Positions 1-64,000 of a stretch of 64,000 nt of DNA are shown in pieces; positions within the stretch are counted from its first letter, which is position 1, and each line of letters begins with the position of its first letter. The stretch is from positions 64,161-128,160 of the forward strand of contig CAYORN010000002.1 of assembly GCA_964406405.1 (NCBI GenBank), in the 5' to 3' direction. The notes under the pieces were generated by a model. That model was given only the letters and a program-made list of their open reading frames with translations. It did not search any database and was not told the DNA's origin. Source of the stretch: an uncultured Alphaproteobacteria bacterium (GTDB lineage: Bacteria > Electryoneota > RPQS01). The translations under genes were made by a program, and so were the position numbers.

Positions 1-116
1 TGATTCCGGCTGGTTCCATCGTTTGCACGGCTGGATCGCCGCTCGCTCCCGCCACTATCGCACATCAACGGTTTGATAGTTCTGCTTGGTGCGGATGTCC
101 GCTGACTGAAGGAATC

Positions 117-935
117 ATGAGTTTCAACCGACAACATCGCTTCGCTTATGATATCGGCTGGACGGAAATCGTTAGATTTCTGATCCTGTCGAATGTGACC
201 ATTTTCGCCGTTCAGGAGATCTTCGGCCTGCAGGCGTTGTTCCGGGAGTATTTTGCGCTCGTTCCGGCCACATTCTTTCAAGGCCGCGTCTGGCAGCTCT
301 TCACGTACATGTTCCTCCACGGCGGGCTGGGGCATATCTTCTTCAATATGCTCGCGCTGTACATGTTCGGCTCCGTACTCGAGCGCGAGTGGGGATCTCG
401 GGAGTTTCTCAAATACTATCTGCTCACCGGTGTGGCCGGCGGCTTGAGTTATGCGCTGTTCAATAACGGGTCCTATGTGCCCACGGTCGGAGCATCGGGC
501 GCGATCTATGGTTTGCTCGTCGCCTATGCCGTCCTCTTTCCCAATAACGTCATCTATGTCTGGTTCGTCATACCGCTCAAGGCAAAGTGGTTCGCGATCA
601 TTTTCGGCGTGATCGAATTTCTGGCCAGCTTCAGCAGCGGCAGTCAGGTCGCGCACCTCGCGCATTTGGGCGGCATGGCCGTCGGCTACATCTACCTGAA
701 GCGTCACCGCTTCGTGCGCCGCACCTTTGGCGGCGTGCAATCATGGAAGGAACGCCGCGACGTGGAAAAACAACGCCGTGACGCTCAAACTCTCGATGAG
801 GTGCGCCGCGAGGTGGACGAATTGCTTGACAGAATCAACCGCGTCGGCATGAACGGCCTGACCAAAGCCGAACAGAAGCGCCTCGAAAAGGCCAGCCGCA
901 TCTTGCGCGAGCGCAAAAGCGAACGCCAGACTTAA
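117..935 (+). CDS. rhomboid family intramembrane serine protease (GlpG-like) with basic/coiled-coil C-terminal tail
   Basis: 272-aa ORF with multiple TM segments; rhomboid catalytic motifs GASGAIYG (Ser) and AHLAHLGG (His); HGG..H..FNM loop. Confidence 0.85.
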   Translation: MSFNRQHRFAYDIGWTEIVRFLILSNVTIFAVQEIFGLQALFREYFALVPATFFQGRVWQLFTYMFLHGGLGHIFFNMLALYMFGSVLEREWGSREFLKYYLLTGVAGGLSYALFNNGSYVPTVGASGAIYGLLVAYAVLFPNNVIYVWFVIPLKAKWFAIIFGVIEFLASFSSGSQVAHLAHLGGMAVGYIYLKRHRFVRRTFGGVQSWKERRDVEKQRRDAQTLDEVRREVDELLDRINRVGMNGLTKAEQKRLEKASRILRERKSERQT

Positions 936-954
936 TCAATCCCGATCTAATGTC

Positions 955-980
955 AGGCGGCCCCCGGCCGCCTTTTCTTT
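955..980 (+). terminator. putative rho-independent terminator after the rhomboid gene
   Basis: GC hairpin GGCGGCC-CCC-GGCCGCC followed by TTTTCTTT. Confidence 0.5.
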
Positions 981-1017
981 ATCCGATTGCCGTGGTCTGA
1001 CTGGGATTTGGGGCTTA

Positions 1018-1047
1018 TTCCCATCCTTCATCCCTCATCCTTCATCC
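1018..1047. repeat. TTCATCC/GGATGAA heptad-array repeat (family H)
   Basis: cccatccttcatccctcatccttcatcc; same heptad array recurs at 11101, 11201, 12614, 25156, 26018, 50383, 56212. Confidence 0.7.
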
Positions 1048-1231
1048 TTTCCCGAAGAGAGGCATTCCCTTCGCCGATTCGGGTCTCTTATCCCCTAACG
1101 CTCGCTATGATCGTCGCTTAGCGACTTTCATCATTCCCTAAAGATGTCTTGCGATTGGCCGTGAACCGATGTAAGTTATAGGGGATGAACCCTTAGAGAA
1201 CCGGCCCTTTTGAATAGCCATAGGATATCTT

Positions 1232-2647
1232 ATGCAACGATCGTATAGCATTTTACTGCTTCTGCTGGCGATAGTAACTCAGACCTGGGCACAAGCCCCG
1301 GATACCTTGTGGACCAAGGCCTACGGCGGTGCGACGGACGATTGGGGATACGACATCATTCAAGCCGCCGACGGCAACTTTGTGATTTCCGGCGCCACCA
1401 AATCCTACGGCACCAACCCGACCTCGGGTAATGCCTGGATTTTGAAAATTGACGGCAACGGTGACACGCTGTGGACGAAGGTCTATGGCGGAACCGGCGG
1501 TGAGGACGTGGACGCTATTCAGCAGACCAGCGACGGCGGTTACATTCTCGCCGGCTACACGAACACGTCCGGTGCAGGGGGTGGGGATTTTTATGTCTTG
1601 AAGCTCGACAGTCTCGGCGACTTGCAATGGTCGCGGACATACGGCGGCGCAAGCCATGAGGAGGCCCGCGCGGTGCAGCAGACCAGCGACGGTGGTTACA
1701 TCATCGTCGGCTACACCCGCTCGTTCGGTGTTGGCGTTCCCAACTACGAGAACTTCTATATTGTCAAAACCAACTCCGCCGGCGATACATTGTGGACGCG
1801 CACCTATGGCGGAGCCAACGGTGAGACCGCCTACGGTGTCGTTGATCAAATGGGGGATGGAGGTTACATGGTCGCGGGTTACACCGGCTCCTACGGAGCG
1901 GGCAGCACCGACGCTTGGCTGCTCAGACTCAATGCCTCCGGCGACACGCTCTGGACGCGCACCTACGGCGGCCCCAGCGGCGATGGAGCCTACTGGTTGA
2001 CTCGCACCGGCGACGGCGGCTACGTGCTCGGCGGAACGTCCGCCTCGTTTACGCCCGGCATTAACGATCTGTATCTGGTGAAAGTGGATTCGGCGGGCAC
2101 GCAGCAATGGTCACGGCACTACGGCGGTACCGATCACGATCAGGGTTTTTCCGTGCAACAGACGTATGATGGCGGTTACATTCTCGCCGGCATCACCAAG
2201 TCGTTCGGCCCGGGCATCCCGACAAACAACAACTACTTCATCGTCAAAACCAATGCCGCAGGGGACTCGCTCTGGAGCAAAGTGCTGGGCGGCGCGTCCA
2301 ACGAAGTCGCCAATGCCGTTCGGCAAGTGGATGACGGCGGCTACATCGTCGCCGGCTACACGCGTTCGTACGGCCCCGGCACACCGAATGCCAACATTTA
2401 CGTCGCGCGCCTCGCGACGCAGGTCACGCTCGTCACACCTGAGCGCCTCGTCACGCTCTTCCGCAACGACAGTCTGATCTTTTGGTGGGACAACGATTCG
2501 AATCCGTTCTACCGTCTCTACAGCGATCTCGCCGTCACCGGCCCCTTCTCCACACTCGAAGGCTCCACCGCCGACACCACATTCGTCATCACAAGCCCGG
2601 TCGCCCTCCGCCGTTTCTATCGCGTCGTCGGCAGCGTTGGTCCCTAA
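1232..2647 (+). CDS. secreted beta-propeller-like repeat protein (seven ~48-aa repeats)
   Basis: N-terminal signal peptide MQRSYSILLLLLAIVTQTWAQA; tandem repeats with core G[DT]TLWT+[TV]YGG...DGGY[IV]..GYT.S[FY]G; paralogous repeat architecture in 16280..17779. Confidence 0.7.
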   Translation: MQRSYSILLLLLAIVTQTWAQAPDTLWTKAYGGATDDWGYDIIQAADGNFVISGATKSYGTNPTSGNAWILKIDGNGDTLWTKVYGGTGGEDVDAIQQTSDGGYILAGYTNTSGAGGGDFYVLKLDSLGDLQWSRTYGGASHEEARAVQQTSDGGYIIVGYTRSFGVGVPNYENFYIVKTNSAGDTLWTRTYGGANGETAYGVVDQMGDGGYMVAGYTGSYGAGSTDAWLLRLNASGDTLWTRTYGGPSGDGAYWLTRTGDGGYVLGGTSASFTPGINDLYLVKVDSAGTQQWSRHYGGTDHDQGFSVQQTYDGGYILAGITKSFGPGIPTNNNYFIVKTNAAGDSLWSKVLGGASNEVANAVRQVDDGGYIVAGYTRSYGPGTPNANIYVARLATQVTLVTPERLVTLFRNDSLIFWWDNDSNPFYRLYSDLAVTGPFSTLEGSTADTTFVITSPVALRRFYRVVGSVGP

Positions 2648-2674
2648 GAGAAGCTTGAAATCTGAAACTTGAAA

Positions 2675-2700
2675 GGCGAACCCATCGGTTCGCCTTTTAT
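2675..2700. terminator. putative bidirectional terminator between convergent genes
   Basis: hairpin GGCGAACC-CATC-GGTTCGCC followed by TTTTAT; lies between the + gene ending 2647 and the - gene ending 2736. Confidence 0.5.
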
Positions 2701-2735
2701 CTATGTTGTTACTTTCGGCGGCCTCTGGCCGCCCT

Positions 2736-4340
2736 TCATTTCAGCAGCACGAGTTTTTGCAGTGCGTGCGGACGGTTGCCAATCGGTTGCCAGACACGGA
2801 CGAAGTAGATCCCCGAAGCGAGACGCGACCCGTCAAACGTAATGGTCTTCTTATGCGCCAAGGGTCCAGACCATACTTGCTGCACTCGGCGACCCAGAAT
2901 GTCAAACAACTCGACTTTGACAATCGCAATCTCGGATGGAATCAACGTCAGCGTGACGGAGGAGTTGAAAGGATTAGGGAAAGCTACAAGCGTGAAACGA
3001 TCCGGCAACGGAGCAGTGATACCACGGACGCTGTTGTAGAACGTGGTATCCGTGTACCAGGGATCAAAGAGTGCACCTCCGCGCAGTTCCGCCCCCTGCC
3101 CCGTGGGATTACGGGCGTTGTTATAAGGGCCCGAGGCATCCCCCCACCAGTTCCAACGGGCATCGCTGTTTCGAACGGTGTCCTGCGTCAAGATGGCGAA
3201 ATCTCCAGCTTCAAACAGATTCTCGTGCAGATCCGTGCCGCTCCAGTAGTAGCCTATGCAGCAACGGTCATGAGGCAAGAGCCCCACGAACCGGTTGCGG
3301 GTCAGCGTTGTGATCGGATCCGTATGCAATGCTTTGATGCCGGGGTCGAGACCCACGTTGTTACAAAAAACATTTCGCTCGATGATTCCAGTATACATGC
3401 AATCGGGCGGGTCTAGGGAATCATTATTCGGCGCATGAAAATCTACGCCCACGTCCCCGTTAATGGCCGTGTTATCGGAGATCAGGTTGTCGCTGAAGAC
3501 GATGGTGTCCTCACAGGCTGCCTCGCAGTTCAGAAGATGGGTGTTCGTCTGAATGTGGGTGAAGGCACAGCGCTCAATCCGTCCCCGAAACAGTTCAAGG
3601 TCGAAAGGAATGAAGACCTGCGCGGGGCCGCCGCAGGAATCAAAAACACAGTCCAAGAGACTGCATTCTCCCAACGCAGCGAGAGTTTCAGCGGGAAAGG
3701 AACGGCCGAATACGCATCGGCTGAACGTTGCGCCCCGCATCCCCGTGTGGACCAACGGGACAAAGTGCTGCACCGTTATGCCGCTAAAGTAGCAGTCTGT
3801 GGCCGTGAGACGTCCAAATTGCGAATGAACCGCATAAGCCTGCGCATCAACAAAGTGACAGTGATCAAGCGTGATGGTGCCACTATCCGATTGCAGGCTG
3901 CGATACGCTGAATCGAAAATACAATGCCGAAAGACGCGGTCGCCCGCCGAATGCACTCCGCCGATGGCGTCATCGAGCCTCGGGTACATTTCGGCCCCAT
4001 TACGAAACCGCAGATCTTCGTAGATCTGCGGTTGAAGAGTCCGTGTAGTCAGGCAGGTCAGGTGATCCGAACCCGAAAGAGACGAAGGATCAATGACAGG
4101 ACGCGGATAATCTCCGGTATCAGGTGGCACGTCACCTTTCAGAACGAATGGCAAGGCCGGAGCGATCAACGCTTCCGAATACGTGCCAAGGGCTACAAGG
4201 ACCGTGTCCTCAGCCTGCACGGCATCCAGAGCTGCCTGAATAGTAGAGTAATCCTGCGGCACGCGCCGTATGACAGCGCCTGAGTAATTGTTAAGAGAAA
4301 ATAGAACGATCAGCGTCAGTTGCAAACCCACGTACCGCAT
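2736..4340 (-). CDS. T9SS-sorted secreted right-handed beta-helix (pectin-lyase-fold-like) protein, paralog A
   Basis: signal peptide; N-terminal ...PQDYSTIQAALDAVQAEDTVLVALGTYSE typical of beta-helix surface proteins; C-terminal Por/T9SS sorting domain FPNPFNSS...IYFVRVWQP...LQKLVLLK; about 100 nt at the 3' end nearly identical to 5010..6620. Confidence 0.75.
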   Translation of the reverse strand: MRYVGLQLTLIVLFSLNNYSGAVIRRVPQDYSTIQAALDAVQAEDTVLVALGTYSEALIAPALPFVLKGDVPPDTGDYPRPVIDPSSLSGSDHLTCLTTRTLQPQIYEDLRFRNGAEMYPRLDDAIGGVHSAGDRVFRHCIFDSAYRSLQSDSGTITLDHCHFVDAQAYAVHSQFGRLTATDCYFSGITVQHFVPLVHTGMRGATFSRCVFGRSFPAETLAALGECSLLDCVFDSCGGPAQVFIPFDLELFRGRIERCAFTHIQTNTHLLNCEAACEDTIVFSDNLISDNTAINGDVGVDFHAPNNDSLDPPDCMYTGIIERNVFCNNVGLDPGIKALHTDPITTLTRNRFVGLLPHDRCCIGYYWSGTDLHENLFEAGDFAILTQDTVRNSDARWNWWGDASGPYNNARNPTGQGAELRGGALFDPWYTDTTFYNSVRGITAPLPDRFTLVAFPNPFNSSVTLTLIPSEIAIVKVELFDILGRRVQQVWSGPLAHKKTITFDGSRLASGIYFVRVWQPIGNRPHALQKLVLLK

Positions 4341-4822
4341 ACATCCTCCGTTCGCCGGTATACTCGGCCCAACGAAGAGCAGCCATCAGGAGTGCACGTT
4401 GGGCAGGGATCGCCGACGGCGCAGGGAATCTTGGCTACTCTGATGGTGTAGGTGACGTTTGGCACCATACGAACGTTCTGGAACAGGTTGGTACATATGC
4501 TGGAGGCGCAATTTAAGGTGTGTGGGCTGGCAATGGGCGTCGGGTTTCCCGTCTCGAAGACCATAACGCACGTCCGGAACGCGGCACAGGAACAGTTGCT
4601 GGGGTTCTGACAACTCGTGGTTGCACTTACCTGATAGAGCGTGTCGCAAGGAACTTGAAAACTCTTCGACACCCAACCCGTCCAATCACCAATTGCACAA
4701 TCACCAGTATTGCAGACCTTGTCGCAGATAGTAATGCAAAAGGCGCAATCAGGCCGATCGCCCTGCGCCCAAAGCAGACTGCTCAAGGCGAGCAGTGCAA
4801 GTAAGACAAAAAGTACTTTCAT
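4316..4822 (-). CDS. small Cys-rich secreted protein (about 20 Cys in ~145-aa mature chain), unknown function
   Basis: start taken at MKVLFVLLALLALSSLLWAQ (signal peptide) preceded by GGGAGG RBS; overlaps the downstream beta-helix gene start by 25 nt (translational coupling). Confidence 0.65.
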   Translation of the reverse strand: MKVLFVLLALLALSSLLWAQGDRPDCAFCITICDKVCNTGDCAIGDWTGWVSKSFQVPCDTLYQVSATTSCQNPSNCSCAAFRTCVMVFETGNPTPIASPHTLNCASSICTNLFQNVRMVPNVTYTIRVAKIPCAVGDPCPTCTPDGCSSLGRVYRRTEDVCGTWVCN

Positions 4823-4883
4823 GATGTGCCTCCCAATACTTGGTTGTTGCCTCGCCGGAGTCGTTCCGGCAAGCGGCACACTT

Positions 4884-4911
4884 AAATTATGCAAAAAAAA
4901 CGGCTTGTCAA
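4884..4911 (-). promoter_or_regulatory. sigma70-like promoter (TTGACA-16nt-TAATTT) inside the conserved 80-nt upstream repeat
   Basis: minus-strand ccggcTTGACAagccgttttttttgcaTAATTT about 60 nt upstream of the start at 4822; the -35 box sits in the palindrome CGGCTTGACAAGCCG. Confidence 0.5.
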
Positions 4912-4970
4912 GCCGGTCAGTTTAAAGAGCCACGCATCTACAATCCAATAATCTATCAGCTTAGATATTG
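4891..4970. repeat. 80-nt conserved upstream module, copy 1 (identical to 7162..7242)
   Basis: gcaaaaaaaacggcttgtcaagccggtcagtttaaagagccacgcatctacaatccaataatctatcagcttagatattg repeated verbatim upstream of both Cys-rich genes. Confidence 0.85.
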
Positions 4971-5009
4971 ACGTGGAATGTCTAAACTGCTTCCCGAATC
5001 AGCCTCCTG

Positions 5010-6620
5010 TCATTTCAGCAGCACGAGTTTTTGCAGTGCGAGCGGACGGTTGCCAATCGGTTGCCAGACGCGGACGAAGTAGATGCCAGAGGAGAGATGC
5101 GAACCATCAAAGGAAATCTTCTTTTCATAGGCCAGCGGGCCGGACCAGATCTCCTGTGCTCTTCTTCCCAAGATGTCGAATAGCTCTACTTCTACTATCG
5201 CAACCTGCGAAGGAATCAGTTTGAGCGTGACGGTGCTGTTGAAGGGATTGGGATAAGCGTCAAGAGTGAAGGCGACGGGCAGCGGTGGCTCAATCTCGTG
5301 CACCGACAGAAATGAGGTGTCCTCATACCACGGTTCGAACAGCAAGTTCCCCTGCACTTCTTCGCCTTGTCCTTGCGGATTTCGTGTTACGTGGAAGGGC
5401 CCGGTGTGATCGCCCCACCAGTTCCAACGCGCGTCTACGAATTCATTCCCCTGCACGGCCACGCCCACTTCATCAAACAAATTCTCGCGCAAAAGCAAAC
5501 TGTCGTCAGGAGATTCCCAATCCGGCCATTGCAGCCGGACAGCCGGAAGTGTATCAGGTTGGAGATCAACAAAACGATTGCGCTGCAAGTTGGCGCCGAC
5601 TCCGTCCGAATGCACCGCCTTGGCGTCCTCCACACTGATCGAATGCTGAAAGCTGTTGCCGCGGATCTCCACGACCTGTCCACTCCCCATCCCTTCTTCC
5701 CATTGCAGATGCAGCGCGTTGCTGATCTGACTCTGGTTGGCCGGGTGGTTGTGTTCAAAGGTGTTGTTCAAAATGCGCAGGGGCGGCTGTCCTTCCCGCA
5801 GTACTGCGTACAACGCGGCCTCGCCCGCACTGCATTGCACAAACAGGTTATCTTTAATCTGCCCGTTGATGGTAGCCATCAGTGCTGCCCAGAAAAGAGT
5901 ATCCGGGCCAAACACACAATTCTCAATGAAGATATCGTCTCCCGAAGCGTGCAGCAGATACATGCCGTTTCGAGTTCCAGCAAAATGGCAGCCGGTGAAG
6001 CGCGAGCCAGTGTAAGCATACGCCAAAATGCTGCCCCCGGACAAGTAGCAGTCCGTGACCTGCCAGACGGTCTGAGGGCTTCCGAGCAGACACCAGGCCG
6101 TGTCGCTTCGAAAAAGGCACTCCGAAATCGTGATGCGGGCTTCGTTTGTGTCCGGGAGCTGCCGCAAACCGACATAGACGGAATCGAATAGGCATCGCTG
6201 CAACACGACATCCAGCGCCGAGCTGCGAATACCGCCAAAGTCCTCGGGATGGGCACGCGGGAACATCTCCGGCCCATTACGAAATCTGAGATCTTCAATT
6301 ACCGGGCGAGCGCCCGCCGGCAGAATCAGACAGGCCAGCGAATCGGAACCCGGGAGAAGGGTCGGGTCGATCACAGGCCGCGGATATTCGCCCGTATCCG
6401 GTACGGTATTCCCCTTGAGCGTAAAACGCAGCGGAGGCGCACTCAGCGCCTCCGCATATGTCCCAAGATCTACCAATACCGTGTCACTCTCCTGCAGGCT
6501 ATCCAGTCCCGCTTGGATCGTCGGCGCCTCTAAGGGCACATGGATCACCCGAGCTACGGCAGGAGCCGCCGCTGCAAGCAGGATCAGAGCCCGGGAAAGG
6601 CGGCGAATCATTGCCCGCAC
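5010..6620 (-). CDS. T9SS-sorted secreted right-handed beta-helix protein, paralog B
   Basis: signal peptide MRAMIRRLSRALILLAAAAPAVA; IHVPLEAPTIQAGLDSLQESDTVLVDLGTYAE; C-terminal YPNPFNSTVTLKLIPSQVAIVEVELFDILGRR...IYFVRVWQPIGNRPLALQKLVLLK. Confidence 0.75.
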   Translation of the reverse strand: MRAMIRRLSRALILLAAAAPAVARVIHVPLEAPTIQAGLDSLQESDTVLVDLGTYAEALSAPPLRFTLKGNTVPDTGEYPRPVIDPTLLPGSDSLACLILPAGARPVIEDLRFRNGPEMFPRAHPEDFGGIRSSALDVVLQRCLFDSVYVGLRQLPDTNEARITISECLFRSDTAWCLLGSPQTVWQVTDCYLSGGSILAYAYTGSRFTGCHFAGTRNGMYLLHASGDDIFIENCVFGPDTLFWAALMATINGQIKDNLFVQCSAGEAALYAVLREGQPPLRILNNTFEHNHPANQSQISNALHLQWEEGMGSGQVVEIRGNSFQHSISVEDAKAVHSDGVGANLQRNRFVDLQPDTLPAVRLQWPDWESPDDSLLLRENLFDEVGVAVQGNEFVDARWNWWGDHTGPFHVTRNPQGQGEEVQGNLLFEPWYEDTSFLSVHEIEPPLPVAFTLDAYPNPFNSTVTLKLIPSQVAIVEVELFDILGRRAQEIWSGPLAYEKKISFDGSHLSSGIYFVRVWQPIGNRPLALQKLVLLK

Positions 6621-7093
6621 GGCACGATCTGCCCGTACCGCAGACAGGCATAGGCGACGCAGTTGCCGTTACAGTGGTCGCAATTCGGCTCGTCGTGGCA
6701 TTTCACCAGACAAACATACAGACGATACGAATGACCAGACACAAGGTTCACAGAGCACGTGTTGTTGCAATCGCCGGTGTCGCAGCCATTATTGTGGCAA
6801 CTGCCACCTTGTATCAGTTGCCCGTTCTCATAGACATAGGCACAAACTTCACAACCGCCGCAATCCGCGCCGTCCGGACACTTAACCCAAACATCAAAAG
6901 CATAGGTCGCGGTGCAGGATGCGGTGAACGCTTGAGCACTACACCCCGTGAGATCATTGTTGCACTCTATGCTCGAACAGCCGGTATCTTGTCCGCTGAT
7001 GAAATCGGAACAATCAGGACTGTCCCCGCCTCCTTGCGCCCACACTCCGCCTGTGATTACAAGAATTACTGCCACCAAGAATAACGCCTTCAT
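6608..7093 (-). CDS. small Cys-rich secreted protein (about 21 Cys), second type, unknown function
   Basis: signal peptide MKALFLVAVILVITGGVWAQ; 13-nt overlap with downstream beta-helix gene; same operon layout as 4316..4822. Confidence 0.65.
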   Translation of the reverse strand: MKALFLVAVILVITGGVWAQGGGDSPDCSDFISGQDTGCSSIECNNDLTGCSAQAFTASCTATYAFDVWVKCPDGADCGGCEVCAYVYENGQLIQGGSCHNNGCDTGDCNNTCSVNLVSGHSYRLYVCLVKCHDEPNCDHCNGNCVAYACLRYGQIVPCGQ

Positions 7094-7154
7094 GTTCCTT
7101 CACCTTACAAATTAGCTTGCCTGCCAGCGGCTCTATGTACGCAAGCCTGCATCC

Positions 7155-7242
7155 AAAGTAAGCAAAAAAAAACGGCTTGTCAAGCCGGTCAGTTTAAAGA
7201 GCCACGCATCTACAATCCAATAATCTATCAGCTTAGATATTG
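7155..7242 (-). promoter_or_regulatory. conserved upstream module copy 2 with sigma70-like promoter (TTGACA-17nt-TACTTT)
   Basis: identical 80-nt repeat to 4891..4970; -35 TTGACA at about 7178-7183. Confidence 0.5.
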
Positions 7243-7279
7243 GCACTGAATATCCAACCTGCCGCCTCGTCACCGTGAA

Positions 7280-8938
7280 TCAGAACTTCACCTTGCGGTT
7301 CAGCGGGAAGCGGATGGTGAACGTGGTGCCTTCGTTGGGTGCGGATTCGACAAAGATTTCCGCGCCGTAGCGCGCGAGGATATTGCGGGTGCTGGCGAGA
7401 CCTAAGCCCGTGCCCGCCGGCTCACCCGGCGCGGCCTCAGCGGCTTTCGGCTTAGTCGTGAAGAAGGGAGTGAAAATCCTGTTCTTGACCTCTTCGCTCA
7501 TCCCGCAGCCGGTGTCACCGACAGTGATGAGCAGCGCCTGCTCGTCGTGCGATGTCCTGACGGTCAGTACGCGCGTCTCGCTATGGAACATCGCGTCAAT
7601 CGCATTGCGCAGGAGATTGCCGATGACCTGCGAAAAGTCAATGTATACGCCATGGATCAGCGGCGCTTCGGAGTCAAGTTCGATCTCCTTCTTCACATTG
7701 TGCTTGAAGAAAAGGTTCGCGTCAAGGAACTGCAGTTCGGTCTTGATGATCTCTTCCACCGAGAGATCCTGCGGCGCGCTCTCCTGCTCGTTGCGCGATT
7801 TCTTGAGCAGATTGGCGATGATGTCCCGCATCACCAGCGCCTGCGAGCGGATATGCTCGATCTCCTTCATGTCGGGTCGCGTGAGCTGCAATAGATCGCA
7901 GAACCCCAGCACCCCCGTGAGCGGGCCGTTCAGGTTGTGCGCAATCCCCGCCGAGAAGGTGCCGAACTCCGCGAGCTTGCTTTCGCGCATCAGCTCGATC
8001 TCCAACTGGTGGTTCTGCTGCTCGATCACCTTCTGGTCCGTGATGTCCTTCGCCATCAGCATCACCGTCGAGCGCCGCCCGGATTCGAAAAGGAAACTGC
8101 GCGTCACAAGGAAGATTCGTCCGTCCCCGTTGTCAATTTCGATCGTCTTGCCTTCATACGCCGAGGTCAACCCCTGCAAATCGGACTTGTCGTGCTTTGC
8201 GAAGTCGTTGAGCCAGCGGTGACACACGATCGGCAGTTCATACGGCTCGAACTTCTGCTCCGCGGCCGGATTCGCATACAGCACGTCGCCCGACGGCGAG
8301 AGCAGCACCAGCGTGTCGCGCATCGAGCGGATGAACAGATTCAGCCGGTCGCGCTCGGATCGCAGATACCGTTCCGTTGCCGCCCGCTCGCCGATATCGC
8401 GTCCCACCAGAATTGCAAACTTCCCGTTCCCGGATTTCGATTCCGACGACGTAAATTCGATCAGCCGCGGCCGCGTGTTCGGAATCACGCAGGGCAACTC
8501 CAGTACATGCACGCCGCCCGCGCCCGCATCCTCAAACAGCGTCCGGGCGATCTTGCGCTCGGAATCATTGAAGAATTCGAGAAATCTGCGCCCGTTCAAC
8601 TGCTCGTGCGTCAAGCCGGTCCACTCGATGAAGCGCGCGCTGACCTCGATGATTTCCCCTTCTTCGCGATGCAGCACGACGATAGCATCCGGCCCCTCCA
8701 AGAGCAGGTCGAGCAGCTCGGGGGGCTCCTCTTCCGCCACCTGTTCCGTGACCGAGGGTTCCGGCGTTGTCGGCAACCCGGCCCGTCGCAGCCGTGAGCC
8801 GCCGAGCAGATTGTCCACAAAATCCGCCAGCCCGCGTGCTCGCTCGCCGGGGGGGACGCCCACAGGCGAAGCCGGAGATGATCCGGCCGCTTGCGGGTTG
8901 GGTGCAGAAGGGTTATCTTGAGGGGGCTTATGTGTCAT
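7280..8938 (-). CDS. cytoplasmic PAS-domain sensor histidine kinase
   Basis: H-box FSAGIAHNLNGPL; HATPase_c motifs GDTGCGM..., GTGLGLA; Pro-rich N-terminus and no TM segment; no cognate response regulator adjacent. Confidence 0.85.
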   Translation of the reverse strand: MTHKPPQDNPSAPNPQAAGSSPASPVGVPPGERARGLADFVDNLLGGSRLRRAGLPTTPEPSVTEQVAEEEPPELLDLLLEGPDAIVVLHREEGEIIEVSARFIEWTGLTHEQLNGRRFLEFFNDSERKIARTLFEDAGAGGVHVLELPCVIPNTRPRLIEFTSSESKSGNGKFAILVGRDIGERAATERYLRSERDRLNLFIRSMRDTLVLLSPSGDVLYANPAAEQKFEPYELPIVCHRWLNDFAKHDKSDLQGLTSAYEGKTIEIDNGDGRIFLVTRSFLFESGRRSTVMLMAKDITDQKVIEQQNHQLEIELMRESKLAEFGTFSAGIAHNLNGPLTGVLGFCDLLQLTRPDMKEIEHIRSQALVMRDIIANLLKKSRNEQESAPQDLSVEEIIKTELQFLDANLFFKHNVKKEIELDSEAPLIHGVYIDFSQVIGNLLRNAIDAMFHSETRVLTVRTSHDEQALLITVGDTGCGMSEEVKNRIFTPFFTTKPKAAEAAPGEPAGTGLGLASTRNILARYGAEIFVESAPNEGTTFTIRFPLNRKVKF

Positions 8939-9094
8939 ACGTTTCGCGCCATACTCAGGAAATGCTTGCCCCCTGCTCAGGCAGCAGAGGTGAGGTGCCT
9001 GTCGGCGTGGATGCAGCTAATTGTAGCAAAGCTCTAAGGTTTGATCCACGGTTAACGATAGGATAGTACGACCTTTTCATTTTGAGCAATTCTG

Positions 9095-10246
9095 ATGCCA
9101 TTTCATTTGTATATGCATATGCCATATTGCCGACGAAAATGTCCCTATTGCGACTTTTTCAAAAAAGTCCCGCGAGCGGGCGAGCGTCAGCGCTTTGTCG
9201 CAGCCCTTGCAAAAGAAATGAAATTAGCGGCTCAGAATTATCTTTGGGCGTCCGGCTCCCCGGCCACGATCTATTTCGGCGGCGGCACTCCGTCGCTCCA
9301 TCCAACCGAAGAAATCGCGAATCTGCTTTCGTGCGTATGCGACACGTGGGGAAATGTCAACACGATGGAAATCACGCTGGAAACGAATCCCGGCACCGTG
9401 GATCTGAACACGCTGCAGGGTTATCGCGCCGCGGGGATCAATCGTTTGTCCATTGGCGCGCAGTCATTTCACTCACGCAAGCTCGCGATGTTGTATCGTG
9501 ACCACACGGTGGAAGAGACACGCGAGTGTGTGCAAATCGCCTGCGCCGCGGGCCTGCGCAACCTCTCCCTTGATCTTATTTTCGGCTTGCCGGGCGAAAC
9601 ACTTGAGGAATGGACGCAAGATATTTACCATGCTCTCGCGCTTAACCCTGAGCACGTCTCGCTGTATAATCTGGAGTTCCACGAAGCCACGCCGTTTGGA
9701 CGCTGGAAACGCACCGGACGCCTCTCGCCGCTCGATCCAGATCTCGAGGCGGAGATGTATTTGATGACGCACGAAATTCTTACGGAAAATGGGTTCGAGC
9801 ACTATGAAGTCTCCAATTTTGCCAAGCCGGGATTTCAGAGCGTACACAACTCCGCCTATTGGAAGGGCTGTCCGTATTTGGGGCTTGGTCCATCTGCCCA
9901 CTCGTTTGACGGCCACACGTTGCGAATCGCCAACGTCGCCGACATACCCGAGTATTTCCGCGCACTCGACGAAGACCGTCTCCCGGTTCATAAGACCACG
10001 AGCCTTGACGAGCCCACGCGGCGCGAAGACTGGATCAGCTTACAACTGAGAAGGAGCGAAGGGATCAGTTATCACGATGCCGTGAACGTCTTAGGTGTGA
10101 AAGAAACAGCGCAATTGTGGCTACGTGCTGAATCCTTGCCCGAATCCACGCGCGTGTTGACGACCGATCGGTTCCATCTGACGGCGGCAGGCTGGTTTCG
10201 CGAAAACACCATCCTTCTCCATCTCGCCGATGCTGTTCATTCCTGA
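9095..10246 (+). CDS. hemW: radical SAM protein, HemW-like (coproporphyrinogen III oxidase-like / heme chaperone)
   Basis: N-terminal YMHMPYCRRKCPYCDF (CxxxCxxC radical SAM cluster motif); 383 aa; HemN/HemW-like C-terminal domain. Confidence 0.8.
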   Translation: MPFHLYMHMPYCRRKCPYCDFFKKVPRAGERQRFVAALAKEMKLAAQNYLWASGSPATIYFGGGTPSLHPTEEIANLLSCVCDTWGNVNTMEITLETNPGTVDLNTLQGYRAAGINRLSIGAQSFHSRKLAMLYRDHTVEETRECVQIACAAGLRNLSLDLIFGLPGETLEEWTQDIYHALALNPEHVSLYNLEFHEATPFGRWKRTGRLSPLDPDLEAEMYLMTHEILTENGFEHYEVSNFAKPGFQSVHNSAYWKGCPYLGLGPSAHSFDGHTLRIANVADIPEYFRALDEDRLPVHKTTSLDEPTRREDWISLQLRRSEGISYHDAVNVLGVKETAQLWLRAESLPESTRVLTTDRFHLTAAGWFRENTILLHLADAVHS

Positions 10247-10485
10247 ATATCCCCTGCTTTCAATCGCATGGGTATTCTCGTGATAACAAAGCCCCCCATG
10301 GGGTTAGCTTTTTGTCGGACATTACGAAGAGGCGTCAAATTGGATAACGGTGCTTAAACCAGCCATGACTTTCATGACTCTAAGTGGCAAGGCGGTTGCG
10401 GATTTTGTTTATTTCCCGTATCTTACCGCCGATCCTCTTGATCGCCAACCCTCTTTCGATCCCAATGTTAATAAGGAGTTTGAAA

Positions 10486-11094
10486 ATGCCTCGCCCGTAC
10501 CTATGGGTTGTGTTGCTGTTGTGCGCCATGCTGGCCGTCTCCGGCTGCTCGAGCAAAAAGAAAGTCTCCCGCATTGATGCCGCAGAAACCGTGGACCTGT
10601 CCGGCAACTGGAACGATACCGATAGCCGCCTGGTCGCCGAAGAGATGATCAGCGACGCCTTGTCGCGGCCGTGGCTCGCGAATCACTTGCGCGATGCCGG
10701 ACAGAACCCGGCGGTGATTGTCGGCGCGATTCGCAATTTCTCCGATGAACACATCGCGACCGGCACCTTCGTCGGTGATATCGAGCGCGCGTTTGTCAAT
10801 TCCGGCAATGTGCGCGTCGTCGCCAAGAAGGAGGAGCGCGAAGGCGTGCGCGATGAGCGCCAGGATCAGCAAGCTAACGCTTCAATCGAAACCGTGAAGG
10901 AGTTCGGTCAGGAACTCGGTGCGGATTACATGCTGATCGGCGAAATCAACAAGATCACGGATCAGGAAGGCCGCGAGAAGATCGCCTTCTATCAGGTGGA
11001 TCTCACGCTGACTCACATGCAATCGAACGAGAAGGTGTGGATCGGACAGAAAAAGCTCAAGAAGTACATCGCGCGCAAAGCCTATAAGCCGTAA
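10486..11094 (+). CDS. lpoB: lipoprotein, penicillin-binding-protein activator LpoB-like
   Basis: start at MPRPYLWVV with AAGGAG RBS; lipobox LAVSGC; from memory aligns with E. coli LpoB C-domain (VIVGAIRNFSDEHIATGTF / FVNSGNVRVVA / LGADYMLIGEI / YQVDLTLTHMQSNEKVWIG). Confidence 0.6.
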   Translation: MPRPYLWVVLLLCAMLAVSGCSSKKKVSRIDAAETVDLSGNWNDTDSRLVAEEMISDALSRPWLANHLRDAGQNPAVIVGAIRNFSDEHIATGTFVGDIERAFVNSGNVRVVAKKEEREGVRDERQDQQANASIETVKEFGQELGADYMLIGEINKITDQEGREKIAFYQVDLTLTHMQSNEKVWIGQKKLKKYIARKAYKP

Positions 11095-11100
11095 CGGAAA

Positions 11101-11230
11101 GGATGAAGGCGGAAGGATGAAGGATGAACCGGAAACATTAGAGTCACCTTCGTCATTCATTTCAATTACCCTGTCATCGAGCACCTTTATGCTGAAGAAA
11201 TTCATCCTTCATCCCTCATCCTTCATCCTT
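11101..11230. repeat. inverted pair of GGATGAA heptad arrays (MITE-like, about 130 nt)
   Basis: left arm ggatgaaggcggaaggatgaaggatgaa (11101-11128); right arm ttcatccttcatccctcatccttcatcc (11201-11230) is its reverse complement; about 70-nt spacer contains the start codon of the next gene. Confidence 0.7.
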
Positions 11231-12604
11231 CTCTTCCTCCTGCTGGGCTGCGCGGGGCCGCGAACTACGCTCATGCAGAAGGTGCGGAACGAGCTGTTCG
11301 CCAATCGCACGCAGGCGGCGTACGAGACTTACAAGAAGAAGGTCGGCGAGACCGAGCGCGTAGATGAACTTTTGAATCTCGGCCTGCTCGCCTATGAAGC
11401 CGGGGATTATGCCGCCTGCCAAACGGCGCTCGCGCGAGCAGATGAACTCGCGGAAGAGCGGCAGACAAAATCGCTTTCCCGCGAAGCGGCGGGCGTGGCC
11501 GTGTCGGATCGCGTGCGCGCGTATCAGGGAACGGTGTTCGACAAGGCCATGATCCACTACTACCGCGCGTTGGCGTTTCTCGCTCAGGATCAATTGAATG
11601 AAGCGGCCATAGAAGGCCGCCGTGTGGCGAGTTACTTTGAAGTGAACTCCCGCGAAAGCAAGCACACGTACAAGGACGACGCCTTTCTCCAATGGTTCAA
11701 CGGCGCGTGCTATGAACACGCAGGACAAACCAATGATGCGTGGATCTCGTATAGGCGTGCGCGAGATCTCTACGGGGATTATTATGGATTGCAAGAGCCG
11801 CAATTTCTCTGCGGAGTGACGCACGCCGCGGCGCGAGCGGTGGGAGAAACGGGTGACACGCTCGATTGTCCCGATGCAGCTTTGAATCCGAACTACGGGC
11901 GTGTCGTGGTGATTTGCGAAGCGGGGCTGGCGCCCCCGATCCGCGAGGAGAATATCGTCTTGCCGATCCTGGAGACGGTGCCTTCAAACTTCGAGAACGA
12001 CGACGAGCGCGATCATTACTACTACGATCTCTACGAGCACAATCACTATGACGCCGGCTATCAGGGCTACGACGAGACGCGGCTGAAGTATCTCTTGCGG
12101 CTCGCGCTGCCGATCTATTCCTCGACGGACAACGGATCTCGCGTTGGGTATGTGAGCGTGCGCGGCGGCGATTCGCTTTGTCAGGAAGCCGAGTTGAGTG
12201 AGGATGTCGGCGCGATTTTGCGGCAGGATTTGAAAGACCGCTATCCGGCCATCGTGGCGCGGGCGATTACACGGGCGATTATCAAGTACAGCGCGACGGA
12301 AGTTGCGCGCGAACTCGGCAAAGAGAAAGACAAAGACGGTAAGCGCAAGGCCGGGCTGCTGAGTGACGTGTTGGGCACAATCGTCAACGCCGCCGGTGCG
12401 GCATCGGAAGCGGCGGACACGCGCTCGTGGGAGACGCTGCCCGACAAAATTTTCGTCGCCGACTTTCCATTACCGCCGGGCAATCACACGCTGCGTGCCG
12501 TGTATGAAGACGATGGCGGGCAGCTCATCTACCGCCATGACTTCGGCGCGGTGGATGTGAAGCCGGGGGAGATTGTGTTCCTCCGGGCGAGATGCATGGA
12601 GTGA
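11189..12604 (+). CDS. lipoprotein with TPR-like region, unknown function
   Basis: start MLKKFILHPSSFILLFLLLGCAG (lipobox LLGC); part of the signal peptide is encoded by the right heptad arm; co-directional and 95 nt downstream of the lpoB-like gene. Confidence 0.55.
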   Translation: MLKKFILHPSSFILLFLLLGCAGPRTTLMQKVRNELFANRTQAAYETYKKKVGETERVDELLNLGLLAYEAGDYAACQTALARADELAEERQTKSLSREAAGVAVSDRVRAYQGTVFDKAMIHYYRALAFLAQDQLNEAAIEGRRVASYFEVNSRESKHTYKDDAFLQWFNGACYEHAGQTNDAWISYRRARDLYGDYYGLQEPQFLCGVTHAAARAVGETGDTLDCPDAALNPNYGRVVVICEAGLAPPIREENIVLPILETVPSNFENDDERDHYYYDLYEHNHYDAGYQGYDETRLKYLLRLALPIYSSTDNGSRVGYVSVRGGDSLCQEAELSEDVGAILRQDLKDRYPAIVARAITRAIIKYSATEVARELGKEKDKDGKRKAGLLSDVLGTIVNAAGAASEAADTRSWETLPDKIFVADFPLPPGNHTLRAVYEDDGGQLIYRHDFGAVDVKPGEIVFLRARCME

Positions 12605-12613
12605 GCAAAGAAA

Positions 12614-12694
12614 GGATGAAGGATGAAGCAGAAGAGGGTCGGCTGCTTGATAACTGTGCTCGATACGCTTGAGATTCGCAGCCGACACCGCAAT
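12614..12694. repeat. heptad repeat fused to palindromic element G (GGTCGGCTGC...GCAGCCGACACCGCAA)
   Basis: aaaggatgaaggatgaagcaga then gggtcggctgcttga...gcagccgacaccgcaa; second copy of element G at 20781..20840. Confidence 0.6.
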
Positions 12695-13028
12695 TGTTGA
12701 ATGGACAAATTTCGGGCAGGTTCTCGGCGATGATCTCTAGTCACATTCGATCTCGTGGAACCTGCCTCGGCGATGCTAATGATTGTGCTTCTTCCGGCGG
12801 GGCTGCGGGGATCTCGCGATTGCTTTGATGAAGGCGATGCGCGGGATCAGGGCGGGAGAGACGATTGAAATTATCGCCCGCGACGCGGGCGCGGCGGATA
12901 GCTTGCGCAGCGAACAAAGTACCCTGCAATAAACAGGTATTAGCAAACCTCATTGTGTGTTCCGCGCAGCGTGACGCTCTTATTCATGAAACTAACGGTT
13001 CCTTTTCAGACAGAAAGGAATAGCGAAC

Positions 13029-13526
13029 ATGGCCGACGATCTTCAAGCTCAATTCCGAAAGTCCGGCTACTGGCTCATTCTTGTGGTGCCGGTGGTCGTG
13101 GCGGCGTTCATCGCGCTCAAGGGAATTACGTGGCCGTGGCAGGTGCCGCCTTCAGCCGATCAGGTGTACGAGCAGCAGTGCGCGGAATACGGCCAGCGGC
13201 TGCGCAACGCATCTCCGGCCAAGCAGACCATGCTGCATCTGCGCGGCGCCGCACAGAAGTTTCATGAGCGCTACGGACATTGGCCAAGTCCGCTTAACGA
13301 AATGCCGCGCTCGCCCTGGTCGGTGATTCCGGCCGAGGTCAAGGCGATGTGGACATTCGAACTCCTTGACGGCGAGGAGCTTTTGCGCGCGACATCCACC
13401 AGCGAAATGCCGGACGGGCCGGGCAAGGTGCTTACTTTGACTCTGCGCGAAACGGTGTGGGATGGCTACGGCATTGAAGAACTGCCGGTCAAACAGCCGC
13501 TGGCGCAAAAAGAGGAAGAGGAATAG
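13029..13526 (+). CDS. hypothetical membrane-anchored protein
   Basis: 165-aa ORF with one N-terminal TM (YWLILVVPVVVAAFIAL); no recognisable domain. Confidence 0.4.
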   Translation: MADDLQAQFRKSGYWLILVVPVVVAAFIALKGITWPWQVPPSADQVYEQQCAEYGQRLRNASPAKQTMLHLRGAAQKFHERYGHWPSPLNEMPRSPWSVIPAEVKAMWTFELLDGEELLRATSTSEMPDGPGKVLTLTLRETVWDGYGIEELPVKQPLAQKEEEE

Positions 13527-13529
13527 GGG

Positions 13530-13613
13530 ATGTATCTGAGTGCGGGGGGGCTGGCGAGCGGGGTGTACATGCTCCGAGCGGATGCAGGCGCGCGGAAAGT
13601 GGTGGTGAAGTGA
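13530..13613 (+). pseudogene. relic of a T9SS C-terminal sorting-domain tail (27 codons)
   Basis: MYLSAGGLASGVYMLRADAGARKVVVK* resembles CTD ends ...LASGIYFVRV...KLVLLK / GSGIYFVTLRTGETTKTQKVLLAR; in-frame TAG immediately upstream. Confidence 0.4.
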
Positions 13614-13638
13614 ACATGCTCATACTCTTGAAAGCCTC

Positions 13639-14316
13639 ATGCTCGATAAACTAATACGATATAGCGAAGTCGCGGATCTGTTAGGCGATACCCCCGACGG
13701 AACAATACTGGAAGTTGGAGCCGGTCCTCTTGGGCTGGGAAGTTGTCTTCCCTATCGCTTCGTGGGAGTTGATCCTTGGTACCCCGAACCGCCGATTTCG
13801 ACCCAGACAGCAGTGAAGGCCAGTGCCGAGGATTTGCCATTTCGCGATCGCAGCTTTGATTACGTGTTATGCATTGAAGTTCTCGAACATATTCCGACCG
13901 AAATACGAGGGCGAATTGTGTCGGAGATGTGCAGAGTCGCCCGCAAGAAAGTCGTGATCACTCATCCCTGGGGTAAGTCGGCACGGTGGGGTGATCAATT
14001 TCTTGGCGTCATCTACGACACCTTGAAAATATTTGGCAAGGGTCGGCCGTGGTGGTTGATTGAACACCTGAAGGCGGACTACCCGGATCCAAGCCAATAT
14101 CTGATGTCAATGCCTGTGGGATTTCGGAGTCGCGTTCGCGGCAGAGAAAATACTTTTGTGCACGTCGCTTTGGTTTTCTTCACTCACTTGAAGTTCGTGC
14201 ATCGGCGCCTGGATCGGGTTCACCATCGCTGGCCGGGCTTGCTTAGGCGGGTCACGCGATGGGTTCACTTTCCTCCTTACAGTCGAGCAGAAGTCATCCT
14301 TGAAAGGCAAACCTAA
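13639..14316 (+). CDS. class I SAM-dependent methyltransferase
   Basis: motif I ILEVGAGPLGLG; post-I acidic residue; YVLCIEVLEHIP (Methyltransf_11-like). Confidence 0.75.
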   Translation: MLDKLIRYSEVADLLGDTPDGTILEVGAGPLGLGSCLPYRFVGVDPWYPEPPISTQTAVKASAEDLPFRDRSFDYVLCIEVLEHIPTEIRGRIVSEMCRVARKKVVITHPWGKSARWGDQFLGVIYDTLKIFGKGRPWWLIEHLKADYPDPSQYLMSMPVGFRSRVRGRENTFVHVALVFFTHLKFVHRRLDRVHHRWPGLLRRVTRWVHFPPYSRAEVILERQT

Positions 14317-14373
14317 AAGAATGAGCGGCTATCAAGGCCGCTCATTCGCTAATATATCTAATGAGGAAGCCAA

Positions 14374-16152
14374 TCACTCCGCGCCTGCGAGCCTTCTTAT
14401 GACATCTTCCATTTTCATTCCTGTTTCCAGGTTGTCAACCCTGGCACCTTCGGCCAGCGCAATCATCTGATAGAACATGCCGCTTGCGTAACTTACAACA
14501 CCTTGATGGACATAATTTGTGCCCGCCGTCCAACCGTGGTAATAAAACGGTCCATTGCCGGACGGAGCATAGAAGACCAAGTACCGTGCCACGGTCACCG
14601 GGCATGCACCTACAGATTGTGTGATTGGATCCCAGTGTAGAACCGCATCCTCACCGGAGATCATAATCACTGACTGAGGAGCTTCCGGCGTGGAGACGCG
14701 TGAGCCTGCCAGCGGAATTCGTACAAATCCATCCGTCTGGTTCGAGGCATCGGACTGAATCAGCAAGGTGTCGTTGTAGCTTCCGTCAATCGCCGGATCA
14801 AAAACGAGAGTCAGGCTGCACGCGCTCATCTGTCCCGGTGCCAGCGCGAACATGCTCGCACATGTGGTCGACAGGGAAAATTCTTCGCTCCCGGGCTCTA
14901 ACGGTTGGAACACTACTATCGCTTGGCTGCCGAAGTTCTTGAGGCGCAAGATTTCAGTATTCGAGGAGGGGCATTCGATCGTTCCTGCGCTCCAGCTGAG
15001 CAGGGCCGTGCCGGGCGCGCTCGGACGGACTAGTGCAAGGTAACCTTGGGAGGGGCCGGAATAGGCGCCAATATCGGCGATTGATCCGTCGATATCGTGA
15101 GCCGATTGCGGATCGCCAGCGTCAATGCAGGGAGAATTCGGGAGAAGACGGAAATCGCCATAGGCCGGATCCACAAGGTTCGGATCGAGAAAGATATTGC
15201 TGTAACCATCGCAAGAGTCACCATTGGCGTTAACGCTATCGATTTGGCCAACGCCGGGGGGGCCTTGCGCCAGATTCGCGATGTTGCCAGCCGAATTGCC
15301 GAAAACGTCGCAGAAGTGGAATGCCGTTTGGGTGGCTGATGCGAAGCGAACTCCTTCTCCAATGGAGTTGGCAACGATGCAGTTGGTCGCCGATCCATAG
15401 CCCCAACTCGAATTTCCACCAATATAGATTCCGCCTCCATTCACCGACGTGTTCCCGTAGACTGTGCAATTCGAAACAACCGGCGAGGATTGGTTCCACC
15501 AGATCCCTCCGCCTCCGTTCGAACTGACGGTGCTATTGTTGACGATAACACAGAAACGTACTGTGGCATTGCTGTGCCAGAAACGCAAACCTCCGCCGTA
15601 GCCGGCAGTGTTGCTCTGGACCAAGCAGTACTCAATTACGGGGTTGCTTAGATCACAACTGATGCCTCCGCCACCTCCAACGCATTGGTTGTTCTGCAAC
15701 AGGCAGTGGGAAATCGTTGGTGAACAAGAGTAACAGAAGACTCCTCCGCCCTCCATGTCATAGCCACTTCCGGTACCATTGCCATACTCGATGCGACAAT
15801 ATTCCAATCGAGAATTGACATTCGCGCTCATGAAGCGTATGCCCCACCACTTCGATGCTTCGGTCGGGTAAGCGCGCGTAAAAATGATTGAATCCGTACC
15901 TGTTCCGATGGCTCGCAACGTTCCATTGACCACGAACTTGTAATGGCCTGTGAATTGTACTTGGACGCCCGGACTAATTTCGAGGGTCTGCCCTGCGGGA
16001 ACGGTGATGTTGCATGTCACCATGTAGGGAGACCCCGCAAGATTCCATATACCGCTCGCGCTGCCACAAACGTCGGTTGCAAGAACTGAGTTTGACCACA
16101 GTAGGCAGAGTAGGATGATTAAGTAGATTTTCTTCAACGCCGTTTCCTTCAC
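14374..16152 (-). CDS. secreted right-handed parallel beta-helix repeat protein (no T9SS CTD)
   Basis: signal peptide KKIYLIILLCLLWSNSVLA; many Gly/Asn-rich beta-helix rungs (CxxxNN, GGGGI, NxxxGGG). Confidence 0.65.
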   Translation of the reverse strand: MKETALKKIYLIILLCLLWSNSVLATDVCGSASGIWNLAGSPYMVTCNITVPAGQTLEISPGVQVQFTGHYKFVVNGTLRAIGTGTDSIIFTRAYPTEASKWWGIRFMSANVNSRLEYCRIEYGNGTGSGYDMEGGGVFCYSCSPTISHCLLQNNQCVGGGGGISCDLSNPVIEYCLVQSNTAGYGGGLRFWHSNATVRFCVIVNNSTVSSNGGGGIWWNQSSPVVSNCTVYGNTSVNGGGIYIGGNSSWGYGSATNCIVANSIGEGVRFASATQTAFHFCDVFGNSAGNIANLAQGPPGVGQIDSVNANGDSCDGYSNIFLDPNLVDPAYGDFRLLPNSPCIDAGDPQSAHDIDGSIADIGAYSGPSQGYLALVRPSAPGTALLSWSAGTIECPSSNTEILRLKNFGSQAIVVFQPLEPGSEEFSLSTTCASMFALAPGQMSACSLTLVFDPAIDGSYNDTLLIQSDASNQTDGFVRIPLAGSRVSTPEAPQSVIMISGEDAVLHWDPITQSVGACPVTVARYLVFYAPSGNGPFYYHGWTAGTNYVHQGVVSYASGMFYQMIALAEGARVDNLETGMKMEDVIRRLAGAE

Positions 16153-16279
16153 GTCTTAAGTTCTTTGTTCGACAATCAGATGTTTGTCACAACCAGCCGC
16201 TCGCTGCGCATTCACTCTGAACCTGCGCCTTTGTGGACGAGGAATCACAGCCTTAAGCGCATGACGGGGTAACGCAATG

Positions 16280-17779
16280 CTACTTCAGATATAGGACCTT
16301 TCGCGTAACTCGTTCGCTGCCATAGCGGAATTCAACGAACTGAACTCCTGTGGTAAGCAGTTCGCCCTTCGCAGCGCCATAGATGAAGCGCTGTGTTCCG
16401 GGAGCCGCTGACTTCTGCGTGTGATATGCAACTTGACCCAAGGCGTTGTGTACCGTGATTTCCACCGCTCCGGCTTCCGGCACTTGATAATCAAAGTTGA
16501 TTTCTGAGTTGAACGGATTGGGATAACCTTCGGTCACACGAAAGTCATTCGGCAGCGGCGAATCCTTCGGAGCGGCAAGCACTTCGTCGTCCATGACATT
16601 GCGATGCTCCGGTGGCACTGCATCCAGCTTCACAATATAGAAATTCGAGTTGCCGTTAGTAATTGTGGAGCCGACCGCGACCAAGCCGCCGTCGTTCGTG
16701 GGCTCGAGACTGTATCCAATCTGCTGCCCCGCACCGCCAATATGCCGACGCCAACGCTGCTGCCCACTCGAATTTGTCACGATGAGGAAGAGATCACCGC
16801 TTTGGCCCCACGAGTACGTGTAACCGACGAGGGCAAAACCTCCCTCGGGGAGCGGTACGAAATCACGCGCATCATCGTTCCCGGTGCCGCCGTAGGTTCG
16901 CGTCCAGAGGACGTTGCCGGCGGGATCGGTCTTGACGAAATACGCATCCTTGCCGCCGTGACCCGATGACGTCGTGAACGAGGCGATGCCGAAACCGCCA
17001 TCGGCGATTTCCCGGATTCTGACATACTCGGCAACTCCTTCCGATCCTGCGCCGCCATACGTATGCTCCCAGACGATTTCACCGTCCTCGTCCAGGCGCA
17101 CGACGTAGATATCCGCCGGACCTGAGCCGAATGACGTGGTGTAGCCGGCCACGACATAGCCGCCGTCTTTGAGCACGTCTACGCTGTGGGCGTCGTCGAT
17201 TGCGTATCCGCCATACGACCCATCCCAAGCCACATTGCCGTTCGGGTCCGTCTTCACCACATAATAGGATGCGGGTCCTTGACCGTAAGACCGCGTGAAT
17301 CCCACGATGATGAAACCGCCGTCACGCGTTTGGCGGAGATCTCGCGGTCGCTCTTCATCCGCGCCGCCGTAATCCCTCTGCCAGAGAACATTGCCGTCAC
17401 CGTCGGTCCTTACCACATAGAAATCCCGCGAAAGCGCGGGACTTGAGTTAGATTCTCCACATAAAACAGAACCGCCGTCGCTAGTGACTTGCAGACCTAC
17501 CCATTCGTATCCATCTTGGCCGGTGCCGCCGTATGTCTGAGTCCAAAGCAGATCCCCGCCTGACGACCACTTGGTAAGATACAAGTCATTGCTGCCATGG
17601 CCAAACGATGTTGTCCATCCAGCCACCAGCAGATCACCGTTCGGCAGTTCATCTACGTCTCGCGCTTCTTCATTGCCGGCGCCACCGTGATTGCGAACAA
17701 AGCCGATCCGGTATTGCGCGAGCGCCTGCGCTGTCAAAACCGTCCACCCAACGATGAGAATAACAAGAGAGCGGCCCAT
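16280..17779 (-). CDS. T9SS-sorted beta-propeller-like repeat protein (paralogous repeat family to 1232..2647)
   Basis: start at MGRSLVILIVGWTVLTAQALA (ORF arithmetic; GGAGG RBS); repeats LLWTQTYGG...DGG..L.G.T.S; C-terminal YPNPFNSEINFDY...VEITVHNALGQ...RKVLYLK. Confidence 0.75.
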   Translation of the reverse strand: MGRSLVILIVGWTVLTAQALAQYRIGFVRNHGGAGNEEARDVDELPNGDLLVAGWTTSFGHGSNDLYLTKWSSGGDLLWTQTYGGTGQDGYEWVGLQVTSDGGSVLCGESNSSPALSRDFYVVRTDGDGNVLWQRDYGGADEERPRDLRQTRDGGFIIVGFTRSYGQGPASYYVVKTDPNGNVAWDGSYGGYAIDDAHSVDVLKDGGYVVAGYTTSFGSGPADIYVVRLDEDGEIVWEHTYGGAGSEGVAEYVRIREIADGGFGIASFTTSSGHGGKDAYFVKTDPAGNVLWTRTYGGTGNDDARDFVPLPEGGFALVGYTYSWGQSGDLFLIVTNSSGQQRWRRHIGGAGQQIGYSLEPTNDGGLVAVGSTITNGNSNFYIVKLDAVPPEHRNVMDDEVLAAPKDSPLPNDFRVTEGYPNPFNSEINFDYQVPEAGAVEITVHNALGQVAYHTQKSAAPGTQRFIYGAAKGELLTTGVQFVEFRYGSERVTRKVLYLK

Positions 17780-18005
17780 GGGTACCTCCGCAATTTGCTT
17801 TATGGCCAAATTTAACAGTCAGTGATCTTGGGCGCAAGCACTTTTTGTGATTTCTGTGGCAGTTGTTGTTATTTTAAGTAATTATATAATATGCACTTGT
17901 GCTATCACGTGACAGGATTTGGGGCCATAGAGAGGCATCCCCTCGTAAGATGAGCAAGATATGGTCGAAATACTTATATTTTACGGCTCACATCACTAAC
18001 TAATT

Positions 18006-19157
18006 TTGACCATGCATTTTAACACAGCTTGTGTCCATGCGGGAGTAGAGCCGGAGCCGGTGACCGGTGCGATTATGACGCCGATTTTTCAGACGTCCAC
18101 GTACGTGCAGCCGGAATTGGGCGTCAACAAAGGGTATGAATATTCGCGGACGGACAATCCGACGCGCACGGCATTGCAGGCGGCGATTGCCGCGCTCGAA
18201 GGCGCTAAGTTCGGCTTGTCGTTCGCGAGCGGAATGGCGGCGACCGATGCCATCATCGCGACGCTGAGCGCGGGCGATCATGTCCTTTCCTGCGACGACG
18301 TATATGGCGGAACGTTTCGCCTGCTCAAGCGCGTGCGGGAAAAGCAGGGCATTCTCTCTGATTTCATAGATTTCGGGGAGCTCAAGACTATCGAAAAGCA
18401 CATCCGCCCGGAGACGAAGCTGATCTGGATCGAGTCGCCGACGAATCCGCTGTTGAAGATTCTCGATATTCGCGCGATCAGCGAGTTGGCGCATGCGCGG
18501 AAGATTCTCGTTGCCGTAGATAATACGTTCATGACGCCGTATTTTCAGCAGCCGCTAAAGCTCGGCGCGGATATGGTCGTGCACAGCGTGACGAAGTTTC
18601 TGAACGGGCACAGCGACGTGGTGGGCGGGGCGATTGCCACGTCGCATCAGCCGCTCTATGAACAACTGAAATTTATCCAGAACGCGGCCGGCGGCGTGCC
18701 GGGGCCGATGGATTGTTTTCTCACCCTGCGCGGACTGAAGACACTGCACCTGCGGATGCAGCGGCATCAGGAAAACGCGTTCGACATCGCCAACTACGTG
18801 ATGGCGCGCAAAGAAGTGACGTGGGTGCGCTATCCCGGTCTGAAATCGCATCCGCAGTATGAGCTCGCCAAGCGGCAGATGAGCGGATTCGGCGGGATGC
18901 TGAGTTTCGAATTGAAGGGCGGACTGGAAGCGGCGCGGAAATTCGTGAAAGGGTTGAAACTGTTTGCGCTGGCGGAGTCCTTAGGCGGCGTGGAATCACT
19001 TTGCGATCATCCGGCGATTATGACGCACGCGTCGGTGCCGCCGGAAACGCGCGCGGCGCTGGGGATTACGGATGGCTTGATTCGGCTCTCGGTCGGGATC
19101 GAAAGCTCCGCCGATCTGTTAGCGGATTTGGAACACGCGTTTGACGGGATGAAGTAG
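18006..19157 (+). CDS. PLP-dependent Cys/Met-metabolism enzyme (cystathionine gamma-synthase / beta-lyase / methionine gamma-lyase family)
   Basis: 383 aa; PLP-lysine motif VTKFLNGHSDVVGG; N-terminal TPIFQTSTY...YSRTDNPTR typical of the family. Confidence 0.85.
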   Translation: MTMHFNTACVHAGVEPEPVTGAIMTPIFQTSTYVQPELGVNKGYEYSRTDNPTRTALQAAIAALEGAKFGLSFASGMAATDAIIATLSAGDHVLSCDDVYGGTFRLLKRVREKQGILSDFIDFGELKTIEKHIRPETKLIWIESPTNPLLKILDIRAISELAHARKILVAVDNTFMTPYFQQPLKLGADMVVHSVTKFLNGHSDVVGGAIATSHQPLYEQLKFIQNAAGGVPGPMDCFLTLRGLKTLHLRMQRHQENAFDIANYVMARKEVTWVRYPGLKSHPQYELAKRQMSGFGGMLSFELKGGLEAARKFVKGLKLFALAESLGGVESLCDHPAIMTHASVPPETRAALGITDGLIRLSVGIESSADLLADLEHAFDGMK

Positions 19158-19224
19158 GAAACGTGGCGCAAATTTGTCGCACACGAACTTGAAAAGATTG
19201 CTGCCCCCGACACACATCAACCTC

Positions 19225-19256
19225 GCCCCCCCTTACCCCCCCGTAAACGGAGGGGA
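19225..19256. repeat. poly-C hairpin element P, intergenic copy
   Basis: gcccccccttacccccccgtaaacggagggg; close match to the lpxB copy gcccccccttgcccccccgcaggcggagggg at 25117. Confidence 0.7.
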
Positions 19257-19262
19257 ATCGTT

Positions 19263-20732
19263 GTGAGTACACCTCTCGTACGACGCACCTTGGGCAATGC
19301 GGGCGCGCTGACGGCGGGAGCGGCGACTGAAGCGCTGCTGCAGTTTGCGTTCCTGCTGATGGCGAGCCGGCAACTCGGGCCGGAGGATTACGGCTTCTAC
19401 GAGTACCTGGTCGGCATCGTCACATTTCTCGTGGCGCTGGTACAATGGGGCTTGCCGGTGGTGTCCGTACGCGAACTGGCGCAAGCGCCGGAGCGCCTGG
19501 ACACCGTATTCGGCGCGTCTTTCCGGATCAGCGCGGCGCTGGCTGTTGTGTGTTTTGCGGGTGGGATCATCGCCGCGACATTCAGCGGAACAACGCCGGA
19601 GCGCTCGATGGCGATCTGGCTGCTGTTCGGCTATTTGTTGTTTCTGCCGTTTCAGCTCGCGGCCGTGTTTGATGCGTTCAAGCTCTCGCGTTGGGATGTG
19701 CCGGGGCGGGTGATTGGGCGCACGGTTTCGGTCTTGACGCTGTTTGTGATCTGGAGAGTGCGCGGACAGCTCACCGTAGCCGATGCGGCGCTCTGCGCGT
19801 CGCTGAATCTGGCGGTGAATGTAGCGGTGGCGTGGTGGATTGCCGCGCGCGTCCACGTGAGGCCGCGGCTGGCTACAGCGTTCGATCCCGCGGCGGCGGC
19901 GGAGATCCGGACAGAGACACGGCGGTTGGCGAAGCGTGCGGCGCCGATCATGTGGTCCAACGTGATGACCACGGTGTACTCCTTCAGCCAGCCGGTGCTG
20001 GTGAAGTGGTATTCGACGGATTTGCAGACGGGGTGGTTCGGACTCGCCAACCGCTTGCTCTTTCCCGTCCTCATTCTGCGCGGTGTTTTGTCGCGACTGA
20101 CGCTGCCGATTCTTTCGGAGGCAGCCGGTGATCCAGCGACGTTTGAATGGCGGTTCGGGCGGATTGTCGTCGCGCTCGCGCTGTTCTTCATGCCGCTGGT
20201 GGCGCTGGCGATTCCGGCCATCGAACTGCTCGTGGTGCCGGTCTTTGGCAGCGCATACTCCGGCTCGGTGCTCCCATTGCAGATTTTGTTCGGGCACCTG
20301 TTTGTTACCGGAGCCGGTTCAATCTTCGGCACGGCGCTGTTTGCGCTCGGCTATCAAAAGGCGTACACGTGGTCGCTGACGATTGCATGTGCATTAAACC
20401 TCGTCGCCGCTTACGTGCTGATTCCCTCATCGGGAGCGCTGGGAGCATCCGTGGCCGTGGCAATTGCCGAGTTGACCGTGGTGGTGATTACCGTTCCGGC
20501 GCTGCTCAAGATAGTGCGCATCGCGGTGTGGGGACGGGTGACGCGGATCGGCGCGATCTCGCTCGCAGGGTTGGCGACGTACTTTGCGCTCACCCGGCTG
20601 TTTGCGGTCAACGCGCTCGTTGCGTTGGGCGCGGAGATGCTGGTGCTGGCACTGTTGTTGTGGATCACAGGCGAGATTTCGGCGGAGCGGGTGCGGGGAA
20701 TCGTGGATTTGGTGCGGAGGAAGAGCACATGA
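19263..20732 (+). CDS. oligosaccharide/polysaccharide flippase (Wzx-like, MOP superfamily)
   Basis: GTG start; 489 aa; about 12-14 TM helices; N-terminal profile typical of polysaccharide biosynthesis proteins. Confidence 0.7.
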   Translation: MSTPLVRRTLGNAGALTAGAATEALLQFAFLLMASRQLGPEDYGFYEYLVGIVTFLVALVQWGLPVVSVRELAQAPERLDTVFGASFRISAALAVVCFAGGIIAATFSGTTPERSMAIWLLFGYLLFLPFQLAAVFDAFKLSRWDVPGRVIGRTVSVLTLFVIWRVRGQLTVADAALCASLNLAVNVAVAWWIAARVHVRPRLATAFDPAAAAEIRTETRRLAKRAAPIMWSNVMTTVYSFSQPVLVKWYSTDLQTGWFGLANRLLFPVLILRGVLSRLTLPILSEAAGDPATFEWRFGRIVVALALFFMPLVALAIPAIELLVVPVFGSAYSGSVLPLQILFGHLFVTGAGSIFGTALFALGYQKAYTWSLTIACALNLVAAYVLIPSSGALGASVAVAIAELTVVVITVPALLKIVRIAVWGRVTRIGAISLAGLATYFALTRLFAVNALVALGAEMLVLALLLWITGEISAERVRGIVDLVRRKST

Positions 20733-20780
20733 GGCATTTCTTGCAGAAATCATGGTCAGAGAAGAAATGATAAGCGAGAA

Positions 20781-20840
20781 GGTTCGGCTGCTCAGGTGCT
20801 GTCGGCGGTACACTCTTGATTAGCAGCCGACACCGCAAAT
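20781..20840. repeat. palindromic element G, copy 2
   Basis: ggttcggctgctcagg...gattagcagccgacaccgcaaat; inverted repeat GGTCGGCTGC/GCAGCCGAC. Confidence 0.6.
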
Positions 20841-20880
20841 GTTTGTGAAGGTTCGGATCGCCGCCGACAAGTCAAAACAT

Positions 20881-20915
20881 GAGATCCTTCAGCCGAAGAC
20901 GGCTTCAGGATGACA
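20881..20915. repeat. REP-like palindromic element E (GAGATCCTTCAGCC...GGCTTCAGGATGACAA), copy 1
   Basis: gagatccttcagccgaagacggcttcaggatgacaa; other copies at 41069, 49029, 51388 (inverted), 51458. Confidence 0.7.
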
Positions 20916-20975
20916 AACAGAGAATGACCGTATCTTGTTGCTTTTTTCCGATCTTGCACCTATCTTGCATTTTCT

Positions 20976-21221
20976 ATGGTGATTCCCCGCAGTCCGTCGA
21001 AGTTCGACCGGCACTATAACACGCGGCTGAACAAGCGGTGGCGGGATGTGTGCCTGAGCCTTTCTGGTATTGCGCTGTTGGTGACGGCGCTGATTTTTCT
21101 GGATCCGCTCTTCAGCGGGGGGCCGCAAAGCCCACGGGCGCTGATCTTCTGCGGATTCTTATTTATTGTTTTTCTTGCATTTTCGTTGAGCTTTCATCTA
21201 CGGTATAGGAGCCGTGAGTAA
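20976..21221 (+). CDS. possible small membrane protein (81 aa, 2 TM), uncertain
   Basis: ORF with two hydrophobic helices ending over the RBS/start of the next gene; no homology recognised. Confidence 0.25.
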   Translation: MVIPRSPSKFDRHYNTRLNKRWRDVCLSLSGIALLVTALIFLDPLFSGGPQSPRALIFCGFLFIVFLAFSLSFHLRYRSRE

Positions 21222-22212
21222 CTTACGTGTGGGCCTTGTGGGAGCCGGGTATTTGGGGACCATTCATGCCCGACTGCTTGCCCAACAACCTGTGGAATGG
21301 ACTGGAGTGTTTGACCTTGACCCGGCCAAAAGCCAGAAGGTGGCCGCGGAATTCGGCGGCAAGGCGGCGGGGTCCTTGGAGGACGTGATCGGCGGGTCGG
21401 AGGCGGTGGTCATTGCGGCAGCTACCTCGTCCCATTATCTGACGGCGAAGCGGGCGCTCGAGGCGGGCAAGCACGTCTTCCTCGAAAAGCCGATGACCAC
21501 AACCCCCGCCGAAGGCGCGGAGATCGTGGCGCTGGCGAAGCAGAAGAACGTGTGCTTGCAGGTCGGGCACGTGGAGCGCTTCAACCGCGCATTTCGGTCG
21601 TTAGGAGATCAACACCCGCGGCCGCAATTCGTGGAGTCGCACCGGCTCGCGCAGTTCAAGCCGCGCGGTACGGACGTGGCGGTCGTGCTCGATCTGATGA
21701 TTCACGATCTCGATTTGATTTTGAAACTGATGGGTGAGTATCCGACGAAAGTGGATGCGGCGGGCGTGGCGGTGATCTCCGAAGGCGCGGACATCGCCAA
21801 TGCGCGGCTGACGTTTCCCTCGGGCGCGGTAGCCAACGTGACGGCGAGCCGGATCAGCGCGAACCCGATGCGCAAGCTGCGGATGTTCGCCGAAGACAGC
21901 TATATCTCGCTCGACTTTGCCACCGGCCAAACGCAGGTCTTCCGCATTGCCAAAGCGGACGAAGAGCATCTGCCGGGAACGATGAGCTTGGGCGAGATCG
22001 AAAAGGCAGCCGTGAAGCGACACATTCTGTTTTCCTCCCCTTCCGCTCCGGAAGGCAATGCGATTCTGATGGAGCAGCAGGCGTTCTTCACGGCGATCGA
22101 GACCAAAACTCCGCCGCCCGTGACGGGAGAAGATGGCTTGAACGCCCTGCGCCTCGCAACGGAAATCTTGGAGAAGATCGGGACGACGGAAGTGGCGACA
22201 GGAAGAGAGTGA
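21214..22212 (+). CDS. Gfo/Idh/MocA family NAD(P)-dependent oxidoreductase
   Basis: GTG start after AGGAG; Rossmann motif LRVGLVGAGYLG; 332 aa. Confidence 0.8.
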   Translation: MSNLRVGLVGAGYLGTIHARLLAQQPVEWTGVFDLDPAKSQKVAAEFGGKAAGSLEDVIGGSEAVVIAAATSSHYLTAKRALEAGKHVFLEKPMTTTPAEGAEIVALAKQKNVCLQVGHVERFNRAFRSLGDQHPRPQFVESHRLAQFKPRGTDVAVVLDLMIHDLDLILKLMGEYPTKVDAAGVAVISEGADIANARLTFPSGAVANVTASRISANPMRKLRMFAEDSYISLDFATGQTQVFRIAKADEEHLPGTMSLGEIEKAAVKRHILFSSPSAPEGNAILMEQQAFFTAIETKTPPPVTGEDGLNALRLATEILEKIGTTEVATGRE

Positions 22213-22243
22213 CACTTCTGTTTCACAACAAACTGAGAACTTT

Positions 22244-23848
22244 ATGGCTACGCTACATGAGTTCGTGAAAAACAGCCCGATGCTCGCCTATATTGAGAAG
22301 CGCCGGATGCAGGTATCAAAAGTCGCGTCACCCGAGACTCGAAAACATCTCGGTCAGTTTCTTACACCTGCGCCCATCGCTCACTTCATGGCCTCACTTT
22401 TCACATGCAGGTCAAAGCACGTTTTCTTGCTTGACGCAGGGGCTGGCATCGGATCGCTAACGGCAGCATTTGTTGACCATGTTCTTGCCTTGAGACAGCC
22501 CCCGGAATGCGTGTCGGTAGTCATGTGGGAAGTAGACCCGGAAATGCTCGCGCATCTCTCGAATGTGGTAAGACGTTGTCATGATGAATGTCACAAGATT
22601 GGGATCAAGTTCACGGCCGTCATTATTCCGGAAGATTTTACCGAATCCGGTGCAGAGATAATCTTAGACCGTTTATTGGGGAAGCGCACCTATGCCTTCA
22701 ACTGTGCAATTCTAAACCCGCCCTACCGCAAGATTCAGACAAACTCTCCAGAGCGGTTGGCCCTCCGAAAAGTTGGACTGGAAACCAGCAATTTGTACGC
22801 GGGCTTCGTGGGTCTGGCCATCAAACTGCTGAATCCTGGTGGACAGCTTGTCGCAATCACACCGCGAAGTTTCTGCAACGGCCCATACTTTAGGCCTTTT
22901 AGAGAACTGCTTCTGCGGGAGATGCGATTTCGACTCATACACACATTCGAGCGAAGGGATCGAGCTTTCGTCGGCGATGGTGTCCTCCAAGAGAACATTA
23001 TCTTTCATGCCGTCAAGAATACGCGTACCGAAAAGTGGGTTACTATTTCTTACAGTCATGGAGCTGAAGACGCGACGTTGTCTTCCCGAAAGGTGCAGCA
23101 TGATGCCGTGGTATCGTTATCTGACCCAGAGTTGATCGTGCATGTTCCACACAGCAAGTATGACCAGGCCGCACGTGAGAAGATCGACCTGGAAAAGATG
23201 ACTCTCGTTGATTTGGGCATTAGTGTTTCGACGGGCAGGGTGGTGGATTTTAGAGCGCGGGAATTTCTCCGCATGCAGCCGGGCAGTGACACAGCGCCGC
23301 TGATATACCCGCTGCACTTTGAAAGCGGTTTTGTCACCTGGCCAAGATTATCTGCGAAGAGGCCGAATGCCATTGAGGTTAACGACACTACGCGACATAT
23401 GTTGGTGCCCAAGGGGTATTATGTGCTCGTGAAGCGCTTCACTTCCAAAGAGGAACGCCGCCGGATTGTGGCGGTAGTGCTTGACCCTAATCGCATTGCG
23501 GCCCCTGAATTTGCTTTCGAGAACCACATCAATTTCTATCACGCAAACGGACACGGTTTGCCCGAAGCGTTAGCGAAGGGACTTGCGGCATACTTGAATA
23601 CAACGACCGTCGACCGGTATTTCCGGCAATTCAGCGGGCATACTCAGGTTAATGCATCCGATTTACGAAAGCTGACTTATCCGGATCGCGCGGCACTGGA
23701 AGCGATTGGCTCTCAATTAGGTCCAGCGTTTCTCTTTCAGGAAGAACTGGACACACTCGTAGACGAGGAACTCGCATCGTGGCGAAACAAGCAACAAAGC
23801 AGCCAGCCGAAATTCAAAGCCGCATCAAAGAGGCTCTCACTGTTCTGA
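22244..23848 (+). CDS. type II N6-adenine DNA methyltransferase (PstI/BsuBI-like gamma-class)
   Basis: motif I FLLDAGAGIGSLTAAF; motif IV NPPY (AILNPPYRK); 534 aa, close to M.PstI/M.BsuBI size; visibly lower G+C than neighbours. Confidence 0.75.
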   Translation: MATLHEFVKNSPMLAYIEKRRMQVSKVASPETRKHLGQFLTPAPIAHFMASLFTCRSKHVFLLDAGAGIGSLTAAFVDHVLALRQPPECVSVVMWEVDPEMLAHLSNVVRRCHDECHKIGIKFTAVIIPEDFTESGAEIILDRLLGKRTYAFNCAILNPPYRKIQTNSPERLALRKVGLETSNLYAGFVGLAIKLLNPGGQLVAITPRSFCNGPYFRPFRELLLREMRFRLIHTFERRDRAFVGDGVLQENIIFHAVKNTRTEKWVTISYSHGAEDATLSSRKVQHDAVVSLSDPELIVHVPHSKYDQAAREKIDLEKMTLVDLGISVSTGRVVDFRAREFLRMQPGSDTAPLIYPLHFESGFVTWPRLSAKRPNAIEVNDTTRHMLVPKGYYVLVKRFTSKEERRRIVAVVLDPNRIAAPEFAFENHINFYHANGHGLPEALAKGLAAYLNTTTVDRYFRQFSGHTQVNASDLRKLTYPDRAALEAIGSQLGPAFLFQEELDTLVDEELASWRNKQQSSQPKFKAASKRLSLF

Positions 23849-24765
23849 AGGCTATTGGTATGCCCAGAGAGCAGATCAATGAGCGATCCGCGCTGACCTT
23901 GCTTTCACTCGTGGGGCTAAGGCCTCAAGTACGTTGGAAGAGTGCACGAACGGAGTCTCGCGGTGTAACGCAGATGATGGAGTTCATGGCGACCGAATAT
24001 CGGAAACGCTATGCACCTAACACGCGCGAAACCGTCAGGCGATATGCGTTGCATCAATTCGTTCAGGCTGGAATTGCCCTAAAGAATGCCGACGATCCGT
24101 TGCGCCCCACAAACAGTCCGGACACAGTTTATTGTGGAGCACCTCCGCTGCTTGAACTCTTGAAAACTTTTGGAACTACTAAGTGGGAATCAACTCTCCG
24201 CAAGTTCCTTATTGCGCAGCCCGCTCTGAGCCAGAAATATGCCGCCGAACGAACGCTCCCGAGACTAAGAGTCAAGCTTCGAAAAGGACAGAGCATTGCG
24301 TTATCGCCGGGCGGTCAGAATGTACTCGTAAAGCGGATTGTTGAAGATTTCTGTCAGCTTTTTACTCCAGGTGCATCCGTTGTGTATGTTGGCGATACAA
24401 GCAAGAAATGGGCTTACTTTGATCAAGCACTGCTTTCGACTCTCGGCATTGACATAGAAAAGCATGGAAAAATGCCTGATGTCGTAGTGTATCAGGCAGA
24501 GAAGGGTTGGCTCGTGCTGATTGAGGCTATCACCAGCCATGGACCGGTAACTCCAAAACGGCAAAACGAACTCAAGGAGCTATTTGGGAGCACATTAGCA
24601 GGCTTGGTATTCGTCAGTGCGTTTCTGAGCAAGAAATCCCTGTTGAAATACTTGCAGGAAATTGCCTGGGAGACAGAGGTTTGGGTCGCAGAGCATCCTA
24701 CTCACATCATTCACTTCAACGGTGAAAGATTTCTGGGACCCTACGAATCAACGACCAGTGTCTGA
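23779..24765 (+). CDS. putative type II restriction endonuclease (BsuBI/PstI-like); start uncertain (alt. ATG 23860)
   Basis: 328 aa immediately after the MTase; N-terminal KEALTVLKAIGMPREQINERSALTLLSL; PD-(D/E)xK-like MPDVVVYQAEKGWLVLIEAITSHGP; low G+C. Confidence 0.5.
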   Translation: MAKQATKQPAEIQSRIKEALTVLKAIGMPREQINERSALTLLSLVGLRPQVRWKSARTESRGVTQMMEFMATEYRKRYAPNTRETVRRYALHQFVQAGIALKNADDPLRPTNSPDTVYCGAPPLLELLKTFGTTKWESTLRKFLIAQPALSQKYAAERTLPRLRVKLRKGQSIALSPGGQNVLVKRIVEDFCQLFTPGASVVYVGDTSKKWAYFDQALLSTLGIDIEKHGKMPDVVVYQAEKGWLVLIEAITSHGPVTPKRQNELKELFGSTLAGLVFVSAFLSKKSLLKYLQEIAWETEVWVAEHPTHIIHFNGERFLGPYESTTSV

Positions 24766-26038
24766 GCATCTCATCTTCATTTCCGCCGGCGAGGCCTCCG
24801 GTGACACCCATGCGGCGGGAGTAGTTCGTGAGTTGAAATTGCGTTATCCGGATGCGACGTTCTTTGGCATTGGCGGGGATCAGATGCTGGAAGCGGGAGT
24901 CGAACTGATCGAGCACGCGCGGCGGATGTCGTTCATGGGATTCGCCGAAGTTGTGCGGCATCTGCCGTTCATCTACGCCACGCGCACGCGCGTGCTAAAA
25001 GAGATCGTCGTGCGGCGGCCCGATCTGATTTTGCTCGTTGACTATCCGGGGTTTCATTTTTCGCTGCTCAGAAGTTTGAAGCGGATGAAGATCATTGGAA
25101 AGCCGAGTCAAAGTTCGCCCCCCCTTGCCCCCCCGCAGGCGGAGGGGAAATCTGCTTCATCCTTCATCCTTCATCCTTCATCCTTTCCGAGAGTTCTCTA
25201 CTACATTCCGCCGCAGGTGTGGGCGTGGAAAGCGGGACGGGCGAAGGAACTGGCGAAGCTGGCGGATCGGATTGCGGTGATCTTTCCGTTTGAGGTAGAG
25301 ATCTTCAATAAGGTGACCCCCCCTGAATCCCCCCCGCTAAAGCAGGGGGGAAAGGCGGTGTTTGTCGGGCATCCGCTGTTAGATGAAGTGGGAGACATTC
25401 CGCCGCGGGGGCAGTTTCTCAAGAGCATCGGGCTGGAGCCGGATGACCGGGTGATCGGGTTGTTTCCGGGTTCGCGCAAGCAGGAGATCCGGCGCCATCT
25501 GCCGGTGTTAGTGGAGACGGTGCGCCTGCTGCGGCGGTTTCATCCGGAATTGAAATTCATTCTGGCCGAAGCGCCGGGCGTGCCGCTGGATCTGTACACG
25601 CGGTTGCTGCGCGACATTGCGGGAATCGTGCGCGTGGGCGGCGTGTCGCACGAAGTGCTCGCGCATTGCAACGCGTCCTTCGTGAAGTCCGGCAGCAGCA
25701 CCGTGGAAGCGGCGTACTTCGGCAATCCGTTCGTGGTGTTCTACAAGGTGTCGGCGCCGAGCTATGCGATCGGCAAGCGCATCGTGAAGGTGCCGTACAT
25801 TGCCATGGCGAATATCCTCGCGGGCGAGATGGTGGTGAAGGAGCTGATTCAGGATCAGGCCACGCCGGAAAATCTCTTCGCCGCCATGCTGCCGCTGATC
25901 AATTTGCCGGAGAGCGTGGAAGCCTGCCGCGCGGGACTCAGGAAAGTTCGCGCGCAGTTGGGCGAACCGGGCGCGGCAAAGCGAGTGGCGGAATTGGCGG
26001 GGGAACTGGTGGAAGAAAGGATGAAGGATGAAGGATGA
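24758..26038 (+). CDS. lpxB: lipid-A-disaccharide synthase LpxB carrying two in-frame repeat-element insertions
   Basis: GTG start (GTGTCTGA overlap with REase stop); LIFISAGEASGD, VSPxVWAW-like YIPPQVWAWK, FPFE; 30-aa and 14-aa extra segments coincide with repeat elements. Confidence 0.85.
   Translation: MSEHLIFISAGEASGDTHAAGVVRELKLRYPDATFFGIGGDQMLEAGVELIEHARRMSFMGFAEVVRHLPFIYATRTRVLKEIVVRRPDLILLVDYPGFHFSLLRSLKRMKIIGKPSQSSPPLAPPQAEGKSASSFILHPSSFPRVLYYIPPQVWAWKAGRAKELAKLADRIAVIFPFEVEIFNKVTPPESPPLKQGGKAVFVGHPLLDEVGDIPPRGQFLKSIGLEPDDRVIGLFPGSRKQEIRRHLPVLVETVRLLRRFHPELKFILAEAPGVPLDLYTRLLRDIAGIVRVGGVSHEVLAHCNASFVKSGSSTVEAAYFGNPFVVFYKVSAPSYAIGKRIVKVPYIAMANILAGEMVVKELIQDQATPENLFAAMLPLINLPESVEACRAGLRKVRAQLGEPGAAKRVAELAGELVEERMKDEG
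25117..25179. repeat. composite element: poly-C hairpin P + TTCATCC heptads, in-frame within lpxB
   Basis: gcccccccttgcccccccgcaggcggaggggaaatctgcttcatccttcatccttcatcc translated as SPPLAPPQAEGKSASSFILHPSSF. Confidence 0.75.
25317..25350. repeat. poly-C hairpin element P variant, in-frame within lpxB
   Basis: ccccccctgaatcccccccgctaaagcagggggg translated as TPPESPPLKQGG. Confidence 0.7.
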
Positions 26039-26050
26039 GGGAGGAAGGAA
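26018..26050. repeat. GGATGAA heptad array at the lpxB 3' end
   Basis: aaggatgaaggatgaaggatgagggaggaagg; gives the LpxB ORF a ...ERMKDEG tail. Confidence 0.65.
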
Positions 26051-26145
26051 TACAAACTCCAAACCTCAAACTACAAACTTCAAACCTCGTTCAAGCGATA
26101 CTCTTGTTTTCAATTTTCGATTTTCAATTTTCAGTTTGAGTTTTT

Positions 26146-26595
26146 GTGATCGGAGGAACTATGCAACGCATCATCGTAACCCTCTTCTGTTTTCTGATTG
26201 TGCTGTCATCCGCCTACGCTTGCATGACGGCGAAGCCCAACAGCGCGCTTGTGCTGGAGCAAGTGCCGGAGGTGGACCTCACCGGACCGGTGTACGACAT
26301 GCCGGCTCCGCCGATCACCTTCAACTCCGTCCTTTCCGGAGTGGTATCCGCTGTCACGTACGTTACCCACCACACGCTCCGGATCGCGGCGGACGTGCCG
26401 CACTACGCCTGCAAAACTCCACGGCTCGCACTCGGCAGCTATCACCACGCGACTACGGTGGCGAATAACGGCGCGCAGCAAGCGAAACAAGCCGCAACCC
26501 AAGGGATGAACGGATTTTCCACCGTCACGAGTATTCTGCTACGAATCGCTTACTCTTCTTTCTCGGCTCTCGTTTCGGGCATCTTGCGCTCCTGA
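26146..26595 (+). CDS. hypothetical small secreted/membrane protein (uncertain)
   Basis: 149-aa ORF with hydrophobic N-terminus MQRIIVTLFCFLIVLSSAYAC; no homology recognised; its 3' part overlaps the likely true N-terminus of the next gene in another frame. Confidence 0.3.
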   Translation: MIGGTMQRIIVTLFCFLIVLSSAYACMTAKPNSALVLEQVPEVDLTGPVYDMPAPPITFNSVLSGVVSAVTYVTHHTLRIAADVPHYACKTPRLALGSYHHATTVANNGAQQAKQAATQGMNGFSTVTSILLRIAYSSFSALVSGILRS

Positions 26596-26615
26596 TCCTT
26601 GGCGCCACGTGGCGG

Positions 26616-27185
26616 GTGCGCGTGATCGGCCTCGAACGCGTCGAGCAGGCTCATGCCGCGCGGCGCGCGATGATCTATATCCTTTGGCATGGCCGCATGA
26701 TGGCGCCCGTCTGGCACCGCCGCGGAGTCAATGCCGTAGCCATGGTCAGCCGTCATCAGGACGGCGAATTGGTTTCGCGTATGGTGCATCAACTCGGGTA
26801 CGAAACCGTGCGCGGAAGCTCCACGCGCGGCGGCACGCAGGCGGCGCTCGAACTGCTCGATAAATTGCGCGACGGGCGAGCAGCGGCGATGATCTGTGAC
26901 GGGCCGCGCGGGCCGATTTACAAGATGAAGCCGGGCACGCCGTATCTTGCCCTGCAATCCGGCGCCACGATTATCCCCACGACCTGCGGCGCGTCCTCGG
27001 CGTGGATTCTGCACTCGTGGGATCGCTTTATGATTCCCAAACCATTCGCCCGCGTTTACATTTTGTTCGGCGAACCCATCCTTCCTCCCCTTCCCGATTC
27101 CGACTTGAAGTCTTTCACGCGCCAGCTCGAAGACAAGTTGAACGACTTGACCACTCGTGCCGACGACATGGCGCGTCCTGCATAA
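26616..27185 (+). CDS. DUF374-family protein (lysophospholipid acyltransferase-like, LPS/Kdo-associated); N-terminus probably extends upstream
   Basis: YILWHGRM, VRGSSTRGG, ICDGPRGP, SWDRFMIPKPF motifs; in-frame upstream codons encode a TM segment ...LLFFLGSRFGHLALLILGATWRVRV but contain no ATG/GTG/TTG. Confidence 0.65.
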   Translation: MRVIGLERVEQAHAARRAMIYILWHGRMMAPVWHRRGVNAVAMVSRHQDGELVSRMVHQLGYETVRGSSTRGGTQAALELLDKLRDGRAAAMICDGPRGPIYKMKPGTPYLALQSGATIIPTTCGASSAWILHSWDRFMIPKPFARVYILFGEPILPPLPDSDLKSFTRQLEDKLNDLTTRADDMARPA

Positions 27186-27245
27186 TCCCGGCATCCCGCC
27201 TGACGAGATTCATCTTCTTCATAGACGATAAAGGTACATTGACGC

Positions 27246-28769
27246 ATGGGTAATCCTCTGTTTGCCAAGAAATCGCTCGCGATGCTGCTCGACGAGATGA
27301 AAGGTGAAAATCGCCTGCGTCGGGTGCTCGGTCCGGTCACGCTGACCAGTCTCGGTGTCGGGGCCATTATCGGCACCGGCATTTTTGTATTGACCGGCAT
27401 CGCCGCTCACGACAAGACCGGACCGGCGCTGATTCTCTCGTTCGTGGTCTCCGGCACGGCGTGCATTTTTGCCGCGCTGTGTTACGCCGAATTCGCTTCG
27501 ATGGTCCCCGTCGCCGGATCGGCATATACCTATGCGTATGCGACGCTCGGCGAACTGATGGCCTGGATCATCGGCTGGGACCTCGTGCTCGAGTACTCGG
27601 TCTCATCCTCGGCGGTGGCGCATGGGTGGTCGCATTATTTTCAGGCATTCATCGGGATCTTCGGTCTATCCGTTCCTCATGCGTTATCGCTGGCGCCTTT
27701 TGATTTCGATCCGGCGGTCGGGCATCTCGTCTCGACCGGGACGATTATGGATTTGCCGGCGCTCCTGATCACAGCTTTGATGACGATCTTGCTCATAAAG
27801 GGAATCAAAGAGAGTGCGACGGTCAATACGACCATGGTGATCGTGAAGCTGGCTGTTGTCCTGTTTGTGATTGTCGTCGGCGCCTTCTACGTGGATCCAG
27901 CCAACTGGAAGCCGTTCGCGCCCTACGGCATGAGCGGAATCAGCTTCTTTGGAACCCCCGTCGCCGGAAAGGTCGGCCTGGGCGGTGAGCCGTTAGGCAT
28001 GTTGGCAGGCGCGGCGATTATTTTCTTCGCTTACATCGGCTTCGATTCGCTTTCGACGCACGCCGAGGAAGCGCGCAACCCGCAGCGCGATGTGCCCATC
28101 GGCATCATCACCTCACTGATCCTGTGCACTGTGCTCTACATTGCGGTGGCAGCGATTCTGACCGGCATGGTGCCCTACGACAAGATCAACATTGACGCGC
28201 CGGTGGCCGATGCATTTCAACAGAAAGGCTTGCACTTCGCGCACTTTCTGATTTCGATCGGCGCGCTGACGGGGATTACTTCGGTGCTGCTCGTAATGAT
28301 GCTCAGCCAGCCCCGGATCCTGCTGGCGATGGCGCGCGACGGGTTGATACCGGTCAGCTTTTTCGGCGCGGTGCATGATAAGTTCCGCACGCCGTGGAAG
28401 TCCACGATCCTGACAGGAATTTTCGTCGGCACGCTGGCCAGTTTCATGCCGCTGCGGATTCTGGCGGATCTGGTGAACATCGGGACATTGCTGGCCTTTG
28501 TCTTTGTGTGTTCCGCGGTCCTGATTATGCGGGTGCGACATCCGGAAGCGCACCGGCCATTTAGAGCGCCGTTTTATCCGTTTGTGCCGATCCTGGGCAT
28601 TCTCTTCTGTCTGCTGCTGATGTTCTCACTGCCGGAGGAAAACTGGCTGCGGCTTGCCGTTTGGCTGGCGATCGGGTTTGTGATTTACTTTGCCTACGGC
28701 CGGCGGCATAGCGTCCTCCGGAAACTGCACGATCAGGCTGAGACTGCGCGTAGTCGCGTCGTGCAGTAA
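27246..28769 (+). CDS. APC-superfamily amino acid permease
   Basis: 507 aa, about 12 TM; GAIIGTGIFVLTG signature region. Confidence 0.85.
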   Translation: MGNPLFAKKSLAMLLDEMKGENRLRRVLGPVTLTSLGVGAIIGTGIFVLTGIAAHDKTGPALILSFVVSGTACIFAALCYAEFASMVPVAGSAYTYAYATLGELMAWIIGWDLVLEYSVSSSAVAHGWSHYFQAFIGIFGLSVPHALSLAPFDFDPAVGHLVSTGTIMDLPALLITALMTILLIKGIKESATVNTTMVIVKLAVVLFVIVVGAFYVDPANWKPFAPYGMSGISFFGTPVAGKVGLGGEPLGMLAGAAIIFFAYIGFDSLSTHAEEARNPQRDVPIGIITSLILCTVLYIAVAAILTGMVPYDKINIDAPVADAFQQKGLHFAHFLISIGALTGITSVLLVMMLSQPRILLAMARDGLIPVSFFGAVHDKFRTPWKSTILTGIFVGTLASFMPLRILADLVNIGTLLAFVFVCSAVLIMRVRHPEAHRPFRAPFYPFVPILGILFCLLLMFSLPEENWLRLAVWLAIGFVIYFAYGRRHSVLRKLHDQAETARSRVVQ

Positions 28770-28810
28770 GCAGGATCCCGATTCGTGTTCCAATCGCGCA
28801 GGAGGATGAT

Positions 28811-30310
28811 GTGACCGATCCCGCCACCATTCCCGCTCCGCCCGCGAGTTCAGCGCATCTTAAGCGTGAGCTGAAGCTGTTCGACGCGACGATGATCGTG
28901 ATCGGCTCAATGATCGGTTCGGGCATCTTCATCGTGAGCGCGGACATCGCACGTACGCTCGGATCGGCGGGCTGGCTGCTCGTGGTGTGGCTCGTGAGCG
29001 GAGTCGTCACGTTAATCGCCGCGCTCAGCTATGGCGAACTGGCGGGGATGTATCCGCAGGCGGGCGGGCAGTACGTCTATCTCCGCGAGGCGTTTAACCC
29101 GCTCGTCGGATTTTTGTACGGGTGGACGATGTTCCTCGTGATTCAGACCGGCTCGATTGCGGCCGTGGGCGTGGCCTTTGCCAAATTCACGAGCGTGCTG
29201 ATTCCGTGGTTCGGTGAAGGGAACATTCTGTTTGAGATCGCGGGTTTAAAGATATCGGCAGCGCAGCTTTTGGCCATCGCCTCGATCACGCTGCTCACCT
29301 ACATCAATACGCGCGGACTGCGGCAGGGTAAGCTGATCCAGGACACATTCACCTTTACCAAGGTGGCGGCGCTGCTGGGGTTGATCGTGCTTGGTTTTGC
29401 AATCGGGCGGAATCCGGAAGCGATCTTTATCAATTTCGAGAGTTTCTGGAATACGAACTTTGCTTACTTCCCCAATGCGAACGTAATGACCACGCTCCCG
29501 CTTTCGGGGATGGCGCTGCTGGCCGCGCTGGGCGTCGCGTCGGTGGGGTCGCTGTTCGCGTGCGATGCATGGAACGGCTCGACCTTCACCGCCGCGGAAA
29601 CCGTAAACCCCAAACGCACAGTGGCGAAAAGTCTGGCGCTGGGCGTGGGAATCGTGGTCGTGTTGTACATACTGGCGAATCTGGTTTACATTCTGGTCTT
29701 GCCGGTGACCGGTGAGCCGAATGCCGCCAACGCGATGGGGCGCGGAATTCAGTTCGCCACGAACGACCGCGTGGGAACGGCCGCAGCATCCATGATTTTC
29801 GGCTCGGGCGCGGTGGCGATCATGGCGCTGTTCATCATGATCTCGACATTTGGCTGCAACAACGGAATGATTCTCACCGGCGCGCGCGTGTATTACGCGA
29901 TGGCGCGCGACGGATTATTTTTCCAGAGCACGGGAAAGCTGAATAAGAAAGCGGTGCCGGGCGTGGCGCTGGTGGTGCAAGGGATCTGGGCGAGCGCGCT
30001 GTGTCTGTCGGGAAAGTACGGCGATCTGCTCGATTATGTAATCTTTGCGGTGCTGATCTTTTACATTCTCACGATTATCGGAATCTTTGTGCTGCGCCGG
30101 ACGCGGCCCGATGTGGAACGGCCCTACAAGGCCTTTGGATATCCGGTACTGCCGCTGATTTACATTGTCGTGGCCTCGGCCGTGTGCATGGATCTTCTGA
30201 TCTACAAGCCCACGTACACGTGGCCGGGGGTAATTATTGTGCTCCTGGGGATTCCGGTGTATTACGTGTGGCGTGCGCTTGGGTCGGGGCGAATTGTGAA
30301 GGCTGAGTGA
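28811..30310 (+). CDS. APC-superfamily amino acid permease (second, tandem)
   Basis: GTG start after AGGAGG; GSMIGSGIFIVS; about 12 TM. Confidence 0.85.
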   Translation: MTDPATIPAPPASSAHLKRELKLFDATMIVIGSMIGSGIFIVSADIARTLGSAGWLLVVWLVSGVVTLIAALSYGELAGMYPQAGGQYVYLREAFNPLVGFLYGWTMFLVIQTGSIAAVGVAFAKFTSVLIPWFGEGNILFEIAGLKISAAQLLAIASITLLTYINTRGLRQGKLIQDTFTFTKVAALLGLIVLGFAIGRNPEAIFINFESFWNTNFAYFPNANVMTTLPLSGMALLAALGVASVGSLFACDAWNGSTFTAAETVNPKRTVAKSLALGVGIVVVLYILANLVYILVLPVTGEPNAANAMGRGIQFATNDRVGTAAASMIFGSGAVAIMALFIMISTFGCNNGMILTGARVYYAMARDGLFFQSTGKLNKKAVPGVALVVQGIWASALCLSGKYGDLLDYVIFAVLIFYILTIIGIFVLRRTRPDVERPYKAFGYPVLPLIYIVVASAVCMDLLIYKPTYTWPGVIIVLLGIPVYYVWRALGSGRIVKAE

Positions 30311-30322
30311 AAGATAGAGAAC

Positions 30323-32812
30323 ATGTCGCGGATTGATCTGCACGTCCATAGCCGGTACTCGGATCGGCCCACGAACTTCTTCCTGAAGAAGATGAAGGCG
30401 CCGGAGAGTCTGACCGAGCCGGAGGCCGCCTATCGGCTGGCCAAGCGGCGCGGCATGGACTTTTTTACGCTGACCGATCCGGACACGCTGGAAGGGTGCT
30501 TGGAATTGTCCAGGCATCCCGATGTCTTCCCGTCGTGCGAAACGACGGTGGCGTTTCCCGATAACGATTGCAAGATCAAGCTGCTGCTCTATGGCCTGAA
30601 CGAAGCGCAGCTCAAGCATCTGCTTGCGTATCGCGGGAACATCTTTCAGGCGCGGAATTATCTGCTCGCGGAGAATATCTTTCATGCCGTCGCCTCGCCG
30701 CTGGAGCCCTTGAACGCGCGGCTGGGTGTGGATCACATCGAGAAGCTGCTGCTGCTGTTCGATCATTTCGAGACGCGCTCCGGAATGCGGCACCCGCGGA
30801 CAAACGAGTTCATCACGGCGCTCCTGGACAGCTTGACGCCGGAGTTTCTCTTTGATCTCGAGCGCAAGTGGCGGATTCAGCCGGCGAGCGAAAAGCCGTG
30901 GCAGAAGGGGTATCTCGGCGGCTCGAACGATTATTGCGGGCAATACATCGGCCTGACGTGGACCGATGTGCCCGGCGTGCGGACGACGGGAGAATTGCTG
31001 GACAGTTTGCGGCGGCGCAGCGGCACGCCGGGAGGGATTCACGGCAGCACGCTCGCCGCGGCGCACTCGATGTACCGCGTGGCGTTTCAGTTCTACCAAA
31101 AGAACTTGCGGCGGAAAAACGTCCGCGAGCCGGACCTGATTTCGCTCCTGCTCTCGCGAGTGCTGCAGCCGGAAGAAGCGCAGCGCCTGACCGTACGTCA
31201 AGCGGCGGCGATGACAATGGCGATGCTGCGGCGGCTGCTTCACCCGCGGCGCGGGCCGTCGTACATTGAGCGGCGGTTAATGCGTGAATTCATCCGGGCC
31301 TATAACCGCATTCCGGCGAGCGAACGTCTGCGCGATATTCCGCGCGACGATTTGGTGACGTATGACGAACGGCTGTACAGTCTTGTGGATCGCGTGATGG
31401 GGGAAGTGACGTACCGGCTGCTGGAGCGGGCAACACGGGAGTTCGAGCGCGGGCGTGTGGGAAATGCGCTCTCTCTGGGCGCGGCGATTCTGCCGGTGCA
31501 GGCGGTGCTGGGGCCCTATCTTTATTCCTTCAACCGGATGAACTCCGACCGGCCGCTGCTGGCAAAGTTGGAAGCACGCTTTTCTCCGGCGCTCGAATTG
31601 CCGCCGTTGCGCGCACCGCGAAAAAAGATCGCCTGGTTCTCGGACACGATTACGGACGTCAACGGCGTCTCGCTCACGCTGCACAAAATGGCCGAGGTAG
31701 CGGAAAAGCTGAACGCGGATCTGACGATTATTTCGTCGGTCACGCGGGACAAAGCGCCGCAGGGACCGAAGTTCTTGAATTTCGAGCCGGTGGGCGAGCT
31801 GCCGGTTCCCGATTATGAATTGCAGAAGCTCGCGGTGCCGCCGGGATTGCAGATCATTCGCTATCTCGAACAGGCAGGATTCACGGAATATGTGATCTCC
31901 ACGCCGGGGCCGGTGGGCATGATTGCGCTGCTCGCCGCGAAGATGCTGCATGTTCCGGTGCGGGCAATTTATCACAGCGATTTTCCGGAGCACATACGCC
32001 ACATCACCGGCGACGAGGGCTTGTATCAGGCCGCGTGGACGTTCATGCGCTGGTTCTACGGCAAGGCCGACGCCGTGTACTCGCCCAGCGCCTTCTATCG
32101 CGACCAGTTGATCGAGCACGGTTTCGATCCGACGCGAATGTTTATCTTTACGCGCGGAACGGATCTTGATTTCTTCAATCCCAAGCATCGCGACGACACG
32201 TTCTATCAGGCATGGGGGATCCGCGGCCGGGTGGTGTTTCTTTACACCGGACGAGTGTCGCGCGAGAAGAATCTTGACACGGTGCTGGATGCGTTTTGGG
32301 GCGATGACGAGTTGAAGGCGAAGGCCGCGCTGGTCATCATCGGCGACGGACCGTACGCCGGCGAGTTGAAAGAACGCTACAAGCATCCGGCGATTGCGTT
32401 TCCGGGATTTATGAAAGGCAAGAATCTCGCGCGGGCATATGCGTCGGCGGATGCGTTTGTCTTTCCCTCGACGACGGACACGTACGGCAATTCCGTCCTG
32501 GAAGCGCAGGCGTCCGGCTTGCCATCGCTGGTCTCGGACGAAGGCGGCCCGAAGGAGATTATTCTGCCGAATCAGAGCGGCTTCGTGCTGCCAGGGCATG
32601 ACGTGCCGGCGTGGCGCGCGGCGATGCGCGATTTGACAATGGGCACAGAGCTTCGCGCCCGCATGGCCTCGGCGGCGCGGGCACGAGCGGCGACAAGGGA
32701 CTGGACCACGGCGTTTCGGGAGTTTTGGGAGGTAGATCCGTACGGAAAAAGTTCAAACCCAAAATCCCAGATCCAAGATCCCAAATCCCAGTCGGAAGTA
32801 CCCCGGCCTTAG
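30323..32812 (+). CDS. fusion protein: N-terminal PHP-domain phosphoesterase + C-terminal GT4/GT1 glycosyltransferase
   Basis: IDLHVHSRYSD...FFTLTDPDT (PHP); C-terminal ...FLYTGRVSREKNLD...EAQASGLPSLVSDEGGPKEII (Glycos_transf_1); low-complexity tail from an A/C-rich repeat. Confidence 0.7.
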   Translation: MSRIDLHVHSRYSDRPTNFFLKKMKAPESLTEPEAAYRLAKRRGMDFFTLTDPDTLEGCLELSRHPDVFPSCETTVAFPDNDCKIKLLLYGLNEAQLKHLLAYRGNIFQARNYLLAENIFHAVASPLEPLNARLGVDHIEKLLLLFDHFETRSGMRHPRTNEFITALLDSLTPEFLFDLERKWRIQPASEKPWQKGYLGGSNDYCGQYIGLTWTDVPGVRTTGELLDSLRRRSGTPGGIHGSTLAAAHSMYRVAFQFYQKNLRRKNVREPDLISLLLSRVLQPEEAQRLTVRQAAAMTMAMLRRLLHPRRGPSYIERRLMREFIRAYNRIPASERLRDIPRDDLVTYDERLYSLVDRVMGEVTYRLLERATREFERGRVGNALSLGAAILPVQAVLGPYLYSFNRMNSDRPLLAKLEARFSPALELPPLRAPRKKIAWFSDTITDVNGVSLTLHKMAEVAEKLNADLTIISSVTRDKAPQGPKFLNFEPVGELPVPDYELQKLAVPPGLQIIRYLEQAGFTEYVISTPGPVGMIALLAAKMLHVPVRAIYHSDFPEHIRHITGDEGLYQAAWTFMRWFYGKADAVYSPSAFYRDQLIEHGFDPTRMFIFTRGTDLDFFNPKHRDDTFYQAWGIRGRVVFLYTGRVSREKNLDTVLDAFWGDDELKAKAALVIIGDGPYAGELKERYKHPAIAFPGFMKGKNLARAYASADAFVFPSTTDTYGNSVLEAQASGLPSLVSDEGGPKEIILPNQSGFVLPGHDVPAWRAAMRDLTMGTELRARMASAARARAATRDWTTAFREFWEVDPYGKSSNPKSQIQDPKSQSEVPRP

Positions 32813-32890
32813 GGTTGGTTTGTGCGTGGTCGTTTCGGCGGGTCACTTTGCTTGTTTCAGGTTTCAAGTTTCACATTTCAAATATTCTTT
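32745..32890. repeat. A/C-rich heptad array and complementary T/G-rich heptad array (inverted, about 60-nt spacer)
   Basis: aaaagttcaaacccaaaatcccagatccaagatcccaaatcccag ... gtttcaggtttcaagtttcacatttcaaatattc; similar pairs at 26040..26145 and 49480..49530. Confidence 0.55.
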
Positions 32891-32893
32891 TCC

Positions 32894-33541
32894 GTGCCTG
32901 TTATTGACCACGCCCGCGCGGCGAAACCAAAGGGATATAGCTCGAACAACCTGAGCAAATGGGAGTTCGATAATATCCTCTACCAGAAGCATCTCGAGCT
33001 GTACCTCGACAAAATGTACAGCTATTTGCGAAGCACAGGCGCACACAATGTGCTGGACGTGGGCTGCGGAGAAGGGATTGTGTACCGGGCGATGCGCGAG
33101 CGCGGCTACAACGGCGCGTGGACCGGCTTCGATGCCAGCGACGAGGCGGTGCGCTTCGCGCGGCAGGCCTCGCCCGAAGCGAATTGGCGGCAGGCCAGCG
33201 CGTATCAGATTCCGTTTCCGGACAACAGCTTCGACCTGATCTTCTCATCACAGGTTCTGGAGCATCTGCCGAGTCCCGAGCAGCCGCTCAAGGAATGCGC
33301 CCGAGTGGCGCAGCGCTGGCTTTTGCTTTCGGTGCCGCTTGAGCCGTGGTTTCGGACGTTCACGTGGCTCTCGGTGAAAATGAAGATTGGCCAAGACCCG
33401 GGACATGTGAATCACTGGACGCCGCGACAGTTCCGCAAATTCGTGAAGAGCGCGGGAAAACTGGCCGCTTGGAATTGGACCACCGTTTATCAGCTTGCGC
33501 TGATCGAGGTTCCTGATCCACGCGGGAGGTCCTCAACATGA
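32894..33541 (+). CDS. class I SAM-dependent methyltransferase (start uncertain: GTG 32894 or ATG 33014)
   Basis: VLDVGCGEGIV motif I; LIFSSQVLEHLP; Methyltransf_11-like. Confidence 0.7.
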   Translation: MPVIDHARAAKPKGYSSNNLSKWEFDNILYQKHLELYLDKMYSYLRSTGAHNVLDVGCGEGIVYRAMRERGYNGAWTGFDASDEAVRFARQASPEANWRQASAYQIPFPDNSFDLIFSSQVLEHLPSPEQPLKECARVAQRWLLLSVPLEPWFRTFTWLSVKMKIGQDPGHVNHWTPRQFRKFVKSAGKLAAWNWTTVYQLALIEVPDPRGRSST

Positions 33542-33697
33542 GCGGTGCATAACACCCACAGGCAACACGGAGCAACGTTTTCGGTGGCAGTTCGCAAACG
33601 GATCTGTCGCGATCCTGCAACCGGCTTCGCACTTCCGGTTTTTTGACAGAAAACAGACCCGGTCGTTAGCGTAAGCTAACCCGGTTACTCTCTTAGG

Positions 33698-33738
33698 CTT
33701 CGCCGCCGCAGGACTCTGCGGCGGCGAAGTTTTTGTTT
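33698..33738 (+). terminator. strong rho-independent terminator
   Basis: perfect 14-bp stem CTTCGCCGCCGCAG-GACT-CTGCGGCGGCGAAG followed by TTTTTGTTT; weaker hairpin+T-tract at about 33633-33655. Confidence 0.7.
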
Positions 33739-33801
33739 CCGGCGCGAGCTTTGCCAAATAGGATTTCTGAGTAGATGATGAAATGATGGCCGCGCGATAC
33801 G

Positions 33802-34281
33802 ATGAGACGAGCAAAGAACACGATGATAACTCCTCACGTTCCGATTGAAATCTTACTGATCGAGGACCGCGACGACGAGATCGAGCGGATCGAAGAAGCG
33901 ATCAACGCCACGGACTTGCAGAACCGAATGATCGTGGCCCGGAACGGGATCGAAGCCTTGCTGTATTTGCGGAAGTGCGCGCTTGTGCGCCGCGACAGGA
34001 CGAACAATTCAGCGCCGCCGGGGCTAATTTTGCTCGACGTCAATATGCAGGGCAAACGCGGGTTCGACGTGCTGCACGAGCTGCGCACGGACCCGAACCT
34101 GATGACAATCCCGGTGGTGATTCTTACGGACTCGCTTGACACAACGGACCTGGCGTGCACGCTATCCCACGGAGTCACCGGCTACTTCCTGAAGCCAATG
34201 GACGGCGAGCAACTCGAGAAGGTTGTGCGGGACGTGGAAGAACACTGGTCGCTGCTGTTGGCGGCGCCCTGCGCAAACTGA
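33802..34281 (+). CDS. single-domain response regulator (CheY-like receiver)
   Basis: ILLIEDRDDE...LILLDVNMQGKRGFDVL...PVVILTDS...YFLKP REC motifs (D-D-K). Confidence 0.8.
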   Translation: MRRAKNTMITPHVPIEILLIEDRDDEIERIEEAINATDLQNRMIVARNGIEALLYLRKCALVRRDRTNNSAPPGLILLDVNMQGKRGFDVLHELRTDPNLMTIPVVILTDSLDTTDLACTLSHGVTGYFLKPMDGEQLEKVVRDVEEHWSLLLAAPCAN

Positions 34282-34390
34282 ACGGATAGAGAAACCGACA
34301 TACGATGAAATAGGCCAGCGACACGATGAAAAGAGCAGCGCCCGACCGGGAGACCGGTCGGGCGCTGTGCGTTTTGGATGCGTGTTGGCG

Positions 34391-37300
34391 TTAGACTGTC
34401 ACCTTTAGCGGCGGTACGGCAACAGTCGTGTTCGGGCGCAGATAGTAGAGAAGAAGTTCGGCGACGGGCTTGCCGGCGATTTTCTCCATGGCTCGCCGGT
34501 ACGCATGCAATTGCGCAGCGTAGTGCTGAGCCGAATCCGGCAGTTCATTCGTGCTGATCGCATCGGTCTTGAAATCTACGATGATCAGCTGATCCTGTTC
34601 GACGAACATCAGGTCAATCACGCCCTCCCATAGGACCCCGTCCTGCACGTCGGCAAAGGGGACTTCGCGGTAGAGCGCCTCCGCTCGATAGGCGCGTTGG
34701 AAGAGATCCGACTTCAAAGCCGCACGCACGAGGTCGCACCCTTCTTGAATCCGGTTTTCACGGATGCCAAACTCCTCCGCGGATGAAAGGCAAATCCGCC
34801 CGAGGTTAGCGCCATCAGGAAGAGTGACGCGCTCGAGCAGACGATGCACATAGCTGCCGAATTTCGCGGCGTCGCGATTCACGCCGTGGCCGTTCGCGCT
34901 AATCCCCAGAGAAGAACTTCGACTCGGAGTAGCGAAAGCCCGAGAGCGATTCAGCTGCTCAACCGCGACACGACGCTGCTGCTCCCACCCGGCCTTAGCC
35001 GCGATCGAAGCTCCAACTCTCGGGTCGTTCTCCGGCATGTCCAACTCAATCTTGAGCGCTTCGGTGGGGGGAACGTCGAGCGAATAGCGGCTGGAATCGT
35101 GAACGGTAAAGCGGGTATGGCCAGTCTCCGGCATCTGCCCGAGCGACGTGTAGCGCGTGCGGAGTAGCTTATAGAAACCCTTTGTAGCATCACACCAGTA
35201 GGCGGGAATGACAAGCTGTTCTCGCGCGCGGGTCATGGCCACATAGAGCAGGCGCATGTGCTCGCAGGCTTCACGATCGTGGTCGTCTTCGCTCGCCGCA
35301 AGATACCCCGCTGTGGCGAACCCCTTGCGCGCGCTGAACTCGAGCGCTTTCGTGCCGCGTGCAATCAGCGGCCCCTCGGGACGATTGTTCACGTGACCGA
35401 GCCGAAAGAGCATAACCAGCGGAAACTCCAGGCCCTTCGCCTTGTGGAAGGTAAGCAACTGCACGACGTTGTCGCCGGTCTCGGCCGTGGCGGAATCATC
35501 TTCCGCGGCCCGTGTGTCTTCGAGTTTCGCCAAGCGGCGCGCCAAAGCATGAAACGAACTGCCGGCGTCGTTCTCGAGGGCGCGCGCCATGTCCAGAAGT
35601 TTGAGCAGATTCGCCACGCGGCCGTCGCCGTGCGGTTTCAGCGCGTAGATCTGCAGCCCTTTCGCCCGCGCGAAGAGATCCGCAATCGTCTCTGACGGCG
35701 CGCGCCTCGCCTTCTGACGGTGCAACTCGCGCAGCAGGGCAAGGCACTCTTCCACATGCGGGAGTGCGCCGTCGCAACGCAGATAATTGAAACCGTCGCC
35801 ATCCCAACGCTGCACGAGCAGATCTTCATCCGAACAAGCGAAAAAGGGCGAGCGCAGGGCGCCGACCACGCTGCTTTCGTCGAAGGGGTTGTCGAGCGCG
35901 GCAATCACCGTTCTGAGCGCCGTGACTTCACTGCGCTCGATGAACTTCTTCCCGCCGGCCACCTGATAGGGAATCTCGCGGGAACGCAGCGCGTGCTCCA
36001 ACTCCGTCAAGTGCGTTGTTGCGGAATAGAGAATGCCGATGTCGCGATACGTTCGACCGTGCTGCTGCACTTGCTCGCGAATATACTCCGCGATGCACGC
36101 GGCTTCGGCCTGCGCCTGTTGCTTGGCGTTGGGTTTGTTGTCCCACCAACTGTCAGGAGGAGCCAAGAACACCGTCTGCGGCGAAGTGACAGCATCACGA
36201 TATGGCTCGAGCGCAACGTACTCCGGCTCATAACGGCCATTGCGCTCGCCGGTCATATGCGCGGCGAAGACATCATTGACTTCATGCAGAATATCCGGCA
36301 CGCTGCGGAAGTTCATGCGGATATGCAGGCATTTTCCGCACGCTTCGATCTTTTCGCGCACCTTGCCGTAGAGATCCAGATCCGCGCGGCGGAAGCGGTA
36401 GATGGATTGCTTCGGATCGCCCACGATGAAGAGCTTGCCCGGCACCAGTTCTACGTCTTCCCACTCGCCGGCAAAGGAGTCCGGCTGCTCCGCGAGAAAA
36501 AAGACAATCTCCGTTTGCAGCGGATCGGTGTCCTGGAACTCATCCACGAGGATAAAGGTGAAGCGCTCTTTGAAGAATGCGCGTGCCGCGCGGCTCGTTT
36601 GCAGCATGTTCCGCGCCAGCAGGAGCAGGTCGTGAAAATCGAGCCGTCCGCGCAATGTTTTCGCCTGCGCGTACGCTTCCGCGGCTCCCTTGAGCCACTG
36701 CACCGCGTTATCGGCCCAACGGCTGACGAACTCGGCATAGACGGCATCCGCACGCGTTTCGAATTCGGCGCGCAGCAGTTTTGCGCGCTCCTGAATCTCT
36801 TTCGAACTCCAGTTGGCTTGCTGACCCGGCGAGCGTTTCGAAAGTTCCGGCTTCTGTTCAAGCCACGTCGCGGCGTTCATCAGGTCGAGAGTATCGCCGC
36901 GCGCAAGCCATTCCTGAATCTTCAGCAGCTCCTTGGCAAGGCCGTCTTCGCGATTCTTGCACGCGTCCAGAGCCGTTAGCTCGCTGCGCAACTCCTCACG
37001 AAAGGCCGCGAACCGCTTGCTGAGCGCGTCATCATTCAGCGTCGCGACATGAAGCGCGTCCAAGTCCTCGCGGTAATTCAGCAGGACTTCATACAGATCC
37101 CGCAGCGAAAAGCCGCGCGACGACAGAGCGGAGATCCCGCGTTCAAGCAGCGGACGCGCGGCCGGGCATTCGCCGCTGAACTCGCCGGCGATCCACTCTT
37201 CCCAGACTTCCGCGCGAAGGAGCTCGGCGGTGGCTTGATCGGCGACGCTGAAGTTCGGCTCGACTCCCGCTTCGACGGGGCGTTCTTGAATCAGCTCGCG

Positions 37301-37627
37301 GCAGAAGGAGTGAATCGTGCTGACCGGCATGGTGTCGAGTTCGAGCAGGGCGCGCCGGTACGATGCACGGTCCGGCGCGTTCTCTTGCGCGCGCGCTTCG
37401 AGTTGTTTCCGCAGCTTGATTTTCAGTTCGCCCGCGGCCTTTTCGGTGAAGGTGATCGCGACCACCTGCGCCAACGGCACTTGCCGCTCGCGAACAATGG
37501 TTAAGATGCGTTCCACCAGCAGCGTAGTTTTTCCGGTTCCCGCGGCGGCTTCGACGATGTAAGTCGTGCTCAGGTCGCTGGCGGCGAGCGTGCGCTCGTG
37601 TTGATCTACAATCGGGCGCTCGCTCAT
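34391..37627 (-). CDS. addA: ATP-dependent helicase/nuclease subunit A (AddA/RecB-like UvrD helicase + PD-(D/E)xK nuclease)
   Basis: Walker A AAAGTGKTT; UvrD motifs; C-terminal nuclease VIDLMFVE...IIVDFKTD; start ATG overlaps addB stop (ATGA). Confidence 0.85.
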   Translation of the reverse strand: MSERPIVDQHERTLAASDLSTTYIVEAAAGTGKTTLLVERILTIVRERQVPLAQVVAITFTEKAAGELKIKLRKQLEARAQENAPDRASYRRALLELDTMPVSTIHSFCRELIQERPVEAGVEPNFSVADQATAELLRAEVWEEWIAGEFSGECPAARPLLERGISALSSRGFSLRDLYEVLLNYREDLDALHVATLNDDALSKRFAAFREELRSELTALDACKNREDGLAKELLKIQEWLARGDTLDLMNAATWLEQKPELSKRSPGQQANWSSKEIQERAKLLRAEFETRADAVYAEFVSRWADNAVQWLKGAAEAYAQAKTLRGRLDFHDLLLLARNMLQTSRAARAFFKERFTFILVDEFQDTDPLQTEIVFFLAEQPDSFAGEWEDVELVPGKLFIVGDPKQSIYRFRRADLDLYGKVREKIEACGKCLHIRMNFRSVPDILHEVNDVFAAHMTGERNGRYEPEYVALEPYRDAVTSPQTVFLAPPDSWWDNKPNAKQQAQAEAACIAEYIREQVQQHGRTYRDIGILYSATTHLTELEHALRSREIPYQVAGGKKFIERSEVTALRTVIAALDNPFDESSVVGALRSPFFACSDEDLLVQRWDGDGFNYLRCDGALPHVEECLALLRELHRQKARRAPSETIADLFARAKGLQIYALKPHGDGRVANLLKLLDMARALENDAGSSFHALARRLAKLEDTRAAEDDSATAETGDNVVQLLTFHKAKGLEFPLVMLFRLGHVNNRPEGPLIARGTKALEFSARKGFATAGYLAASEDDHDREACEHMRLLYVAMTRAREQLVIPAYWCDATKGFYKLLRTRYTSLGQMPETGHTRFTVHDSSRYSLDVPPTEALKIELDMPENDPRVGASIAAKAGWEQQRRVAVEQLNRSRAFATPSRSSSLGISANGHGVNRDAAKFGSYVHRLLERVTLPDGANLGRICLSSAEEFGIRENRIQEGCDLVRAALKSDLFQRAYRAEALYREVPFADVQDGVLWEGVIDLMFVEQDQLIIVDFKTDAISTNELPDSAQHYAAQLHAYRRAMEKIAGKPVAELLLYYLRPNTTVAVPPLKVTV

Positions 37628-40600
37628 TCGGAACCTTCGCGCAAAACGCGCAACGCGTCGGTTTGCGGCAGCTCGTAATCCCACTTGTGCGTGAAGCGTC
37701 CGGTGCCGCACGCCGCTTTCGCCGCGCAGAACTGGCAGACATCATTGGGCGTGGGGAAGAACTGGCCATGACCGACGAGGCCGGACACCTCCTCTATAAG
37801 CCGGGTGATGCTGGCGCGGTTCTGCTCCCAGGACTCGCGCGAGATTTCTATCGTCTGCGCTTCCTCCGTGCCGAGGAAATAGTACGCAAACGCGCCCACA
37901 TCGAGACCGAGCGCGGCGGCCGCGAGACGGGCGACGTGCGGCTCCAGTCCTGCCGCCGTGTCGTGCTGTTTAGCGCGATTCTCGAATTTTGCTGTGGTGT
38001 AATCCACCAGCCGCACCGCGCCATCCACGCCGATGTCCACGCGATCAATCCTGCCATGCAGCCGCAGCGTGTAACCGTTGCCGATTGGCAAGGTAACCGG
38101 CTCACGGCGAGACAGCTCGGAATCGCCCTCGTCTAAGCCATAGGTCACGTTAAAGTGCGCCGGACGAAAGGAGGAGGCTGCATTCACTTCGCACGAGAAA
38201 AACGCTTGCAACCGTTGTTTGATCCGCTCCTTTTCAATGTCCCAGAGGAGCGGCAGCCCGGGCACAAACTTGCGCTCAAACTCGGCGAAGCTCTCGTCCG
38301 CCGTGGAGGCCAAGCGCGGCCAGGCGTCGGCCGTTAAGGGCCAGCGGTTCGCCCGGGTTTCGGCGCGATAAAAGTGCTCCAAAATGTCGTGGATCAGCAT
38401 GCCGCGCGCGCGCGGTTCGAGCGGCTGAAGCCAATGCGGTTCGGCGGTGGGTTCCAGTTCGAGCAAGTGCATCACAAAATATTGAAACGGGCAGTCGAGG
38501 TAGCGTTGGATGCGACGCGGCGAGAGTGACGGGATCCATACCTTCAGACGCTCGCGCAAGCTTTGCGATTCGATGCTGCCGTCGAAAGGCGTGAACTCGC
38601 GCGCGCGATACCGCATGTGTTCCGCGTGCACGCCACGCTGGAATGCGGGATCCGCGCAGAAGAGATAGGCGACGTTGTCCGCGCTTTTCGTATGCAGAGC
38701 CATGCCGAGGCGGGCGAGGTCATATTGAAACGGCGTAACGGCCTGATCGGGGCGCTTTCCTTGCAGGCGATTGAGCGCCACGCGCCGCGCTTGCGGACTG
38801 GTACGGACAAAGGACTCCAACGACTCATAGTCGGCGGCATTCCCCGTTGCCGCCTCGAGCGCGCGCAGCAGAAATGCCGAGGCCAGCCACTCGCGGCCTT
38901 CCACCGGATCGAGGCGCGAGTAAGTGAGCACGACGCGGCGGCGCGCGGAGTTCACCGCGGTACGAAAGAGAAAACGCTCGCGATGGCGCAGCCGCGAGCG
39001 CAGCGGAATGGCAATGTCCGGGTGGTGCAGAGCACGCTGCAATTGCAGGCGCTCGTCGTCGAGCAGCAGCGGGTCTTGCGCGGTGGGACGCGGGAACTCT
39101 TTCTCCACCACGCCGCAGAGAATCACATCATCGAACACGACGCCAAACGCATCGGAGATTCTCGCAATGGTCGGCTCATGGACCTCGAACTTGCCTTCGC
39201 GGTCGAGCGGCTGCGACAGCAACGATTCAATGAAAGAAGAAAACTCGGCGGCATCCGGCTTTAGTCCCAGAGCATCGAGCAATGCCGCGTGCGTGAGTTG
39301 CTCGCGGATCAACTCCGCCTCGCCGTTACTCTCCACGAACTCGACATAGAGTGCGGCGGTGCGCTCGCCGATCTCCCGCCATGTTTTCGCCTTGCGGACG
39401 GCCGTGATTCCGGCAAACAACCGCTCGATGTACTGCTGGAAAACATCCAGCGACGCCAACTGGCGTTGCAGCGGAGCGGCAGGATCATCCATCTCCCGTT
39501 CGCGGCGCGCGAGTTCTTCCTCAAGCTGATGACATAAGCGGGATAGGTTCTGCCGCCACGGCGTCTCGCCGGCGATGATCTGCGCCTTGAGCGTGAAGTG
39601 ATTCCACTCCGCGGCAGGGACTTCGGGCAGTTCCGGAGGGAAATAGGCTGGGCGGCGGAGCGGCGACGAGAGCAGGAATTCCATCACGTCCGTACGACGG
39701 AACACGCCGTCGAAGAGCCTTACCAGCCAGCGCAGCGCGCGGCCCGAGGGCGTGTCGCCCAGCCTGCGGCACTCATGGATGTAACTCGTGATGCCGGCGC
39801 GCGACCACTCCTCACGCACGAGCGGGAGATAACTTGCGCTCTCGCGCATCAGGACGCCAATTGTTTCTCCCCTCCGTTCACGGGGGGGACTAAGGGGGGG
39901 CGAATCTGGTCCAATGCCGAACGACTTCGGATGCGATGCCGACCCGTACACCACCTCCCTCAGTATTTCCTCCACTTCACTGTCCCGGCCCGCCGCCGAA
40001 ATCACCCGAAAACTCTCATCTCCCCCTACTTCAGTAGGGGGATTAAGGGGGTCATCTTCAAGTGTCTCTTCAAACACTCCCAGTTGCACCCGCGCGAGCG
40101 CGTTGTCCTGCCCGGCGCGCTCGTCCGGCTCCAGCAGCTCGGCTTCGAAACCCTGTTCGAGATACCATTGGTAGAGCGGTTCGCTCCAGACATAGGCATC
40201 GGACGCACGAAAGGGCAAATATGCGATTGTTTCACATCCCGCCATCGCCCGCAGGATCAACTGCCGCTTCATGGCACTCAGATCATCCAGGCCATAAACG
40301 ACCAGACCCGCTTTCACGTTGCCTGCGGCTTGCCCTGCTAACTCGATCAGCATCGCGTGATCGGCGAGCTTGTGCCTTCGCATCAGTCCGTCCAACGCAC
40401 GCCAGATCGCGGCTATCTCTTTTAGTTTTTGGCGCGTGAGATCGCTGACCTGCGGACGATCGGACGCCGGCAAGATGTCTTCGGCAGTGAGCCCGACGGC
40501 TTTGAGTTCGTGAATCGTTGTCCACGCGGCGCGCTGGAAGCCCTTGCGAGGGGCCATGCGATGGAAATAGCGCAGTGAACACATTTCGACTGCGCGCTTC

Positions 40601-40905
40601 ATCAGCGGGTCCCGTTCGACATCGGAGATCATCCGCCAGCCCCGCTCGACCAGAAGCGGTGACGCGAGGTCATGCGCGTAATCTGTGAGCGTGCAGAAAC
40701 GAAGATTGGCATGACTCACGCCGGCGCGCGCCAATTCCCGTCGCAACGACAGCCCCGCCAGCACGCCGGGGACGAGCACAACCAATGGCGCCAGCGGATC
40801 GCGTTGGCGCCATTCGCGCAGGTCGGCGATGAATTGCGCCTGCAATTCGGGGAAATCCCCGGCAAAGAGGCGGCGGCTTGGGGAGGATGGGTCAGGCAGG
40901 GTCAC
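37624..40905 (-). CDS. addB: helicase-nuclease complex subunit B (AddB/RexB-like) with two in-frame poly-C element insertions
   Basis: C-terminal PD-(D/E)xK nuclease with Fe-S cysteines GRIDRVDIG...LVDYTTAKF...CQFCAAKAAC; immediately upstream of and overlapping addA. Confidence 0.8.
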   Translation of the reverse strand: MTLPDPSSPSRRLFAGDFPELQAQFIADLREWRQRDPLAPLVVLVPGVLAGLSLRRELARAGVSHANLRFCTLTDYAHDLASPLLVERGWRMISDVERDPLMKRAVEMCSLRYFHRMAPRKGFQRAAWTTIHELKAVGLTAEDILPASDRPQVSDLTRQKLKEIAAIWRALDGLMRRHKLADHAMLIELAGQAAGNVKAGLVVYGLDDLSAMKRQLILRAMAGCETIAYLPFRASDAYVWSEPLYQWYLEQGFEAELLEPDERAGQDNALARVQLGVFEETLEDDPLNPPTEVGGDESFRVISAAGRDSEVEEILREVVYGSASHPKSFGIGPDSPPLSPPRERRGETIGVLMRESASYLPLVREEWSRAGITSYIHECRRLGDTPSGRALRWLVRLFDGVFRRTDVMEFLLSSPLRRPAYFPPELPEVPAAEWNHFTLKAQIIAGETPWRQNLSRLCHQLEEELARREREMDDPAAPLQRQLASLDVFQQYIERLFAGITAVRKAKTWREIGERTAALYVEFVESNGEAELIREQLTHAALLDALGLKPDAAEFSSFIESLLSQPLDREGKFEVHEPTIARISDAFGVVFDDVILCGVVEKEFPRPTAQDPLLLDDERLQLQRALHHPDIAIPLRSRLRHRERFLFRTAVNSARRRVVLTYSRLDPVEGREWLASAFLLRALEAATGNAADYESLESFVRTSPQARRVALNRLQGKRPDQAVTPFQYDLARLGMALHTKSADNVAYLFCADPAFQRGVHAEHMRYRAREFTPFDGSIESQSLRERLKVWIPSLSPRRIQRYLDCPFQYFVMHLLELEPTAEPHWLQPLEPRARGMLIHDILEHFYRAETRANRWPLTADAWPRLASTADESFAEFERKFVPGLPLLWDIEKERIKQRLQAFFSCEVNAASSFRPAHFNVTYGLDEGDSELSRREPVTLPIGNGYTLRLHGRIDRVDIGVDGAVRLVDYTTAKFENRAKQHDTAAGLEPHVARLAAAALGLDVGAFAYYFLGTEEAQTIEISRESWEQNRASITRLIEEVSGLVGHGQFFPTPNDVCQFCAAKAACGTGRFTHKWDYELPQTDALRVLREGSE
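39869..39902. repeat. poly-C hairpin element P (reverse orientation), in-frame in addB
   Basis: revcomp cgcccccccttagtcccccccgtgaacggagggg translated as DSPPLSPPRERRGE. Confidence 0.7.
40022..40051. repeat. poly-C hairpin element P variant, in-frame in addB
   Basis: revcomp ccccttaatccccctactgaagtaggggg translated as DDPLNPPTEVGGDE. Confidence 0.65.
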
Positions 40906-41005
40906 AGGCGTTCAAAATACGAAATCCTCAGACAACTTGCACGTAGTTAATATTGTGGAGGTTAATCGGAGACCTGGACGGCATGCCAGCATCCCATGAC
41001 AAAGG

Positions 41006-41040
41006 AAACCGCCTTGGCGCGCGGCGCGCCAAGGCGGTTT
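41006..41040. terminator. perfect palindromic hairpin (putative terminator/insulator)
   Basis: AAACCGCCTTGGCGCGC|GGCGCGCCAAGGCGGTTT, 17-bp stem; downstream of the T9SS gene ending 41118, upstream of addB. Confidence 0.45.
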
Positions 41041-41068
41041 TTGCATAGCAGGAGATAAGTCTCTACGA

Positions 41069-41106
41069 GAGATCCTTCAGCCCGCAGACGGGCTTCAGGA
41101 TGACAA
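41069..41106. repeat. REP-like element E, copy 2
   Basis: gagatccttcagcccgcagacgggcttcaggatgacaa. Confidence 0.7.
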
Positions 41107-41117
41107 CGAAAACATGG

Positions 41118-42089
41118 TCACTTAAGAAGCACCAGCTTCTTGGTGTTGGTGAAGCCGTTCACGGAGAGCTTGTAGAGATACACGCCCGTCGCGAGCTTCG
41201 AACCGTTGAACACGACCGAATGCGGGCCACTGCTCATGGGGCCGCTCACCAGCGTGCTCACCTTCTCGCCCATCACACTGTAAATCGCCAGATCCACCGA
41301 ACCGGCCTGCACGAGATCGAACGCAATGCTCGTCTCGGGGTTGAACGGGTTCGGGTAGTTCTGATACAGTGCATAGGCGGTCGGCATCGGTTGCGCACTC
41401 GGACGCACGCCGCTGATCGTCTGCAGTTCTTCGCGGACGCCGTTCACGTCCACGGACACCAGCGTGTAGCTGTAGTCGAGGCCATTGGTTACCAGGTGAT
41501 CGGTCCACGAATAATTGCCGCCAGTGGCCTGGTTCAACGACGGGACATCGGCCGCTCGCACGCCGTCACGCACGATCTCAAAGTGATCATTGCGCGACTC
41601 CGAAGTCGTGGTCCAGTTCAACGTGATCTGGCCGTCCCCCGGCATAGCCGTGAAGCTTTGCAGCTCCGCGGCCAAATAGTGCACAAAACGCATATAGACG
41701 AACAGGCAATTGCTCTCCCCATAATAATCCAGCGGGTAGAACGGATCGCCGCCGAGGACGAGTGCTGCCGGCGGGACAACTGGGCTGCACGTTTCAGTGC
41801 ACGTCGCATTCTGGCAGCCCGGAACCATAGTCACTGTCGGCACACCCTGCGGGCTGTTATCCTGGCTTACGTAGGTCAGGCAAAAGCAACCGGTGCAGAC
41901 GGAAAAGGCCTCAATGGACCAAGTATGTGTGCCTACCAAATTGATGTTCACCACCTCCCCGGCACAGACCTGGATGCACTCGCTGGTGCCGATAAAGACG
42001 GTGTATTCTTCCTCGCACTGTGCCCACGCGGATGTTGCCATCAGCGCCAGCATCAGCACACTAAAGATCGAAACGGTAATTCTCTTCAT
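41118..42089 (-). CDS. T9SS-sorted secreted protein with Cys-rich N-domain and FN3-like domain
   Basis: signal MKRITVSIFSVLMLALMATSAWAQ; FTAMPGDGQITLNWTTTSESRNDHFEIVRDG (FN3-like); C-terminal YPNPFNPETSIAFDL...GVYLYKLSVNGFTNTKKLVLLK. Confidence 0.7.
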   Translation of the reverse strand: MKRITVSIFSVLMLALMATSAWAQCEEEYTVFIGTSECIQVCAGEVVNINLVGTHTWSIEAFSVCTGCFCLTYVSQDNSPQGVPTVTMVPGCQNATCTETCSPVVPPAALVLGGDPFYPLDYYGESNCLFVYMRFVHYLAAELQSFTAMPGDGQITLNWTTTSESRNDHFEIVRDGVRAADVPSLNQATGGNYSWTDHLVTNGLDYSYTLVSVDVNGVREELQTISGVRPSAQPMPTAYALYQNYPNPFNPETSIAFDLVQAGSVDLAIYSVMGEKVSTLVSGPMSSGPHSVVFNGSKLATGVYLYKLSVNGFTNTKKLVLLK

Positions 42090-42140
42090 GGTGTCCTGTC
42101 TCCTTTTGGGGGTTGGTGTGATTGACCTTTTGGGAAACGG

Positions 42141-43469
42141 TTACTTTAAGAAGAGAAGTTTCTTCGTGTCACTGTATTGGCTGGTCGTCAGCTTATAGAC
42201 GTAGACGCCCGTGCTCAAGCCTTCAGCCGACCAGTTGATCGTGTGGTTGCCCGCGTTCATGTCGCGATTCAACACCGTGGCAACTTCCCGGCCCAGCAGA
42301 TCGAACACCCTCAGCGTTACATGGTCATTGGCCGGTAAGCCAAAGCTGAAGGAGGTCTGACTGTTGAAAGGATTCGGGTAGTTCTGCGAGATGCTGAACT
42401 CGTTGACCAGACCGGCCTGCGGCGTGGCGCTGCGCACGACGATGTTGCCGTCAATGTTATAGACGTGCAGACCGCCGTTGACATCTTCCACGTGCAGTTT
42501 GTAGTAATAGGTCCGGTCGTTCAACACGTTGCGGTCCACAAGCGAGTAGCTCGCGCCGTTCGCGTCGTTCTGGGCGTCCACCGCGCCGATGAAGCTAAAG
42601 CCATCGGTGGGATCGTCCGAACGGGCGATACGGAACTTGTTCAACTGGCTTTCCGAGGCCGTGCTCCAGTTCAAAGTCACCTGCCCGTCGCCGGGGGTGG
42701 CTGTGAAGCTGGACATCTCGACCGGCAGATAGCGGTCCGAACGCCAGATGCAGACGCAAACGGGACCTTGACCGCAATAGGTGACACTCAGATACAGTTG
42801 GCAGTTCGGGAAAACGCGCTTGCGCCAGCTGAAGAGGCTCCAGTCCGCCGGGGTGCAATCAGGGTTGTTGCAGGCGGTCACATCGGGGTGACAGCCGTTG
42901 GTGACGGTGACTTCGATCGAGTCCGGACCCCACTCATTGTAGTGTCCAGTCTCGCAGTAGATCGGAATGCTGCGCGAACCGTGACAGATCGTGGCGCAGA
43001 AGGCGGTGTTCGTGTCGATAATGGTCGGCAGCACCCACGTGCAGTTCGGATCCGTGTACAGATAAAACAGGCCGCTGCCGTCCGTGGCGGACACGAGCGT
43101 ATCGCGCGTGACCAACGTGTACAGATATTGGTTATCTGCGTTATAGAAGTCAACGTTCGCGCTGATGATATTCTCTTCACCGGCGGGAATGTCCGTCAAG
43201 CGGTTCGGATCATCCGGGCTGATCGGCGCTTCGCACACAAACTCGCGTGTGCCCTGGCCGTAGCTGTTATAGTCGCCGATCCACCCACCGGGGTTGGACT
43301 GATCGAGAGTCACATATACTTGAATCTCTTGATCACCGCGGACGACGGCGAACATTTTCTGGTTTACCTCATCGAAACCCATGAAGAGGTAATCGGTCGC
43401 GTAACACTGGGCTGCGAGCAACAGTCCCAATAGCACGGCAAAAACAAATCGGGTTCTTCTCATCCTCAT
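42141..43469 (-). CDS. T9SS-sorted secreted protein with FN3-like domain (paralog-like neighbour)
   Basis: start MRMRRTRFVFAVLLGLLLAAQCYA with AGGAG RBS (ORF arithmetic); FTATPGDGQVTLNWSTASESQLNKFRIARSD; C-terminal YPNPFNSQTSFSFGL...VYVYKLTTSQYSDTKKLLFLK. Confidence 0.7.
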   Translation of the reverse strand: MRMRRTRFVFAVLLGLLLAAQCYATDYLFMGFDEVNQKMFAVVRGDQEIQVYVTLDQSNPGGWIGDYNSYGQGTREFVCEAPISPDDPNRLTDIPAGEENIISANVDFYNADNQYLYTLVTRDTLVSATDGSGLFYLYTDPNCTWVLPTIIDTNTAFCATICHGSRSIPIYCETGHYNEWGPDSIEVTVTNGCHPDVTACNNPDCTPADWSLFSWRKRVFPNCQLYLSVTYCGQGPVCVCIWRSDRYLPVEMSSFTATPGDGQVTLNWSTASESQLNKFRIARSDDPTDGFSFIGAVDAQNDANGASYSLVDRNVLNDRTYYYKLHVEDVNGGLHVYNIDGNIVVRSATPQAGLVNEFSISQNYPNPFNSQTSFSFGLPANDHVTLRVFDLLGREVATVLNRDMNAGNHTINWSAEGLSTGVYVYKLTTSQYSDTKKLLFLK

Positions 43470-43705
43470 CTCCTGTGACGTTAGGTATGCAACTGCCCCC
43501 ATGCCTATCGGGCGTGGAGACCCCCGGCTACGATCAAGAATACGGCATAAATATAGTTCGCATAGTTGTCGTTGTCAAGAGAATTCACTCGAATTTCGAG
43601 TTTTTGTCTACACTTACACGTTCGTAATCGACCAAAAGCGTACATAGGTAAGCCTTTAATTATATAAAGTGTAGAATGTAATCTGTAGCATTTCATTTAG
43701 CTGTT

Positions 43706-43734
43706 TGAAGGAAAATGACCCGTTTGACGGGTCA
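43706..43734 (-). terminator. rho-independent terminator for the tatD-DUF2203 operon
   Basis: minus strand TGACCCGTCAAACGGGTCA followed by TTTTCCTT. Confidence 0.55.
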
Positions 43735-43811
43735 ATTATGCGTTTTTGACTCCCATTTGGATGAAGATGTCCTCCTTTACACAAGTTCGTGCCTCCGTGA
43801 TGGAGTAGCCG

Positions 43812-44198
43812 TCAAAGGTGTTGCCGTCCCCGGTACCCGGCGGCGAGGTCATGCCAGAATGTAATGTCGTCCTCGCCTTCGGCCCAGCAGAGAAAGACGA
43901 TTTCCTCGTCCCGCCACGAGGGAAAGTCCACCAGAACCGGTTGAAAACCTTTGACTTCAACTCCGATTTCGTCCAATTCCAGAGTGAGGGCCTCGATCCG
44001 CTCTTTCCACTCCCGGGCCTGCGCTTGGATTCCGGCGGGCAATTCTTCGAGTGGGGATGCCCCATACAATAATGAGGTACCGCTGGGCAGCTTGGTCAAG
44101 TGGTTGACGGCCTCCTGCATGTCGGCCGCTATCTGGCGCACGAGCGGCAGCGCGCGACGGGCTTCGTCGAGCGTAAACATTCTCCGCGTTTCTACCAT
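43812..44198 (-). CDS. DUF2203-family protein
   Basis: 128 aa; N-terminal FTLDEARRALPLVRQIAADM recalled as typical of DUF2203; overlaps tatD stop. Confidence 0.5.
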   Translation of the reverse strand: MVETRRMFTLDEARRALPLVRQIAADMQEAVNHLTKLPSGTSLLYGASPLEELPAGIQAQAREWKERIEALTLELDEIGVEVKGFQPVLVDFPSWRDEEIVFLCWAEGEDDITFWHDLAAGYRGRQHL

Positions 44199-44965
44199 GA
44201 AGCGGGTCCGTTGGTGAAGAAGAGCTGTTCGGCGGCGTGACTGGTCAAGCGATCCACCTCGTCAAACGTTGTGTGATGCACTTCGGCAAGTTTTTGGGCG
44301 ACTTCGCGCACATGCATCGGTTCGGCGCGTTGGCCGCGAAACGGCATCGGCGCCATGAACGGCGCGTCGGTCTCGAGTAATATCCGATCAAGCGGCAGCG
44401 CCTTGGCAATCTCCGGCAATCGGGAGTTCTTGTACGTGATATTTCCGGTGAACGACACGTTCAATCCTTGATCGAGCACGCGCTTCGCATAGTCAAGGTC
44501 TTCGGAAAAACAGTGAAACACGCCGCGCGTGACGTTGGCTTCCTTCACCACATCCAGAGTGCGCCCTCCGGCGGCACGATGGTGCACGACGACCGGCAGC
44601 CCGGCGTGACGCGCCAATTCCAACATCCGAGCGAATAGTTTCTCTTGTGCGGTCAGATTGGTTTCGCCACGGTAAATATCCAACCCGATTTCTCCGATTG
44701 CTACCACCGCCGGATCACCCGCCATCGCTTCGATCCACAACAAGTCCTCCTCGCTCACCTTATCCACTTCTGACGGATGTACGCCGACCGCTGCATAGAC
44801 GATCCCGGGGAATTGCGAAGTCAAGCTCAGGCAGCGTTCCGCCGTGGGCTTGTCCACGGCAATCGTAAGGATGCGGCTCACCCCCACGGCTTGGGCGCGC
44901 GCAACAACCTCCGGCAAATCGCCGTCAAAATCAGGGTAGTAGAGGTGGCAGTGGGTATCAATCAC
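44192..44965 (-). CDS. tatD: TatD-family metal-dependent hydrolase (DNase)
   Basis: MIDTHCHLYYPDFD...; LETDAPFMAP; 257 aa. Confidence 0.9.
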   Translation of the reverse strand: MIDTHCHLYYPDFDGDLPEVVARAQAVGVSRILTIAVDKPTAERCLSLTSQFPGIVYAAVGVHPSEVDKVSEEDLLWIEAMAGDPAVVAIGEIGLDIYRGETNLTAQEKLFARMLELARHAGLPVVVHHRAAGGRTLDVVKEANVTRGVFHCFSEDLDYAKRVLDQGLNVSFTGNITYKNSRLPEIAKALPLDRILLETDAPFMAPMPFRGQRAEPMHVREVAQKLAEVHHTTFDEVDRLTSHAAEQLFFTNGPASW

Positions 44966-45180
44966 AGAAATTCCAAATCCCAGTCGGAGAAGAAAATCGC
45001 CGAGGCGGGTTCGACGAGATCAGATACACGACGAGAACAGCGGCGAGAACCCGCCCGGAATCCGCCCAAACCGTTCATTGTTCATCCCTTCTTCGCCGTC
45101 GGCTTGACTTAGTCGAGATATTCCAGTATACTTTGCTCAGGTTTTGGAAATGTTAACCCGCAACCGTGAAAGGATTTAGG

Positions 45181-47136
45181 ATGCGCCGCACGCTTTGGAT
45201 GCTGCTGCTGACGGCACTGATCGCACTCTCCGGAGCTTCGTTTGCCATCGAACGCTCGCAAATTGACAAGCTCTACACCTGGAAGACCTCGGACATTTAT
45301 CCCAATTTGGAGAAATGGGAAGCCGATGTCAAGGCATTGCGCGCGGAGATTGACAAATTGGCCGCCTACAAAGGTCGCTTTGCGGGTCCGGAGGCCAAGG
45401 ACCCGGTGAAAAGCCTGATCGAGTTCAACGCCTTGAGCCAAGAAGCCGAAAAGAAGCTTGATCGGGTCGGCAGCTACGTGTCCTATAGCCATGACGTGGA
45501 CTTGGCCGATGCGGCGTGGAGCGGCCGCGAGCAAACGCTTATGGATCTGTACACCGACTTCGGACAGAAGCTCGCGTGGGAAGAACCGGAGCTGCTGCTG
45601 ATTCCGCGTGAGACAATGATGAAATGGGTGGACGAGCATTCCGAACTTCAGCCGTACCGCAAAGAGTACGAAGACATGTACGCCTTGCAGGAGCACACGC
45701 TGAGCGAACCCGAGGAAAGAATTCTGGCGCTCTCCGGGAGGATCACCGGCACGGCGGGCAACGTATTCGAGAAGTTCACCGACGTGGACATGCGCTACGA
45801 TTCGATCCGCGACGAGAGCGGCAAGCTGGTGGAAGCGAGCGACGCCGGCTGGACGAGCTGGCGCGTGCATCAGGATCGCCGCGTGCGCGAGGATTATTTC
45901 AAGTCGGTGTGGGCGCAATATGACAAGTACGGCAACACGTTCGCCGAGATGATGGCCGGGAACATCAGCAAGGACATCTATCTGACCAAAGCGCGCAAGT
46001 ACAAGAACACGCTCGAACGCGCCCTCACACCGTCCTTCATTCCTGCCGACGTCTATATCAACCTCGTCAGTACAACGCGCCACAACACCGCGCCGTTCCA
46101 CAAGTATGATGCCCTGCGCAAGCGGCTCCTGAAGGTGGATCATTACCGACACTGGGACTACTATGTGAGCCTCGTGCCGGAAGACGAGACGCGCTTCAAG
46201 TGGGAAGAGAGCGTGGCGAAAGTCAAGGCAGCGCTGCAGCCGCTCGGCGCGGAGTATGTGAAGGACATCAGCTATGCGCTCGACCCGCACAACGGCTGGG
46301 TGGATCCCTATGCCAGCCAAGGCAAGCGCGGTGGGGCGTATTCCGGCTCGGCCTACGGCGTACATCCGTTCATGCTCTACAATTTCGATTATGAGAAGGG
46401 TCTCACGCTCGATGACGTAAGCACGATTGCGCACGAAGTCGGCCACGCAATGCACACATCCTACTCGGAAAAGAACCAGCCCTTCCCGACGCGAGATTAC
46501 GCCACGTTCAACGCCGAGGTCGCTTCGACGACGAACGAAACGTTGATGGCGATGAAGCTCTTGGACGAAGCGCGCACGGCTTACAAGCAGGCGAAGGGCA
46601 AGGACAAGGCCGCGGCCAAGCTGCGCTTGACGTATCTGCTCGAACAGAACATCAACGGCGTGCGCGACACGTACTATCGGCAGGTGATGTTTGCCACGTG
46701 GGAATGGGAAGCGCACCAGATGGGTGAGAAGGGCGAGCCAATGACCAAGGAGAGCTTCTCCAAACTCTACAGCGACCTGCTGAAAGAGTGGCACGGCCCG
46801 GCGGCGGAATACGAAGACATTTCCGGCATCACGTGGGCGCAGGTGCCGCATTTCTATCGCGGTTACTATGTCTATGCCTACGCGACGAGCTATGCTGCGG
46901 CGGTGGCGCTGGCCAACGACATCCGCGCCGAAGCCAACGGCGACAAAAAGCACAAGGGCGCGACGGCGAAGTATCTGGCCTATCTCAAGAGCGGTTCCTC
47001 CAAGCATCCGGTGGAACTATTGAAGGACGCCGGCGTGGACATGACCACTCCTGCGCCGATCGAATCGCTAATCGCGTACTTCTCCACGCTCGTGGATGAG
47101 CTGGATAAGCTGACGAAATCAACGCCGAAGAAGTAA
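45181..47136 (+). CDS. pepF: secreted M3-family oligoendopeptidase F (PepF-like)
   Basis: signal peptide MRRTLWMLLLTALIALSGASFA; zinc motif IAHEVGHAMH (HExxH); AAGGA RBS before ATG 45181. Confidence 0.85.
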   Translation: MRRTLWMLLLTALIALSGASFAIERSQIDKLYTWKTSDIYPNLEKWEADVKALRAEIDKLAAYKGRFAGPEAKDPVKSLIEFNALSQEAEKKLDRVGSYVSYSHDVDLADAAWSGREQTLMDLYTDFGQKLAWEEPELLLIPRETMMKWVDEHSELQPYRKEYEDMYALQEHTLSEPEERILALSGRITGTAGNVFEKFTDVDMRYDSIRDESGKLVEASDAGWTSWRVHQDRRVREDYFKSVWAQYDKYGNTFAEMMAGNISKDIYLTKARKYKNTLERALTPSFIPADVYINLVSTTRHNTAPFHKYDALRKRLLKVDHYRHWDYYVSLVPEDETRFKWEESVAKVKAALQPLGAEYVKDISYALDPHNGWVDPYASQGKRGGAYSGSAYGVHPFMLYNFDYEKGLTLDDVSTIAHEVGHAMHTSYSEKNQPFPTRDYATFNAEVASTTNETLMAMKLLDEARTAYKQAKGKDKAAAKLRLTYLLEQNINGVRDTYYRQVMFATWEWEAHQMGEKGEPMTKESFSKLYSDLLKEWHGPAAEYEDISGITWAQVPHFYRGYYVYAYATSYAAAVALANDIRAEANGDKKHKGATAKYLAYLKSGSSKHPVELLKDAGVDMTTPAPIESLIAYFSTLVDELDKLTKSTPKK

Positions 47137-47206
47137 CTGCAGCATGTTAGCCCGGAGAGTGCTTCGGCACTTCGGGTAACATCGGAGAGTGCTGCGGCGC
47201 TCCGAT

Positions 47207-48469
47207 CTAATTGGGCGGCCTGTGGGGCCGCCCAATTCCTTTGGGCTTAGCCCGGCCACTTTTAGACTTCTTGCCTTCGCCACTTGCATTTGAGGAAAGT
47301 GCCTTAAACAAGGTGTCTGTACGCGCAAAGAATACGTCCCAATTGGCTCGCCATTTACCTTCATTTCGTGTGACCTTCAGCAATTCTGCCAGGCGGGGAC
47401 CTGTTTCCTCCCATAAGCCGCGATAAGACGACCATTGACGCGAGCATCCTCCGCACGTCACAAGGACCTTTTGCCCGCCCGACTTAAACTCAATATCAAT
47501 ATGTGTCTCCCCGCATTCAGGGCAACGCATATCATATTCACTACATGTCTGCTCCAGTTCCTCCAAGCTAACCAATTCTAAACGCCGCACGTGAGGGCGG
47601 ACCTTATGGTACCCTTCGCTTACCGGATTGTGTCTTATGTGCTGGTGTACAATCGTGAAATATCTTGTCTTGATTTCACCCCATATCCGTTCATGTCCGG
47701 CCTGTGGTTCAATTGAGTGGTGAAAATCACAGAGTGTAACCAAGTTTGACGGCGTGTGTTCCCCTCCCTGCGAGACAGGAAGCTTATGGTGAATATGTTT
47801 GGGAACTCTCGAAGGACATCCGGTTACTTGGCATCTCTGGTCATCTCTGTCAAGAACGATTTGTCTAAGATAGCCCCAAAATGGCGGGTAGCCTGGCCAG
47901 TTGTCGAACACGTGCATGACCTTAAGGTCCGTCCCAGACAATACTGCCTCGGGATCATGAAAGTGTCTAAGCGTGGGCTCAAGTGGCGGTACATAAATCT
48001 CATTCCACCGCCTTAGTCTCCTTACATGAATATTCCCTAACGCAAGAGCTACGCAAGAGACAACAACCGGGACAAAAAAGAGCCACCAGTGAACAAATAG
48101 TAGCAATAATAATCCAGCGGCAAGTATTCCTACCAAATTGGATGTTTTGTTAAATGGGCAATTGTGTCTAAAGGTGTCCCTGGCGAGTCGGTGAGCTTCT
48201 TTCTCCTTGAGATATTCGCGCCAGAGTTTTTCGTACTTCTCTGGATAAGTGATAGATGCTATCTTCTGAAAACAAGTCTCGCAGAGAAATGATTTATCAT
48301 TAAGTGAAAGTCCAGCGTTTCTGTTTGCGTCACAAAATAAGCACTTTGTTCCTACACTGGACACTTGATGATCTGCGTCGACTTCAGCCCGCTTGATGAG
48401 CTTGCCTACATCCACTTGCGACAAAAATTGTTTGGGATTATATAATGAATGCCAGCGTTCTATTGACAT
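47207..48469 (-). CDS. membrane-anchored HNH endonuclease with N- and C-terminal zinc ribbons (Zn-ribbon/2TM/HNH/Zn-ribbon), low-GC island
   Basis: CLFCDANRN...CETC; two TM (LVGILAAGLLLLLFVHWWLFFVPVVVSCVALALG); HNH core CQVTGC...HIHH...GGEHTPSNLVTLCDFHH; CPECG...CGGC; G+C visibly about 50%. Confidence 0.6.
   Translation of the reverse strand: MSIERWHSLYNPKQFLSQVDVGKLIKRAEVDADHQVSSVGTKCLFCDANRNAGLSLNDKSFLCETCFQKIASITYPEKYEKLWREYLKEKEAHRLARDTFRHNCPFNKTSNLVGILAAGLLLLLFVHWWLFFVPVVVSCVALALGNIHVRRLRRWNEIYVPPLEPTLRHFHDPEAVLSGTDLKVMHVFDNWPGYPPFWGYLRQIVLDRDDQRCQVTGCPSRVPKHIHHKLPVSQGGEHTPSNLVTLCDFHHSIEPQAGHERIWGEIKTRYFTIVHQHIRHNPVSEGYHKVRPHVRRLELVSLEELEQTCSEYDMRCPECGETHIDIEFKSGGQKVLVTCGGCSRQWSSYRGLWEETGPRLAELLKVTRNEGKWRANWDVFFARTDTLFKALSSNASGEGKKSKSGRAKPKGIGRPHRPPN
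47209..47237. terminator. 12-bp perfect hairpin (bidirectional terminator candidate) overlapping the 3' codons of the HNH gene
   Basis: AATTGGGCGGCC-TGTGG-GGCCGCCCAATT; preceded by two ~24-nt hairpin units (GGAGAGTGCTTCGGCACTTCGG / GGAGAGTGCTGCGGCGCTCCG). Confidence 0.45.
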
Positions 48470-48568
48470 CTTGCACCTGTAATCATCGCTGGGTTATGAT
48501 CCGATCAGCCAAGACACCCACAAAGGCGTGGTCGAACATGTCTGACCAAATTTTTCGAATTGCGTTTG

Positions 48569-48690
48569 TCATAACGTCCGCAGCTCACTCTTCGGATAAT
48601 AATGTTCCAGAATCCCCTCCACACTCTTCCCCGCCTTCGCCATGGCGCGATAGCCGGCAAGTCCTTGAAGGAGCGTCCATGACCACCTGA
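48569..48690 (-). pseudogene. 3'-terminal relic of a SpoIID/LytB-like gene (about 40 codons)
   Basis: minus-strand translation ...LLQGLAGYRAMAKAGKSVEGILEHYYPKSELRTL* matches the C-terminus ...LCQLGAAAMAKAGRSVESILEHYYPHSELREL* of 49760..51343; coordinates approximate. Confidence 0.4.
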
Positions 48691-49028
48691 TCTTCACATC
48701 TCCAGATTAGCAGATCCGGCGTTCATCGTTCAAAGCCTGCACTGGACACCGTCTGCGGGAGTCCAGTGTTCCGCGTTCATCGTTTCGGCAATTCCTCTCT
48801 TTTCGCATTGCTGACTTTTCCGATCCGATTGCAAGTGCAAGGTCAGTTTTGCGTATCCAGAATCGGCATCGGCAATTACCCCAAAAGAAACCTTTTCCCT
48901 TCCTCCCGCGTCCAACCCTTAGCCCACCACCTTGTCATTCTGAAGGCCATTCCGATGGCCTGAAGAATCTCAGCCCCCGTGCCTAGCCTCAGTCTTCTCC
49001 CCGATTATCCCGTCATAGCCTCGAAGCT

Positions 49029-49060
49029 GAGATCCTTCCCGCAGACGGTCAGGATGACAA
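49029..49060. repeat. REP-like element E, degenerate copy 3
   Basis: gagatccttcccgcagacggtcaggatgacaa. Confidence 0.6.
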
Positions 49061-49759
49061 TTGCAACAGCACACGGCCGTGTGCATCTACCTTCTCTACC
49101 TTCCTCTTTCCTACTTCTCATTTCCTATCTTCTTCTTCCGCCGCTAAACCGGACATCCCGAGACCCCCGGTTCTTCTCTTCAATAGAGCACCAGCGCCAG
49201 GACCAGCCGAATGTGGAGCAATCCGCTAAGCCCCTGCTGTCTGGCAACATGAACCGGGGCATCCTCTCTTCTCCCTTTCTCCACTCACACCATCAGTGAA
49301 TCAATAATCCACGAATTCCGGCTTTACCTTCCCCCATACGAATGGGGGAAGAATCAAAGAAGGGGGTGGGGAAAGGGCCGGGGATAGGGGTTCACCATCT
49401 CTCGACATGGCAAGCCGGAGGCCCCAGGGCTGTGCCTGCTCACAGCCGACCGAAAACTGGCATGACGGAACGAAGAACGGCAAAAATCAAGAATTGAATC
49501 CGACTTCATTTTTTAATTTTCGATTTTTGTCTGGCAGGCTCTGATCCCAAGAACGTTTGGGGACCTGCGGATGGACGACAATATCATGTCGGACGTCCCG
49601 CCCGCAGGGGTTTCACGAAATCAAAATGAAATGGAAGCATGTTGGCTTGTCGGATTGTCCGCTTGTCGGCATGTTCCTGCATACGTCCGGCTATATCTTG
49701 TTTCACACAAGACGAACGGCTATTTGACAATTGAAAACAACGGGCGATGCAATCGGCCC

Positions 49760-51343
49760 CTACAACTCCCTCAACTCGGAGTGTGGATAATAGTGTTCGA
49801 GAATACTCTCCACACTCCGCCCCGCTTTTGCCATGGCCGCCGCGCCTAATTGGCAGAGGCCGACGCCGTGGCCCCACCCGCCGCCCGTCAAGGTGATCGT
49901 GTCGCCGTGGATGTCGAAGACGAAGAACGACGAGGGCAGGTGCGATGACGAGAGTGCGCGTCGGATGTTGAGTTCGCCATAGATCACGAAGGAGGCTGAT
50001 CTGCCGACAATTTCCAGGACGAGAATACGCCCTGAGGACCCGCGGCGCTTGACGTGCAGCGATTTGATCGCACCGACTTTTGTGCCGGTTTTGCTCGCGA
50101 TCAATTCGCCCAATTCCGCGCACGAATAGGTGCGTTGCCAGCGGAAGAGCGGGTCTGTGTCCCACGGCTCGGGATAGGGAAACAGCTTGTCGTTGCACCA
50201 CGCCGGCGGATGCGAGAGCACGAACGCGCGCGCATGCTCCTCGTCCGTCAAATCGAGCACGGGGAACTCGCCGCACGCGCGTACCGCGAAATACGCCGGC
50301 CCTTCGTCACCCCACGCTTCTTCATAAAGTTCGCTCACGCCGCCGCAGGACTTCGCATACCTCGCGTCTACGACGCGGGGAAAGGATGAAGGATGAAGGA
50401 TGAAGGATGAAGCAGACCCCCCTTTTGTCCCCCCACTAAGGTAGGGGGAGACTAAGACTTTTCCGGCGGAATCACGAATCGGAGCCACAACTGCGTTGGC
50501 TTCACGATACGTACCTTGATAACACTGGCAGTGATCGTCGTTGCAGAGATCGAAGCCGTCGGCGCGGTGATGGCGGCCCGCCGTGGCGAGCACCGTGGAA
50601 CGCGCGGCAATCGCCTGCGCCTGCGAGAAGGCCGGCGGCAAATCGGAACGCATCTCGCTGCCGACCGCGCTCTCAAGGTACATTTCGAGCGGCAGAATAT
50701 TGACCGCCGTGAGATCGTGCCCCTGCGGCTGAAAGAGTTTCAACGAACCGCGATATTCGAGCTGCTCCTTGTGCTCCCAATGAAAGCCGCGGCCGATCGG
50801 CACGTCGTAGAGCCAGAACACCGCAACGTCGTTCAGCGGCCGCGTGCGCACCTCGAGCACTTTCGCGGAAAAATCGCCGAGCGTAAATTCGAAGTACTCG
50901 GCAGGCTTGGCTTCATTCAGCTTGACGACGGTGAAGCCGAGTACGTTCAGCTCGTGGCGCGCACGCAGCACCTCCATCACGTTGGCAGCGTGCTCGGGCG
51001 AATTGACGCGCACGGTCGGCCACCAGACGCGGTTGTCGAGCGTGCCGTTGGGCGTTTCCCATTGCCGCCCGGCTTCGAGCATCAAGAGATCCTCGTTGGC
51101 CGCGAGATCGCCAACGAAGGAAAGCGTGCGCTCGGCATGTTCACGCGAGAGCGATTCGGCCAAACGCAAACCATAGCTCTCGTTGGGTTCGCTGGTCACC
51201 GCGTGAGCTTCGAAATATCCGGCAATCTGGTCGAATTTCAAACTGCGGCAGCAATCCGTGATGCAGATCACTTCGTGATCGCAGATCAGTTCGCCGCGGA
51301 TGTGCGGCTCTTCCCAGAGCAGGCCGATGGAAACGGAAAGCAT
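49760..51343 (-). CDS. SpoIID/LytB-domain protein (amidase-enhancer-like) with in-frame repeat insertion
   Basis: LPLEMYLESAVGSEM...AQAIAARSTVL...HHRADGFDLCNDDHCQCYQG (SpoIID domain); ...ARYAKSCGGVSE; start taken at MLSVSIG (51343) because upstream in-frame codons are repeat-derived. Confidence 0.7.
   Translation of the reverse strand: MLSVSIGLLWEEPHIRGELICDHEVICITDCCRSLKFDQIAGYFEAHAVTSEPNESYGLRLAESLSREHAERTLSFVGDLAANEDLLMLEAGRQWETPNGTLDNRVWWPTVRVNSPEHAANVMEVLRARHELNVLGFTVVKLNEAKPAEYFEFTLGDFSAKVLEVRTRPLNDVAVFWLYDVPIGRGFHWEHKEQLEYRGSLKLFQPQGHDLTAVNILPLEMYLESAVGSEMRSDLPPAFSQAQAIAARSTVLATAGRHHRADGFDLCNDDHCQCYQGTYREANAVVAPIRDSAGKVLVSPYLSGGTKGGSASSFILHPSSFPRVVDARYAKSCGGVSELYEEAWGDEGPAYFAVRACGEFPVLDLTDEEHARAFVLSHPPAWCNDKLFPYPEPWDTDPLFRWQRTYSCAELGELIASKTGTKVGAIKSLHVKRRGSSGRILVLEIVGRSASFVIYGELNIRRALSSSHLPSSFFVFDIHGDTITLTGGGWGHGVGLCQLGAAAMAKAGRSVESILEHYYPHSELREL
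50383..50449. repeat. composite GGATGAA heptads + poly-C hairpin P, in-frame within the spoIID-like gene
   Basis: ggatgaaggatgaaggatgaaggatgaagcagaccccccttttgtccccccactaaggtaggggg read on minus strand as SPYLSGGTKGGSASSFILHPSSFP. Confidence 0.75.
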
Positions 51344-51387
51344 AGAGAAAATTGAAAAATGAAAATCGAAAATTGTCGTCTTTTTGT

Positions 51388-51497
51388 TTGTCATCCTTGA
51401 ACGAAGCGCGTCTGCGCGCGTAGTGAAGGATCTCTCCGGGCAACAATCTGAAGCAGAGAGATCCTTCAGCCCGAAGACGGGCTTCAAGGATGACAAG
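51388..51497. repeat. inverted pair of REP-like E elements flanking a 23-nt spacer
   Basis: ttgtcatccttgaacgaagcgcgtctgcgcgcgtagtgaaggatctc ... gagatccttcagcccgaagacgggcttcaaggatgacaag; preceded by A-rich heptads gaaaaattgaaaaatgaaaatcgaaaattg. Confidence 0.65.
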
Positions 51498-51505
51498 AAA
51501 CCAAT

Positions 51506-52258
51506 CTATTGCGTTAGTGCATACGCAAATACCGCGGCGGCGGTGACGAGGTTCAGGCTCTCGGCGTCGCCGTGGGGGTCGAGAGTGAGTTTGTGGGAGC
51601 AGGCGGCTTCAATTTCTTCTGAAAGACCGCGAGTTTCGTGGCCGAGGACGAGCAGCACGGGCGAGGGTAGTTTGGGCTTTGCGCGCAATGATTCGCCGCC
51701 GCGCGCGACCGTGGCGACCGTGGCGCCGTCCCAGTTCTCGATCAGTTCTAGCAGCTCGACGTCGGCGCGCACGGGCTGATGAAAGATCGAACCCATCGAG
51801 CCGCGCACGACCTTTTCGTTCCACACGTCGGCGGAGTCGGAGCCGAGATAGAGTTCGCTCGCGCCGAAAAAATCGGCGACGCGGATCAGCGCGCCGCAAT
51901 TGCCGGGATCGGAAACCTGCTCGCAGGCGATGGCGAATTTGGTTTTGCGCGCGGGGAGCGAAAACATGCGGCCCACGGCAACGATGCCCTGACTGGCTTC
52001 GACTTTGGAGACACGCTGAAACGCGTCCGTGGGCAGCATGTACTGCGGGACATTTGCCGCACCGGCGAGCAGTTCGTCCCAGCGTTCGGCTTCGGTGGAG
52101 AGCACGAGTAGCGCTTCGAGCCGGGCGCGGGCTTTCAATGCTTCGCGCGTGCAGACCTCGCCTTCGATCAGAAACAGCCCGCGTTCACGCCGCGCGCGCT
52201 TCTGCCCGAGCCGCGCCCAGTCGGCGAGTTGGGATTTGGTAGGAGAAAGAAGTTCCAT
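51506..52258 (-). CDS. TrmH/SpoU-family RNA 2'-O-methyltransferase
   Basis: 250 aa; LFLIEGEVCTREAL; SPOUT motifs VSDPGNCGALIRVADFFGA, LVLGHETRGLS. Confidence 0.8.
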   Translation of the reverse strand: MELLSPTKSQLADWARLGQKRARRERGLFLIEGEVCTREALKARARLEALLVLSTEAERWDELLAGAANVPQYMLPTDAFQRVSKVEASQGIVAVGRMFSLPARKTKFAIACEQVSDPGNCGALIRVADFFGASELYLGSDSADVWNEKVVRGSMGSIFHQPVRADVELLELIENWDGATVATVARGGESLRAKPKLPSPVLLVLGHETRGLSEEIEAACSHKLTLDPHGDAESLNLVTAAAVFAYALTQ

Positions 52259-52279
52259 CAGATGTTATTGTAGAACCAC

Positions 52280-52372
52280 CCCTTGTGGGTGGTCTGGTGA
52301 TAGACCCTGTGATTGTGACACAAATGTCTTAGACGCTCGCGCTGTCCTGCAAACACCCACAAGGGGTGTTCC
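52280..52372. repeat. pair of mutually reverse-complementary hairpins (CACCCCTTGTGGGTG / CACCCACAAGGGGTG)
   Basis: accaccccttgtgggtggtct at about 52280 and acacccacaaggggtgttc at about 52356, 55-nt spacer; between trmH start and SSS stop. Confidence 0.5.
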
Positions 52373-52390
52373 TACAAAAGAAACGAGACA

Positions 52391-54064
52391 TCAGGTTGTC
52401 CTCAAATACCCTTCTTTCCACAAGCCCCACGCGCCGACGATGGAAATGGCGCACCAGATGGCGGCGGGGATGGGGTTCAAGAGCAGAAAATAGCCGAGGC
52501 CGATCGTCAATCCAATCACGAAAGCGAGACCGTAGAACCAGCCGATGAGCGGCTTGCTGACGGAAGCGGCCTGCGGCACGATTTGTCCGTTCGCTCGGCC
52601 CCATTGGCGCACCGGCTCCCAGCGGCCAATCGGTTTCGTGCGCTGATAGAATTCCATCAGGTTTTTTAGCGGCGCGGGCTTGGTCAAGAATGTCACGGTG
52701 ATCCAGACGGCAGCGCTGCCAAAGGTGATAAACGCGAGCTTGGCGCCGAAGGGAAGGTCGGGAAAGACATAGGGAATGCCGAGCGTAATCACCGATGACG
52801 CAATCATGGCGCTGATTTCGCTCCACGCGTTGATCCGCCACCAGAACCAGCGCAGAATGTACACCGGGCCGGTGCCGGAACCAAAAGCAATGATAAACTT
52901 GAACGCGTCGGTGACAGACTCCGTGAACCACGCGGCCAGCCCCGCGCAGATGAGCACGACAAACGTGGCCACCATGCTCGCGCGGATGTAATGGCGCTCG
53001 CTTTTGTGCTTGACGAAGACGCTGCGGTAGAAATCGTGAACGAGATAGCTCGCGCCCCAGTTCAATTGCGTCGAGATCGTGCTCATGAACGCGGCCAAGA
53101 GCGAAGCTACCATCAATCCCTTCAAGCCGAACGGCAGAATCTCCATCATCAGCCGCGGGTAAGCCATTTCGGGATCGTCAATCGTGGGATAGATGACCAT
53201 GGACACGAGCGCGACGAGGACCCACGGCCACGTGCGAAACGCGAGGTTCGTCAGGCTGTACCAGAGCGTAGCGAGAAGCGCGTGCTGCTCGTTTTTGCAG
53301 GAGTTCTGCTTCTGAATCACCTTACCGCCGCCGTCGGAATTCACGTTCGCCCACCAGGTCATTGAGACATAGACCATGAAGCCGATGAACGCCGGCGTCC
53401 AGAAGTCCGCCGAGAAAATCGAACCCGCGCCGGGGGAGGGAGTCATCGCCACGACGTCCGGCTTCGTAATCACCGCCGCGAGGTTGTCCTTGAGCGCTTG
53501 CAGCCCGCCGACATGGTTCACGGCGTAAACGGCGAAGATGATCGCACCGCCCTGCATGATCACGTACTGCACGAGATCGGTGAGCGCCACGCCCCATTGC
53601 CCGGCGAGCAGCGTGTACATGAACGCGAGGCCGGTGAAGATGAGGATGGCCGCCGGTTTGTCGAGGCCGACGGAGACGTTCATGATCTTGTACATGGCGA
53701 GAATCACCCAGCCCATCGCGATCACGTTGATCGGCAGCGCGAGCCAGAGCGCGCGGAACGTGCGCAGGCCCGTGGATTCCGGCCCGTCGCCGTAGCGCAA
53801 TTGCGTGAGTTCTACGTCCGTGAGCACTTTCGCGCGTCGCCACAGCGGCGCGAGAAAGAAGGTGGCGAAGAGCGAGCCGATCCCGAAGCACCACCATTGC
53901 CAGTTCTCGTAGATCCCCGCCGTGCGCACGAGTTTGGTGACGTAAAGCGGAGTGTCGCAGGAGAAAGACGTGGCGACCATCGTGGTGCCGGCGATCCACC
54001 ACGGCAAAGCCCGCCCCGCAAGAAAATATTCTTCCGTGGAGCGGTGTGCGCGCTTGGTCATCAC
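52391..54064 (-). CDS. sodium:solute symporter (SSS family); true N-terminal TM1 probably encoded upstream without a canonical start
   Basis: EEYFLAGRALPWWIAGTTMVATSFS; about 13 TM; upstream in-frame codons after TAA encode TQAFLISNLSSLDWAIIIAYNVISLIVGL (classical SSS TM1) with no ATG/GTG/TTG. Confidence 0.8.
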   Translation of the reverse strand: MMTKRAHRSTEEYFLAGRALPWWIAGTTMVATSFSCDTPLYVTKLVRTAGIYENWQWWCFGIGSLFATFFLAPLWRRAKVLTDVELTQLRYGDGPESTGLRTFRALWLALPINVIAMGWVILAMYKIMNVSVGLDKPAAILIFTGLAFMYTLLAGQWGVALTDLVQYVIMQGGAIIFAVYAVNHVGGLQALKDNLAAVITKPDVVAMTPSPGAGSIFSADFWTPAFIGFMVYVSMTWWANVNSDGGGKVIQKQNSCKNEQHALLATLWYSLTNLAFRTWPWVLVALVSMVIYPTIDDPEMAYPRLMMEILPFGLKGLMVASLLAAFMSTISTQLNWGASYLVHDFYRSVFVKHKSERHYIRASMVATFVVLICAGLAAWFTESVTDAFKFIIAFGSGTGPVYILRWFWWRINAWSEISAMIASSVITLGIPYVFPDLPFGAKLAFITFGSAAVWITVTFLTKPAPLKNLMEFYQRTKPIGRWEPVRQWGRANGQIVPQAASVSKPLIGWFYGLAFVIGLTIGLGYFLLLNPIPAAIWCAISIVGAWGLWKEGYLRTT

Positions 54065-54167
54065 CAGCCCGACGATCAGGCTGATGACGTTGTAGGCGAT
54101 GATGATCGCCCAGTCGAGGGAGGAGAGGTTAGAAATGAGAAATGCCTGTGTTTATCTATGAACTGAA

Positions 54168-54767
54168 TCACTTCGGCGGATCAAGCGGCTTCCAGACGAT
54201 TTTGACTGGTTTTGACAGCAAACCCGATGTGGCTTTAACCAGTTCGGCGTGGAAGAGTTTGAGTTCTTGGCATTGTTTATCCCAGAATTCCCTCATAATA
54301 GCACCGCCATGCAGTTTGATTGTTGCATGCAGGTAATTCCCCAGGTGATCAAAGATATACTTCGCTCTATCCTTCGGCAACACTGTATACCGCATACCCA
54401 TCCAGCTTGTTGGAGCTTCGTGTGGCGAAGGCGAAGAGCCTATTGCCCATTGTTGTGGCTGCATTGAATCTGGATCAGTCTTTAACATGCGCTCGATTAA
54501 CTTCGCAGGGCGTGTGTTTTCGCTCTTTGGCTTTTGTTTCTTGCCGGTGATTGCCTCGCTCCGCGTAATGAGGAATGATTCCAGAGCAAGCCGCATTTCG
54601 AGAGCAGCATAGATCAAAAAGACTGCGTCGAGCCTTTCTGCCTCCCATCTCACAATGTGGTCTGCCGCACGGTCGAGGCAGCTTCGCGAATCTAGCTTTG
54701 TCTTTCTGACAAAAGGTGTGTCGTCCATAAGCGCGTGGTTGTTTTTCGAACTTGAATCTGCAAGCAC
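54168..54767 (-). CDS. hypothetical protein, low-GC orphan
   Basis: 199-aa non-repetitive ORF in a visibly AT-richer stretch (about 54150-55050); no recognisable motif. Confidence 0.35.
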   Translation of the reverse strand: MLADSSSKNNHALMDDTPFVRKTKLDSRSCLDRAADHIVRWEAERLDAVFLIYAALEMRLALESFLITRSEAITGKKQKPKSENTRPAKLIERMLKTDPDSMQPQQWAIGSSPSPHEAPTSWMGMRYTVLPKDRAKYIFDHLGNYLHATIKLHGGAIMREFWDKQCQELKLFHAELVKATSGLLSKPVKIVWKPLDPPK

Positions 54768-55106
54768 AGTGACTTTGCTTGTGCTAGTCCCTCACGCCCC
54801 ATTTGGCGAGGAGGTAGTTGATGGGAAGGGCGGAAGAAAACTTGAAAAAGAGGCCCGAGAGGTTCTGGACGCCCACCGAGGACGGTGGTGTCCAGAATGA
54901 CAAAATGTTGAATTGCGGACCCGCAGATTCCGCACGGCGAATGAACGATAAAGATAACCTTTTCTTCCACATGGTCAAACCGGACATGGGAGGGGGTTTT
55001 CTTGCCTTTCTGCGGAAAAACTCGTACTTTTGAAATTGGTGAAAAGCCGCACGTAATTGTTTCTCAAGCGAAACAATAACAATAACCTACAAAGATCGAG
55101 CGACTC

Positions 55107-56207
55107 ATGCACGACAAGCTGTTTATTCCCGGCCCGATTGAAGTCCGGCCGGAACTCCTCCAGGAGATTGCGCGCCCGCAAGTGGGGCATCGTACCCAAG
55201 CCTACCGCGATGTTCATCAGGCCGCGGTGGAGATGACGAAAAAGATCCTCTATACCGAGCAGGAAGTGCTGCTCTTTACCAGCTCCGCGACCGGCGTAAT
55301 GGAGGGCAGTGTCCGAAATCTGGTGCAGAAGAAAGTACTGCACGGCGTGAACGGCGCGTTCTCGCAACGCTGGTTCAATATCTCGTCGAAGTATAACGGC
55401 ATTCCCGCCGACAAGCTCGAAGTGCCGTGGGGACAGGCGATCAAGCCGGACATGATTGACGCGAAACTGAAGACCGGCGAATACGACGCATTCTGTTTGG
55501 TCTTCAACGAGACCTCGACCGGCGTGCGTGCACCGGTGGAAGAAATTGCGCAGGTCATGCGCAAATATCCCGACGTGATGTTTTTGGTGGACGCCGTGTC
55601 CGCGATGACGGGGGACAAGATCGAGTGCGACAAGCTCGGGCTTGATGTTTGCTTGGCCGGGACTCAAAAGTGCTGGGGTCTGCCCGCCGGGCTTTGTGTG
55701 ACCATGGTGTCCAATAAGGCGCTGGCGAAGGCGGCCACGACCAAGAATCCGGGGTACTACGTGAACTTCGTGGACGCGAAAAAGTACAACGACAAGCACG
55801 AAGTGCCGCATACGCCGGCGGTGCCGCTGATCTTCGGCTTGCGCGCGCAGGCGGATTACATCCTGAACAAGGAAGGGCTCGAAAATCGCTGGGCCCGGCA
55901 TAAGGAGATGCAGAAGATTGTACACGCGTGGGCGCTGGACAACGGCTTCTCGCTGTTCCCGGAGAAAGGCTACGAATCGGTAACGCTCTCGTGCATCAAC
56001 AACACGAAAGGCATGGAGATTTCCAAGCTGAACAAGGAACTCTCGAAGCGGCATCACGCGATCATCTCGAACGGCTACGGCGACATCAAGGAGAAGACCT
56101 TCCGCATCGCGCACATGGCGGATTGGCAGGTCGCGGACATCAAGCAGCTCTTAGGATGGCTGGACGAGATCATTCCGGTCGCGATGCCGCAACCGGTGGA
56201 AGTATGA
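55107..56207 (+). CDS. class V PLP-dependent aminotransferase (serine-pyruvate/alanine-glyoxylate or phosphoserine aminotransferase type)
   Basis: 366 aa; N-terminal KLFIPGPIEVRPELL; overall class V aminotransferase profile. Confidence 0.8.
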   Translation: MHDKLFIPGPIEVRPELLQEIARPQVGHRTQAYRDVHQAAVEMTKKILYTEQEVLLFTSSATGVMEGSVRNLVQKKVLHGVNGAFSQRWFNISSKYNGIPADKLEVPWGQAIKPDMIDAKLKTGEYDAFCLVFNETSTGVRAPVEEIAQVMRKYPDVMFLVDAVSAMTGDKIECDKLGLDVCLAGTQKCWGLPAGLCVTMVSNKALAKAATTKNPGYYVNFVDAKKYNDKHEVPHTPAVPLIFGLRAQADYILNKEGLENRWARHKEMQKIVHAWALDNGFSLFPEKGYESVTLSCINNTKGMEISKLNKELSKRHHAIISNGYGDIKEKTFRIAHMADWQVADIKQLLGWLDEIIPVAMPQPVEV

Positions 56208-56211
56208 TTCA

Positions 56212-56235
56212 AGGATGAAGGCGGAAGGACGAAGT
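56212..56235. repeat. GGATGAA heptad remnant + hairpin
   Basis: aaggatgaaggcggaaggacgaagttccctccgcctt. Confidence 0.5.
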
Positions 56236-56290
56236 TCCCTCCGCCTTTATCTTTACTTGGCAAAGAACAAGCAATCTGGAGACGAAGAAC

Positions 56291-56470
56291 ATGAAGTGCG
56301 AAGGTTGGCAATGCGGGTCGGGGGGAATCTACGGACTGGCGTTCATTGGCGCCGCCGTGTATTACATTCAGCACGCCGCGACGTTTTGGGAGGGGCTGCT
56401 GGGAATCGTGAAAGCGCTGTTTTGGCCGGCGATGCTGATCTACAAGGCGCTGGAGTTGCTCAAGATGTAA
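56291..56470 (+). CDS. small membrane protein (59 aa), below the ORF-track cutoff
   Basis: ATG 56291 with GGAG upstream; MKCEGWQCGSGGIYGLAFIGAAVYYIQHAATFWEGLLGIVKALFWPAMLIYKALELLKM; high GC3; followed by hairpin CCCCCAAAAC-GAG-TTTTGGGGG (56486-56507). Confidence 0.45.
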   Translation: MKCEGWQCGSGGIYGLAFIGAAVYYIQHAATFWEGLLGIVKALFWPAMLIYKALELLKM

Positions 56471-56565
56471 ACCCCCTTTGTGTTTCCCCCAAAACGAGTT
56501 TTGGGGGAAAGAGCATTATGCTCTCGAACAAATATTCATGAAAGAACCTTAAACAGGAGGCCGCG

Positions 56566-58020
56566 ATGAAGTACTCACTTCTGATTCTGCTGGCGTGTGC
56601 GGTGGCGGGGTTTGGGCAGCCGGTGGAAGGGCCGTTTATCGTTATTGAAAGCGACTCGGCCATTCACCACATTCACGTCGCTGCGCGAAATGATTCGGTG
56701 GCGGATGTGTTTTATCAGGTGGGGAATGCGGCGTATCACGTTGCTTTTGCGCTCGATATTGGGGTGGTATATGCAGGGCCGGATGCTCTTCCTATGCGGA
56801 GCGCAAGCGACGCTCGAATGCTCTGCGATGTAACATCAACCACAGTCGGCTGGGCAGCTCTGACCTACGACTCATCTTCCGGATGGAATCGAACGATGGC
56901 CTACTCTGGATCTGACAACCCGGATTCCGGCATGATGCTTGACTCGGGAATTGTGATGAGCAGCGGGGAATGGGTTTCGATCAGTCAAAATTACGCGCTT
57001 CGGCTTTCATCGAGAACGTCAGGCGGATTCTTCGCGGCATGGCTCAATGAATGGGCCTACGATCGTCCGTGGTTTTGGGGTGAAGCCGGGGCTGGACCGG
57101 TTGTCCATGAGTTCTCACCTGGCGGTGTGCATCGGTGCGCGCAAAACGGTTATGAGGGCCCTTTTCAAAACGAAAGCCAGTCTGTAGATGTTTTCGAATG
57201 GAGTCCGGATACGTCTCTTGTCCTCATAAGTGAACCCGACGGCATCACAATAAGCGCTGCTCCGTGGGGCGAATTTGGTTGCGGCTATGTTAGCTCCTTA
57301 AATTGGCTTTGGCGAGGGGTGCGCAATGTCGGCAGCTTGTTTACGAGCAGCGGTACAATCTTTGTTGTCTCTCGCAGCGTGGGATCTTCCCAAGCCTGCA
57401 TTCTGCGTATTGACGATTTCTCATCATACACTCAATTGGATACTCTGGACAGCGAGCCGATCGTCGCTGCTTCTAACCTCTCCTTCGGCTTCGCGTGGCT
57501 CTCTCAGCCTTCGAGCGGATTACTCCTGAATCGTGCCGACACGACCGGAACGCTCGTTCATCCGGCAGGTGTGGTGTGCTGGCCGGATGAAGGAATGGCT
57601 ATAACCGGAAGCAATATTGCCATTTCGGATAACGGCAAGATTGTGATCGTTTGGACGACGCAAGCCATCGCGAATCCGGAATCCACGCAGCTTTGGATTG
57701 AAGCCGTGGATTGGCTCACTCCGCTTTCGGTTAGTCCACAACCGGAGGTTGTGGGCAGTCCGTCGGATTTTGCACTTTCCGCCTATCCGAACCCCTTCAA
57801 CAGCGAGCTGCAGATTGCGTATGACCTGCCGCGCGCGCAGACGATTGAGTTGGCGGTGTACAACGTGCTCGGGCAAAAGGTGGCGGAATTGGTGAACGGA
57901 GTGCAGACCGTGGGAAATCATCAGGCGATGTGGTCGGCCCATGAAGGGAGCGGGATCTATTTCGTGACGCTGAGGACGGGAGAGACTACTAAGACACAGA
58001 AGGTGCTGCTGGCGCGATAG
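56566..58020 (+). CDS. T9SS-sorted secreted protein, tandem family member 1
   Basis: CAGGAGG RBS; signal MKYSLLILLACAVAGFGQPVEGP; C-terminal YPNPFNSELQIAYDLPRAQTIELAVYNVLGQKVAEL...GSGIYFVTLRTGETTKTQKVLLAR. Confidence 0.7.
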   Translation: MKYSLLILLACAVAGFGQPVEGPFIVIESDSAIHHIHVAARNDSVADVFYQVGNAAYHVAFALDIGVVYAGPDALPMRSASDARMLCDVTSTTVGWAALTYDSSSGWNRTMAYSGSDNPDSGMMLDSGIVMSSGEWVSISQNYALRLSSRTSGGFFAAWLNEWAYDRPWFWGEAGAGPVVHEFSPGGVHRCAQNGYEGPFQNESQSVDVFEWSPDTSLVLISEPDGITISAAPWGEFGCGYVSSLNWLWRGVRNVGSLFTSSGTIFVVSRSVGSSQACILRIDDFSSYTQLDTLDSEPIVAASNLSFGFAWLSQPSSGLLLNRADTTGTLVHPAGVVCWPDEGMAITGSNIAISDNGKIVIVWTTQAIANPESTQLWIEAVDWLTPLSVSPQPEVVGSPSDFALSAYPNPFNSELQIAYDLPRAQTIELAVYNVLGQKVAELVNGVQTVGNHQAMWSAHEGSGIYFVTLRTGETTKTQKVLLAR

Positions 58021-58100
58021 AATATTTTCTCGATAAGGACGGCCATAATAAATCATGGCCCTACGAATATTCGTTGAAGAACATCGAACAGGAGGCCGCG

Positions 58101-59561
58101 ATGAAGTACTCACTCTTGATTTTGCTGGCGTGTGCGGTGGCGGGGTTTGGGCAGCCGGTGGAAGGGCCATACGTTGTAACAGATAATCCCTATTGGGCTG
58201 ATCCGCTGTCTCTTGCGCTGCGCAACGACTCGACAGCGGACATTTTCTACGGCGAGCTGTTCGCATATCGTCAGCCATTCTCCTTTGCGACAGATGATAT
58301 TGAGGGCGATGCGCAGCTACTGTCTTTCGAGAACTCTCCTCACAACGTACGTATTCTCCCTGTGGATGCAGCCAGCGCAAATGGATGGTGGTACGTGCTG
58401 GGTTACGGAGACGACGGGACAAATAACCTGACCATGCTGGCGTACGGTGATGCAAATCCGGAGAACACGCAGTTCGCCTTTATTGACGACGGCGACAACG
58501 TACTCGAGCAACCGTTTGGTGAGACGAGCGTTAGCCGCAGTCGTGCGATCTGTCCACGCGTCGGCGGCGGCTGCATTATCAGTTGGATGGATGACTGGAT
58601 GTATGACAACGGCTGGTGGCAAGAAGGCGGCAGCGACTTTCGCGCGATCGTAATGGATCCATCAGAACCCGAGCAAACTTATGAACGAAACCTGGGCTTT
58701 TCCTGGTTTGAATCAGCCCAGGCGTTATCACTCACGCGAGACACTTTAAGAATGGTGGGAACCGTGTACGACGGACTCTGCGTCCAAGACATTACAGAGG
58801 AATGGACGATAGGCTGCTTCGATGAAAACCCGTACTCTTCCTGCTCACTATTTGTCGTCGAATACTTGCGAACATTTACGGGCCGCGAATTCGCGCTGGG
58901 GATTGAGAGTAACTTCTGGCAATTTGCCTACGCTCCGCGATTGGTAGAACTTGATTCCGTCACGCAAACTTGCCAAGAAGTCATGGACATTGTGCACAAT
59001 CCAATCGCCTGGGCATCACATCCCTTGTGGGGAATGGCATGGCTTTCCAAACCGGGAGCTGGACTGCTGCTGACCAGAGTTGATACTGCAGGAAGTGTTT
59101 TTTCGCAGGATGGTACTCTTTATTGGCCCGAGGCCAACTACCGTGTCTTGAATGCTGACCTCGCCATATCACCGACAGGCTGGTTGGTGGCCAGTTGGTG
59201 GGAAATTAACGAGGATGTGTGGGATGAGTCGCGAATCATGATCGCGCGGGTGTTCTGGGATACACCCCTCTTCACGAACCCCGAGCCCGAACGCACAGCC
59301 GTGGGGCGCTACGAATTGCAGACGTATCCCAATCCCTTCAACAGCGAATTGCAGATTGAGTATGATTTGCCACGCGCAGGAGACGTGGAACTTGGGGTGT
59401 TCAACGTCCTCGGGCAGCAGGTGGCGGAGTTGAGTCACGGAGTCATGCCGGCGGGGCGGCATCAGGCGATGTGGTCGGCCCATGAAGGGAGCGGGATCTA
59501 TTTCGTGACGCTGAGGACGGGAGAGACTACTAAGACACAGAAGGTGCTGCTGGCGCGATAG
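58101..59561 (+). CDS. T9SS-sorted secreted protein, tandem family member 2
   Basis: identical leader and signal peptide; C-terminal 37 codons identical at nucleotide level to member 1. Confidence 0.7.
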   Translation: MKYSLLILLACAVAGFGQPVEGPYVVTDNPYWADPLSLALRNDSTADIFYGELFAYRQPFSFATDDIEGDAQLLSFENSPHNVRILPVDAASANGWWYVLGYGDDGTNNLTMLAYGDANPENTQFAFIDDGDNVLEQPFGETSVSRSRAICPRVGGGCIISWMDDWMYDNGWWQEGGSDFRAIVMDPSEPEQTYERNLGFSWFESAQALSLTRDTLRMVGTVYDGLCVQDITEEWTIGCFDENPYSSCSLFVVEYLRTFTGREFALGIESNFWQFAYAPRLVELDSVTQTCQEVMDIVHNPIAWASHPLWGMAWLSKPGAGLLLTRVDTAGSVFSQDGTLYWPEANYRVLNADLAISPTGWLVASWWEINEDVWDESRIMIARVFWDTPLFTNPEPERTAVGRYELQTYPNPFNSELQIEYDLPRAGDVELGVFNVLGQQVAELSHGVMPAGRHQAMWSAHEGSGIYFVTLRTGETTKTQKVLLAR

Positions 59562-59641
59562 AATATTTTCTCGATAAGGACGGCCATAATAAATCATGGC
59601 CCTACGAATATTCGTTGAAGAACATCGAACAGGAGGCCGCG

Positions 59642-61120
59642 ATGAAGTACTCACTCTTGGTTTTGCTGGCGTGTGCGGTGGCGGGGTTGGGGCAGCCGGT
59701 GGAAGGGCCGTGGGTGGTGATGGAGGTAGACACGTCTTCCGAATACGCGTATGCGCCGCTCGTTGTTGATATCGATGTGCAGACAGCACGCATATTCTTC
59801 TCTCTTGATTCAGCCAGCCATCATACAGTGAACACCGTTCTTTATGACATGGAAGAGCATCAGTTGATGGCCGACCCTGTAATTGTGCGATCTGACTCTC
59901 TGCCGGCACATCTCAAGAACGCCATCGCCGATGGAGTTGATTCTTGGGTTGTGGTTATGGTACGGCCGGTGTCTGAAACGGCAACAAGGACGCTGTCGAT
60001 AATTGGGCATCAGGACGGGCACTTCGAATACACAATCGGCAGTTCGTATCCCGGCAACCAGTATTTCGCCGGGCAGTGTGTTTCCAAAGTGAATTTAGCG
60101 CCCCGCATCGGCGGGGGATGGCTCATGACCTATGTGATACAGCGACTACCGCCACCGTATTTCGAAAATGAGAGTCAGGTCTATGTCGTTGGTGTTTCCT
60201 CTGATTCGATTGAGTATCGCCAGCCACTGATTCCCTACGAGAACCAGCTTTTCGGCCCATATCAGGCAGCAGCGGTGTCATTTTCGCATGATACCAGTCT
60301 TGTGTTGACGCAGACGCTTTGGGGTCAGGGATGGCCGGATTTCGGTTCTGTCTTGCTACGGGCGGTGGCCGGTGGCGATTCCAATATACTCGACACGGTG
60401 TGTACTTTCTCCTGCGGTCTCAGTGCAACGGATTTGCGGGCAAGCGGTCAAGGGGAATTCATCACGTACTCCGCCGAGTACGCTTCCCACAATTCCTTGT
60501 TTCATGTTGACGAGACGGGATCATGCACGGTTTTGGGATCGTTGGCCTTCACGTATGAGCCAGAAAGGCTTGCCTTTGAAGCGGGCTTTGGTTACGCCGC
60601 ACTTTGGCGCAATTCAAGCTGGATCAAAGTGGCGCGAATAGGCGAAGACGGAACATCTACCGAGCCGGGTGTTTTTTACTGGCGCAGTGACGGCTATCGG
60701 ATCGGTGAAGCCGATTTGACAATCACTCCAGATGGCCGAATTCACGTCCTTTGGACGGAAGCCGCGAACGGCTACGCGAATGCGTCACGTCTAATGACGG
60801 GTTGGATCAACTGGGATACTCCGCTTTCCGCAAACCCTTCTGACTTCATCCCTTATCCTTCAGGCTTCAGCCTTTCCTGTTATCCGAATCCGTTCAACCC
60901 TACGACGACGATCTCGTTTGAACTGCCGCGGGGCGGGCAGGTGACGCTGGACGTTTACGACCTTATGGGGCGATTGGTGCAGACATTGGTGAATGAATCC
61001 ATGACCGCTGGCTCACACCAGATTGCGTTTGACGGCAGTCATCTCGCCAGCGGGATCTACTGGAGCCGACTGAATGCAGGGGGCAAGCAGGTGGTGCGGA
61101 AGATGGTCTTGCTTCGTTGA
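59642..61120 (+). CDS. T9SS-sorted secreted protein, tandem family member 3
   Basis: same leader/signal (MKYSLLVLLACAVAGLGQPVEGP); divergent body; C-terminal YPNPFNPTTTISFELPRGGQVTLDVYDLMGRLVQ...GIYWSRLNAGGKQVVRKMVLLR. Confidence 0.7.
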   Translation: MKYSLLVLLACAVAGLGQPVEGPWVVMEVDTSSEYAYAPLVVDIDVQTARIFFSLDSASHHTVNTVLYDMEEHQLMADPVIVRSDSLPAHLKNAIADGVDSWVVVMVRPVSETATRTLSIIGHQDGHFEYTIGSSYPGNQYFAGQCVSKVNLAPRIGGGWLMTYVIQRLPPPYFENESQVYVVGVSSDSIEYRQPLIPYENQLFGPYQAAAVSFSHDTSLVLTQTLWGQGWPDFGSVLLRAVAGGDSNILDTVCTFSCGLSATDLRASGQGEFITYSAEYASHNSLFHVDETGSCTVLGSLAFTYEPERLAFEAGFGYAALWRNSSWIKVARIGEDGTSTEPGVFYWRSDGYRIGEADLTITPDGRIHVLWTEAANGYANASRLMTGWINWDTPLSANPSDFIPYPSGFSLSCYPNPFNPTTTISFELPRGGQVTLDVYDLMGRLVQTLVNESMTAGSHQIAFDGSHLASGIYWSRLNAGGKQVVRKMVLLR

Positions 61121-63273
61121 TTCCTAAACTGAGATTGCAGAACTTGAAATACACTCCAAGAAACAGCGTCCTGGCGATCGCGCTGCTCTGCATTGGGCTG
61201 GCGCGTGCGCTCTTCGCGGCTGATCTGAATTTGGATACCGTCAAGTACGTCCTGCCGGAACAGACCGTGATCGGCACGCGCTCGCAGACGAATTGGCTGC
61301 ACAATCCGTCCGCAGTGACCGCGCTCTCGGCGACCGACCAGCCCACGCGGCGGCTGATCGGCGTGGCCGAGCATCTGCTGCTCGTGCCGGGACTGGTGGC
61401 GCTGCCGCAATTCGGCACGGATGACATGCGGCTCTCGATGCGCGGCATGGGCATGCGTTCGAACTCCGGCGAGCGCAGCGTGCGCGTGCTGTACGACGGC
61501 ATTCCCGAATCGGAACCTGACGGGCAAACGCGCCTCGAAGGCATCGAGACCGGAAACATCGAGCAGGTCGAAGTGCAGCGCGGCGCGGGTTCGTCGCTCT
61601 ATGGCAATGCGGCGGGCGGGGTGATCAATCTGCGCACCATGGAAGGCTTGGCCGAAACGGGCATGAAGCTGGACGCGCAAGGCGGAGGCTTCGGCTTTTC
61701 CAAAGTCAAACTCACGGCGGGAACGCGCGCGGCGAAAGAAGATTCTTCCATTACGTTTTCGTTGGATCTGAAAAGGCTGAAATTCGCGGCCGATCTGGGC
61801 ACCAGCAGCGAAGGCGGTTTGGCGTCGCTCTCGCAAATCAAGTCCGATGGCTACCGCGTGCATTCGAAGTATGAGAGCCAACTCGTGAACGGGTCATGGA
61901 CCGTGAAGGCCAACGCGTTCTCGAATTTGCGCGTGCTGGCCTACTTCACGAACGCGCGCGCGGAGCTGCCGGGAACGCTGACCCGTGCGCAGTATGAATC
62001 CAATCCCGATCAAGCCGATCCGCAGTACATTGACCGGGATGTCCGCCGCTACACGCGCAAGGGCCGCTTCGGTTTCGCGTATCAACGGGTGTTCGGTGAG
62101 CGCGTGCTGCTTTCCTTTACCCCTTACGCGGCATTGAAGAAACTCGATCGCGCGCGGGAGACGGGAAAATATCAAACGATTACGCGCTACGTGTTAGGGG
62201 GAATGCTCCAGGGGCAATGGAACACTTTGATCGCCGAGCGAAAGTTCCAGCTCGTCGCCGGCCTGGATGAACAGTTCATGGATGGGCCGGTGACGCAATA
62301 CGTGGCGGATCATGGCCGCCGCACCGAGGAATTGGTCAGCCAGGAACAGGAGCGGCAGTGGGAACAGGGCATGTATGCGGAAGGGAACCTCACGCTCAGC
62401 GAACACTGGGAAGCCACGCTCGGCGGAAGGGTGGAGCGCGTCGAACTGACCGGCATGCCGCTGAATGAAGTGAGCACAGAGAAGAAGGAGGAAGCGGAAC
62501 CCGCATTCATTCCGCGCGCGGGGTTGCGCTATGCCTTCAATCCGGAAACCGTGCTCTTTGGCGCCGTGTACGGCGGCTACGAAACCGCAACGCTGATGGA
62601 GCGCGAGAAGTTCGATGAGGCGTTTGGGACGGAATTGAAGCCGCAGAAATCGCTGACGGCGGAATTGGGTCTTCGCGCGGAGCGGAAACTCTCGTGGAGC
62701 GATGCGCAATTCGAAGCGACGTTGTACCGGATGACTGTGGACGATTACATCATGCCTGCGCCGGGCCAAGGCGAAAAACTGTGGGTCAACGCCGGGCAGA
62801 CGGTGCATCAGGGAATTGAAGTCTCCGCGAAACTCATCCGGCAGGGCCTGGGTTACGTGGGGGTGGCGGGCAGCATCGGCGATTTCCATTTTGCCAAATA
62901 TGTCACTGACTCGACGAACTACAACGACAAGAAGTTGCCGGGCGTTTCGCCCAATCTGTTCAACGCGATCGTGCGCTGGACGCCGCGCGACTATTTCTAT
63001 GCGGAGCTGAGTTCGCGCTTTTCCGGATCGGCCTTTGTGAACACGGAGAACACGGATAAGGCCGACGGATTCATGGTGCTGAATGCGGCGATCGGCGGGC
63101 GCCTGCCGGTCAAGGCGCTGGCGGCGGCGTGGCACCTCGGCGTGCAGAACCTCGCCGATGAAAAGTACGTGTCCTACATTCAGGTGAACGATTCGCAGGA
63201 CCGCTTTTTTGGTCCCGGGCTGCCACAGACGGTGTTCGGCGGAATCTCCATCGGCACTGGAGGAGTGTTTTAA
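61117..63273 (+). CDS. TonB-dependent outer-membrane receptor
   Basis: TTG start overlapping previous stop (alt. TTG about 61144); signal peptide; plug-region DTVKYVLPEQTVIGTR; 22-strand-barrel size; C-terminal aromatic ...GGVF. Confidence 0.8.
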   Translation: MIPKLRLQNLKYTPRNSVLAIALLCIGLARALFAADLNLDTVKYVLPEQTVIGTRSQTNWLHNPSAVTALSATDQPTRRLIGVAEHLLLVPGLVALPQFGTDDMRLSMRGMGMRSNSGERSVRVLYDGIPESEPDGQTRLEGIETGNIEQVEVQRGAGSSLYGNAAGGVINLRTMEGLAETGMKLDAQGGGFGFSKVKLTAGTRAAKEDSSITFSLDLKRLKFAADLGTSSEGGLASLSQIKSDGYRVHSKYESQLVNGSWTVKANAFSNLRVLAYFTNARAELPGTLTRAQYESNPDQADPQYIDRDVRRYTRKGRFGFAYQRVFGERVLLSFTPYAALKKLDRARETGKYQTITRYVLGGMLQGQWNTLIAERKFQLVAGLDEQFMDGPVTQYVADHGRRTEELVSQEQERQWEQGMYAEGNLTLSEHWEATLGGRVERVELTGMPLNEVSTEKKEEAEPAFIPRAGLRYAFNPETVLFGAVYGGYETATLMEREKFDEAFGTELKPQKSLTAELGLRAERKLSWSDAQFEATLYRMTVDDYIMPAPGQGEKLWVNAGQTVHQGIEVSAKLIRQGLGYVGVAGSIGDFHFAKYVTDSTNYNDKKLPGVSPNLFNAIVRWTPRDYFYAELSSRFSGSAFVNTENTDKADGFMVLNAAIGGRLPVKALAAAWHLGVQNLADEKYVSYIQVNDSQDRFFGPGLPQTVFGGISIGTGGVF

Positions 63274-63372
63274 TGTCCAAGTCCCTCGTTTGAGATTCCG
63301 TCGGTGTTTCTTCCTCTTTCTGATTTCTATTTTCTAATTGTTTGATTCTGCATTCCGTTTCCGGAGGTTCGC

Positions 63373-64000
63373 ATGGATGACCTGCGGCTGAATCGCAAGG
63401 ATGGCGTATTTATCACGCTATGCTTGCTTGTGCTCGTGGCCGGCGTGCTGGTGAGTTTTCGCTATTTCAAGAAGGCCTTTCCCGAAGCGGCGATCGAGTT
63501 CCGCTACGACCGCGCGCAATCGGGGCGGCTCGCCGGACAATTTGCCGACAGCCTTGAGTGGGAGATTCCCAAAGGCTATCGGCACGCCAGCCGCTTCGGC
63601 TATGACGGCCTGGCAAAGACGTATCTGGAAAAAGAGCTGGGGGTGGAGGGGGCGCAGAAATTTCTGGGCAAGCCGGTTCGCCTCTGGTATTGGCAGCATC
63701 GCTGGTTCAAGCCGGCAACCAAGGAAGAGTATCGCGTTTTCGTGACGCCGGAAGGCGACGTCGTCCGGGTCGCGCATGACGTCGCAGAGGATGCGCCGGG
63801 AGCGGATCTAAGCGAATCCGGCGCGCGGGAGCTGGCCGAGCGTTTTCTGTTCGGCCCGATGAAATCGGATTCGGCCAAGCTCACGTTTATTGAATCGCAG
63901 CGCATCGGCCGTCCCAATCGCGCCGATTGGAGCTTCACGTGGCGCGCGACCGGCATCGAGCCGGTGAAAGGCGCGGAGTATCGCTACTCCGTAGATATTA
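63373..64000 (+). CDS. hypothetical membrane-anchored protein (partial; runs off the window)
   Basis: ATG 63373 after CCGGAGG RBS; one N-terminal TM (VFITLCLLVLVAGVLV); open to the end of the window. Confidence 0.45.
   Translation, partial: MDDLRLNRKDGVFITLCLLVLVAGVLVSFRYFKKAFPEAAIEFRYDRAQSGRLAGQFADSLEWEIPKGYRHASRFGYDGLAKTYLEKELGVEGAQKFLGKPVRLWYWQHRWFKPATKEEYRVFVTPEGDVVRVAHDVAEDAPGADLSESGARELAERFLFGPMKSDSAKLTFIESQRIGRPNRADWSFTWRATGIEPVKGAEYRYSVDI

Follow-up and report, generated by a model that had tools for sequence, protein, structure and literature searches.

The 64,000-nucleotide stretch of DNA analysed here (the window) carries on its minus strand an intact ORF for an AddB-like nuclease subunit. 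In this ORF a PD-(D/E)XK domain is recognised (E=7e-29) and ADDB_N matches weakly, the profile of the alignment of addB homologues (A1) matches B. subtilis AddB (3u44_B, E=5e-37), and a UvrD-type AddA-like gene adjoins it. The two poly-C strings that the first-pass annotation had pointed out in addB were both confirmed, at 39869-39900 and 40022-40051 of the minus strand, 121 nt apart, and they translate in the host ORF as ...GPDSPPLSPPRERRGE... and ...EDDPLNPPTEVGGDE.... Using the regular expression C5+ N2-6 C5+ N3-14 G4+, we found six copies in the window, at 19226(+), 25118(+), 25317(+), 39869(-), 40022(-) and 50417(+). Their occurrence is not random: 300 dinucleotide-preserving shuffles of the window gave a mean of 0.01 and a maximum of 1, and nhmmer at maximum sensitivity returned the identical six copies (E 9e-8 to 5e-6) with no further matches in the window. 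The copies, their host genes and the adjoining sequences are the following.

19222-19260, plus strand: poly-C element, subtype A, the sole intergenic copy (regex, nhmmer).
24662-26038, plus strand: host gene lpxB, true start probably near 24770 (ORF, domain, homologue comparison).
25114-25152, plus strand: poly-C element, subtype A, lpxB site A, read as SPPLAPPQAEGKS (regex, homologue comparison).
25151-25188, plus strand: heptamer module TCTGC(TTCATCC)4TTTCC fused to the site-A element, read as SASSFILHPSSFP (homologue comparison).
25315-25353, plus strand: poly-C element, subtype B, lpxB site B, read as TPPESPPLKQ-GG (homologue comparison).
37624-40905, minus strand: host gene for the AddB-like nuclease subunit, intact 1093-aa ORF (domain and profile matches).
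39865-39902, minus strand: poly-C element, subtype A, addB site 2, read as SPPLSPPRERRGE (regex, nhmmer, alignment).
39904-39945, minus strand: 14 extra codons, GSASHPKSFGIGPD, just upstream of the addB site-2 element (homologue alignment).
40019-40054, minus strand: poly-C element, subtype B, addB site 1, read as DPLNPPTEVGGD (regex, nhmmer, fold).
49760-51496, minus strand: host gene for a SpoIID-like protein (ORF, domain, homologue comparison).
50378-50416, plus strand: heptamer module GGAAAGGATGAAGGATGAAGGATGAAGGATGAAGCAGA abutting the SpoIID-gene element, minus-strand reading SASSFILHPSSFP (sequence, L242 comparison).
50414-50452, plus strand: poly-C element, subtype B, antisense in the SpoIID-like gene (regex, nhmmer).

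The element consists of a C-run, a spacer of 2-6 nt (often TTA, TTAAT or TTAGT), a second C-run, a hairpin loop of 4 nt with 1-3 additional base pairs closing it, a G-run that pairs with the second C-run, and an A. Its ends are tCG or GA followed by the C-run and, on the other side, G-run-A(A/G)A on one strand, with the complements on the other. The addB strings had been described as two copies of the same element; they do belong to one repeat family, but they represent two subtypes, A (CG-C7-TTR(NN)-C7-G-NNNN-C-GGAGGGG-A) and B (GA-C5-7-spacer-C5-7-perfect stem-loop-G5-6-A). The site-2 element reads tCG-C7-TTAGT-C7-G-TGAA-C-GGAGGGG-AGAAA, and the site-1 element, GA-C5-TTAAT-C5-TAC-TGAA-GTA-G5-AGAT, forms a perfect 9-bp hairpin. 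Every window copy has a hairpin of 7-9 bp, with a DNA fold of -9.0 kcal/mol (z=-4.0) at addB site 1 and weak hairpins in subtype A (z about 0 to -1 versus shuffles), but z-scores against dinucleotide shuffles are uninformative for homopolymer-dominated sequence, and cross-copy complementarity was used instead. In 80% of 416 listed copies, versus 31% of shuffled ones, further complementary pairs stand next to the loop, with 166 distinct inner sequences, the 80% being inflated by a metagenome search pattern that itself demanded a G...C pair closing the loop.

Intact ORFs hold five of the six window copies (two in lpxB, two in addB and one, antisense, in the SpoIID-like gene), and the host ORFs are stop-free through each of them, bearing out the earlier statement that five copies lie in coding sequences with the frame kept. 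Random placement would give 5/6 coding copies with a probability of 0.78-0.89 if 85-90% of the DNA is coding, an assumed typical bacterial figure rather than the window's own value. Because the observed placement matches this expectation, genes are not enriched for the element, there is only no exclusion from coding DNA, and the reading of these five copies as a sign of selection is not supported. The copies are also clustered, four of them forming two pairs that each fit within 200 nt, which uniform placement would give with P=0.003.

We also looked at the two addB sites in an alignment of AddB homologues, the check that the first-pass annotation had proposed. Results showed that the site-2 segment is 17 aa longer than in all nine homologues (9/9), and that site 1 is a hypervariable loop where relatives carry heptamer-derived SSFILHPSS or SSLIPHPSSLL; heptamer modules occupy this site in loci L241, L242 and L244. 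The extra codons just upstream of the site-2 element, GSASHPKSFGIGPD, are possibly a decayed heptamer module, judging by a SAS..HPKSF resemblance to SASSFILHPSSF. In the AlphaFold model site 2 is coil (pLDDT<50 at residues 323-345), site 1 is in coil within blocks averaging pLDDT 49 and 65, and both copies lie between regular secondary-structure elements, around a beta-alpha unit; both sites are also at positions that vary versus B. subtilis AddB. At site 2 of L242 we found an element-like CCCCCAGTCCCCCGGACTGAAGCAGGGG with no length gain over homologues without the element. Simple insertion does not account for this copy; native loop codons may have been replaced or converted, or the resemblance may be due to chance.

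The lpxB gene provides filled and empty sites. Residues 144-176 of its ORF have no counterpart in E. coli LpxB (5w8s), a 33-aa surplus, and at site B about 30 nt are inserted ahead of native Gly-Gly codons, with a 10-residue gap against 5w8s. In L365 (P0072), whose LpxB is 80% identical, both sites are empty, and no flanking direct repeats were visible at sites A and B in the comparison of filled with empty sites. Different modules use the same sites recurrently: site B holds the 30-nt subtype-B element in the window and in L366, a different insertion of 51 nt in L368, and in L367 a 129-nt composite of a heptamer array and a third hairpin module, while site A holds one or two elements, in either orientation, in seven homologues of 65-70% identity, and relatives' arrays at the same lpxB site consist of AAACTCG, CCAAATC, CAAGTCT or TCATCGC heptamers. 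Run and spacer lengths also vary between copies at one site (C7-TTG-C7 versus C7-TA-C8), and site A is read in different frames among relatives, as PPLAPPQAEGKS in the window and L367 and as TPPTPPVNGGES in L366, which means that indels in the element have been compensated nearby and that the host frame is conserved, not the peptide. In the SpoIID-like gene the element is read on the minus strand as SPYLSGGTKGG, and the L242 orthologue has the same site occupied by a decayed (TCATCGC)n array. The poly-C element, heptamer arrays and third hairpin module are therefore combined at recurrent hot spots. This repeated site use, together with the clustering in pairs, could reflect function rather than tolerance.

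Copies elsewhere were collected by pattern scans of three collections, with at least 120 matches each. Elements of the same architecture are spread over at least 8 phyla, with matches in Cyanobacteria, Nitrospirota, Chloroflexota, Planctomycetota, Poribacteria, Calditrichota/KSB1, Bacteroidota and Rickettsiales, and viral contigs have them too. This family, being defined across phyla by architecture, may be polyphyletic. In-frame copies confirmed by Pfam come from five lineages and lie in PolA (interdomain linker), aconitase, CobN, a kinase-AAA_16 protein and an Eco57I-type methylase; the polA of a Rickettsiales MAG (L006) has one match with the poly-C architecture. About 38% of the copies in other genomes, among the matches listed, have a second G-run, giving a perfect 40-45 nt palindrome. 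Near-identical copies stand at unrelated loci of different genomes: the window copy at 19226 shares 33/34 nt with the L366 copy at lpxB site A, and the addB copy at 40022 shares 32/34 nt with L366:439, at the N-terminus of an unrelated gene, while the host AddB proteins are only 56% identical. On these alignments, this looks like the signature of copy-paste.

This kind of repeat is already known, and the poly-C family is unusual for the number of bacterial phyla it covers. REPs are GC-rich palindromes of 20-40 nt with a conserved GTAG or CGTC tetranucleotide at one end; an intragenic subset adds 10-30 residues, favours genes of replication and repair (UvrD, PolA and RecBCD among them) and has hit some genes twice (PMC3733652), and in-frame repeat fusions in general have been described (PMC3184786). 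The element resembles REPs as a short, dispersed GC-rich palindrome, sometimes paired and in frame in genes, but it differs from them by the absence of a GTAG/CGTC tag (alignment of 13 lineage copies), by an extra 5' C-run that makes it a "three-quarter palindrome" and by its association with heptamer arrays. In a REPtron the same repeats flank the cognate RAYT (Y1 transposase) gene; for the poly-C element no cognate RAYT was found in the window or the listed loci. Moreover, REPs are predominantly extragenic and downstream of genes, whereas 5/6 window copies and most occupied sites of the lineage are genic. The Rickettsia palindromic elements (Ogata et al. 2000), as summarised in passages of PMC3733652 and PMC3184786, are in frame in functional genes, lie in surface regions and are translated. 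The poly-C element is likewise in frame in functional ORFs and tolerated in surface regions, but RPE-1 spans about 100-150 bp and is given in those passages as Rickettsia only, while the poly-C element has 30-45 nt, homopolymer runs and a range of at least 8 phyla plus viral contigs. A third comparison is with the small dispersed repeats (SDRs) of cyanobacteria, SDR1-8, reportedly described by Elhai et al. in 2008 as mobile repeats of 21-27 nt, some forming stem-loops, found in heptamer STRR arrays and in other repeats and lacking an associated transposase. Compared by description only, they share with the poly-C element the fusion to heptamer arrays, seen here as (TTCATCC)n in lpxB and the SpoIID-like gene, and differ in that the poly-C family is taxonomically wider and frequently translated; cyanobacterial SDRs are, in a passage of PMC5861425, reported only in Nostocaceae. 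A text search of the literature for the element and its peptide strings gave no relevant paper, only papers on silver nanoclusters.

MITEs (70-300 bp, with IS-matching terminal inverted repeats and a target-site duplication) are another comparison, for which the element is too small and shows no flanking direct repeats at lpxB sites A and B. Yeast mitochondria have GC clusters and byps, short GC-rich palindromic mobile clusters that invade coding sequences, and a byp breaks the reading frame but is skipped by the ribosome. Unlike byps and the T4 gene 60 bypass, the poly-C element leaves the frame continuous and stop-free through every genic copy. Ordinary translation therefore suffices, and readings as translational bypass or mini-intron were rejected on the continuity of all host frames.

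We asked what could mobilise the element. The analysis brought up neither a mobilising enzyme nor a terminal inverted repeat or target-site duplication for it, and all-against-all clustering of the ORFs around 240 listed element-bearing loci returned generic families only, such as histidine kinases, T9SS proteins, ABC ATPases and oxidoreductases. Homologues of Y1_Tnp were absent from the window and present, among 360 listed loci, only in L365 and as a weak match in L045; the Y1_Tnp gene beside the empty lpxB of L365 was considered but not taken as the mobiliser, as the inverted repeat on its flanks is a different one and the window lacks any homologue of it. Movement would most likely rely on a trans-acting enzyme for single-stranded hairpins (a RAYT or IS200-like HUH tyrosine transposase) or on template switching or gene conversion at hairpin-prone sites.

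Considering all of this, our preferred reading, with a probability of about 0.7, is that the addB segments are copies of a non-coding dispersed palindromic repeat of about 30-40 nt that landed in tolerant loops and are simply translated. The data support that the copies are real, form one repeat family, are foreign to the host genes, being absent from homologues, and leave the host frames preserved. Copies would arrive as DNA, either singly or linked with heptamer arrays TCTGC(TTCATCC)n and the third hairpin module, and would land in coding as well as intergenic DNA. A genic copy would persist only if the site is a permissive surface loop or an interdomain linker, if the frame used has no stop codon and if the net length change is a multiple of three; it would then be transcribed and translated as a short Pro/Gly-rich loop. 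With time stems would decay, and run and spacer lengths would shift with compensating indels nearby. The elements appear to be selfish or neutral rather than useful.

The first-pass annotation had instead proposed selection for in-frame insertions encoding Pro-Pro-Leu; the peptide would then serve the host proteins as a linker or motif. It is true that none of the five genic copies disturbs the frame of its host, that their peptides are Pro-rich at first and Gly-rich afterwards, and that the loops they occupy could plausibly take a flexible linker. However, they use three sense phases and one antisense, with unrelated peptides (SPPLSPPRERRGE, DPLNPPTEVGGD, SPPLAPPQAEGKS, TPPESPPLKQGGK and SPYLSGGTKGGS), and the same lpxB site is read in different frames in related genomes. 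As C-runs encode Pro-Pro in every frame, "PP" carries no information, and each copy is open in 3-5 of the 6 frames. In other genomes and metagenomes, with a long stop-free frame as proxy for coding rather than gene calls, the 307 listed copies include 33 sense, 54 antisense and 43 palindromic ones in long open frames, in all phases; among the matches listed, only 37-47% of copies lie in open frames versus 66-70% of random 31-mers, an under-representation, so that most copies elsewhere, as well as one window copy, are outside open frames. Adding that an 80%-identical LpxB does without both insertions, peptide selection is very improbable and the claim does not survive. The in-frame status is best explained by survivorship, frame preservation being the expected residue of purifying selection on addB and lpxB. 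Phase variation, in which slippage at C7/G7 would switch addB or lpxB on and off as contingency loci, would draw on the fact that runs of 7 C or G are slippage-prone and on the differing run and spacer lengths at one lpxB site; but every host ORF seen is in frame, length changes are paired with compensating changes that restore it, and on/off switching is implausible for housekeeping hosts such as lpxB, addB, polA and aconitase, which makes this idea hardly credible.

We also consider it unlikely that the element is a functional nucleic-acid structure kept by selection. Such a structure could be a hairpin of RNA or DNA, a G-quadruplex or i-motif built by the paired G7/C7 runs, or a C+.G-C triplex made by the first C-run folding onto the hairpin, and it could act on transcription, on the stability of the mRNA, on pausing of translation where domains meet, or on the binding of proteins. 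In its favour, the architecture has been conserved between phyla, the loop-closing pairs covary, and the first C-run is kept although the hairpin can form without it; copies are clustered in pairs and are often found where domains meet (in the PolA linker, ahead of the AAA_16 P-loop, around the AddB beta-alpha unit), and the intergenic copy has its GGAGGGG 8 nt before the GTG of a Polysacc_synt gene, where a ribosome-binding site would be expected. Against this, genic copies occur in both orientations, stems are decayed in orthologous copies (L366 site B and L242 addB), close relatives lack the elements with no visible compensation, different modules replace each other at one site, and the subtype-A hairpins are weak. 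In addition, Rfam 15 gave no gathering-score match in the window or over the elements of 15 loci, and nothing but noise near the addB copies when matches up to E=10 were admitted. The copies might conceivably be chance similarities, or artefacts of assembly or sequencing such as those of poly-G reads, as homopolymer runs are error-prone in some sequencing chemistries, but the probability of this is negligible: six copies stand against 0.01 expected, host frames are intact, independent assemblies share insertions at identical positions, and the same architecture is found in the isolates Nostoc sp. C117 (complete) and Scytonema HK-05 (nearly complete) and in assemblies of many projects.

A broader version of the dispersed-repeat reading can be put forward only tentatively, and we would rather doubt it: the poly-C/poly-G double-run hairpin may be one very widespread class of ultra-small mobile DNA, without a linked transposase, that colonises hot-spot loops. 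Such a class would spread by an undescribed mechanism, for instance template switching or conversion guided by hairpins or triplexes at replication forks, and, with the heptamer arrays, would repeatedly colonise a few hot-spot loops in housekeeping genes. If true, it would be the bacterial counterpart of the mitochondrial GC clusters.

The presence of a 30-40 nt repeat as translated "junk" loops in essential and repair genes (lpxB, addB, polA, aconitase) of many uncultured lineages has practical consequences, as annotation and alignment are affected by spurious Pro/Gly-rich inserts, apparent length variation and C7/G7 tracts inviting frameshift calls. The insertions also mark natural permissive sites, of use in protein engineering. 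With its clean filled and empty sites and its hot spots of three interchangeable modules, the lineage of the window brings the mechanism by which very small repeats move within reach of comparative genomics. If the cross-phylum family were monophyletic and phage-borne, it would be among the most widely distributed types of mobile DNA known.

The poly-C element, a dispersed hairpin repeat of about 30-40 nt (C-run, spacer, C-run, short loop, G-run), was searched for in the 64-kb window with the regular expression C5+ N2-6 C5+ N3-14 G4+. Exactly six matches were found (19226+, 25118+, 25317+, 39869-, 40022- and 50417+), against a mean of 0.01 in 300 dinucleotide-preserving shuffles, and nhmmer --max with a profile of 13 lineage copies returned the identical six and no seventh copy in the window. 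The addB copies and their host gene are:

37624-40905, minus strand, AddB-like host gene, a 1093-aa ORF with both addB copies inside
40022-40051, minus strand, poly-C copy at addB site 1, sequence CCCCCTTAATCCCCCTACTGAAGTAGGGGG, translated as ...EDDPLNPPTEVGGDE...
39869-39900, minus strand, poly-C copy at addB site 2, sequence CCCCCCCTTAGTCCCCCCCGTGAACGGAGGGG, translated as ...GPDSPPLSPPRERRGE...

These coordinates, with the ORF, confirm two in-frame poly-C stretches about 120 nt apart (exactly, 121 nt), as the first-pass annotation had reported. It had treated them as one element; they do form a single family, but represent two different subtypes. Subtype A is tCG-C7-TTR(NN)-C7-G-NNNN-C-GGAGGGG-A (copies 19226, 25118 and 39869) and subtype B is GA-C5-7-spacer-C5-7-stem-loop-stem-G5-6-A (25317, 40022 and 50417). 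Copies are clustered: in two cases a pair lies within 200 nt, for which uniform placement gives P=0.003. The ORF contains a PD-(D/E)XK domain (E=7e-29), matches ADDB_N below threshold, and adjoins a UvrD-type AddA-like gene; its homologue alignment, in which the Fe-S cysteines are invariant, gave a profile matching B. subtilis AddB (3u44_B) at E=5e-37. The window's lineage is related to Calditrichota: one homologue, 41% identical, belongs to a cluster that includes a member named 'Calditrichota bacterium', and genes with T9SS tails occur in the window. Also as annotated, five of the six copies lie within coding sequence with the frame kept: two in addB, two in lpxB (Pfam LpxB, E=7e-86) and one, antisense, in the SpoIID-like gene. 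The GGAGGGG of the single intergenic copy precedes the GTG of a Polysacc_synt gene by 8 nt.

Alignment with E. coli LpxB (5w8s) showed a clean 10-residue gap facing the 25317 copy (site B), and residues 144-176, comprising the 25118 copy and heptamers (site A), had no counterpart there. The majority of 56 LpxB homologues (52-87% identity) are without either insertion, and P0072, the 80% identical homologue at locus L365, lacks both. At the DNA level the empty site B reads ...CAG CAT GGC GGA..., with the junction after CAT, and the window and L366 have 30 nt (ACC CCC CCT GAA TCC CCC CCG CTA AAG CAG) added ahead of the Gly-Gly codons. L368 has another 51-nt C-run insertion at the identical point, and L367 a 129-nt composite at site B, made of the GAGATCCTTCAGCCCGCAGACGGG module, also found between window genes at 41067 and 51456, and TCTGC(TTCATCC)4. 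Three components make up the site-A composite that L366 and L367 share with the window: a variable heptamer array, a subtype-A element and a TCTGS(YTCATCS)n array. In L368 only a (CAAGTCT)n array is present there, and at 65-70% identity there are seven homologues with one poly-C element or two, in either orientation. The interval between a GFO_IDH_MocA gene and lpxB looks like a place of variable integration: it holds two additional ORFs in the window (22244-24765), the first resembling by eye an N6-adenine DNA methylase, no extra ORFs in L366, and in L365 (1136-1645) a 169-aa Y1_Tnp (RAYT-like) gene between inverted GAGACCCCGCCGAAAT repeats.

In AddB, the segment with the 39869 copy exceeds its counterpart in each of nine aligned homologues by 17 aa, and the 40022 copy lies within a loop that is hypervariable in the homologue alignment, where the closest relatives (55-59% identical) have the heptamer-derived SSFILHPSS and SLIPQPSSL instead. 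The loop of the L241 homologue holds two tandem composite units with the same GCAGGC loop as the window lpxB copy. Of the 17 residues added at site 2, 14 (GSASHPKSFGIGPD) precede the element and resemble a heptamer module that has decayed. L242 has there an element-like CCCCCAGTCCCCCGGACTGAAGCAGGGG, whose ACTGAAG loop is identical to that of the window site-1 copy; since its length equals that of homologues without the element, the native 9-residue loop may be partly overwritten and not displaced. The SpoIID orthologue on this syntenic contig carries an insertion at the equivalent position, with a decayed (TCATCGC)n array and no poly-C element. In the AlphaFold model of AddB (mean pLDDT 76) both sites fall in coil, site 1 between helix 269-276 and strand 299-304 (10-residue blocks averaging pLDDT 49 and 65) and site 2 between helix 307-320 and strand 349-353 (pLDDT<50 at residues 323-345). 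Against B. subtilis AddB they correspond to a variable stretch ahead of the 'LTVMQA' strand and the turn ahead of 'VAILAR'. As modelled, both are permissive loops.

The intergenic 19226 copy is identical at 33 of 34 nt to the lpxB site-A copy at L366:10389, and addB copy 40022 at 32 of 34 nt to one at L366:439, at the N-terminal end of a Meth_synt_2 gene, while the AddB proteins of the two genomes are just 56% identical. Greater similarity between non-orthologous copies than between the genomes hosting them is, at the level of sequence comparison, evidence for copy-and-paste. Cross-genome copies at unrelated loci resemble each other more than copies at orthologous positions do, which suggests copy turnover or concerted evolution. 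Elements occupy codons 5-15 of the Meth_synt_2 (MetE-like) gene at both L366:439-468 and L368:1632-1660, of a different subtype in L368 than in L366, which points to a further hot spot or to a wrongly called start codon. The 12.9 kb of L365 contain none of the three modules (poly-C element, heptamer array, third hairpin repeat).

TCTGC(TTCATCC)4TTTCC abuts the poly-C element in lpxB and SpoIID and is translated as SASSFILHPSSFP in each. On the complementary strand (TTCATCC)n has TGA in all three frames, so that genic heptamer copies can survive in one orientation only. Nostoc small dispersed repeats are reportedly embedded in heptamer arrays too (a description credited to Elhai et al. 2008), and the alternative heptamers at the lpxB site of relatives (AAACTCG, CCAAATC, CAAGTCT, TCATCGC) recall cyanobacterial STRR repeats. 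More (AAGGATG)/(CATCCTT) arrays lie away from poly-C elements at 1022-1052, 11095-11133, 11203-11233, 12608-12628, 26013-26047, 56200-56245 and 60847-60877, those at 11095 and 11203 forming an inverted pair about 70 nt apart, a long potential hairpin. The third module, GAGAGATCCTTCAGCCCG(C/A)AGACGGGCTTCA with hairpin GCCCG-NAGA-CGGGC, is intergenic in the window (41067-41097, 51456-51486) and translated within lpxB site B of L367 (1287-1308); it also occurs at L368:881-902. Separately, T9SS C-terminal sorting-tail genes are tandemly duplicated at 56528-59724 and 2728-7262 (repeat families D1-D3, D9), and a 98-nt repeat with an A8-run start and a short GC hairpin is duplicated along with an upstream gene fragment (D2, D7).

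The poly-C family is much wider than the first-pass annotation had supposed. A 19-base pattern gave at least 120 matches in GTDB species genomes, with about 100 expected by chance in the whole collection (estimated for uniform base composition). The matches listed come from Nostocales and other cyanobacteria, Nitrospirae, Anaerolineae and other Chloroflexi, Phycisphaerae and other Planctomycetota, Poribacteria, Calditrichota, KSB1, Bacteroidia, Rickettsiales MAGs and others, and show features that the pattern did not require (G6-7 runs, further loop-closing pairs). Among 416 distinct copies, with 166 distinct inner sequences, 80% have extra complementary pairs beside the loop vs 31% when shuffled, a figure inflated for the metagenome part, where the search pattern demanded a G...C loop-closing pair; a second G-run makes about 38% perfect palindromes. 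A 22-base subtype-A pattern had at least 120 matches in metagenomes, and the 19-base pattern at least 120 in IMG/VR viral contigs, the dominant form listed being C6-TTA-C6-N3-5-G6-A. Lineage-specific variants are alike in architecture and may share ancestry. Pfam-confirmed in-frame elements were found in DNA polymerase I, in the linker between the 5'-3' and 3'-5' exonuclease domains (Rickettsiales MAG), aconitase (Anaerolineales), CobN/Mg-chelatase (three copies, Scytonema), an Eco57I-type methylase (Bacteroidia) and a protein kinase-AAA_16 protein, directly ahead of the P-loop (Oscillatoriales genome); by eye, a Nostoc ORF has the same kinase-AAA_16 arrangement. A 1152-aa ORF of metagenome locus L150 appears by eye to be a DNA methyltransferase split by an intein-like segment, with several G-run/C-run derived peptides (NSPPLKGGQGGV..., PPNPPDIGGALRG...). 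The IMG/VR contig L250 carries four copies in 2.3 kb (5241-7538), and many other viral contigs have the short C6-TTA-C6-N3-5-G6-A form at apparently one conserved locus, flanked by ...ttagaa and acgcgggcgaggggcagggc.

Selection for in-frame insertion of a Pro-Pro-Leu peptide, as first proposed, was not borne out. Among the five genic window copies, all three sense phases occur and one copy is read in antisense, and each window copy is open in 3-5 of the six frames. The subtype-A element of lpxB site A gives PPLAPPQAEGKS in the window and L367 and, in another frame, TPPTPPVNGGES in L366; run and spacer lengths differ (C7-TTG-C7 vs C7-TA-C8), the shift is compensated nearby, and the conserved feature is the host frame. 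Nor is there genic enrichment: a coding location for five of the six copies has P=0.78-0.89 under random placement, at an assumed coding density of 85-90% typical for bacteria. Elsewhere, 37-47% of 307 copies from genomes and metagenomes lie in long open frames, a stop-free proxy for coding used in place of gene calls, vs 66-70% of 31-mers drawn at random from those loci; these open-frame copies are 33 sense, 54 antisense and 43 palindromic, in every phase. The varied frames, chance-level coding fraction and open-frame shortage indicate that genic copies are tolerated, not favoured, and make a selected peptide very improbable.

A nucleic-acid structure under selection (hairpin, G4, i-motif or triplex) would agree with the conserved extra C-run, the copies at domain boundaries and their occurrence in pairs, but orthologous copies drift, the stem having decayed at site B in L366 and the addB site-2 copy in L242, which counts against strong selection on structure; we consider this reading unlikely. 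Phase variation is scarcely credible. A bypass element was rejected, as host frames are continuous, and an artefact has a negligible chance, the element being present in isolate genomes and independent assemblies. We favor, at a probability of roughly 0.7, a selfish or neutral miniature palindromic repeat whose genic copies are survivors that later decay. Such a repeat would enter DNA either by itself or combined with heptamer arrays into modular composites; within genes, copies would survive in permissive loops, with stop-free frames and a net length of 3n, be translated as Pro/Gly-rich loops and subsequently decay. Insertion most plausibly involves a trans-acting single-stranded-hairpin enzyme (HUH/Y1 type) or hairpin-driven template switching/conversion, the latter being somewhat favored by the L242 'replacement' case and hot-spot reuse. 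Our search for a gene family linked to the element, among ORFs clustered from 240 loci that carry it, found none, and the RAYT-like gene beside the empty lpxB of L365 has a different flanking inverted repeat and no homologue in the window.

Among known systems, an RNA family was rejected as Rfam gave no match to the element, GTAG- or CGTC-tagged REPs as both tags are absent, and a MITE as the element is too small, with no terminal inverted repeats and, in the filled and empty lpxB sites compared, no target-site duplications. The closest described cases, which work similarly, are intragenic REPs, reported preferentially in replication/repair genes including UvrD, PolA and RecBCD-type, sometimes two per gene (PMC3733652), Rickettsia palindromic elements, a precedent along with other in-frame repeat fusions (PMC3184786), and Nostoc small dispersed repeats, reported from Nostocaceae only (PMC5861425). 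The family lacks the defining sequence tags of REPs and Rickettsia palindromic elements. In conclusion, the repeat finding is real and its adaptive interpretation is unsupported.

Follow-up and report, generated by a model that had tools for sequence, protein, structure and literature searches.

A heptanucleotide array and a C-run hairpin repeat lie side by side, in frame, in a SpoIID/LytB-domain gene of a KSB1/Calditrichota-related bacterium

Introduction

A 64,000-nucleotide stretch of DNA from an uncultured bacterium (hereafter, the window) contains a conserved gene for a cell-wall enzyme, SpoIID/LytB, that is read straight through a short piece of repeated DNA. Two parts can be recognized in this insert, a head-to-tail array of a heptanucleotide and a stretch dominated by runs of C and G, and both are also found in the lpxB gene of the window. 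The question raised by this locus is whether the two parts travel together as one MITE-like unit, as the original prediction proposed, or whether they are different repeats that came to occupy the same site.

Several kinds of short bacterial repeats are relevant to this question. REP sequences are mainly extragenic, their inverted doublets are known as REPINs, and a single-copy Y1 (RAYT) gene is flanked by the same repeats. The cyanobacterial STRR are heptanucleotide simple-sequence repeats, and heptanucleotide units have reportedly been described among long simple-sequence repeats (LSSR). Rickettsia palindromic elements (RPE) are said to be selfish palindromic repeats of about 100-150 nt, found in frame in conserved protein genes at places where the fold tolerates them. 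Cyanobacterial SDR1-8 are reportedly 21-27 nt long, several of them being hairpins with compensatory changes, and are said to lie frequently within tandem arrays of heptamers or inside other repeats; we know of no transposase associated with them.

REPs also occur inside genes, many of which are repair genes, and one of their ends carries a conserved tetranucleotide, GTAG or CGTC (PMC3733652, where the Rickettsia palindromic elements are mentioned as well). The insertion of SDRs into other short repeats and their presence only in Nostocaceae have been reported (PMC5861425). Heptanucleotide repeats include TAACTGA in Beggiatoaceae (PMC4679880) and GGGAATC/GGGGATT (PMC4692102). Bacterial MITEs inserted in genes are known, for example, in Coxiella (PMC5896051; reviewed in PMC10969869).

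Results

The minus-strand open reading frame that encloses the insert spans positions 49760-51496, and the actual SpoIID gene is the shorter one listed in Table 1. Its product is identical (100%) to the database protein P0001, whose named relatives come from Calditrichota and KSB1 MAGs, and the locus is syntenic with those of L003 and L004. Together with the T9SS Por_Secre_tail domains encoded in the window, these relatives are the basis of the taxonomic placement. The insert occupies window positions 50384-50450 and, on the plus strand, is made up of (GGATGAA)x4 and, after it, 39 nt that read GCAGA-C6-TTTTGT-C6-ACTAAGGTA-G5-AG. The original prediction described this sequence correctly, with coordinates off by 1-2 nt, and its claim that repeated DNA interrupts a conserved SpoIID/LytB gene in frame was borne out, since the minus-strand frame runs through the insert. 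The translation across it, ...AGKVLV-SPYLSGGTKGGSASSFILHPSSFP-RVVDARYAKSCGG..., is in frame and stop-free, and the predicted peptides at the junctions are ...VLVSPYLSGGTK and GGSASSFILHPSSFPR.

Table 1. Positions of the repeats and their host genes in the window
Feature	Position	Strand	Remarks
Hairpin, intergenic	19226..19255	+	upstream of polysaccharide-synthesis gene
lpxB gene	24758..26038	+	two hairpins and one heptad array in frame
Hairpin, lpxB site 1	25118..25147	+	C7 TTG C7 G-CAGG-C GGA G4; read as PPLAPPQAEG
(TTCATCC)x4 array, lpxB site 1	25156..25183	+	TCTGC before, TTTCC after, exactly as SpoIID
Hairpin, lpxB site 2	25317..25350	+	C7 TGAAT C7 GC-TAAA-GC A G6; read as TPPESPPLKQGG
Hairpin, AddB-like PD-(D/E)XK nuclease gene (37624-40905)	39869..39900	-	in frame, read as SPPLSPPRERRGE
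Second hairpin, AddB-like nuclease gene	40022..40051	-	read as PLNPPTEVGG; fold z-score -4.6
Hairpin, intergenic	49331..49366	-	downstream of SpoIID
SpoIID/LytB-domain gene, insert host	49760..51343	-	527 aa + stop; ORF, P0001 identity, Pfam PF08486
(TTCATCC)x4 array in SpoIID, coding strand	50384..50411	-	reads SSFILHPSSF; probably the older component
39-nt C-run hairpin in SpoIID	50412..50450	+ (antisense to gene)	GCAGA C6 TTTTGT C6 AC-TAAG-GT A G5 AG; read as SPYLSGGTKGGSA; probably the later insertion
SpoIID insert layout: GGATGAA x4	50384-50411	+	
SpoIID insert layout: GCAGA	50412-50416	+	
SpoIID insert layout: C6	50417-50422	+	
SpoIID insert layout: TTTTGT	50423-50428	+	
SpoIID insert layout: C6	50429-50434	+	
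SpoIID insert layout: ACTAAGGTA	50435-50443	+	
SpoIID insert layout: G5	50444-50448	+	
Hairpin, intergenic	56472..56507	+	upstream of Por_Secre_tail gene

Alignments showed that all conserved SpoIID motifs are intact despite the insert and that its position is taken by a 3-residue turn in insert-free orthologues and outgroups, in agreement with the claim that typical SpoIID domains have no such segment. In an AlphaFold model the insert is located between the strands at residues 295-299 and 323-324, and the pLDDT is below 50 for residues 303-317; the model suggests a disordered surface loop. Both pieces of the insert are present and separable, and the gene is intact. From the intact reading frame we infer that the pieces are translated, and the enzyme would probably be left functional. 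A segment that is removed before or during expression, whether as a mini-intron, an intein or by translational bypass, is hardly credible, as is an assembly artefact; nothing speaks directly for either, and they came into consideration solely because a conserved enzyme hosts the insert. The insert is in frame without stops, its length is well below that of an intein or self-splicing intron, and Rfam gave no match, grounds on which intein, intron and bypass were rejected; an artefact was rejected because the same arrays recur in independent assemblies from ENA, JGI and NCBI.

Comparison with orthologues separated the two pieces. L001, the closest orthologue for which DNA is available (89% amino acid identity), has the identical (TTCATCC)4 in the same place, lacks the 39-nt piece and is otherwise collinear. 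The identical array is also found at the same codon boundary in L210, and arrays of other units are found there in L208, L209, L211 and L003. Four units are present at the site in the window, L001, L208, L209 and L210. L002 has a single heptad unit and, like the outgroups, 3 residues at the insert position. The alleles form a series that goes from 3 residues (L002 and outgroups) through the array only (L001) to the array plus the hairpin (window). When the filled site of the window was compared with the empty site of L001, the difference amounted to exactly 39 nt, and neither a target-site duplication nor terminal inverted repeats were seen. A neighbour-joining tree was compatible with either one old gain or repeated gains of the array.

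The persistence of an insert at this site could be taken to mean that the peptide is an adaptive addition to SpoIID, such as a flexible loop that modulates the binding of substrate or partner. Many orthologues have an insert of similar length (10-11 residues), and it adjoins a conserved Cys/His cluster (CNDDHCQC ... AKSCGG). We consider this quite improbable because the peptide is dictated by repeat DNA that is also found between genes and in lpxB, a signal peptide and the AddB-like gene, unit types swap between close relatives, the loop is predicted to be disordered, and several members of the clade have no insert.

TRF delimited the SpoIID array at 50382-50412, with a period of 7, 4.4 copies and a 100% match, the units being arranged head to tail. 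A 21-nt heptad probe produced 15 matches in the window and 0 in 100 shuffles, and period 7 was the dominant tandem-repeat class in 912 kb of sampled DNA. A scan of a genome collection with (TTCATCC)3 found other phyla among the matches listed, and a protein search with (SSFILHP)n matched only short spurious open reading frames over long arrays, four-unit inserts being too short to score. The arrays end at about four units almost everywhere sampled, and at syntenic intergenic sites they are retained in genomes that are about 80% identical. A ceiling of about four units is not what simple slippage predicts.

The orientation of the arrays follows from their coding properties. Three successive heptads span all three reading frames, so that the TTCATCC orientation always reads FILHPSS without a stop; the opposite orientation has a TGA in each frame. 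Inside genes, only arrays in the sense orientation survive. All three TTCATCC arrays found in coding sequences of the window are in the stop-free orientation, and arrays oriented as GGATGAA are positioned at, or directly after, stop codons. Since seven is not divisible by three, the gain or loss of one unit would cause a frameshift that could switch SpoIID off and on, as in a contingency locus; in Haemophilus, heptanucleotide tracts are the drivers of phase variation (PMC8262952). This explanation is extremely improbable for an array of only four units whose number is constant in the window, L001, L208, L209 and L210, and which is also present in housekeeping genes such as lpxB. Furthermore, L003 and L004, two samples of the same species, are 99.994% identical and have no indels or differences in array length. 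Phase variation was rejected on the basis of the constant unit number and the comparison of these two samples.

The 39-nt piece belongs to a family of hairpins of 30-39 nt that consist of a C-run, an AT-rich spacer, a second C-run, a variable stem of 1-4 bp, a loop of 4-5 nt and a G-run, often preceded by a bulged A. Their consensus is cAGA-C7-TAA-C7G-TRAA-CGGAGGGG-GA. The C-run/C-run/G-run pattern identified 8 distinct elements in 64 kb, where 0.01 were expected, and five of them are in frame within three genes, SpoIID, lpxB and the AddB-like gene. The inner stem covaries across 18 copies (G-C, GC-GC, AC-GT, TAC-GTA, AT-AT, AAAAC-GTTTT), with 32 inner pairs compared with 7.9 in shuffled sequences (P<2e-4), and the predicted folds concur. 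The fold z-scores of the composite stretches of SpoIID and lpxB site 1 were not significant because the shuffles retain the C and G runs. Rfam searches of the whole window at the gathering threshold, and of the element and downstream regions at permissive E-values, returned nothing meaningful.

Beyond the window, a strict 23-base pattern detected the family on 85 metagenome contigs. The KSB1 locus L211 has 8 copies in 4 kb. Among the metagenome copies, several form inverted pairs separated by 14-16 nt (L134, L161, L147), an arrangement not found within the window. Only 4 of 96 metagenome hairpins were located at most 30 nt from a heptad array, compared with 1.8 expected, a number not clearly above chance. 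Viral contigs had 3 hairpin matches and 0 composite matches, an uninformative result.

As anticipated, the window search found further copies of both parts, lpxB included. At lpxB site 1 they span 25118-25183, and this gene and SpoIID have an identical 38-nt stretch, TCTGC(TTCATCC)4TTTCC. The C-terminus and stop codon of lpxB come from another array. Both hairpin sites are empty in L212. The site 1 hairpin is found in the L213 orthologue with one loop base different, and that of site 2 is common to L214, with identical runs and spacer and 4 of 9 loop bases changed; in both orthologues the hairpin has heptads at its flanks. Across these orthologous composites, the hairpin is constant and the heptad unit varies. 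The original prediction also placed the lpxB composite in the opposite orientation. On the coding strand this holds for the hairpin, which is reversed in SpoIID and canonical in lpxB; it does not hold for the heptads, which have the same orientation in both genes, and the lpxB composite is not simply the reverse complement of that in SpoIID.

These arrangements bear directly on the proposal that heptads and poly-C are one composite MITE-like element transposed as a unit. The two parts are no more than 10 nt apart in both SpoIID and lpxB of the window, share the 38-nt stretch mentioned above, and recur as heptad-flanked hairpins in lpxB of L213 and L214. Nevertheless, we consider the composite unit very improbable. 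L001 has a half-filled SpoIID allele, with the array and no hairpin; relative to the heptads, the hairpin points in opposite directions in the two genes; and the heptad unit changes among orthologous composites in which the hairpin does not. Furthermore, only two of the 8 window hairpins adjoin heptads, the other six and most arrays are solitary, and the association in metagenomes is weak. In a strict sense the MITE label also fails, as there are neither terminal inverted repeats nor a target-site duplication. The SpoIID insert is two separate repeat classes side by side, not one MITE-like unit.

A transposase or other autonomous element able to mobilize the repeats had been suggested as a point to check. 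Pfam scans of about 45 open reading frames detected no transposase, RAYT or Y1_Tnp in the window. The sole Y1_Tnp encountered is in L212, flanked by unrelated repeats, and a tblastn search with this transposase against 1.5 Mb of sampled loci had no match. A 420-aa HNH protein adjoining SpoIID was considered as an IscB-like candidate and rejected because it is not IscB-like.

Discussion

The insert is probably a REP/SDR-like hairpin repeat next to a heptamer simple-sequence repeat, each accepted by the protein in a permissive loop and translated there. We propose that it would have arisen in two steps from unrelated classes of repeat, both of them common in the genome. In the older one, an array of about four heptads may have replaced the three-residue turn between two beta strands; in the recent one, the 39-nt hairpin would have entered at the 5' boundary of the array, without a target-site duplication and with the frame kept by chance. 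The hairpin could be a non-autonomous element of the REP/SDR type that depends on a trans-acting enzyme to copy it in the form of a single-stranded DNA hairpin, an HUH/Y1-type enzyme being the obvious candidate. Copies would be retained at any site where the protein can accommodate them, which would account for the piling up of hairpins and arrays at the same few permissive loops.

Repeats of this kind are already known; the hairpin sequence family and its occurrence in a KSB1/Calditrichota-related lineage are new. The hairpins resemble intragenic REP sequences (Di Nocera et al. 2013, PMC3733652) in being GC-rich imperfect palindromes of 20-40 nt with many dispersed copies, in the G.T/G.U pairs of their stems, and in that some copies are intragenic and read in frame, one host being an AddB-like nuclease gene (REPs are often in DNA-repair genes). 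Inverted doublets, the arrangement of REPINs, are seen among some metagenome copies, and none occurs in the window. In contrast to REPs, they have no GTAG/CGTC tag (GTAG occurs in 2 of the 8 window copies, within the stem) and have an extra upstream C-run and spacer. More than half of the window copies (5/8) are intragenic, and neither the window nor 1.5 Mb of sampled loci yielded a RAYT gene flanked by the repeats.

As in RPEs, which were compared by description, insertion is in frame, the open reading frame is kept and the site is one that the fold accepts; this applies to one copy in SpoIID and to two each in lpxB and the AddB-like gene. However, the inserts are only 30-39 nt long, belong to a different phylum, probably differ in sequence, and co-occur with heptamer arrays. 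The likeness to SDR1-8, based on description only, lies in a dispersed hairpin shorter than 40 nt with a stem backed by compensatory changes. With regard to embedding in heptamers, an SDR trait, 2 of 8 window hairpins and the lpxB orthologues adjoin heptads, and in metagenomes the proximity is near chance, as given above. The KSB1/Calditrichota-related lineage, the C-run architecture and the frequent translation of copies inside enzymes set the hairpins apart from SDRs.

The heptad arrays share with heptanucleotide simple-sequence repeats the dominance of period 7, a mostly intergenic location, frequent inverted pairs, the presence of one unit across distant phyla with no known vector, and an orientation governed by stop codons inside genes. 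They differ in the unit, TTCATCC, in their in-frame location within conserved enzymes, where the arrays of different orthologues occupy one and the same codon boundary, and in a copy number held tightly at about four, with no slippage variation except the single unit of L002. Like intragenic MITEs, the hairpins are small, non-autonomous and open to in-frame read-through, but they have none of the MITE characteristics (70-300 bp, terminal inverted repeats, target duplications).

These observations indicate that in an uncultured lineage of the FCB group SpoIID/LytB, LpxB and an AddB-like nuclease tolerate stacked, very small in-frame repeats at a few permissive loops, and they add a new repeat architecture and a phylum not previously represented to the phenomenon of RPEs and intragenic REPs. 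With regard to annotation, peptides such as PPxPPxxxGGE, GGTKGG and SSFILHPSSF in protein predictions come from the translation of repeats. They are not parts of domains, and alignments and gene starts can be distorted by them. The uniformity of four units, the presence of TTCATCC in many phyla and a conservation that goes beyond synonymous sites bear on the origin and upkeep of bacterial heptanucleotide repeats.

This conservation appears to exceed what would be expected of pure junk and is a counterpoint to the two-step reading, as are the ceiling of about four units and the absence of a transposase or RAYT from the window and the 1.5 Mb of sampled loci. At 26 four-fold degenerate sites in shared hairpins and arrays there were 0 differences, compared with about 8 expected, which may point to selection acting on the nucleic acid, to gene conversion or to re-insertion. 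Accordingly, an explanation that is unlikely but carries some weight is that hairpins and four-heptad arrays are functional nucleic-acid motifs under selection and that their translation is a side effect. Possible roles include protein-binding or recombination sites, hairpins in mRNA or antisense RNA, and a hairpin/G-quadruplex switch on the G-rich strand. Drift affects the loops and spares the spacer and the runs of C and G, and a recurrent C.A mismatch in the stem becomes G.U or G.T on the other strand, with a better fold; there was, however, no Rfam match. The uniform array length within and between genes, and the persistence of arrays at the syntenic intergenic sites, would also fit a function, but many orthologues do well without the elements. 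Seven of the 8 window hairpins share their orientation relative to transcription, whereas all 8 copies at the KSB1 locus L211 are in the opposite one. The absence of changes comes from few independent sites and could reflect gene conversion among copies or recent re-insertion.

A more speculative idea, which we regard as rather doubtful, is that four-heptad arrays and C-run hairpins may be two forms of a cassette of about 30 nt that is written, and homogenized or re-targeted, by an enzymatic system with a preference for sites that already hold a cassette; even in essential enzymes the nucleotide sequence of such cassettes would be preserved, and the system would be common to many bacterial phyla. 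If true, this would define ultra-small mobile or templated elements as a class distinct from REP/RAYT and from simple slippage. A further counterpoint to the two-step reading is that the location of two of the 8 window hairpins beside heptads could mean targeting instead of shared tolerance of the site.

Results and Discussion

The insert in the SpoIID/LytB gene

The SpoIID/LytB gene of the window encodes a 527-aa protein identical to the database protein P0001, which is located on a 968-kb NCBI contig. The insert consists of the components listed in the table and is read on the minus-strand ORF as VLV-SPYLSGGTKGGSASSFILHPSSFP-RVVDARY, with the frame open throughout. The heptad probe found 15 matches in the window versus 0 by chance, and the poly-C pattern found 8 elements versus 0.01 expected. 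The original prediction of an in-frame heptad and poly-C interruption was thus confirmed by the sequence, the ORF and the frequency of both patterns, far above chance. In a 20-sequence alignment, all invariant residues around the insert are kept in the intact ORF, including CNDDHCQCYQG and AKSCGG, and only 3 residues (HER, YQQ, HEN, KDG, HDR or FDR) separate ...G.VL. from R.VDARYAKSC in the outgroups and in part of the clade. The alignment therefore also bore out the claim that typical SpoIID proteins lack this segment. In the AlphaFold model (mean pLDDT 80.5), the extra residues lie between strands 295-299 and 323-324, and residues 303-317 have pLDDT values below 50, which indicates a floppy surface loop.

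Repeat components and related features, in window positions
Feature	Position	Strand	Evidence or location
SpoIID/LytB gene	49760-51343	-	Pfam SpoIID match
GGATGAA x4	50384-50411	+	TRF 50382-50412, 4.4 copies, 100% match
GCAGA	50412-50416	+	directly after GGATGAA x4, SpoIID insert
C6	50417-50422	+	first C-run, SpoIID insert
TTTTGT	50423-50428	+	spacer between C-runs, SpoIID insert
C6	50429-50434	+	second C-run, SpoIID insert
ACTAAGGTA	50435-50443	+	between second C-run and G5, SpoIID insert
G5 then AG	G5 50444-50448	+	end of SpoIID insert
Hairpin copies	19226, 25118, 25317, 50417, 56472	+	pattern search
Hairpin copies	39869, 40022, 49331	-	pattern search
(TTCATCC)-type arrays, inverted pair	11099-11128 / 11201-11231		
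Other heptad families	51347-51375; 26053-26137; 32754-32881		

The DNA of orthologous genes was fetched and the SpoIID site was compared at the nucleotide level. At the closely related locus L001 (89% aa identity) the site reads GTCTTAGT-T(TCATCC TTCATCC TTCATCC TTCATCC)TTTCCCCGC; the four heptads and the 3′ junction are identical to those of the window, and the poly-C piece is missing. The difference is exactly 39 nt (50412-50450, GCAGA...GGGGGAG), located where the flank meets the first heptad, and this comparison revealed no target duplication around the 39-mer, bar a 1-nt ambiguity. These two alleles show the 39-mer to be a discrete insertion that preserves the frame and lacks a target site duplication. 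Further orthologues also have arrays at this codon boundary, namely (TTCAAGT)4 in L208, a single TTCAAGT unit in L002, (CTCATCC)4 in L209, (TTCATCC)4 in L210, with only 65% aa identity, and two arrays each in L211 and L003. Since L001 and other orthologues hold arrays and L001 lacks the poly-C piece, the array at this site is old or recurrent, and the hairpin is a later, lineage-specific insertion. The NJ tree is compatible with a single old array gain and later losses as well as with repeated gains at this boundary. The hexamer ACTAAG of the SpoIID hairpin loop (50435-50440) recurs at 50451-50456, right after the 39-mer; this second copy is flank sequence present at the empty site too, and the repetition may be due to chance or hint at a loop templated from the target.

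The hairpin family

The pattern search of the window defined a family of eight elements composed of two C5-7 runs separated by an AT-rich spacer of 3-13 nt, a variable inner stem of 1-4 bp, a 4-5-nt loop (TAAA, TGAA, CAGG, TAAG and others) and G4-6, often preceded by a bulged or mismatched A. Five of the eight are intragenic and keep the frame: lpxB holds two (PPLAPPQAEG and TPPESPPLKQGG), an AddB-like PD-(D/E)XK nuclease gene another two (SPPLSPPRERRGE and PLNPPTEVGG), and SpoIID one, in reverse orientation (GGTKGG). The inner stem covaries across 18 copies taken from the window and from its relatives, with 32 Watson-Crick pairs versus 7.9 in shuffles (P<2e-4), which demonstrates a structurally constrained hairpin. 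Folding yielded the expected hairpins, with the G-rich strand more stable because the recurrent C.A mismatch turns into G.U there. A strict 23-base motif was found on 85 metagenome contigs with the consensus cAGA-C7-TAA-C7G-TRAA-CGGAGGGG-GA, some copies being inverted doublets, and at the SpoIID locus of the KSB1 genome of L211 (GCA_016214895.1) there are eight C-run hairpins over a 4-kb stretch, all antisense to the gene. No Rfam family matched the hairpin. The annotated 674-aa SpoIID protein of L211 apparently extends upstream into the SpoU methylase region, and its start was probably mis-called.

The LpxB alignment revealed the same insertion behavior at two loops and at the N-terminus. In several enzymes, the two repeat classes pile up at shared permissive loops. 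DNA comparison showed both lpxB sites empty in the orthologue L212. Site 1 contains the hairpin, AAATCTGC and (TTCATCC)4 in the window; (AAACTCG)4, the window's hairpin with one loop change, AAATCTGG and (CTCATCG)4 in L213; and (CCAAATC)3-4, a different hairpin variant and (CTCATCG)n in L214. At site 2, the hairpins of the window and L214 have identical runs and spacer and differ in 4/9 loop bases. The lpxB gene does hold poly-C and heptads, as predicted; however, they do not form an opposite-orientation copy of the whole composite. Viewed on the coding strands, the heptads of SpoIID and lpxB are co-oriented and only the hairpin is inverted, and therefore the lpxB composite is not the reverse complement of that in SpoIID. 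This inversion, the array-only allele of L001 and the many solitary copies of either part speak against the proposal that heptads and poly-C move as one unit. A (GGATGAA) array (26017-26049) supplies the last LpxB residues (..ERMKDEG) and the stop codon, as in L214 and not in L212 or L213.

Heptad arrays and their conservation

Among the matches listed, more than 100 genomes spread over many phyla contain the exact 21-mer (TTCATCC)3, with hosts in Cyanobacteria, Planctomycetota, Acidobacteriota, Chloroflexota, Verrucomicrobiota, Bacteroidota and Betaproteobacteria. Inverted pairs of arrays with a spacer of 20-70 nt between them are frequent, and the arrays frequently adjoin other heptad arrays. 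A tandem-period survey covered 912 kb, comprising the window and loci L005-L122, sampled via (TTCATCC)3 matches. Period 7 was the commonest by a wide margin (346 arrays versus 39 of period 6 and 73 of period 8), and its copy number peaked at four and dropped steeply above five. The same shape was found in 192 non-ascertained arrays (2 units, 50; 3, 54; 4, 60; 5, 19; 6 or more, 9). This distribution is unlike the prediction of simple slippage. According to the literature, bacterial SSRs are enriched in heptamers, a single heptamer can be found scattered over distant phyla with no known vector, and stop codons set the array orientation possible inside genes (PMC4692102, PMC4679880). (TTCATCC)n encodes FILHPSS in any frame and (GGATGAA)n has TGA in every frame; in the window, all three arrays within coding sequence are in the open orientation, and stop-orientation arrays lie at or just past stop codons, one of them providing the lpxB stop. 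The array at 11201-11231 is read within a lipoprotein-like signal peptide, MLKKFILHPSSFILLFLLLGC (11189-11260), and its inverted partner sits just past the stop of the upstream LpoB-like gene. Other heptad families in the window are AATTTTC, CAAACCT, TTTTCAA, CAAATCC and GTTTCAA; one such array stops 3 nt before the SpoIID start codon and another enters the C-terminus of the glycosyltransferase ORF 30323-32812.

Divergence from the window at four-fold degenerate sites was 32% for L001, 25% for L213, 35% for L214 and 51% for L210. At 26 four-fold sites within the shared array (L001) and shared hairpins (L213, L214), 0 changes were found versus about 8 expected (P about 1e-4, assuming independence). 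When an array evolves in concert, its effective target shrinks to one 7-nt unit, and this can explain unit swaps such as TTCATCC to CTCATCC to CTCATCG; it offers no obvious account of the intact C-runs. Phase variation was considered, and the lack of length polymorphism between two samples of one species (L003 and L004) argues against it. Of all these findings, the uniformity of the arrays at four units and the excess conservation most merit follow-up.

Possible mechanism and surroundings

The closest matches to this system are intragenic REPs (PMC3733652), Rickettsia RPEs, cyanobacterial SDRs and heptanucleotide LSSRs. The element behaves as they do but cannot be shown to belong to any one of them. 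The hairpin lacks the REP-defining GTAG/CGTC tag, no REP-associated RAYT was shown for it in the window and sampled loci, and REPs are mainly extragenic while the window hairpins are not. It does not match the RPE size, and with no TIR, no TSD and the wrong size it differs from MITEs. The hairpin may spread as a non-autonomous REP/SDR-like element, recognized in single-stranded form by an enzyme acting in trans, and the insert would be translated as a disordered loop. HUH/Y1 enzymes insert without TSD. Co-location with heptads could reflect a preference for arrays, as reportedly seen in cyanobacterial SDRs, or the mere scarcity of tolerant sites. The search for a mobilizing enzyme found no candidate in the window or sampled loci; the repeats on either side of the Y1 transposase that adjoins lpxB in L212 are unrelated.

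Several other features surround the two genes. Just upstream of SpoIID (51388-51496) is a MITE-like element of ~109 nt whose 14-nt terminal inverted repeats (TTGTCATCCTTGAA / TTCAAGGATGACAA) are perfect, a variant lies downstream (about 48930-49090), and a related piece is in frame inside lpxB of L213, at site 2. At positions 48573-48646, 1.19 kb downstream from where the live gene ends, 74 nt of the SpoIID 3′ end (49764-49837) recur with 76% nt identity; this copy encodes AMAKAGKSVEGILEHYYPKSELRTL*, identical to the C-terminus of the orthologue P0004. The intervening DNA is non-coding and packed with small repeats, and the arrangement suggests an insertion into the SpoIID 3′ end that either carried in a new end or re-created one. 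A protein of 420 aa (47207-48469), containing an HNH motif and a membrane segment, is encoded between the peptidase M3 gene and SpoIID; the syntenic loci L003 and L004 lack it, and it is not IscB-like. A PstI/BsuBI-type restriction-modification pair (22244-24765) lies between the GFO_IDH_MocA gene and lpxB; at the equivalent spot, L212 has the Y1 (IS200-like) transposase of 169 aa (422-931), flanked by inverted GGGGTCTATRGGTCC / GACCCCGCCGAAAT repeats, and this spot looks like an integration hot spot.

Follow-up and report, generated by a model that had tools for sequence, protein, structure and literature searches.

At 56566-61120 of the window, the whole 64-kb stretch of DNA analysed here, three same-strand (+) ORFs follow one another in tandem (Table 1). 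Each encodes a signal peptide, a domain of ~380 aa and a type A T9SS C-terminal domain (CTD). The initial annotation described them as three tandem T9SS cargo genes, and the domain models bear this out: genes 1, 2 and 3 score 40.3, 34.5 and 47.0 bits with PF18962 (Pfam, cut-off 27) and 47.0, 39.5 and 39.5 bits with TIGR04183 (NCBIfam, cut-off 23), corresponding to E = 3.8e-10 and E = 1.8e-12 for gene 1, whose protein has an exact NCBI record (P0002). GGAGG precedes the ATG start of the array genes; for genes 2 and 3 the ORF finder runs the starts out to upstream TTGs, and the ATG starts were adopted.

Table 1. Features of the cargo-gene array and its flanks (window coordinates)
Feature	Position	Strand	Description
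Small ORF	56291..56470	+	59 aa, hydrophobic, conserved; between aminotransferase gene and gene 1; context, outside the repeat
Hairpin	56484..56509	+	11 bp, strong (UUUCCCCCAAAAC/GUUUUGGGGGAAA); upstream of gene 1 leader
Gene 1 leader	56528..56565	+	partial, diverged copy of the junction leader; ends in the shared GGAGGCCGCG ribosome-binding region
Gene 1	56566..58020	+	484 aa; signal peptide codons 1-17, QPVEGP, ~380-aa core, CTD aa 407-481 (nt 57784-58008)
Junction repeat copy 1	57919..58168	+	last 102 nt of gene 1, 80-nt spacer, first 68 nt of gene 2
Spacer 1	58021..58100	+	80 nt; weak hairpin, palindrome CGAATATTCG (58064-58073), GGAGG (58091-58095)
Gene 2	58101..59561	+	486 aa; signal peptide, 7-bladed beta-propeller, CTD aa 409-483 (nt 59325-59549)
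Junction repeat copy 2	59460..59709	+	last 102 nt of gene 2, spacer, first 68 nt of gene 3
Spacer 2	59562..59641	+	identical to spacer 1
Gene 3	59642..61120	+	492 aa; architecture as genes 1 and 2; CTD aa 414-489 (nt 60881-61108)
TonB-dependent receptor	61117..63273	+	Plug and TonB_dep_Rec_b-barrel domains; same gene call in L005

Downstream, the TonB-dependent receptor noted initially is indeed present, with both plug and barrel. Its TTG start overlaps the TGA stop of gene 3 (TTGA), which suggests translational coupling, and a receptor also follows the array in two relatives (L007 and L027). The array genes may be co-transcribed and functionally tied to the receptor. By analogy with L007 and L027, another family member would be expected beyond the 1131-aa gene that lies downstream of the receptor. 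Upstream, the 59-aa small ORF has no match in Pfam; it is a gene call in L031, corresponds to a 64-aa ORF in the sister-species locus L025, and lies within a flank alignment between the window and L025 that passes through it at 80% nt identity. The strong hairpin that follows it probably marks where the transcript of the upstream unit ends: the region 56480-56565 folds with -27 kcal/mol (z = -3.4), and one of 200 shuffled sequences folded equally well.

The signal peptide, recognized by inspection as a Sec type, reads MKYSLLILLACAVAGFG and is followed by QPVEGP. A lipoprotein reading of 'LLAC' was rejected, as the Cys is not conserved and relatives have F at this position. An AlphaFold2 model places a helix at residues 2-15, a low-confidence linker after it, and seven strands at residues 405-484 (pLDDT ~80-92), as in the beta-sandwich of a T9SS CTD. 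QPVEGP and the motif YPNPFN are kept across the family, and the array proteins terminate in KVLLAR or KMVLLR. Judging from the sorting domain, a T9SS presumably secretes them or attaches them to the surface after export through Sec. No T9SS component (PorK/L/M/N, Sov/SprA, PorU/V) was recognized among the 29 window ORFs scanned; eight proteins in the 64 kb carry a CTD, so a T9SS in this genome is likely.

A PDB profile search with the family found no solved relative by sequence. The likeness to YncE of E. coli and to CylK is one of fold only (a seven-bladed beta-propeller), with sequence identity of at most 12%, the level usual for any 7-bladed propeller, so no function can be transferred. These secreted 7-bladed propellers are a small, undescribed family (93 clusters among 1.84 billion representatives).

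Genes 1 and 2, and genes 2 and 3, are joined by the same sequence. The initial annotation reported a perfect direct repeat of about 230 nt; the repeat is real, with a perfect run of 200 nt (57919-58118 = 59460-59659, offset 1541) that extends to 58168 and 59709 as 250 nt of 99.2% identity with two mismatches. Both mismatches, at 58119 and 58148 (59660 and 59689 in copy 2), are non-synonymous (I7V and F16L). Several of the earlier measurements shift slightly. The identical gene ends, given as ~110 nt, are 102 nt long; the second copy, placed at 59458-59690, starts at 59460, an error of 1-2 nt; and the shared starts of genes 2 and 3, described as ~60 identical nt, are perfect over the first 18 nt only, the two mismatches falling within the first 68 nt. 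The intergenic leader was described correctly: it is exactly 80 nt long and occurs twice with 0 mismatches, against a chance expectation of 0 (100 shuffles). The repeat family further includes the 5´ end of gene 1 (56553-56633) and a portion of the gene 1 leader, at ~90-97%; in repeat family D2/D3 this leader matches the other two copies at 85% over 121 nt. The family does not extend to the 3´ end of gene 3.

Within the spacer, the GGAGG sits 5 nt before the ATG of gene 2. The GGCCAT...ATGGCC element noted earlier as a hairpin exists as sequence, a GGCCAT-N8-ATGGCC inverted repeat at 58041-58060 (arms 58041-58046 and 58055-58060) and 59582-59601. As a structure it is weak and thermodynamically unremarkable, the fold of the whole spacer being equal to that of shuffled sequence (z = -0.02). 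A scan for sigma-70 promoters and intrinsic terminators found none at the junction, and a lone promoter-like site at 59338 is below chance expectation; Rfam has no match anywhere in the window. In several relatives, a hairpin plus CTAC follows the stop codons of family genes, with stems that differ; RNAalifold on six of these post-stop hairpins, which align poorly, gave a covariation term of +0.17. A metagenome scan with the leader plus gene start (GGAGGCCGCGATGAAGTACTCAC) returned one contig, from the same organism as L026.

Segment identity matrices along the three genes reveal homogenized ends around divergent cores, as had been proposed. The cores are ~40% identical in nucleotides and 21-25% or 24-29% identical in protein, depending on the alignment, and the boundaries are sharp against these diverged flanks. 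The signal peptides are 91-100% identical in amino acids. For the CTDs, genes 1 and 2 share 81%; the gene 3 CTD is ~40% identical to both and 29-41% identical to every family member compared, and is not homogenized. A second cargo pair in the window, at 2728-7262, displays the same mosaic. GC3 follows the same segmentation, with 55-59% in the cores, 72-84% in their own ends and 73-84% in housekeeping genes. Fast evolution and a foreign origin of the cores would explain this low GC3 equally well.

The identity of the ends reaches synonymous positions. Over the final 34 CTD codons, genes 1 and 2 use the same codon at 31 of 31 conserved degenerate residues, against a same-codon background of 33-34% in the cores (P ~3e-15), and signal-peptide codons match between array genes at 18/22, 19/20 and 17/20 positions. 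Together with the 80 of 80 identical non-coding nt, this is identity beyond protein-level constraint. It supports the concerted evolution suggested initially, given that the junction copies are 100% identical inside this genome and 80-87% identical to L025.

To locate the loci of relatives, we anchored the search on the aminotransferase, a conserved neighbour of the array. The region over which L025 and the window are collinear, at 80% nt identity, reaches from the aminotransferase into the signal peptide; compared with the window copies, L025 has 87% identity in the leader plus signal peptide and 80-81% in the CTD. Synonymous divergence is similar across these segments (CTD dS 0.76-0.90; aminotransferase dS 0.96). 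The first gene after the aminotransferase in L025 has a gene-3-type core. The nearest relatives of the gene 3 core are P0004, P0015 and P0013 (47, 42 and 36% aa), and the CTD of P0004 is of the gene-1/2 type (78-81%). In a sliding window, P0004 follows gene 3 up to about alignment codon 450 and then genes 1 and 2 (72-83%) in the CTD, so that the segments of this gene have incongruent histories, with the breakpoint at the start of the CTD. Between the cores of gene 3 and P0004, synonymous divergence is saturated (dS 3.8) and amounts to four times that of the species.

Homogenized ends recur in other lineages. In the array L001, identity is 24% in the cores but 95% in the signal peptides and 83% (nt) over CTD plus spacer, and L011 and L006 have 85-86% repeats at gene ends. 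Gene ends are not homogenized in L007, L008 and L009, which indicates that the process is episodic. The number of genes between aminotransferase and receptor is three here, two in L027 and one in L007. An apparent strain-level cassette swap in the second gene of L027 and L028 was rejected as a gene-calling and gap effect; the two loci are 99.9% identical.

We conclude that the locus has most probably undergone segment-specific concerted evolution by recombination between the junctions of tandem paralogs. Ancient paralogous propeller genes form this small tandem array, and their cores diverged long ago and are kept different. The junction module comprises the 3´ half of the CTD, the 80-nt spacer including the ribosome-binding site, and the codons for the signal peptide encoded next. 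In this model, homologous recombination of the RecA type, acting between the two junctions, would recently have overwritten the module. We infer this mechanism from the identity pattern; non-reciprocal gene conversion would be the likeliest route, and in a single genome the same picture would be expected from unequal crossing-over or from a circle of core plus junction that re-inserted. The conserved signal-peptide and sorting-domain sequences could provide the homology that seeds recombination and, over the longer term, could let lineages re-assort cores, sorting domains and copy number. The 'cassette-like variation' proposed initially is therefore apt only for long-term evolution, in which cores and ends have been re-assorted between lineages; as programmed switching it is not supported, with complete copies, no silent copies in the window and no recombinase among the 29 ORFs scanned.

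The alternatives were weighed against the same observations. The source genome is a metagenome-derived assembly, and the assembler could have invented or duplicated the junction, or misjoined the three genes. An exact repeat of 200 nt is longer than the k-mers commonly used, so core order rests on read pairs or long reads; the order gene 1-gene 2-gene 3 across the repeat, which comes from one assembly, is the sole linear path in which every core occurs a single time. As a second source we used the Logan k=31 contigs of SRR13723393, made by a different assembler. One contig end falls at 56617 and one contig start at 59630, in both cases exactly 30 nt from the nearest copy-specific base (for L005, which begins at 59630, this base is the first mismatch between genes 2 and 3, at 59660). 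These are precisely the places where a de Bruijn graph has to break if the sequence is truly multi-copy. Where compared, the contigs are exact: L005 is identical to the window over 4371 nt, and so is L031 over its last 300 nt. With junction copies that differ at two positions, unique cores on both sides and the same architecture in relatives from other samples, an artefact is extremely improbable, and the earlier worry that the repeats arose in assembly is largely answered. Even less credible is an account without recombination, in which extreme purifying selection on signal peptide, sorting domain and leader would explain the identity of the ends. The ends are functionally constrained, as the family-wide conservation of YPNPFN and QPVEGP attests, but the identity covers synonymous sites and the non-coding spacer, and the same segments have diverged from the sister species at the dS given above. 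Moreover, the gene 3 CTD is only ~40% identical and passes the same domain models, so function does not need this particular sequence.

Programmed antigenic or phase variation, in which donor cassettes would overwrite a single expressed copy (as known for pilE/pilS, vlsE and msp2), is suggested by variable middles between conserved repeats in genes for exported proteins, and by an adjoining surface receptor that is hypervariable too (52.7% aa identity to L027, where the aminotransferase has 93.7%). We nevertheless consider it very unlikely, since all three copies are full-length, each with its own ribosome-binding site, ATG, signal peptide and CTD, and the core differences are ancient, without patchwork segments. 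The additional silent cassettes that had been envisaged did not turn up: tblastn found no further whole or partial core copies in the 64 kb. The 29 window ORFs scanned include no recombinase, and searches for inverted repeats found none in 54000-64000 and none of at least 50 nt across the window. Among the features of programmed cassette systems, the window has the conserved flanking repeats, and lacks the arrangement of a single expression site with promoterless, truncated silent cassettes. A recent gain of the gene 2 core is unlikely but deserves more weight. Here a circle or incoming fragment carrying core and junction would have recombined into an older gene 1-gene 3 junction, the insertion duplicating that junction, and junction modules would act as portable homology arms for core exchange between strains. 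The identical junctions are exactly those that flank the gene 2 core, the core complement and copy number (1-3) vary among relatives, core dS is saturated beside flanks at species-level divergence, and core GC3 is atypically low. However, no donor sequence, circle or deletion variant was seen, and the near-identical strains L027 and L028 share the same cores. The 5´ end of gene 1 is also homogenized with genes 2 and 3 (~97%), and the L001 junctions have graded identities of 83-95%, both of which fit repeated conversion better than one insertion.

Other known systems were considered and rejected. An integron was discounted because no integrase was found among the neighbouring genes and the edges of the repeat fall within coding sequence, and by inspection the spacer GTTGAAG fails the attC core consensus GTTRRRY. 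The repeats are identical, not A-mutated as in a diversity-generating retroelement, and an invertible promoter was dismissed for want of inverted repeats in 54000-64000.

Recombination between junctions may have a wider role. Tentatively, the junction module could serve throughout the lineage as a 'secretion adaptor' and homology arm, making this an integrase-free cassette system within a hypervariable surface locus; we regard this as a possibility rather than an expectation. Ordinary homologous recombination would then let strains gain, lose and exchange propeller cores, and possibly the receptor. The saturated cores beside species-level flanks, the breakpoint at the CTD start, the low core GC3 and the copy numbers of 1-3 are observations that fit such a role.

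The homogenized tract runs from a sorting signal through the spacer into the export signal of the next gene, and the functional cores are anciently divergent, which makes the array a clean, quantifiable case of segment-specific concerted evolution in tandem genes. It is a familiar mode of surface-protein family evolution and does not reveal a new mechanism. Since junction repeats break short-read assemblies exactly at gene ends, such arrays are likely under-counted in metagenome-assembled genomes.

The closest parallels come from a few host-associated pathogens. In the Hop paralogs of H. pylori (babA/babB, sabA/sabB/hopQ, homA/homB), the N- and C-terminal segments are likewise highly similar or identical and the middles divergent. 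The family varies from strain to strain in copy number and locus occupancy (PMC3960876). Hop genes, however, occupy dispersed loci and encode autotransporter-like beta-barrels, whereas the window has tandem genes for T9SS cargo, in which the homogenized tract crosses an intergenic spacer into the next gene; and conversion in H. pylori demonstrably alters adhesin expression in a host. In T. forsythia, each KLIKK gene follows a potempin inhibitor lipoprotein gene (PMC9890683). The catalytic domains of the KLIKK proteins come from unrelated protease families, whereas the cores here are homologous propellers (21-25%); the proteins of the array lack the KLIKK C-terminal motif, only two of the three CTDs are homogenized, and no potempin gene precedes the cargo genes, the 80-nt spacers being without an ORF. 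The gingipains and HagA of P. gingivalis are T9SS cargo with combinatorial domain modularity and a conserved CTD, a modularity attributed to homologous recombination and allelic exchange (PMC5266723). There, the shared modules are internal adhesin domains in dispersed genes of a naturally competent pathogen, and there is no tandem junction repeat. The array described here widens the pattern of H. pylori Hop, T. forsythia KLIKK and P. gingivalis gingipains to environmental, uncultured T9SS-bearing bacteria.

Three genes for cargo of the type IX secretion system (T9SS) stand in tandem and are followed by a TonB-dependent receptor gene, an arrangement that the initial annotation had read correctly; a class-V aminotransferase gene precedes them. 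The C-terminal domain (CTD) of each protein passes the curated cut-offs of both PF18962 and TIGR04183, which describe the type A sorting domain of this system. In each gene the ATG lies 5 nt after GGAGG, and all three proteins start with MKYSLL(I/V)LLACAVAG(F/L)GQPVEGP. The cores of ~380 residues between signal peptide and CTD, seven-bladed beta-propellers, have no match among Pfam or NCBIfam models. When 1.84 billion representatives were scanned in full with these cores by HMMER, only 93 clusters were returned at E <=0.001; nearly all are 470-505 aa long and thus have the same architecture. The order sodium-solute symporter, aminotransferase, array is conserved around arrays in relatives.

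Features of the tandem cargo units and their flanks
Feature	Coordinates	Strand	Remark
Class-V aminotransferase gene	55107-56207		Upstream flank of array
Hydrophobic small ORF, 59 aa, MKCEGWQCG...ELLKM	56291-56470		Between aminotransferase gene and gene 1
Gene 1	56566-58020		Same strand as genes 2 and 3
Gene 2	58101-59561		Same strand as genes 1 and 3
Gene 3	59642-61120		Same strand as genes 1 and 2
TonB-dependent receptor gene	61117-63273		Downstream flank of array
Second tandem cargo unit	2728-7262	minus	Period ~2272 nt
Beta-helix T9SS cargo genes of second unit	2736-4340 and 5010-6620	minus
Small Cys-rich secreted proteins of second unit	4316-4894 and 6608-7093	minus
Upstream non-coding segments of second unit	4893-4990 and 7165-7262		98 nt

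Perfect direct repeats of ~230 nt had been proposed to span the gene ends, spacers and gene starts of the array. The span holds, but the exact run is 200 nt (57919-58118 = 59460-59659, offset 1541 nt), and, with two mismatches, the match reaches as far as 58168/59709; the first description was right in substance, with a coordinate slip of 1-2 nt. The tract takes in the closing 102 nt (34 codons) of genes 1 and 2, the whole 80-nt spacer (two occurrences with 0 mismatches; 0 expected in shuffled sequence), and the opening 68 nt of genes 2 and 3. In the first half of the CTD, just 5´ of the exact run, genes 1 and 2 share ~69% of their nucleotides. All three genes are 93-96% identical over their first 69 nt, and the leader of gene 1 resembles the spacer over ~38 nt. 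The gene 3 CTD lies outside the repeat and shares ~40% protein identity with the other two.

The gene middles are as divergent as had been claimed, with 21-25% protein identity between cores. Conserved core residues use the same codon in only 33-34% of cases, so synonymous sites are saturated, and the cores are ancient. In the identical tract, codon choice agrees at every conserved degenerate residue (31 of 31; P about 3e-15), and the two non-coding spacers do not differ at any position. A locus from a sister species (L025) provides the outside reference: from the aminotransferase into the first array gene's signal peptide it aligns collinearly with the window (80% nucleotide identity), and its aminotransferase is 92% identical in protein, with a dS of 0.96. 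Compared with the window copies, the L025 leader and signal peptide reach 87% identity and the CTD 80-81%, the latter with a dS of 0.76-0.90 that equals species divergence. Since the window junctions are identical and L025 reaches only 80-87%, the similarity of these segments is far greater inside the genome than across species, which is how concerted evolution is defined in operational terms (PMC6053082). The suggestion of concerted evolution is thus borne out at synonymous and spacer sites alike. Judging from these sequence comparisons, recombination, rather than selection or a recent duplication, most probably accounts for the identical junctions. Elsewhere in the window, two overlapping large ORFs on the minus strand (34391-40905) code for an AddA-like UvrD helicase that also has a PD-(D/E)XK nuclease domain, and for an AddB-like nuclease, a pair whose double-strand-break processing would feed RecA-dependent recombination.

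Cores and ends have separate histories. The protein of the L025 array gene has a gene-3-type core (47% aa identity) joined to a CTD of the gene-1/2 type (78-81%), and a sliding-window comparison places the switch at the CTD start, around the YPNPFN motif. Against gene 3 its core dS is saturated (3.8), four times species divergence, so the cores predate the species split, whereas the flanks do not. The gene-3-type core comes first after the aminotransferase in L025 and third in the window, and the number of copies between aminotransferase and receptor is three in the window, two in L027 and one in L007. GC3 is 55-59% in the cores (56635-57780, 58170-59320 and 59711-60880), 72-84% in the signal-peptide and CTD segments of the same genes, 73-84% in neighbouring housekeeping genes, and intermediate (61-77%) in other T9SS cargo genes of the window. 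The low core GC3 fits fast evolution or foreign origin equally as candidates. The least ordinary reading, in which strains swap cores by using the junction modules as homology arms, we consider unlikely. The cassette-like variation of the initial annotation is not supported in the sense of a programmed system, as the 64-kb window holds no silent truncated donors. An integron was also considered, and the array lacks its defining features.

Homogenised ends recur. A more distant array (L001) has signal peptide and leader segments that are 95% identical, CTD and spacer segments that are 83% identical, and cores at 24%; gene-end repeats of 85-86% occur in L011 and L006, and none were found in L007, L008 and L009. 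In the second tandem unit of the window, the beta-helix cargo pair is about 90% identical over the last 100 residues versus 43% overall, the small Cys-rich pair is 28% identical, and the non-coding segments are 93% identical, with a terminator-like hairpin and T-run on the minus strand. End homogenisation is therefore episodic and general to such arrays in the lineage; it is not a device peculiar to one locus. Nearby, a 471-aa ORF (1232-2647) contains near-tandem DNA repeats of 53-71 nt in five and three copies, 64-83% identical, which encode propeller blades of the SGDGGYI-AGYT type; the ORF has only a weak DUF5122 match. In a 2371-aa protein, P0054, 30 separate stretches match positions 259-351 of the core profile, its blade region, and the protein appears to be a giant repeat protein made of one propeller segment of the core family.

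Could the repeat be an assembly artefact? The exact proteins are recorded in NCBI from a contig of 968,353 bp. Run SRR13723393 also has a Logan assembly, from a different assembler and with k=31, in which one contig (L005) matches the window exactly over 4371 nt, and the last 300 nt of another (L031) were located and also match exactly. L031 ends at 56617, 30 nt past the last base that sets gene 1 apart from the other two signal-peptide copies, and L005 starts at 59630, with 30 nt to go before the first base at which genes 2 and 3 differ. Such break points are expected of true multi-copy sequence in the reads. Across the 200-nt exact repeat, the assembled order 1-2-3 is probably right, as no other linear path takes in each core just once. 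In L027, the spacer after the first array gene (5748-5921) includes a stretch of N with long G-runs and C-runs on its flanks; that assembly fails at a junction of the same type.

The spacer contains the inverted repeat GGCCAT-N8-ATGGCC (58041-58060) noted at the outset, though as a hairpin it is weak: the spacer is no more stably folded than shuffled sequence (z = -0.02). Scans of the spacer predicted no sigma-70 promoter or canonical terminator, and Rfam gave no match there. In relatives, stronger hairpins stand at this position, immediately behind the stop codon and ahead of a CTAC, and their stems differ in sequence (GGGCACAG/CTGTGCCC in L025 and L026, GGACACGG/CCGTGTCC in L012, GTCGGC/GCCGAC in L027). 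We suggest that the hairpin may be a transcript-end or RNA-stability element that is weak in the window genome. The three genes are probably co-transcribed and individually translated. The TTG start of the receptor overlaps the gene 3 stop (TTGA), possibly coupling the two. The receptor is hypervariable (52.7% aa identity to its L027 counterpart versus 93.7% for the adjacent aminotransferase), and its best NCBIfam match, PqqU, is far under the cut-off. The small ORF upstream of gene 1 is conserved, being called also in L025 and L031, has no Pfam match, and is followed by a strong 11-bp hairpin (56484-56509, z = -3.4).

The nearest species representatives (L007-L009; aminotransferase identity 87-93%) are TPA bins labelled 'uncultured Alphaproteobacteria bacterium', and T9SS-CTD cargo arrays are present in all three. 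Of the relatives with 75% aminotransferase identity, L010 is labelled candidate division KSB1 and two others simply 'bacterium'. A genome so rich in T9SS cargo makes the Alphaproteobacteria label doubtful, and for L007-L009 it looks wrong. Codon 18 of the array genes (56617-56619, 58152-58154 and 59693-59695) encodes a Gln right after the predicted signal-peptide cleavage site that is nearly invariant in the family, where the context reads G-x-G/A before the cut and QPxEGP after it. This resembles the 'Q-rule' (N-terminal pyroglutamate), reported for Bacteroidetes and not for the FCB group as a whole (PMC5837995); the host lineage is uncultured and may fall outside Bacteroidota.

The closest known cases are the Helicobacter pylori Hop paralogs, with conserved termini, 3´ segments in concerted evolution, and RecA-dependent conversion (PMC3960876), the Tannerella forsythia KLIKK proteases, clustered T9SS cargo with nearly identical CTDs (PMC4404884), and the modular rearrangements of Porphyromonas gingivalis gingipains and HagA (PMC5266723). 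Although the array belongs to none of these, having neither the KLIKK motif and potempin partner nor the Hop barrel, it works like them, and is a real, well-supported, and ordinary phenomenon.
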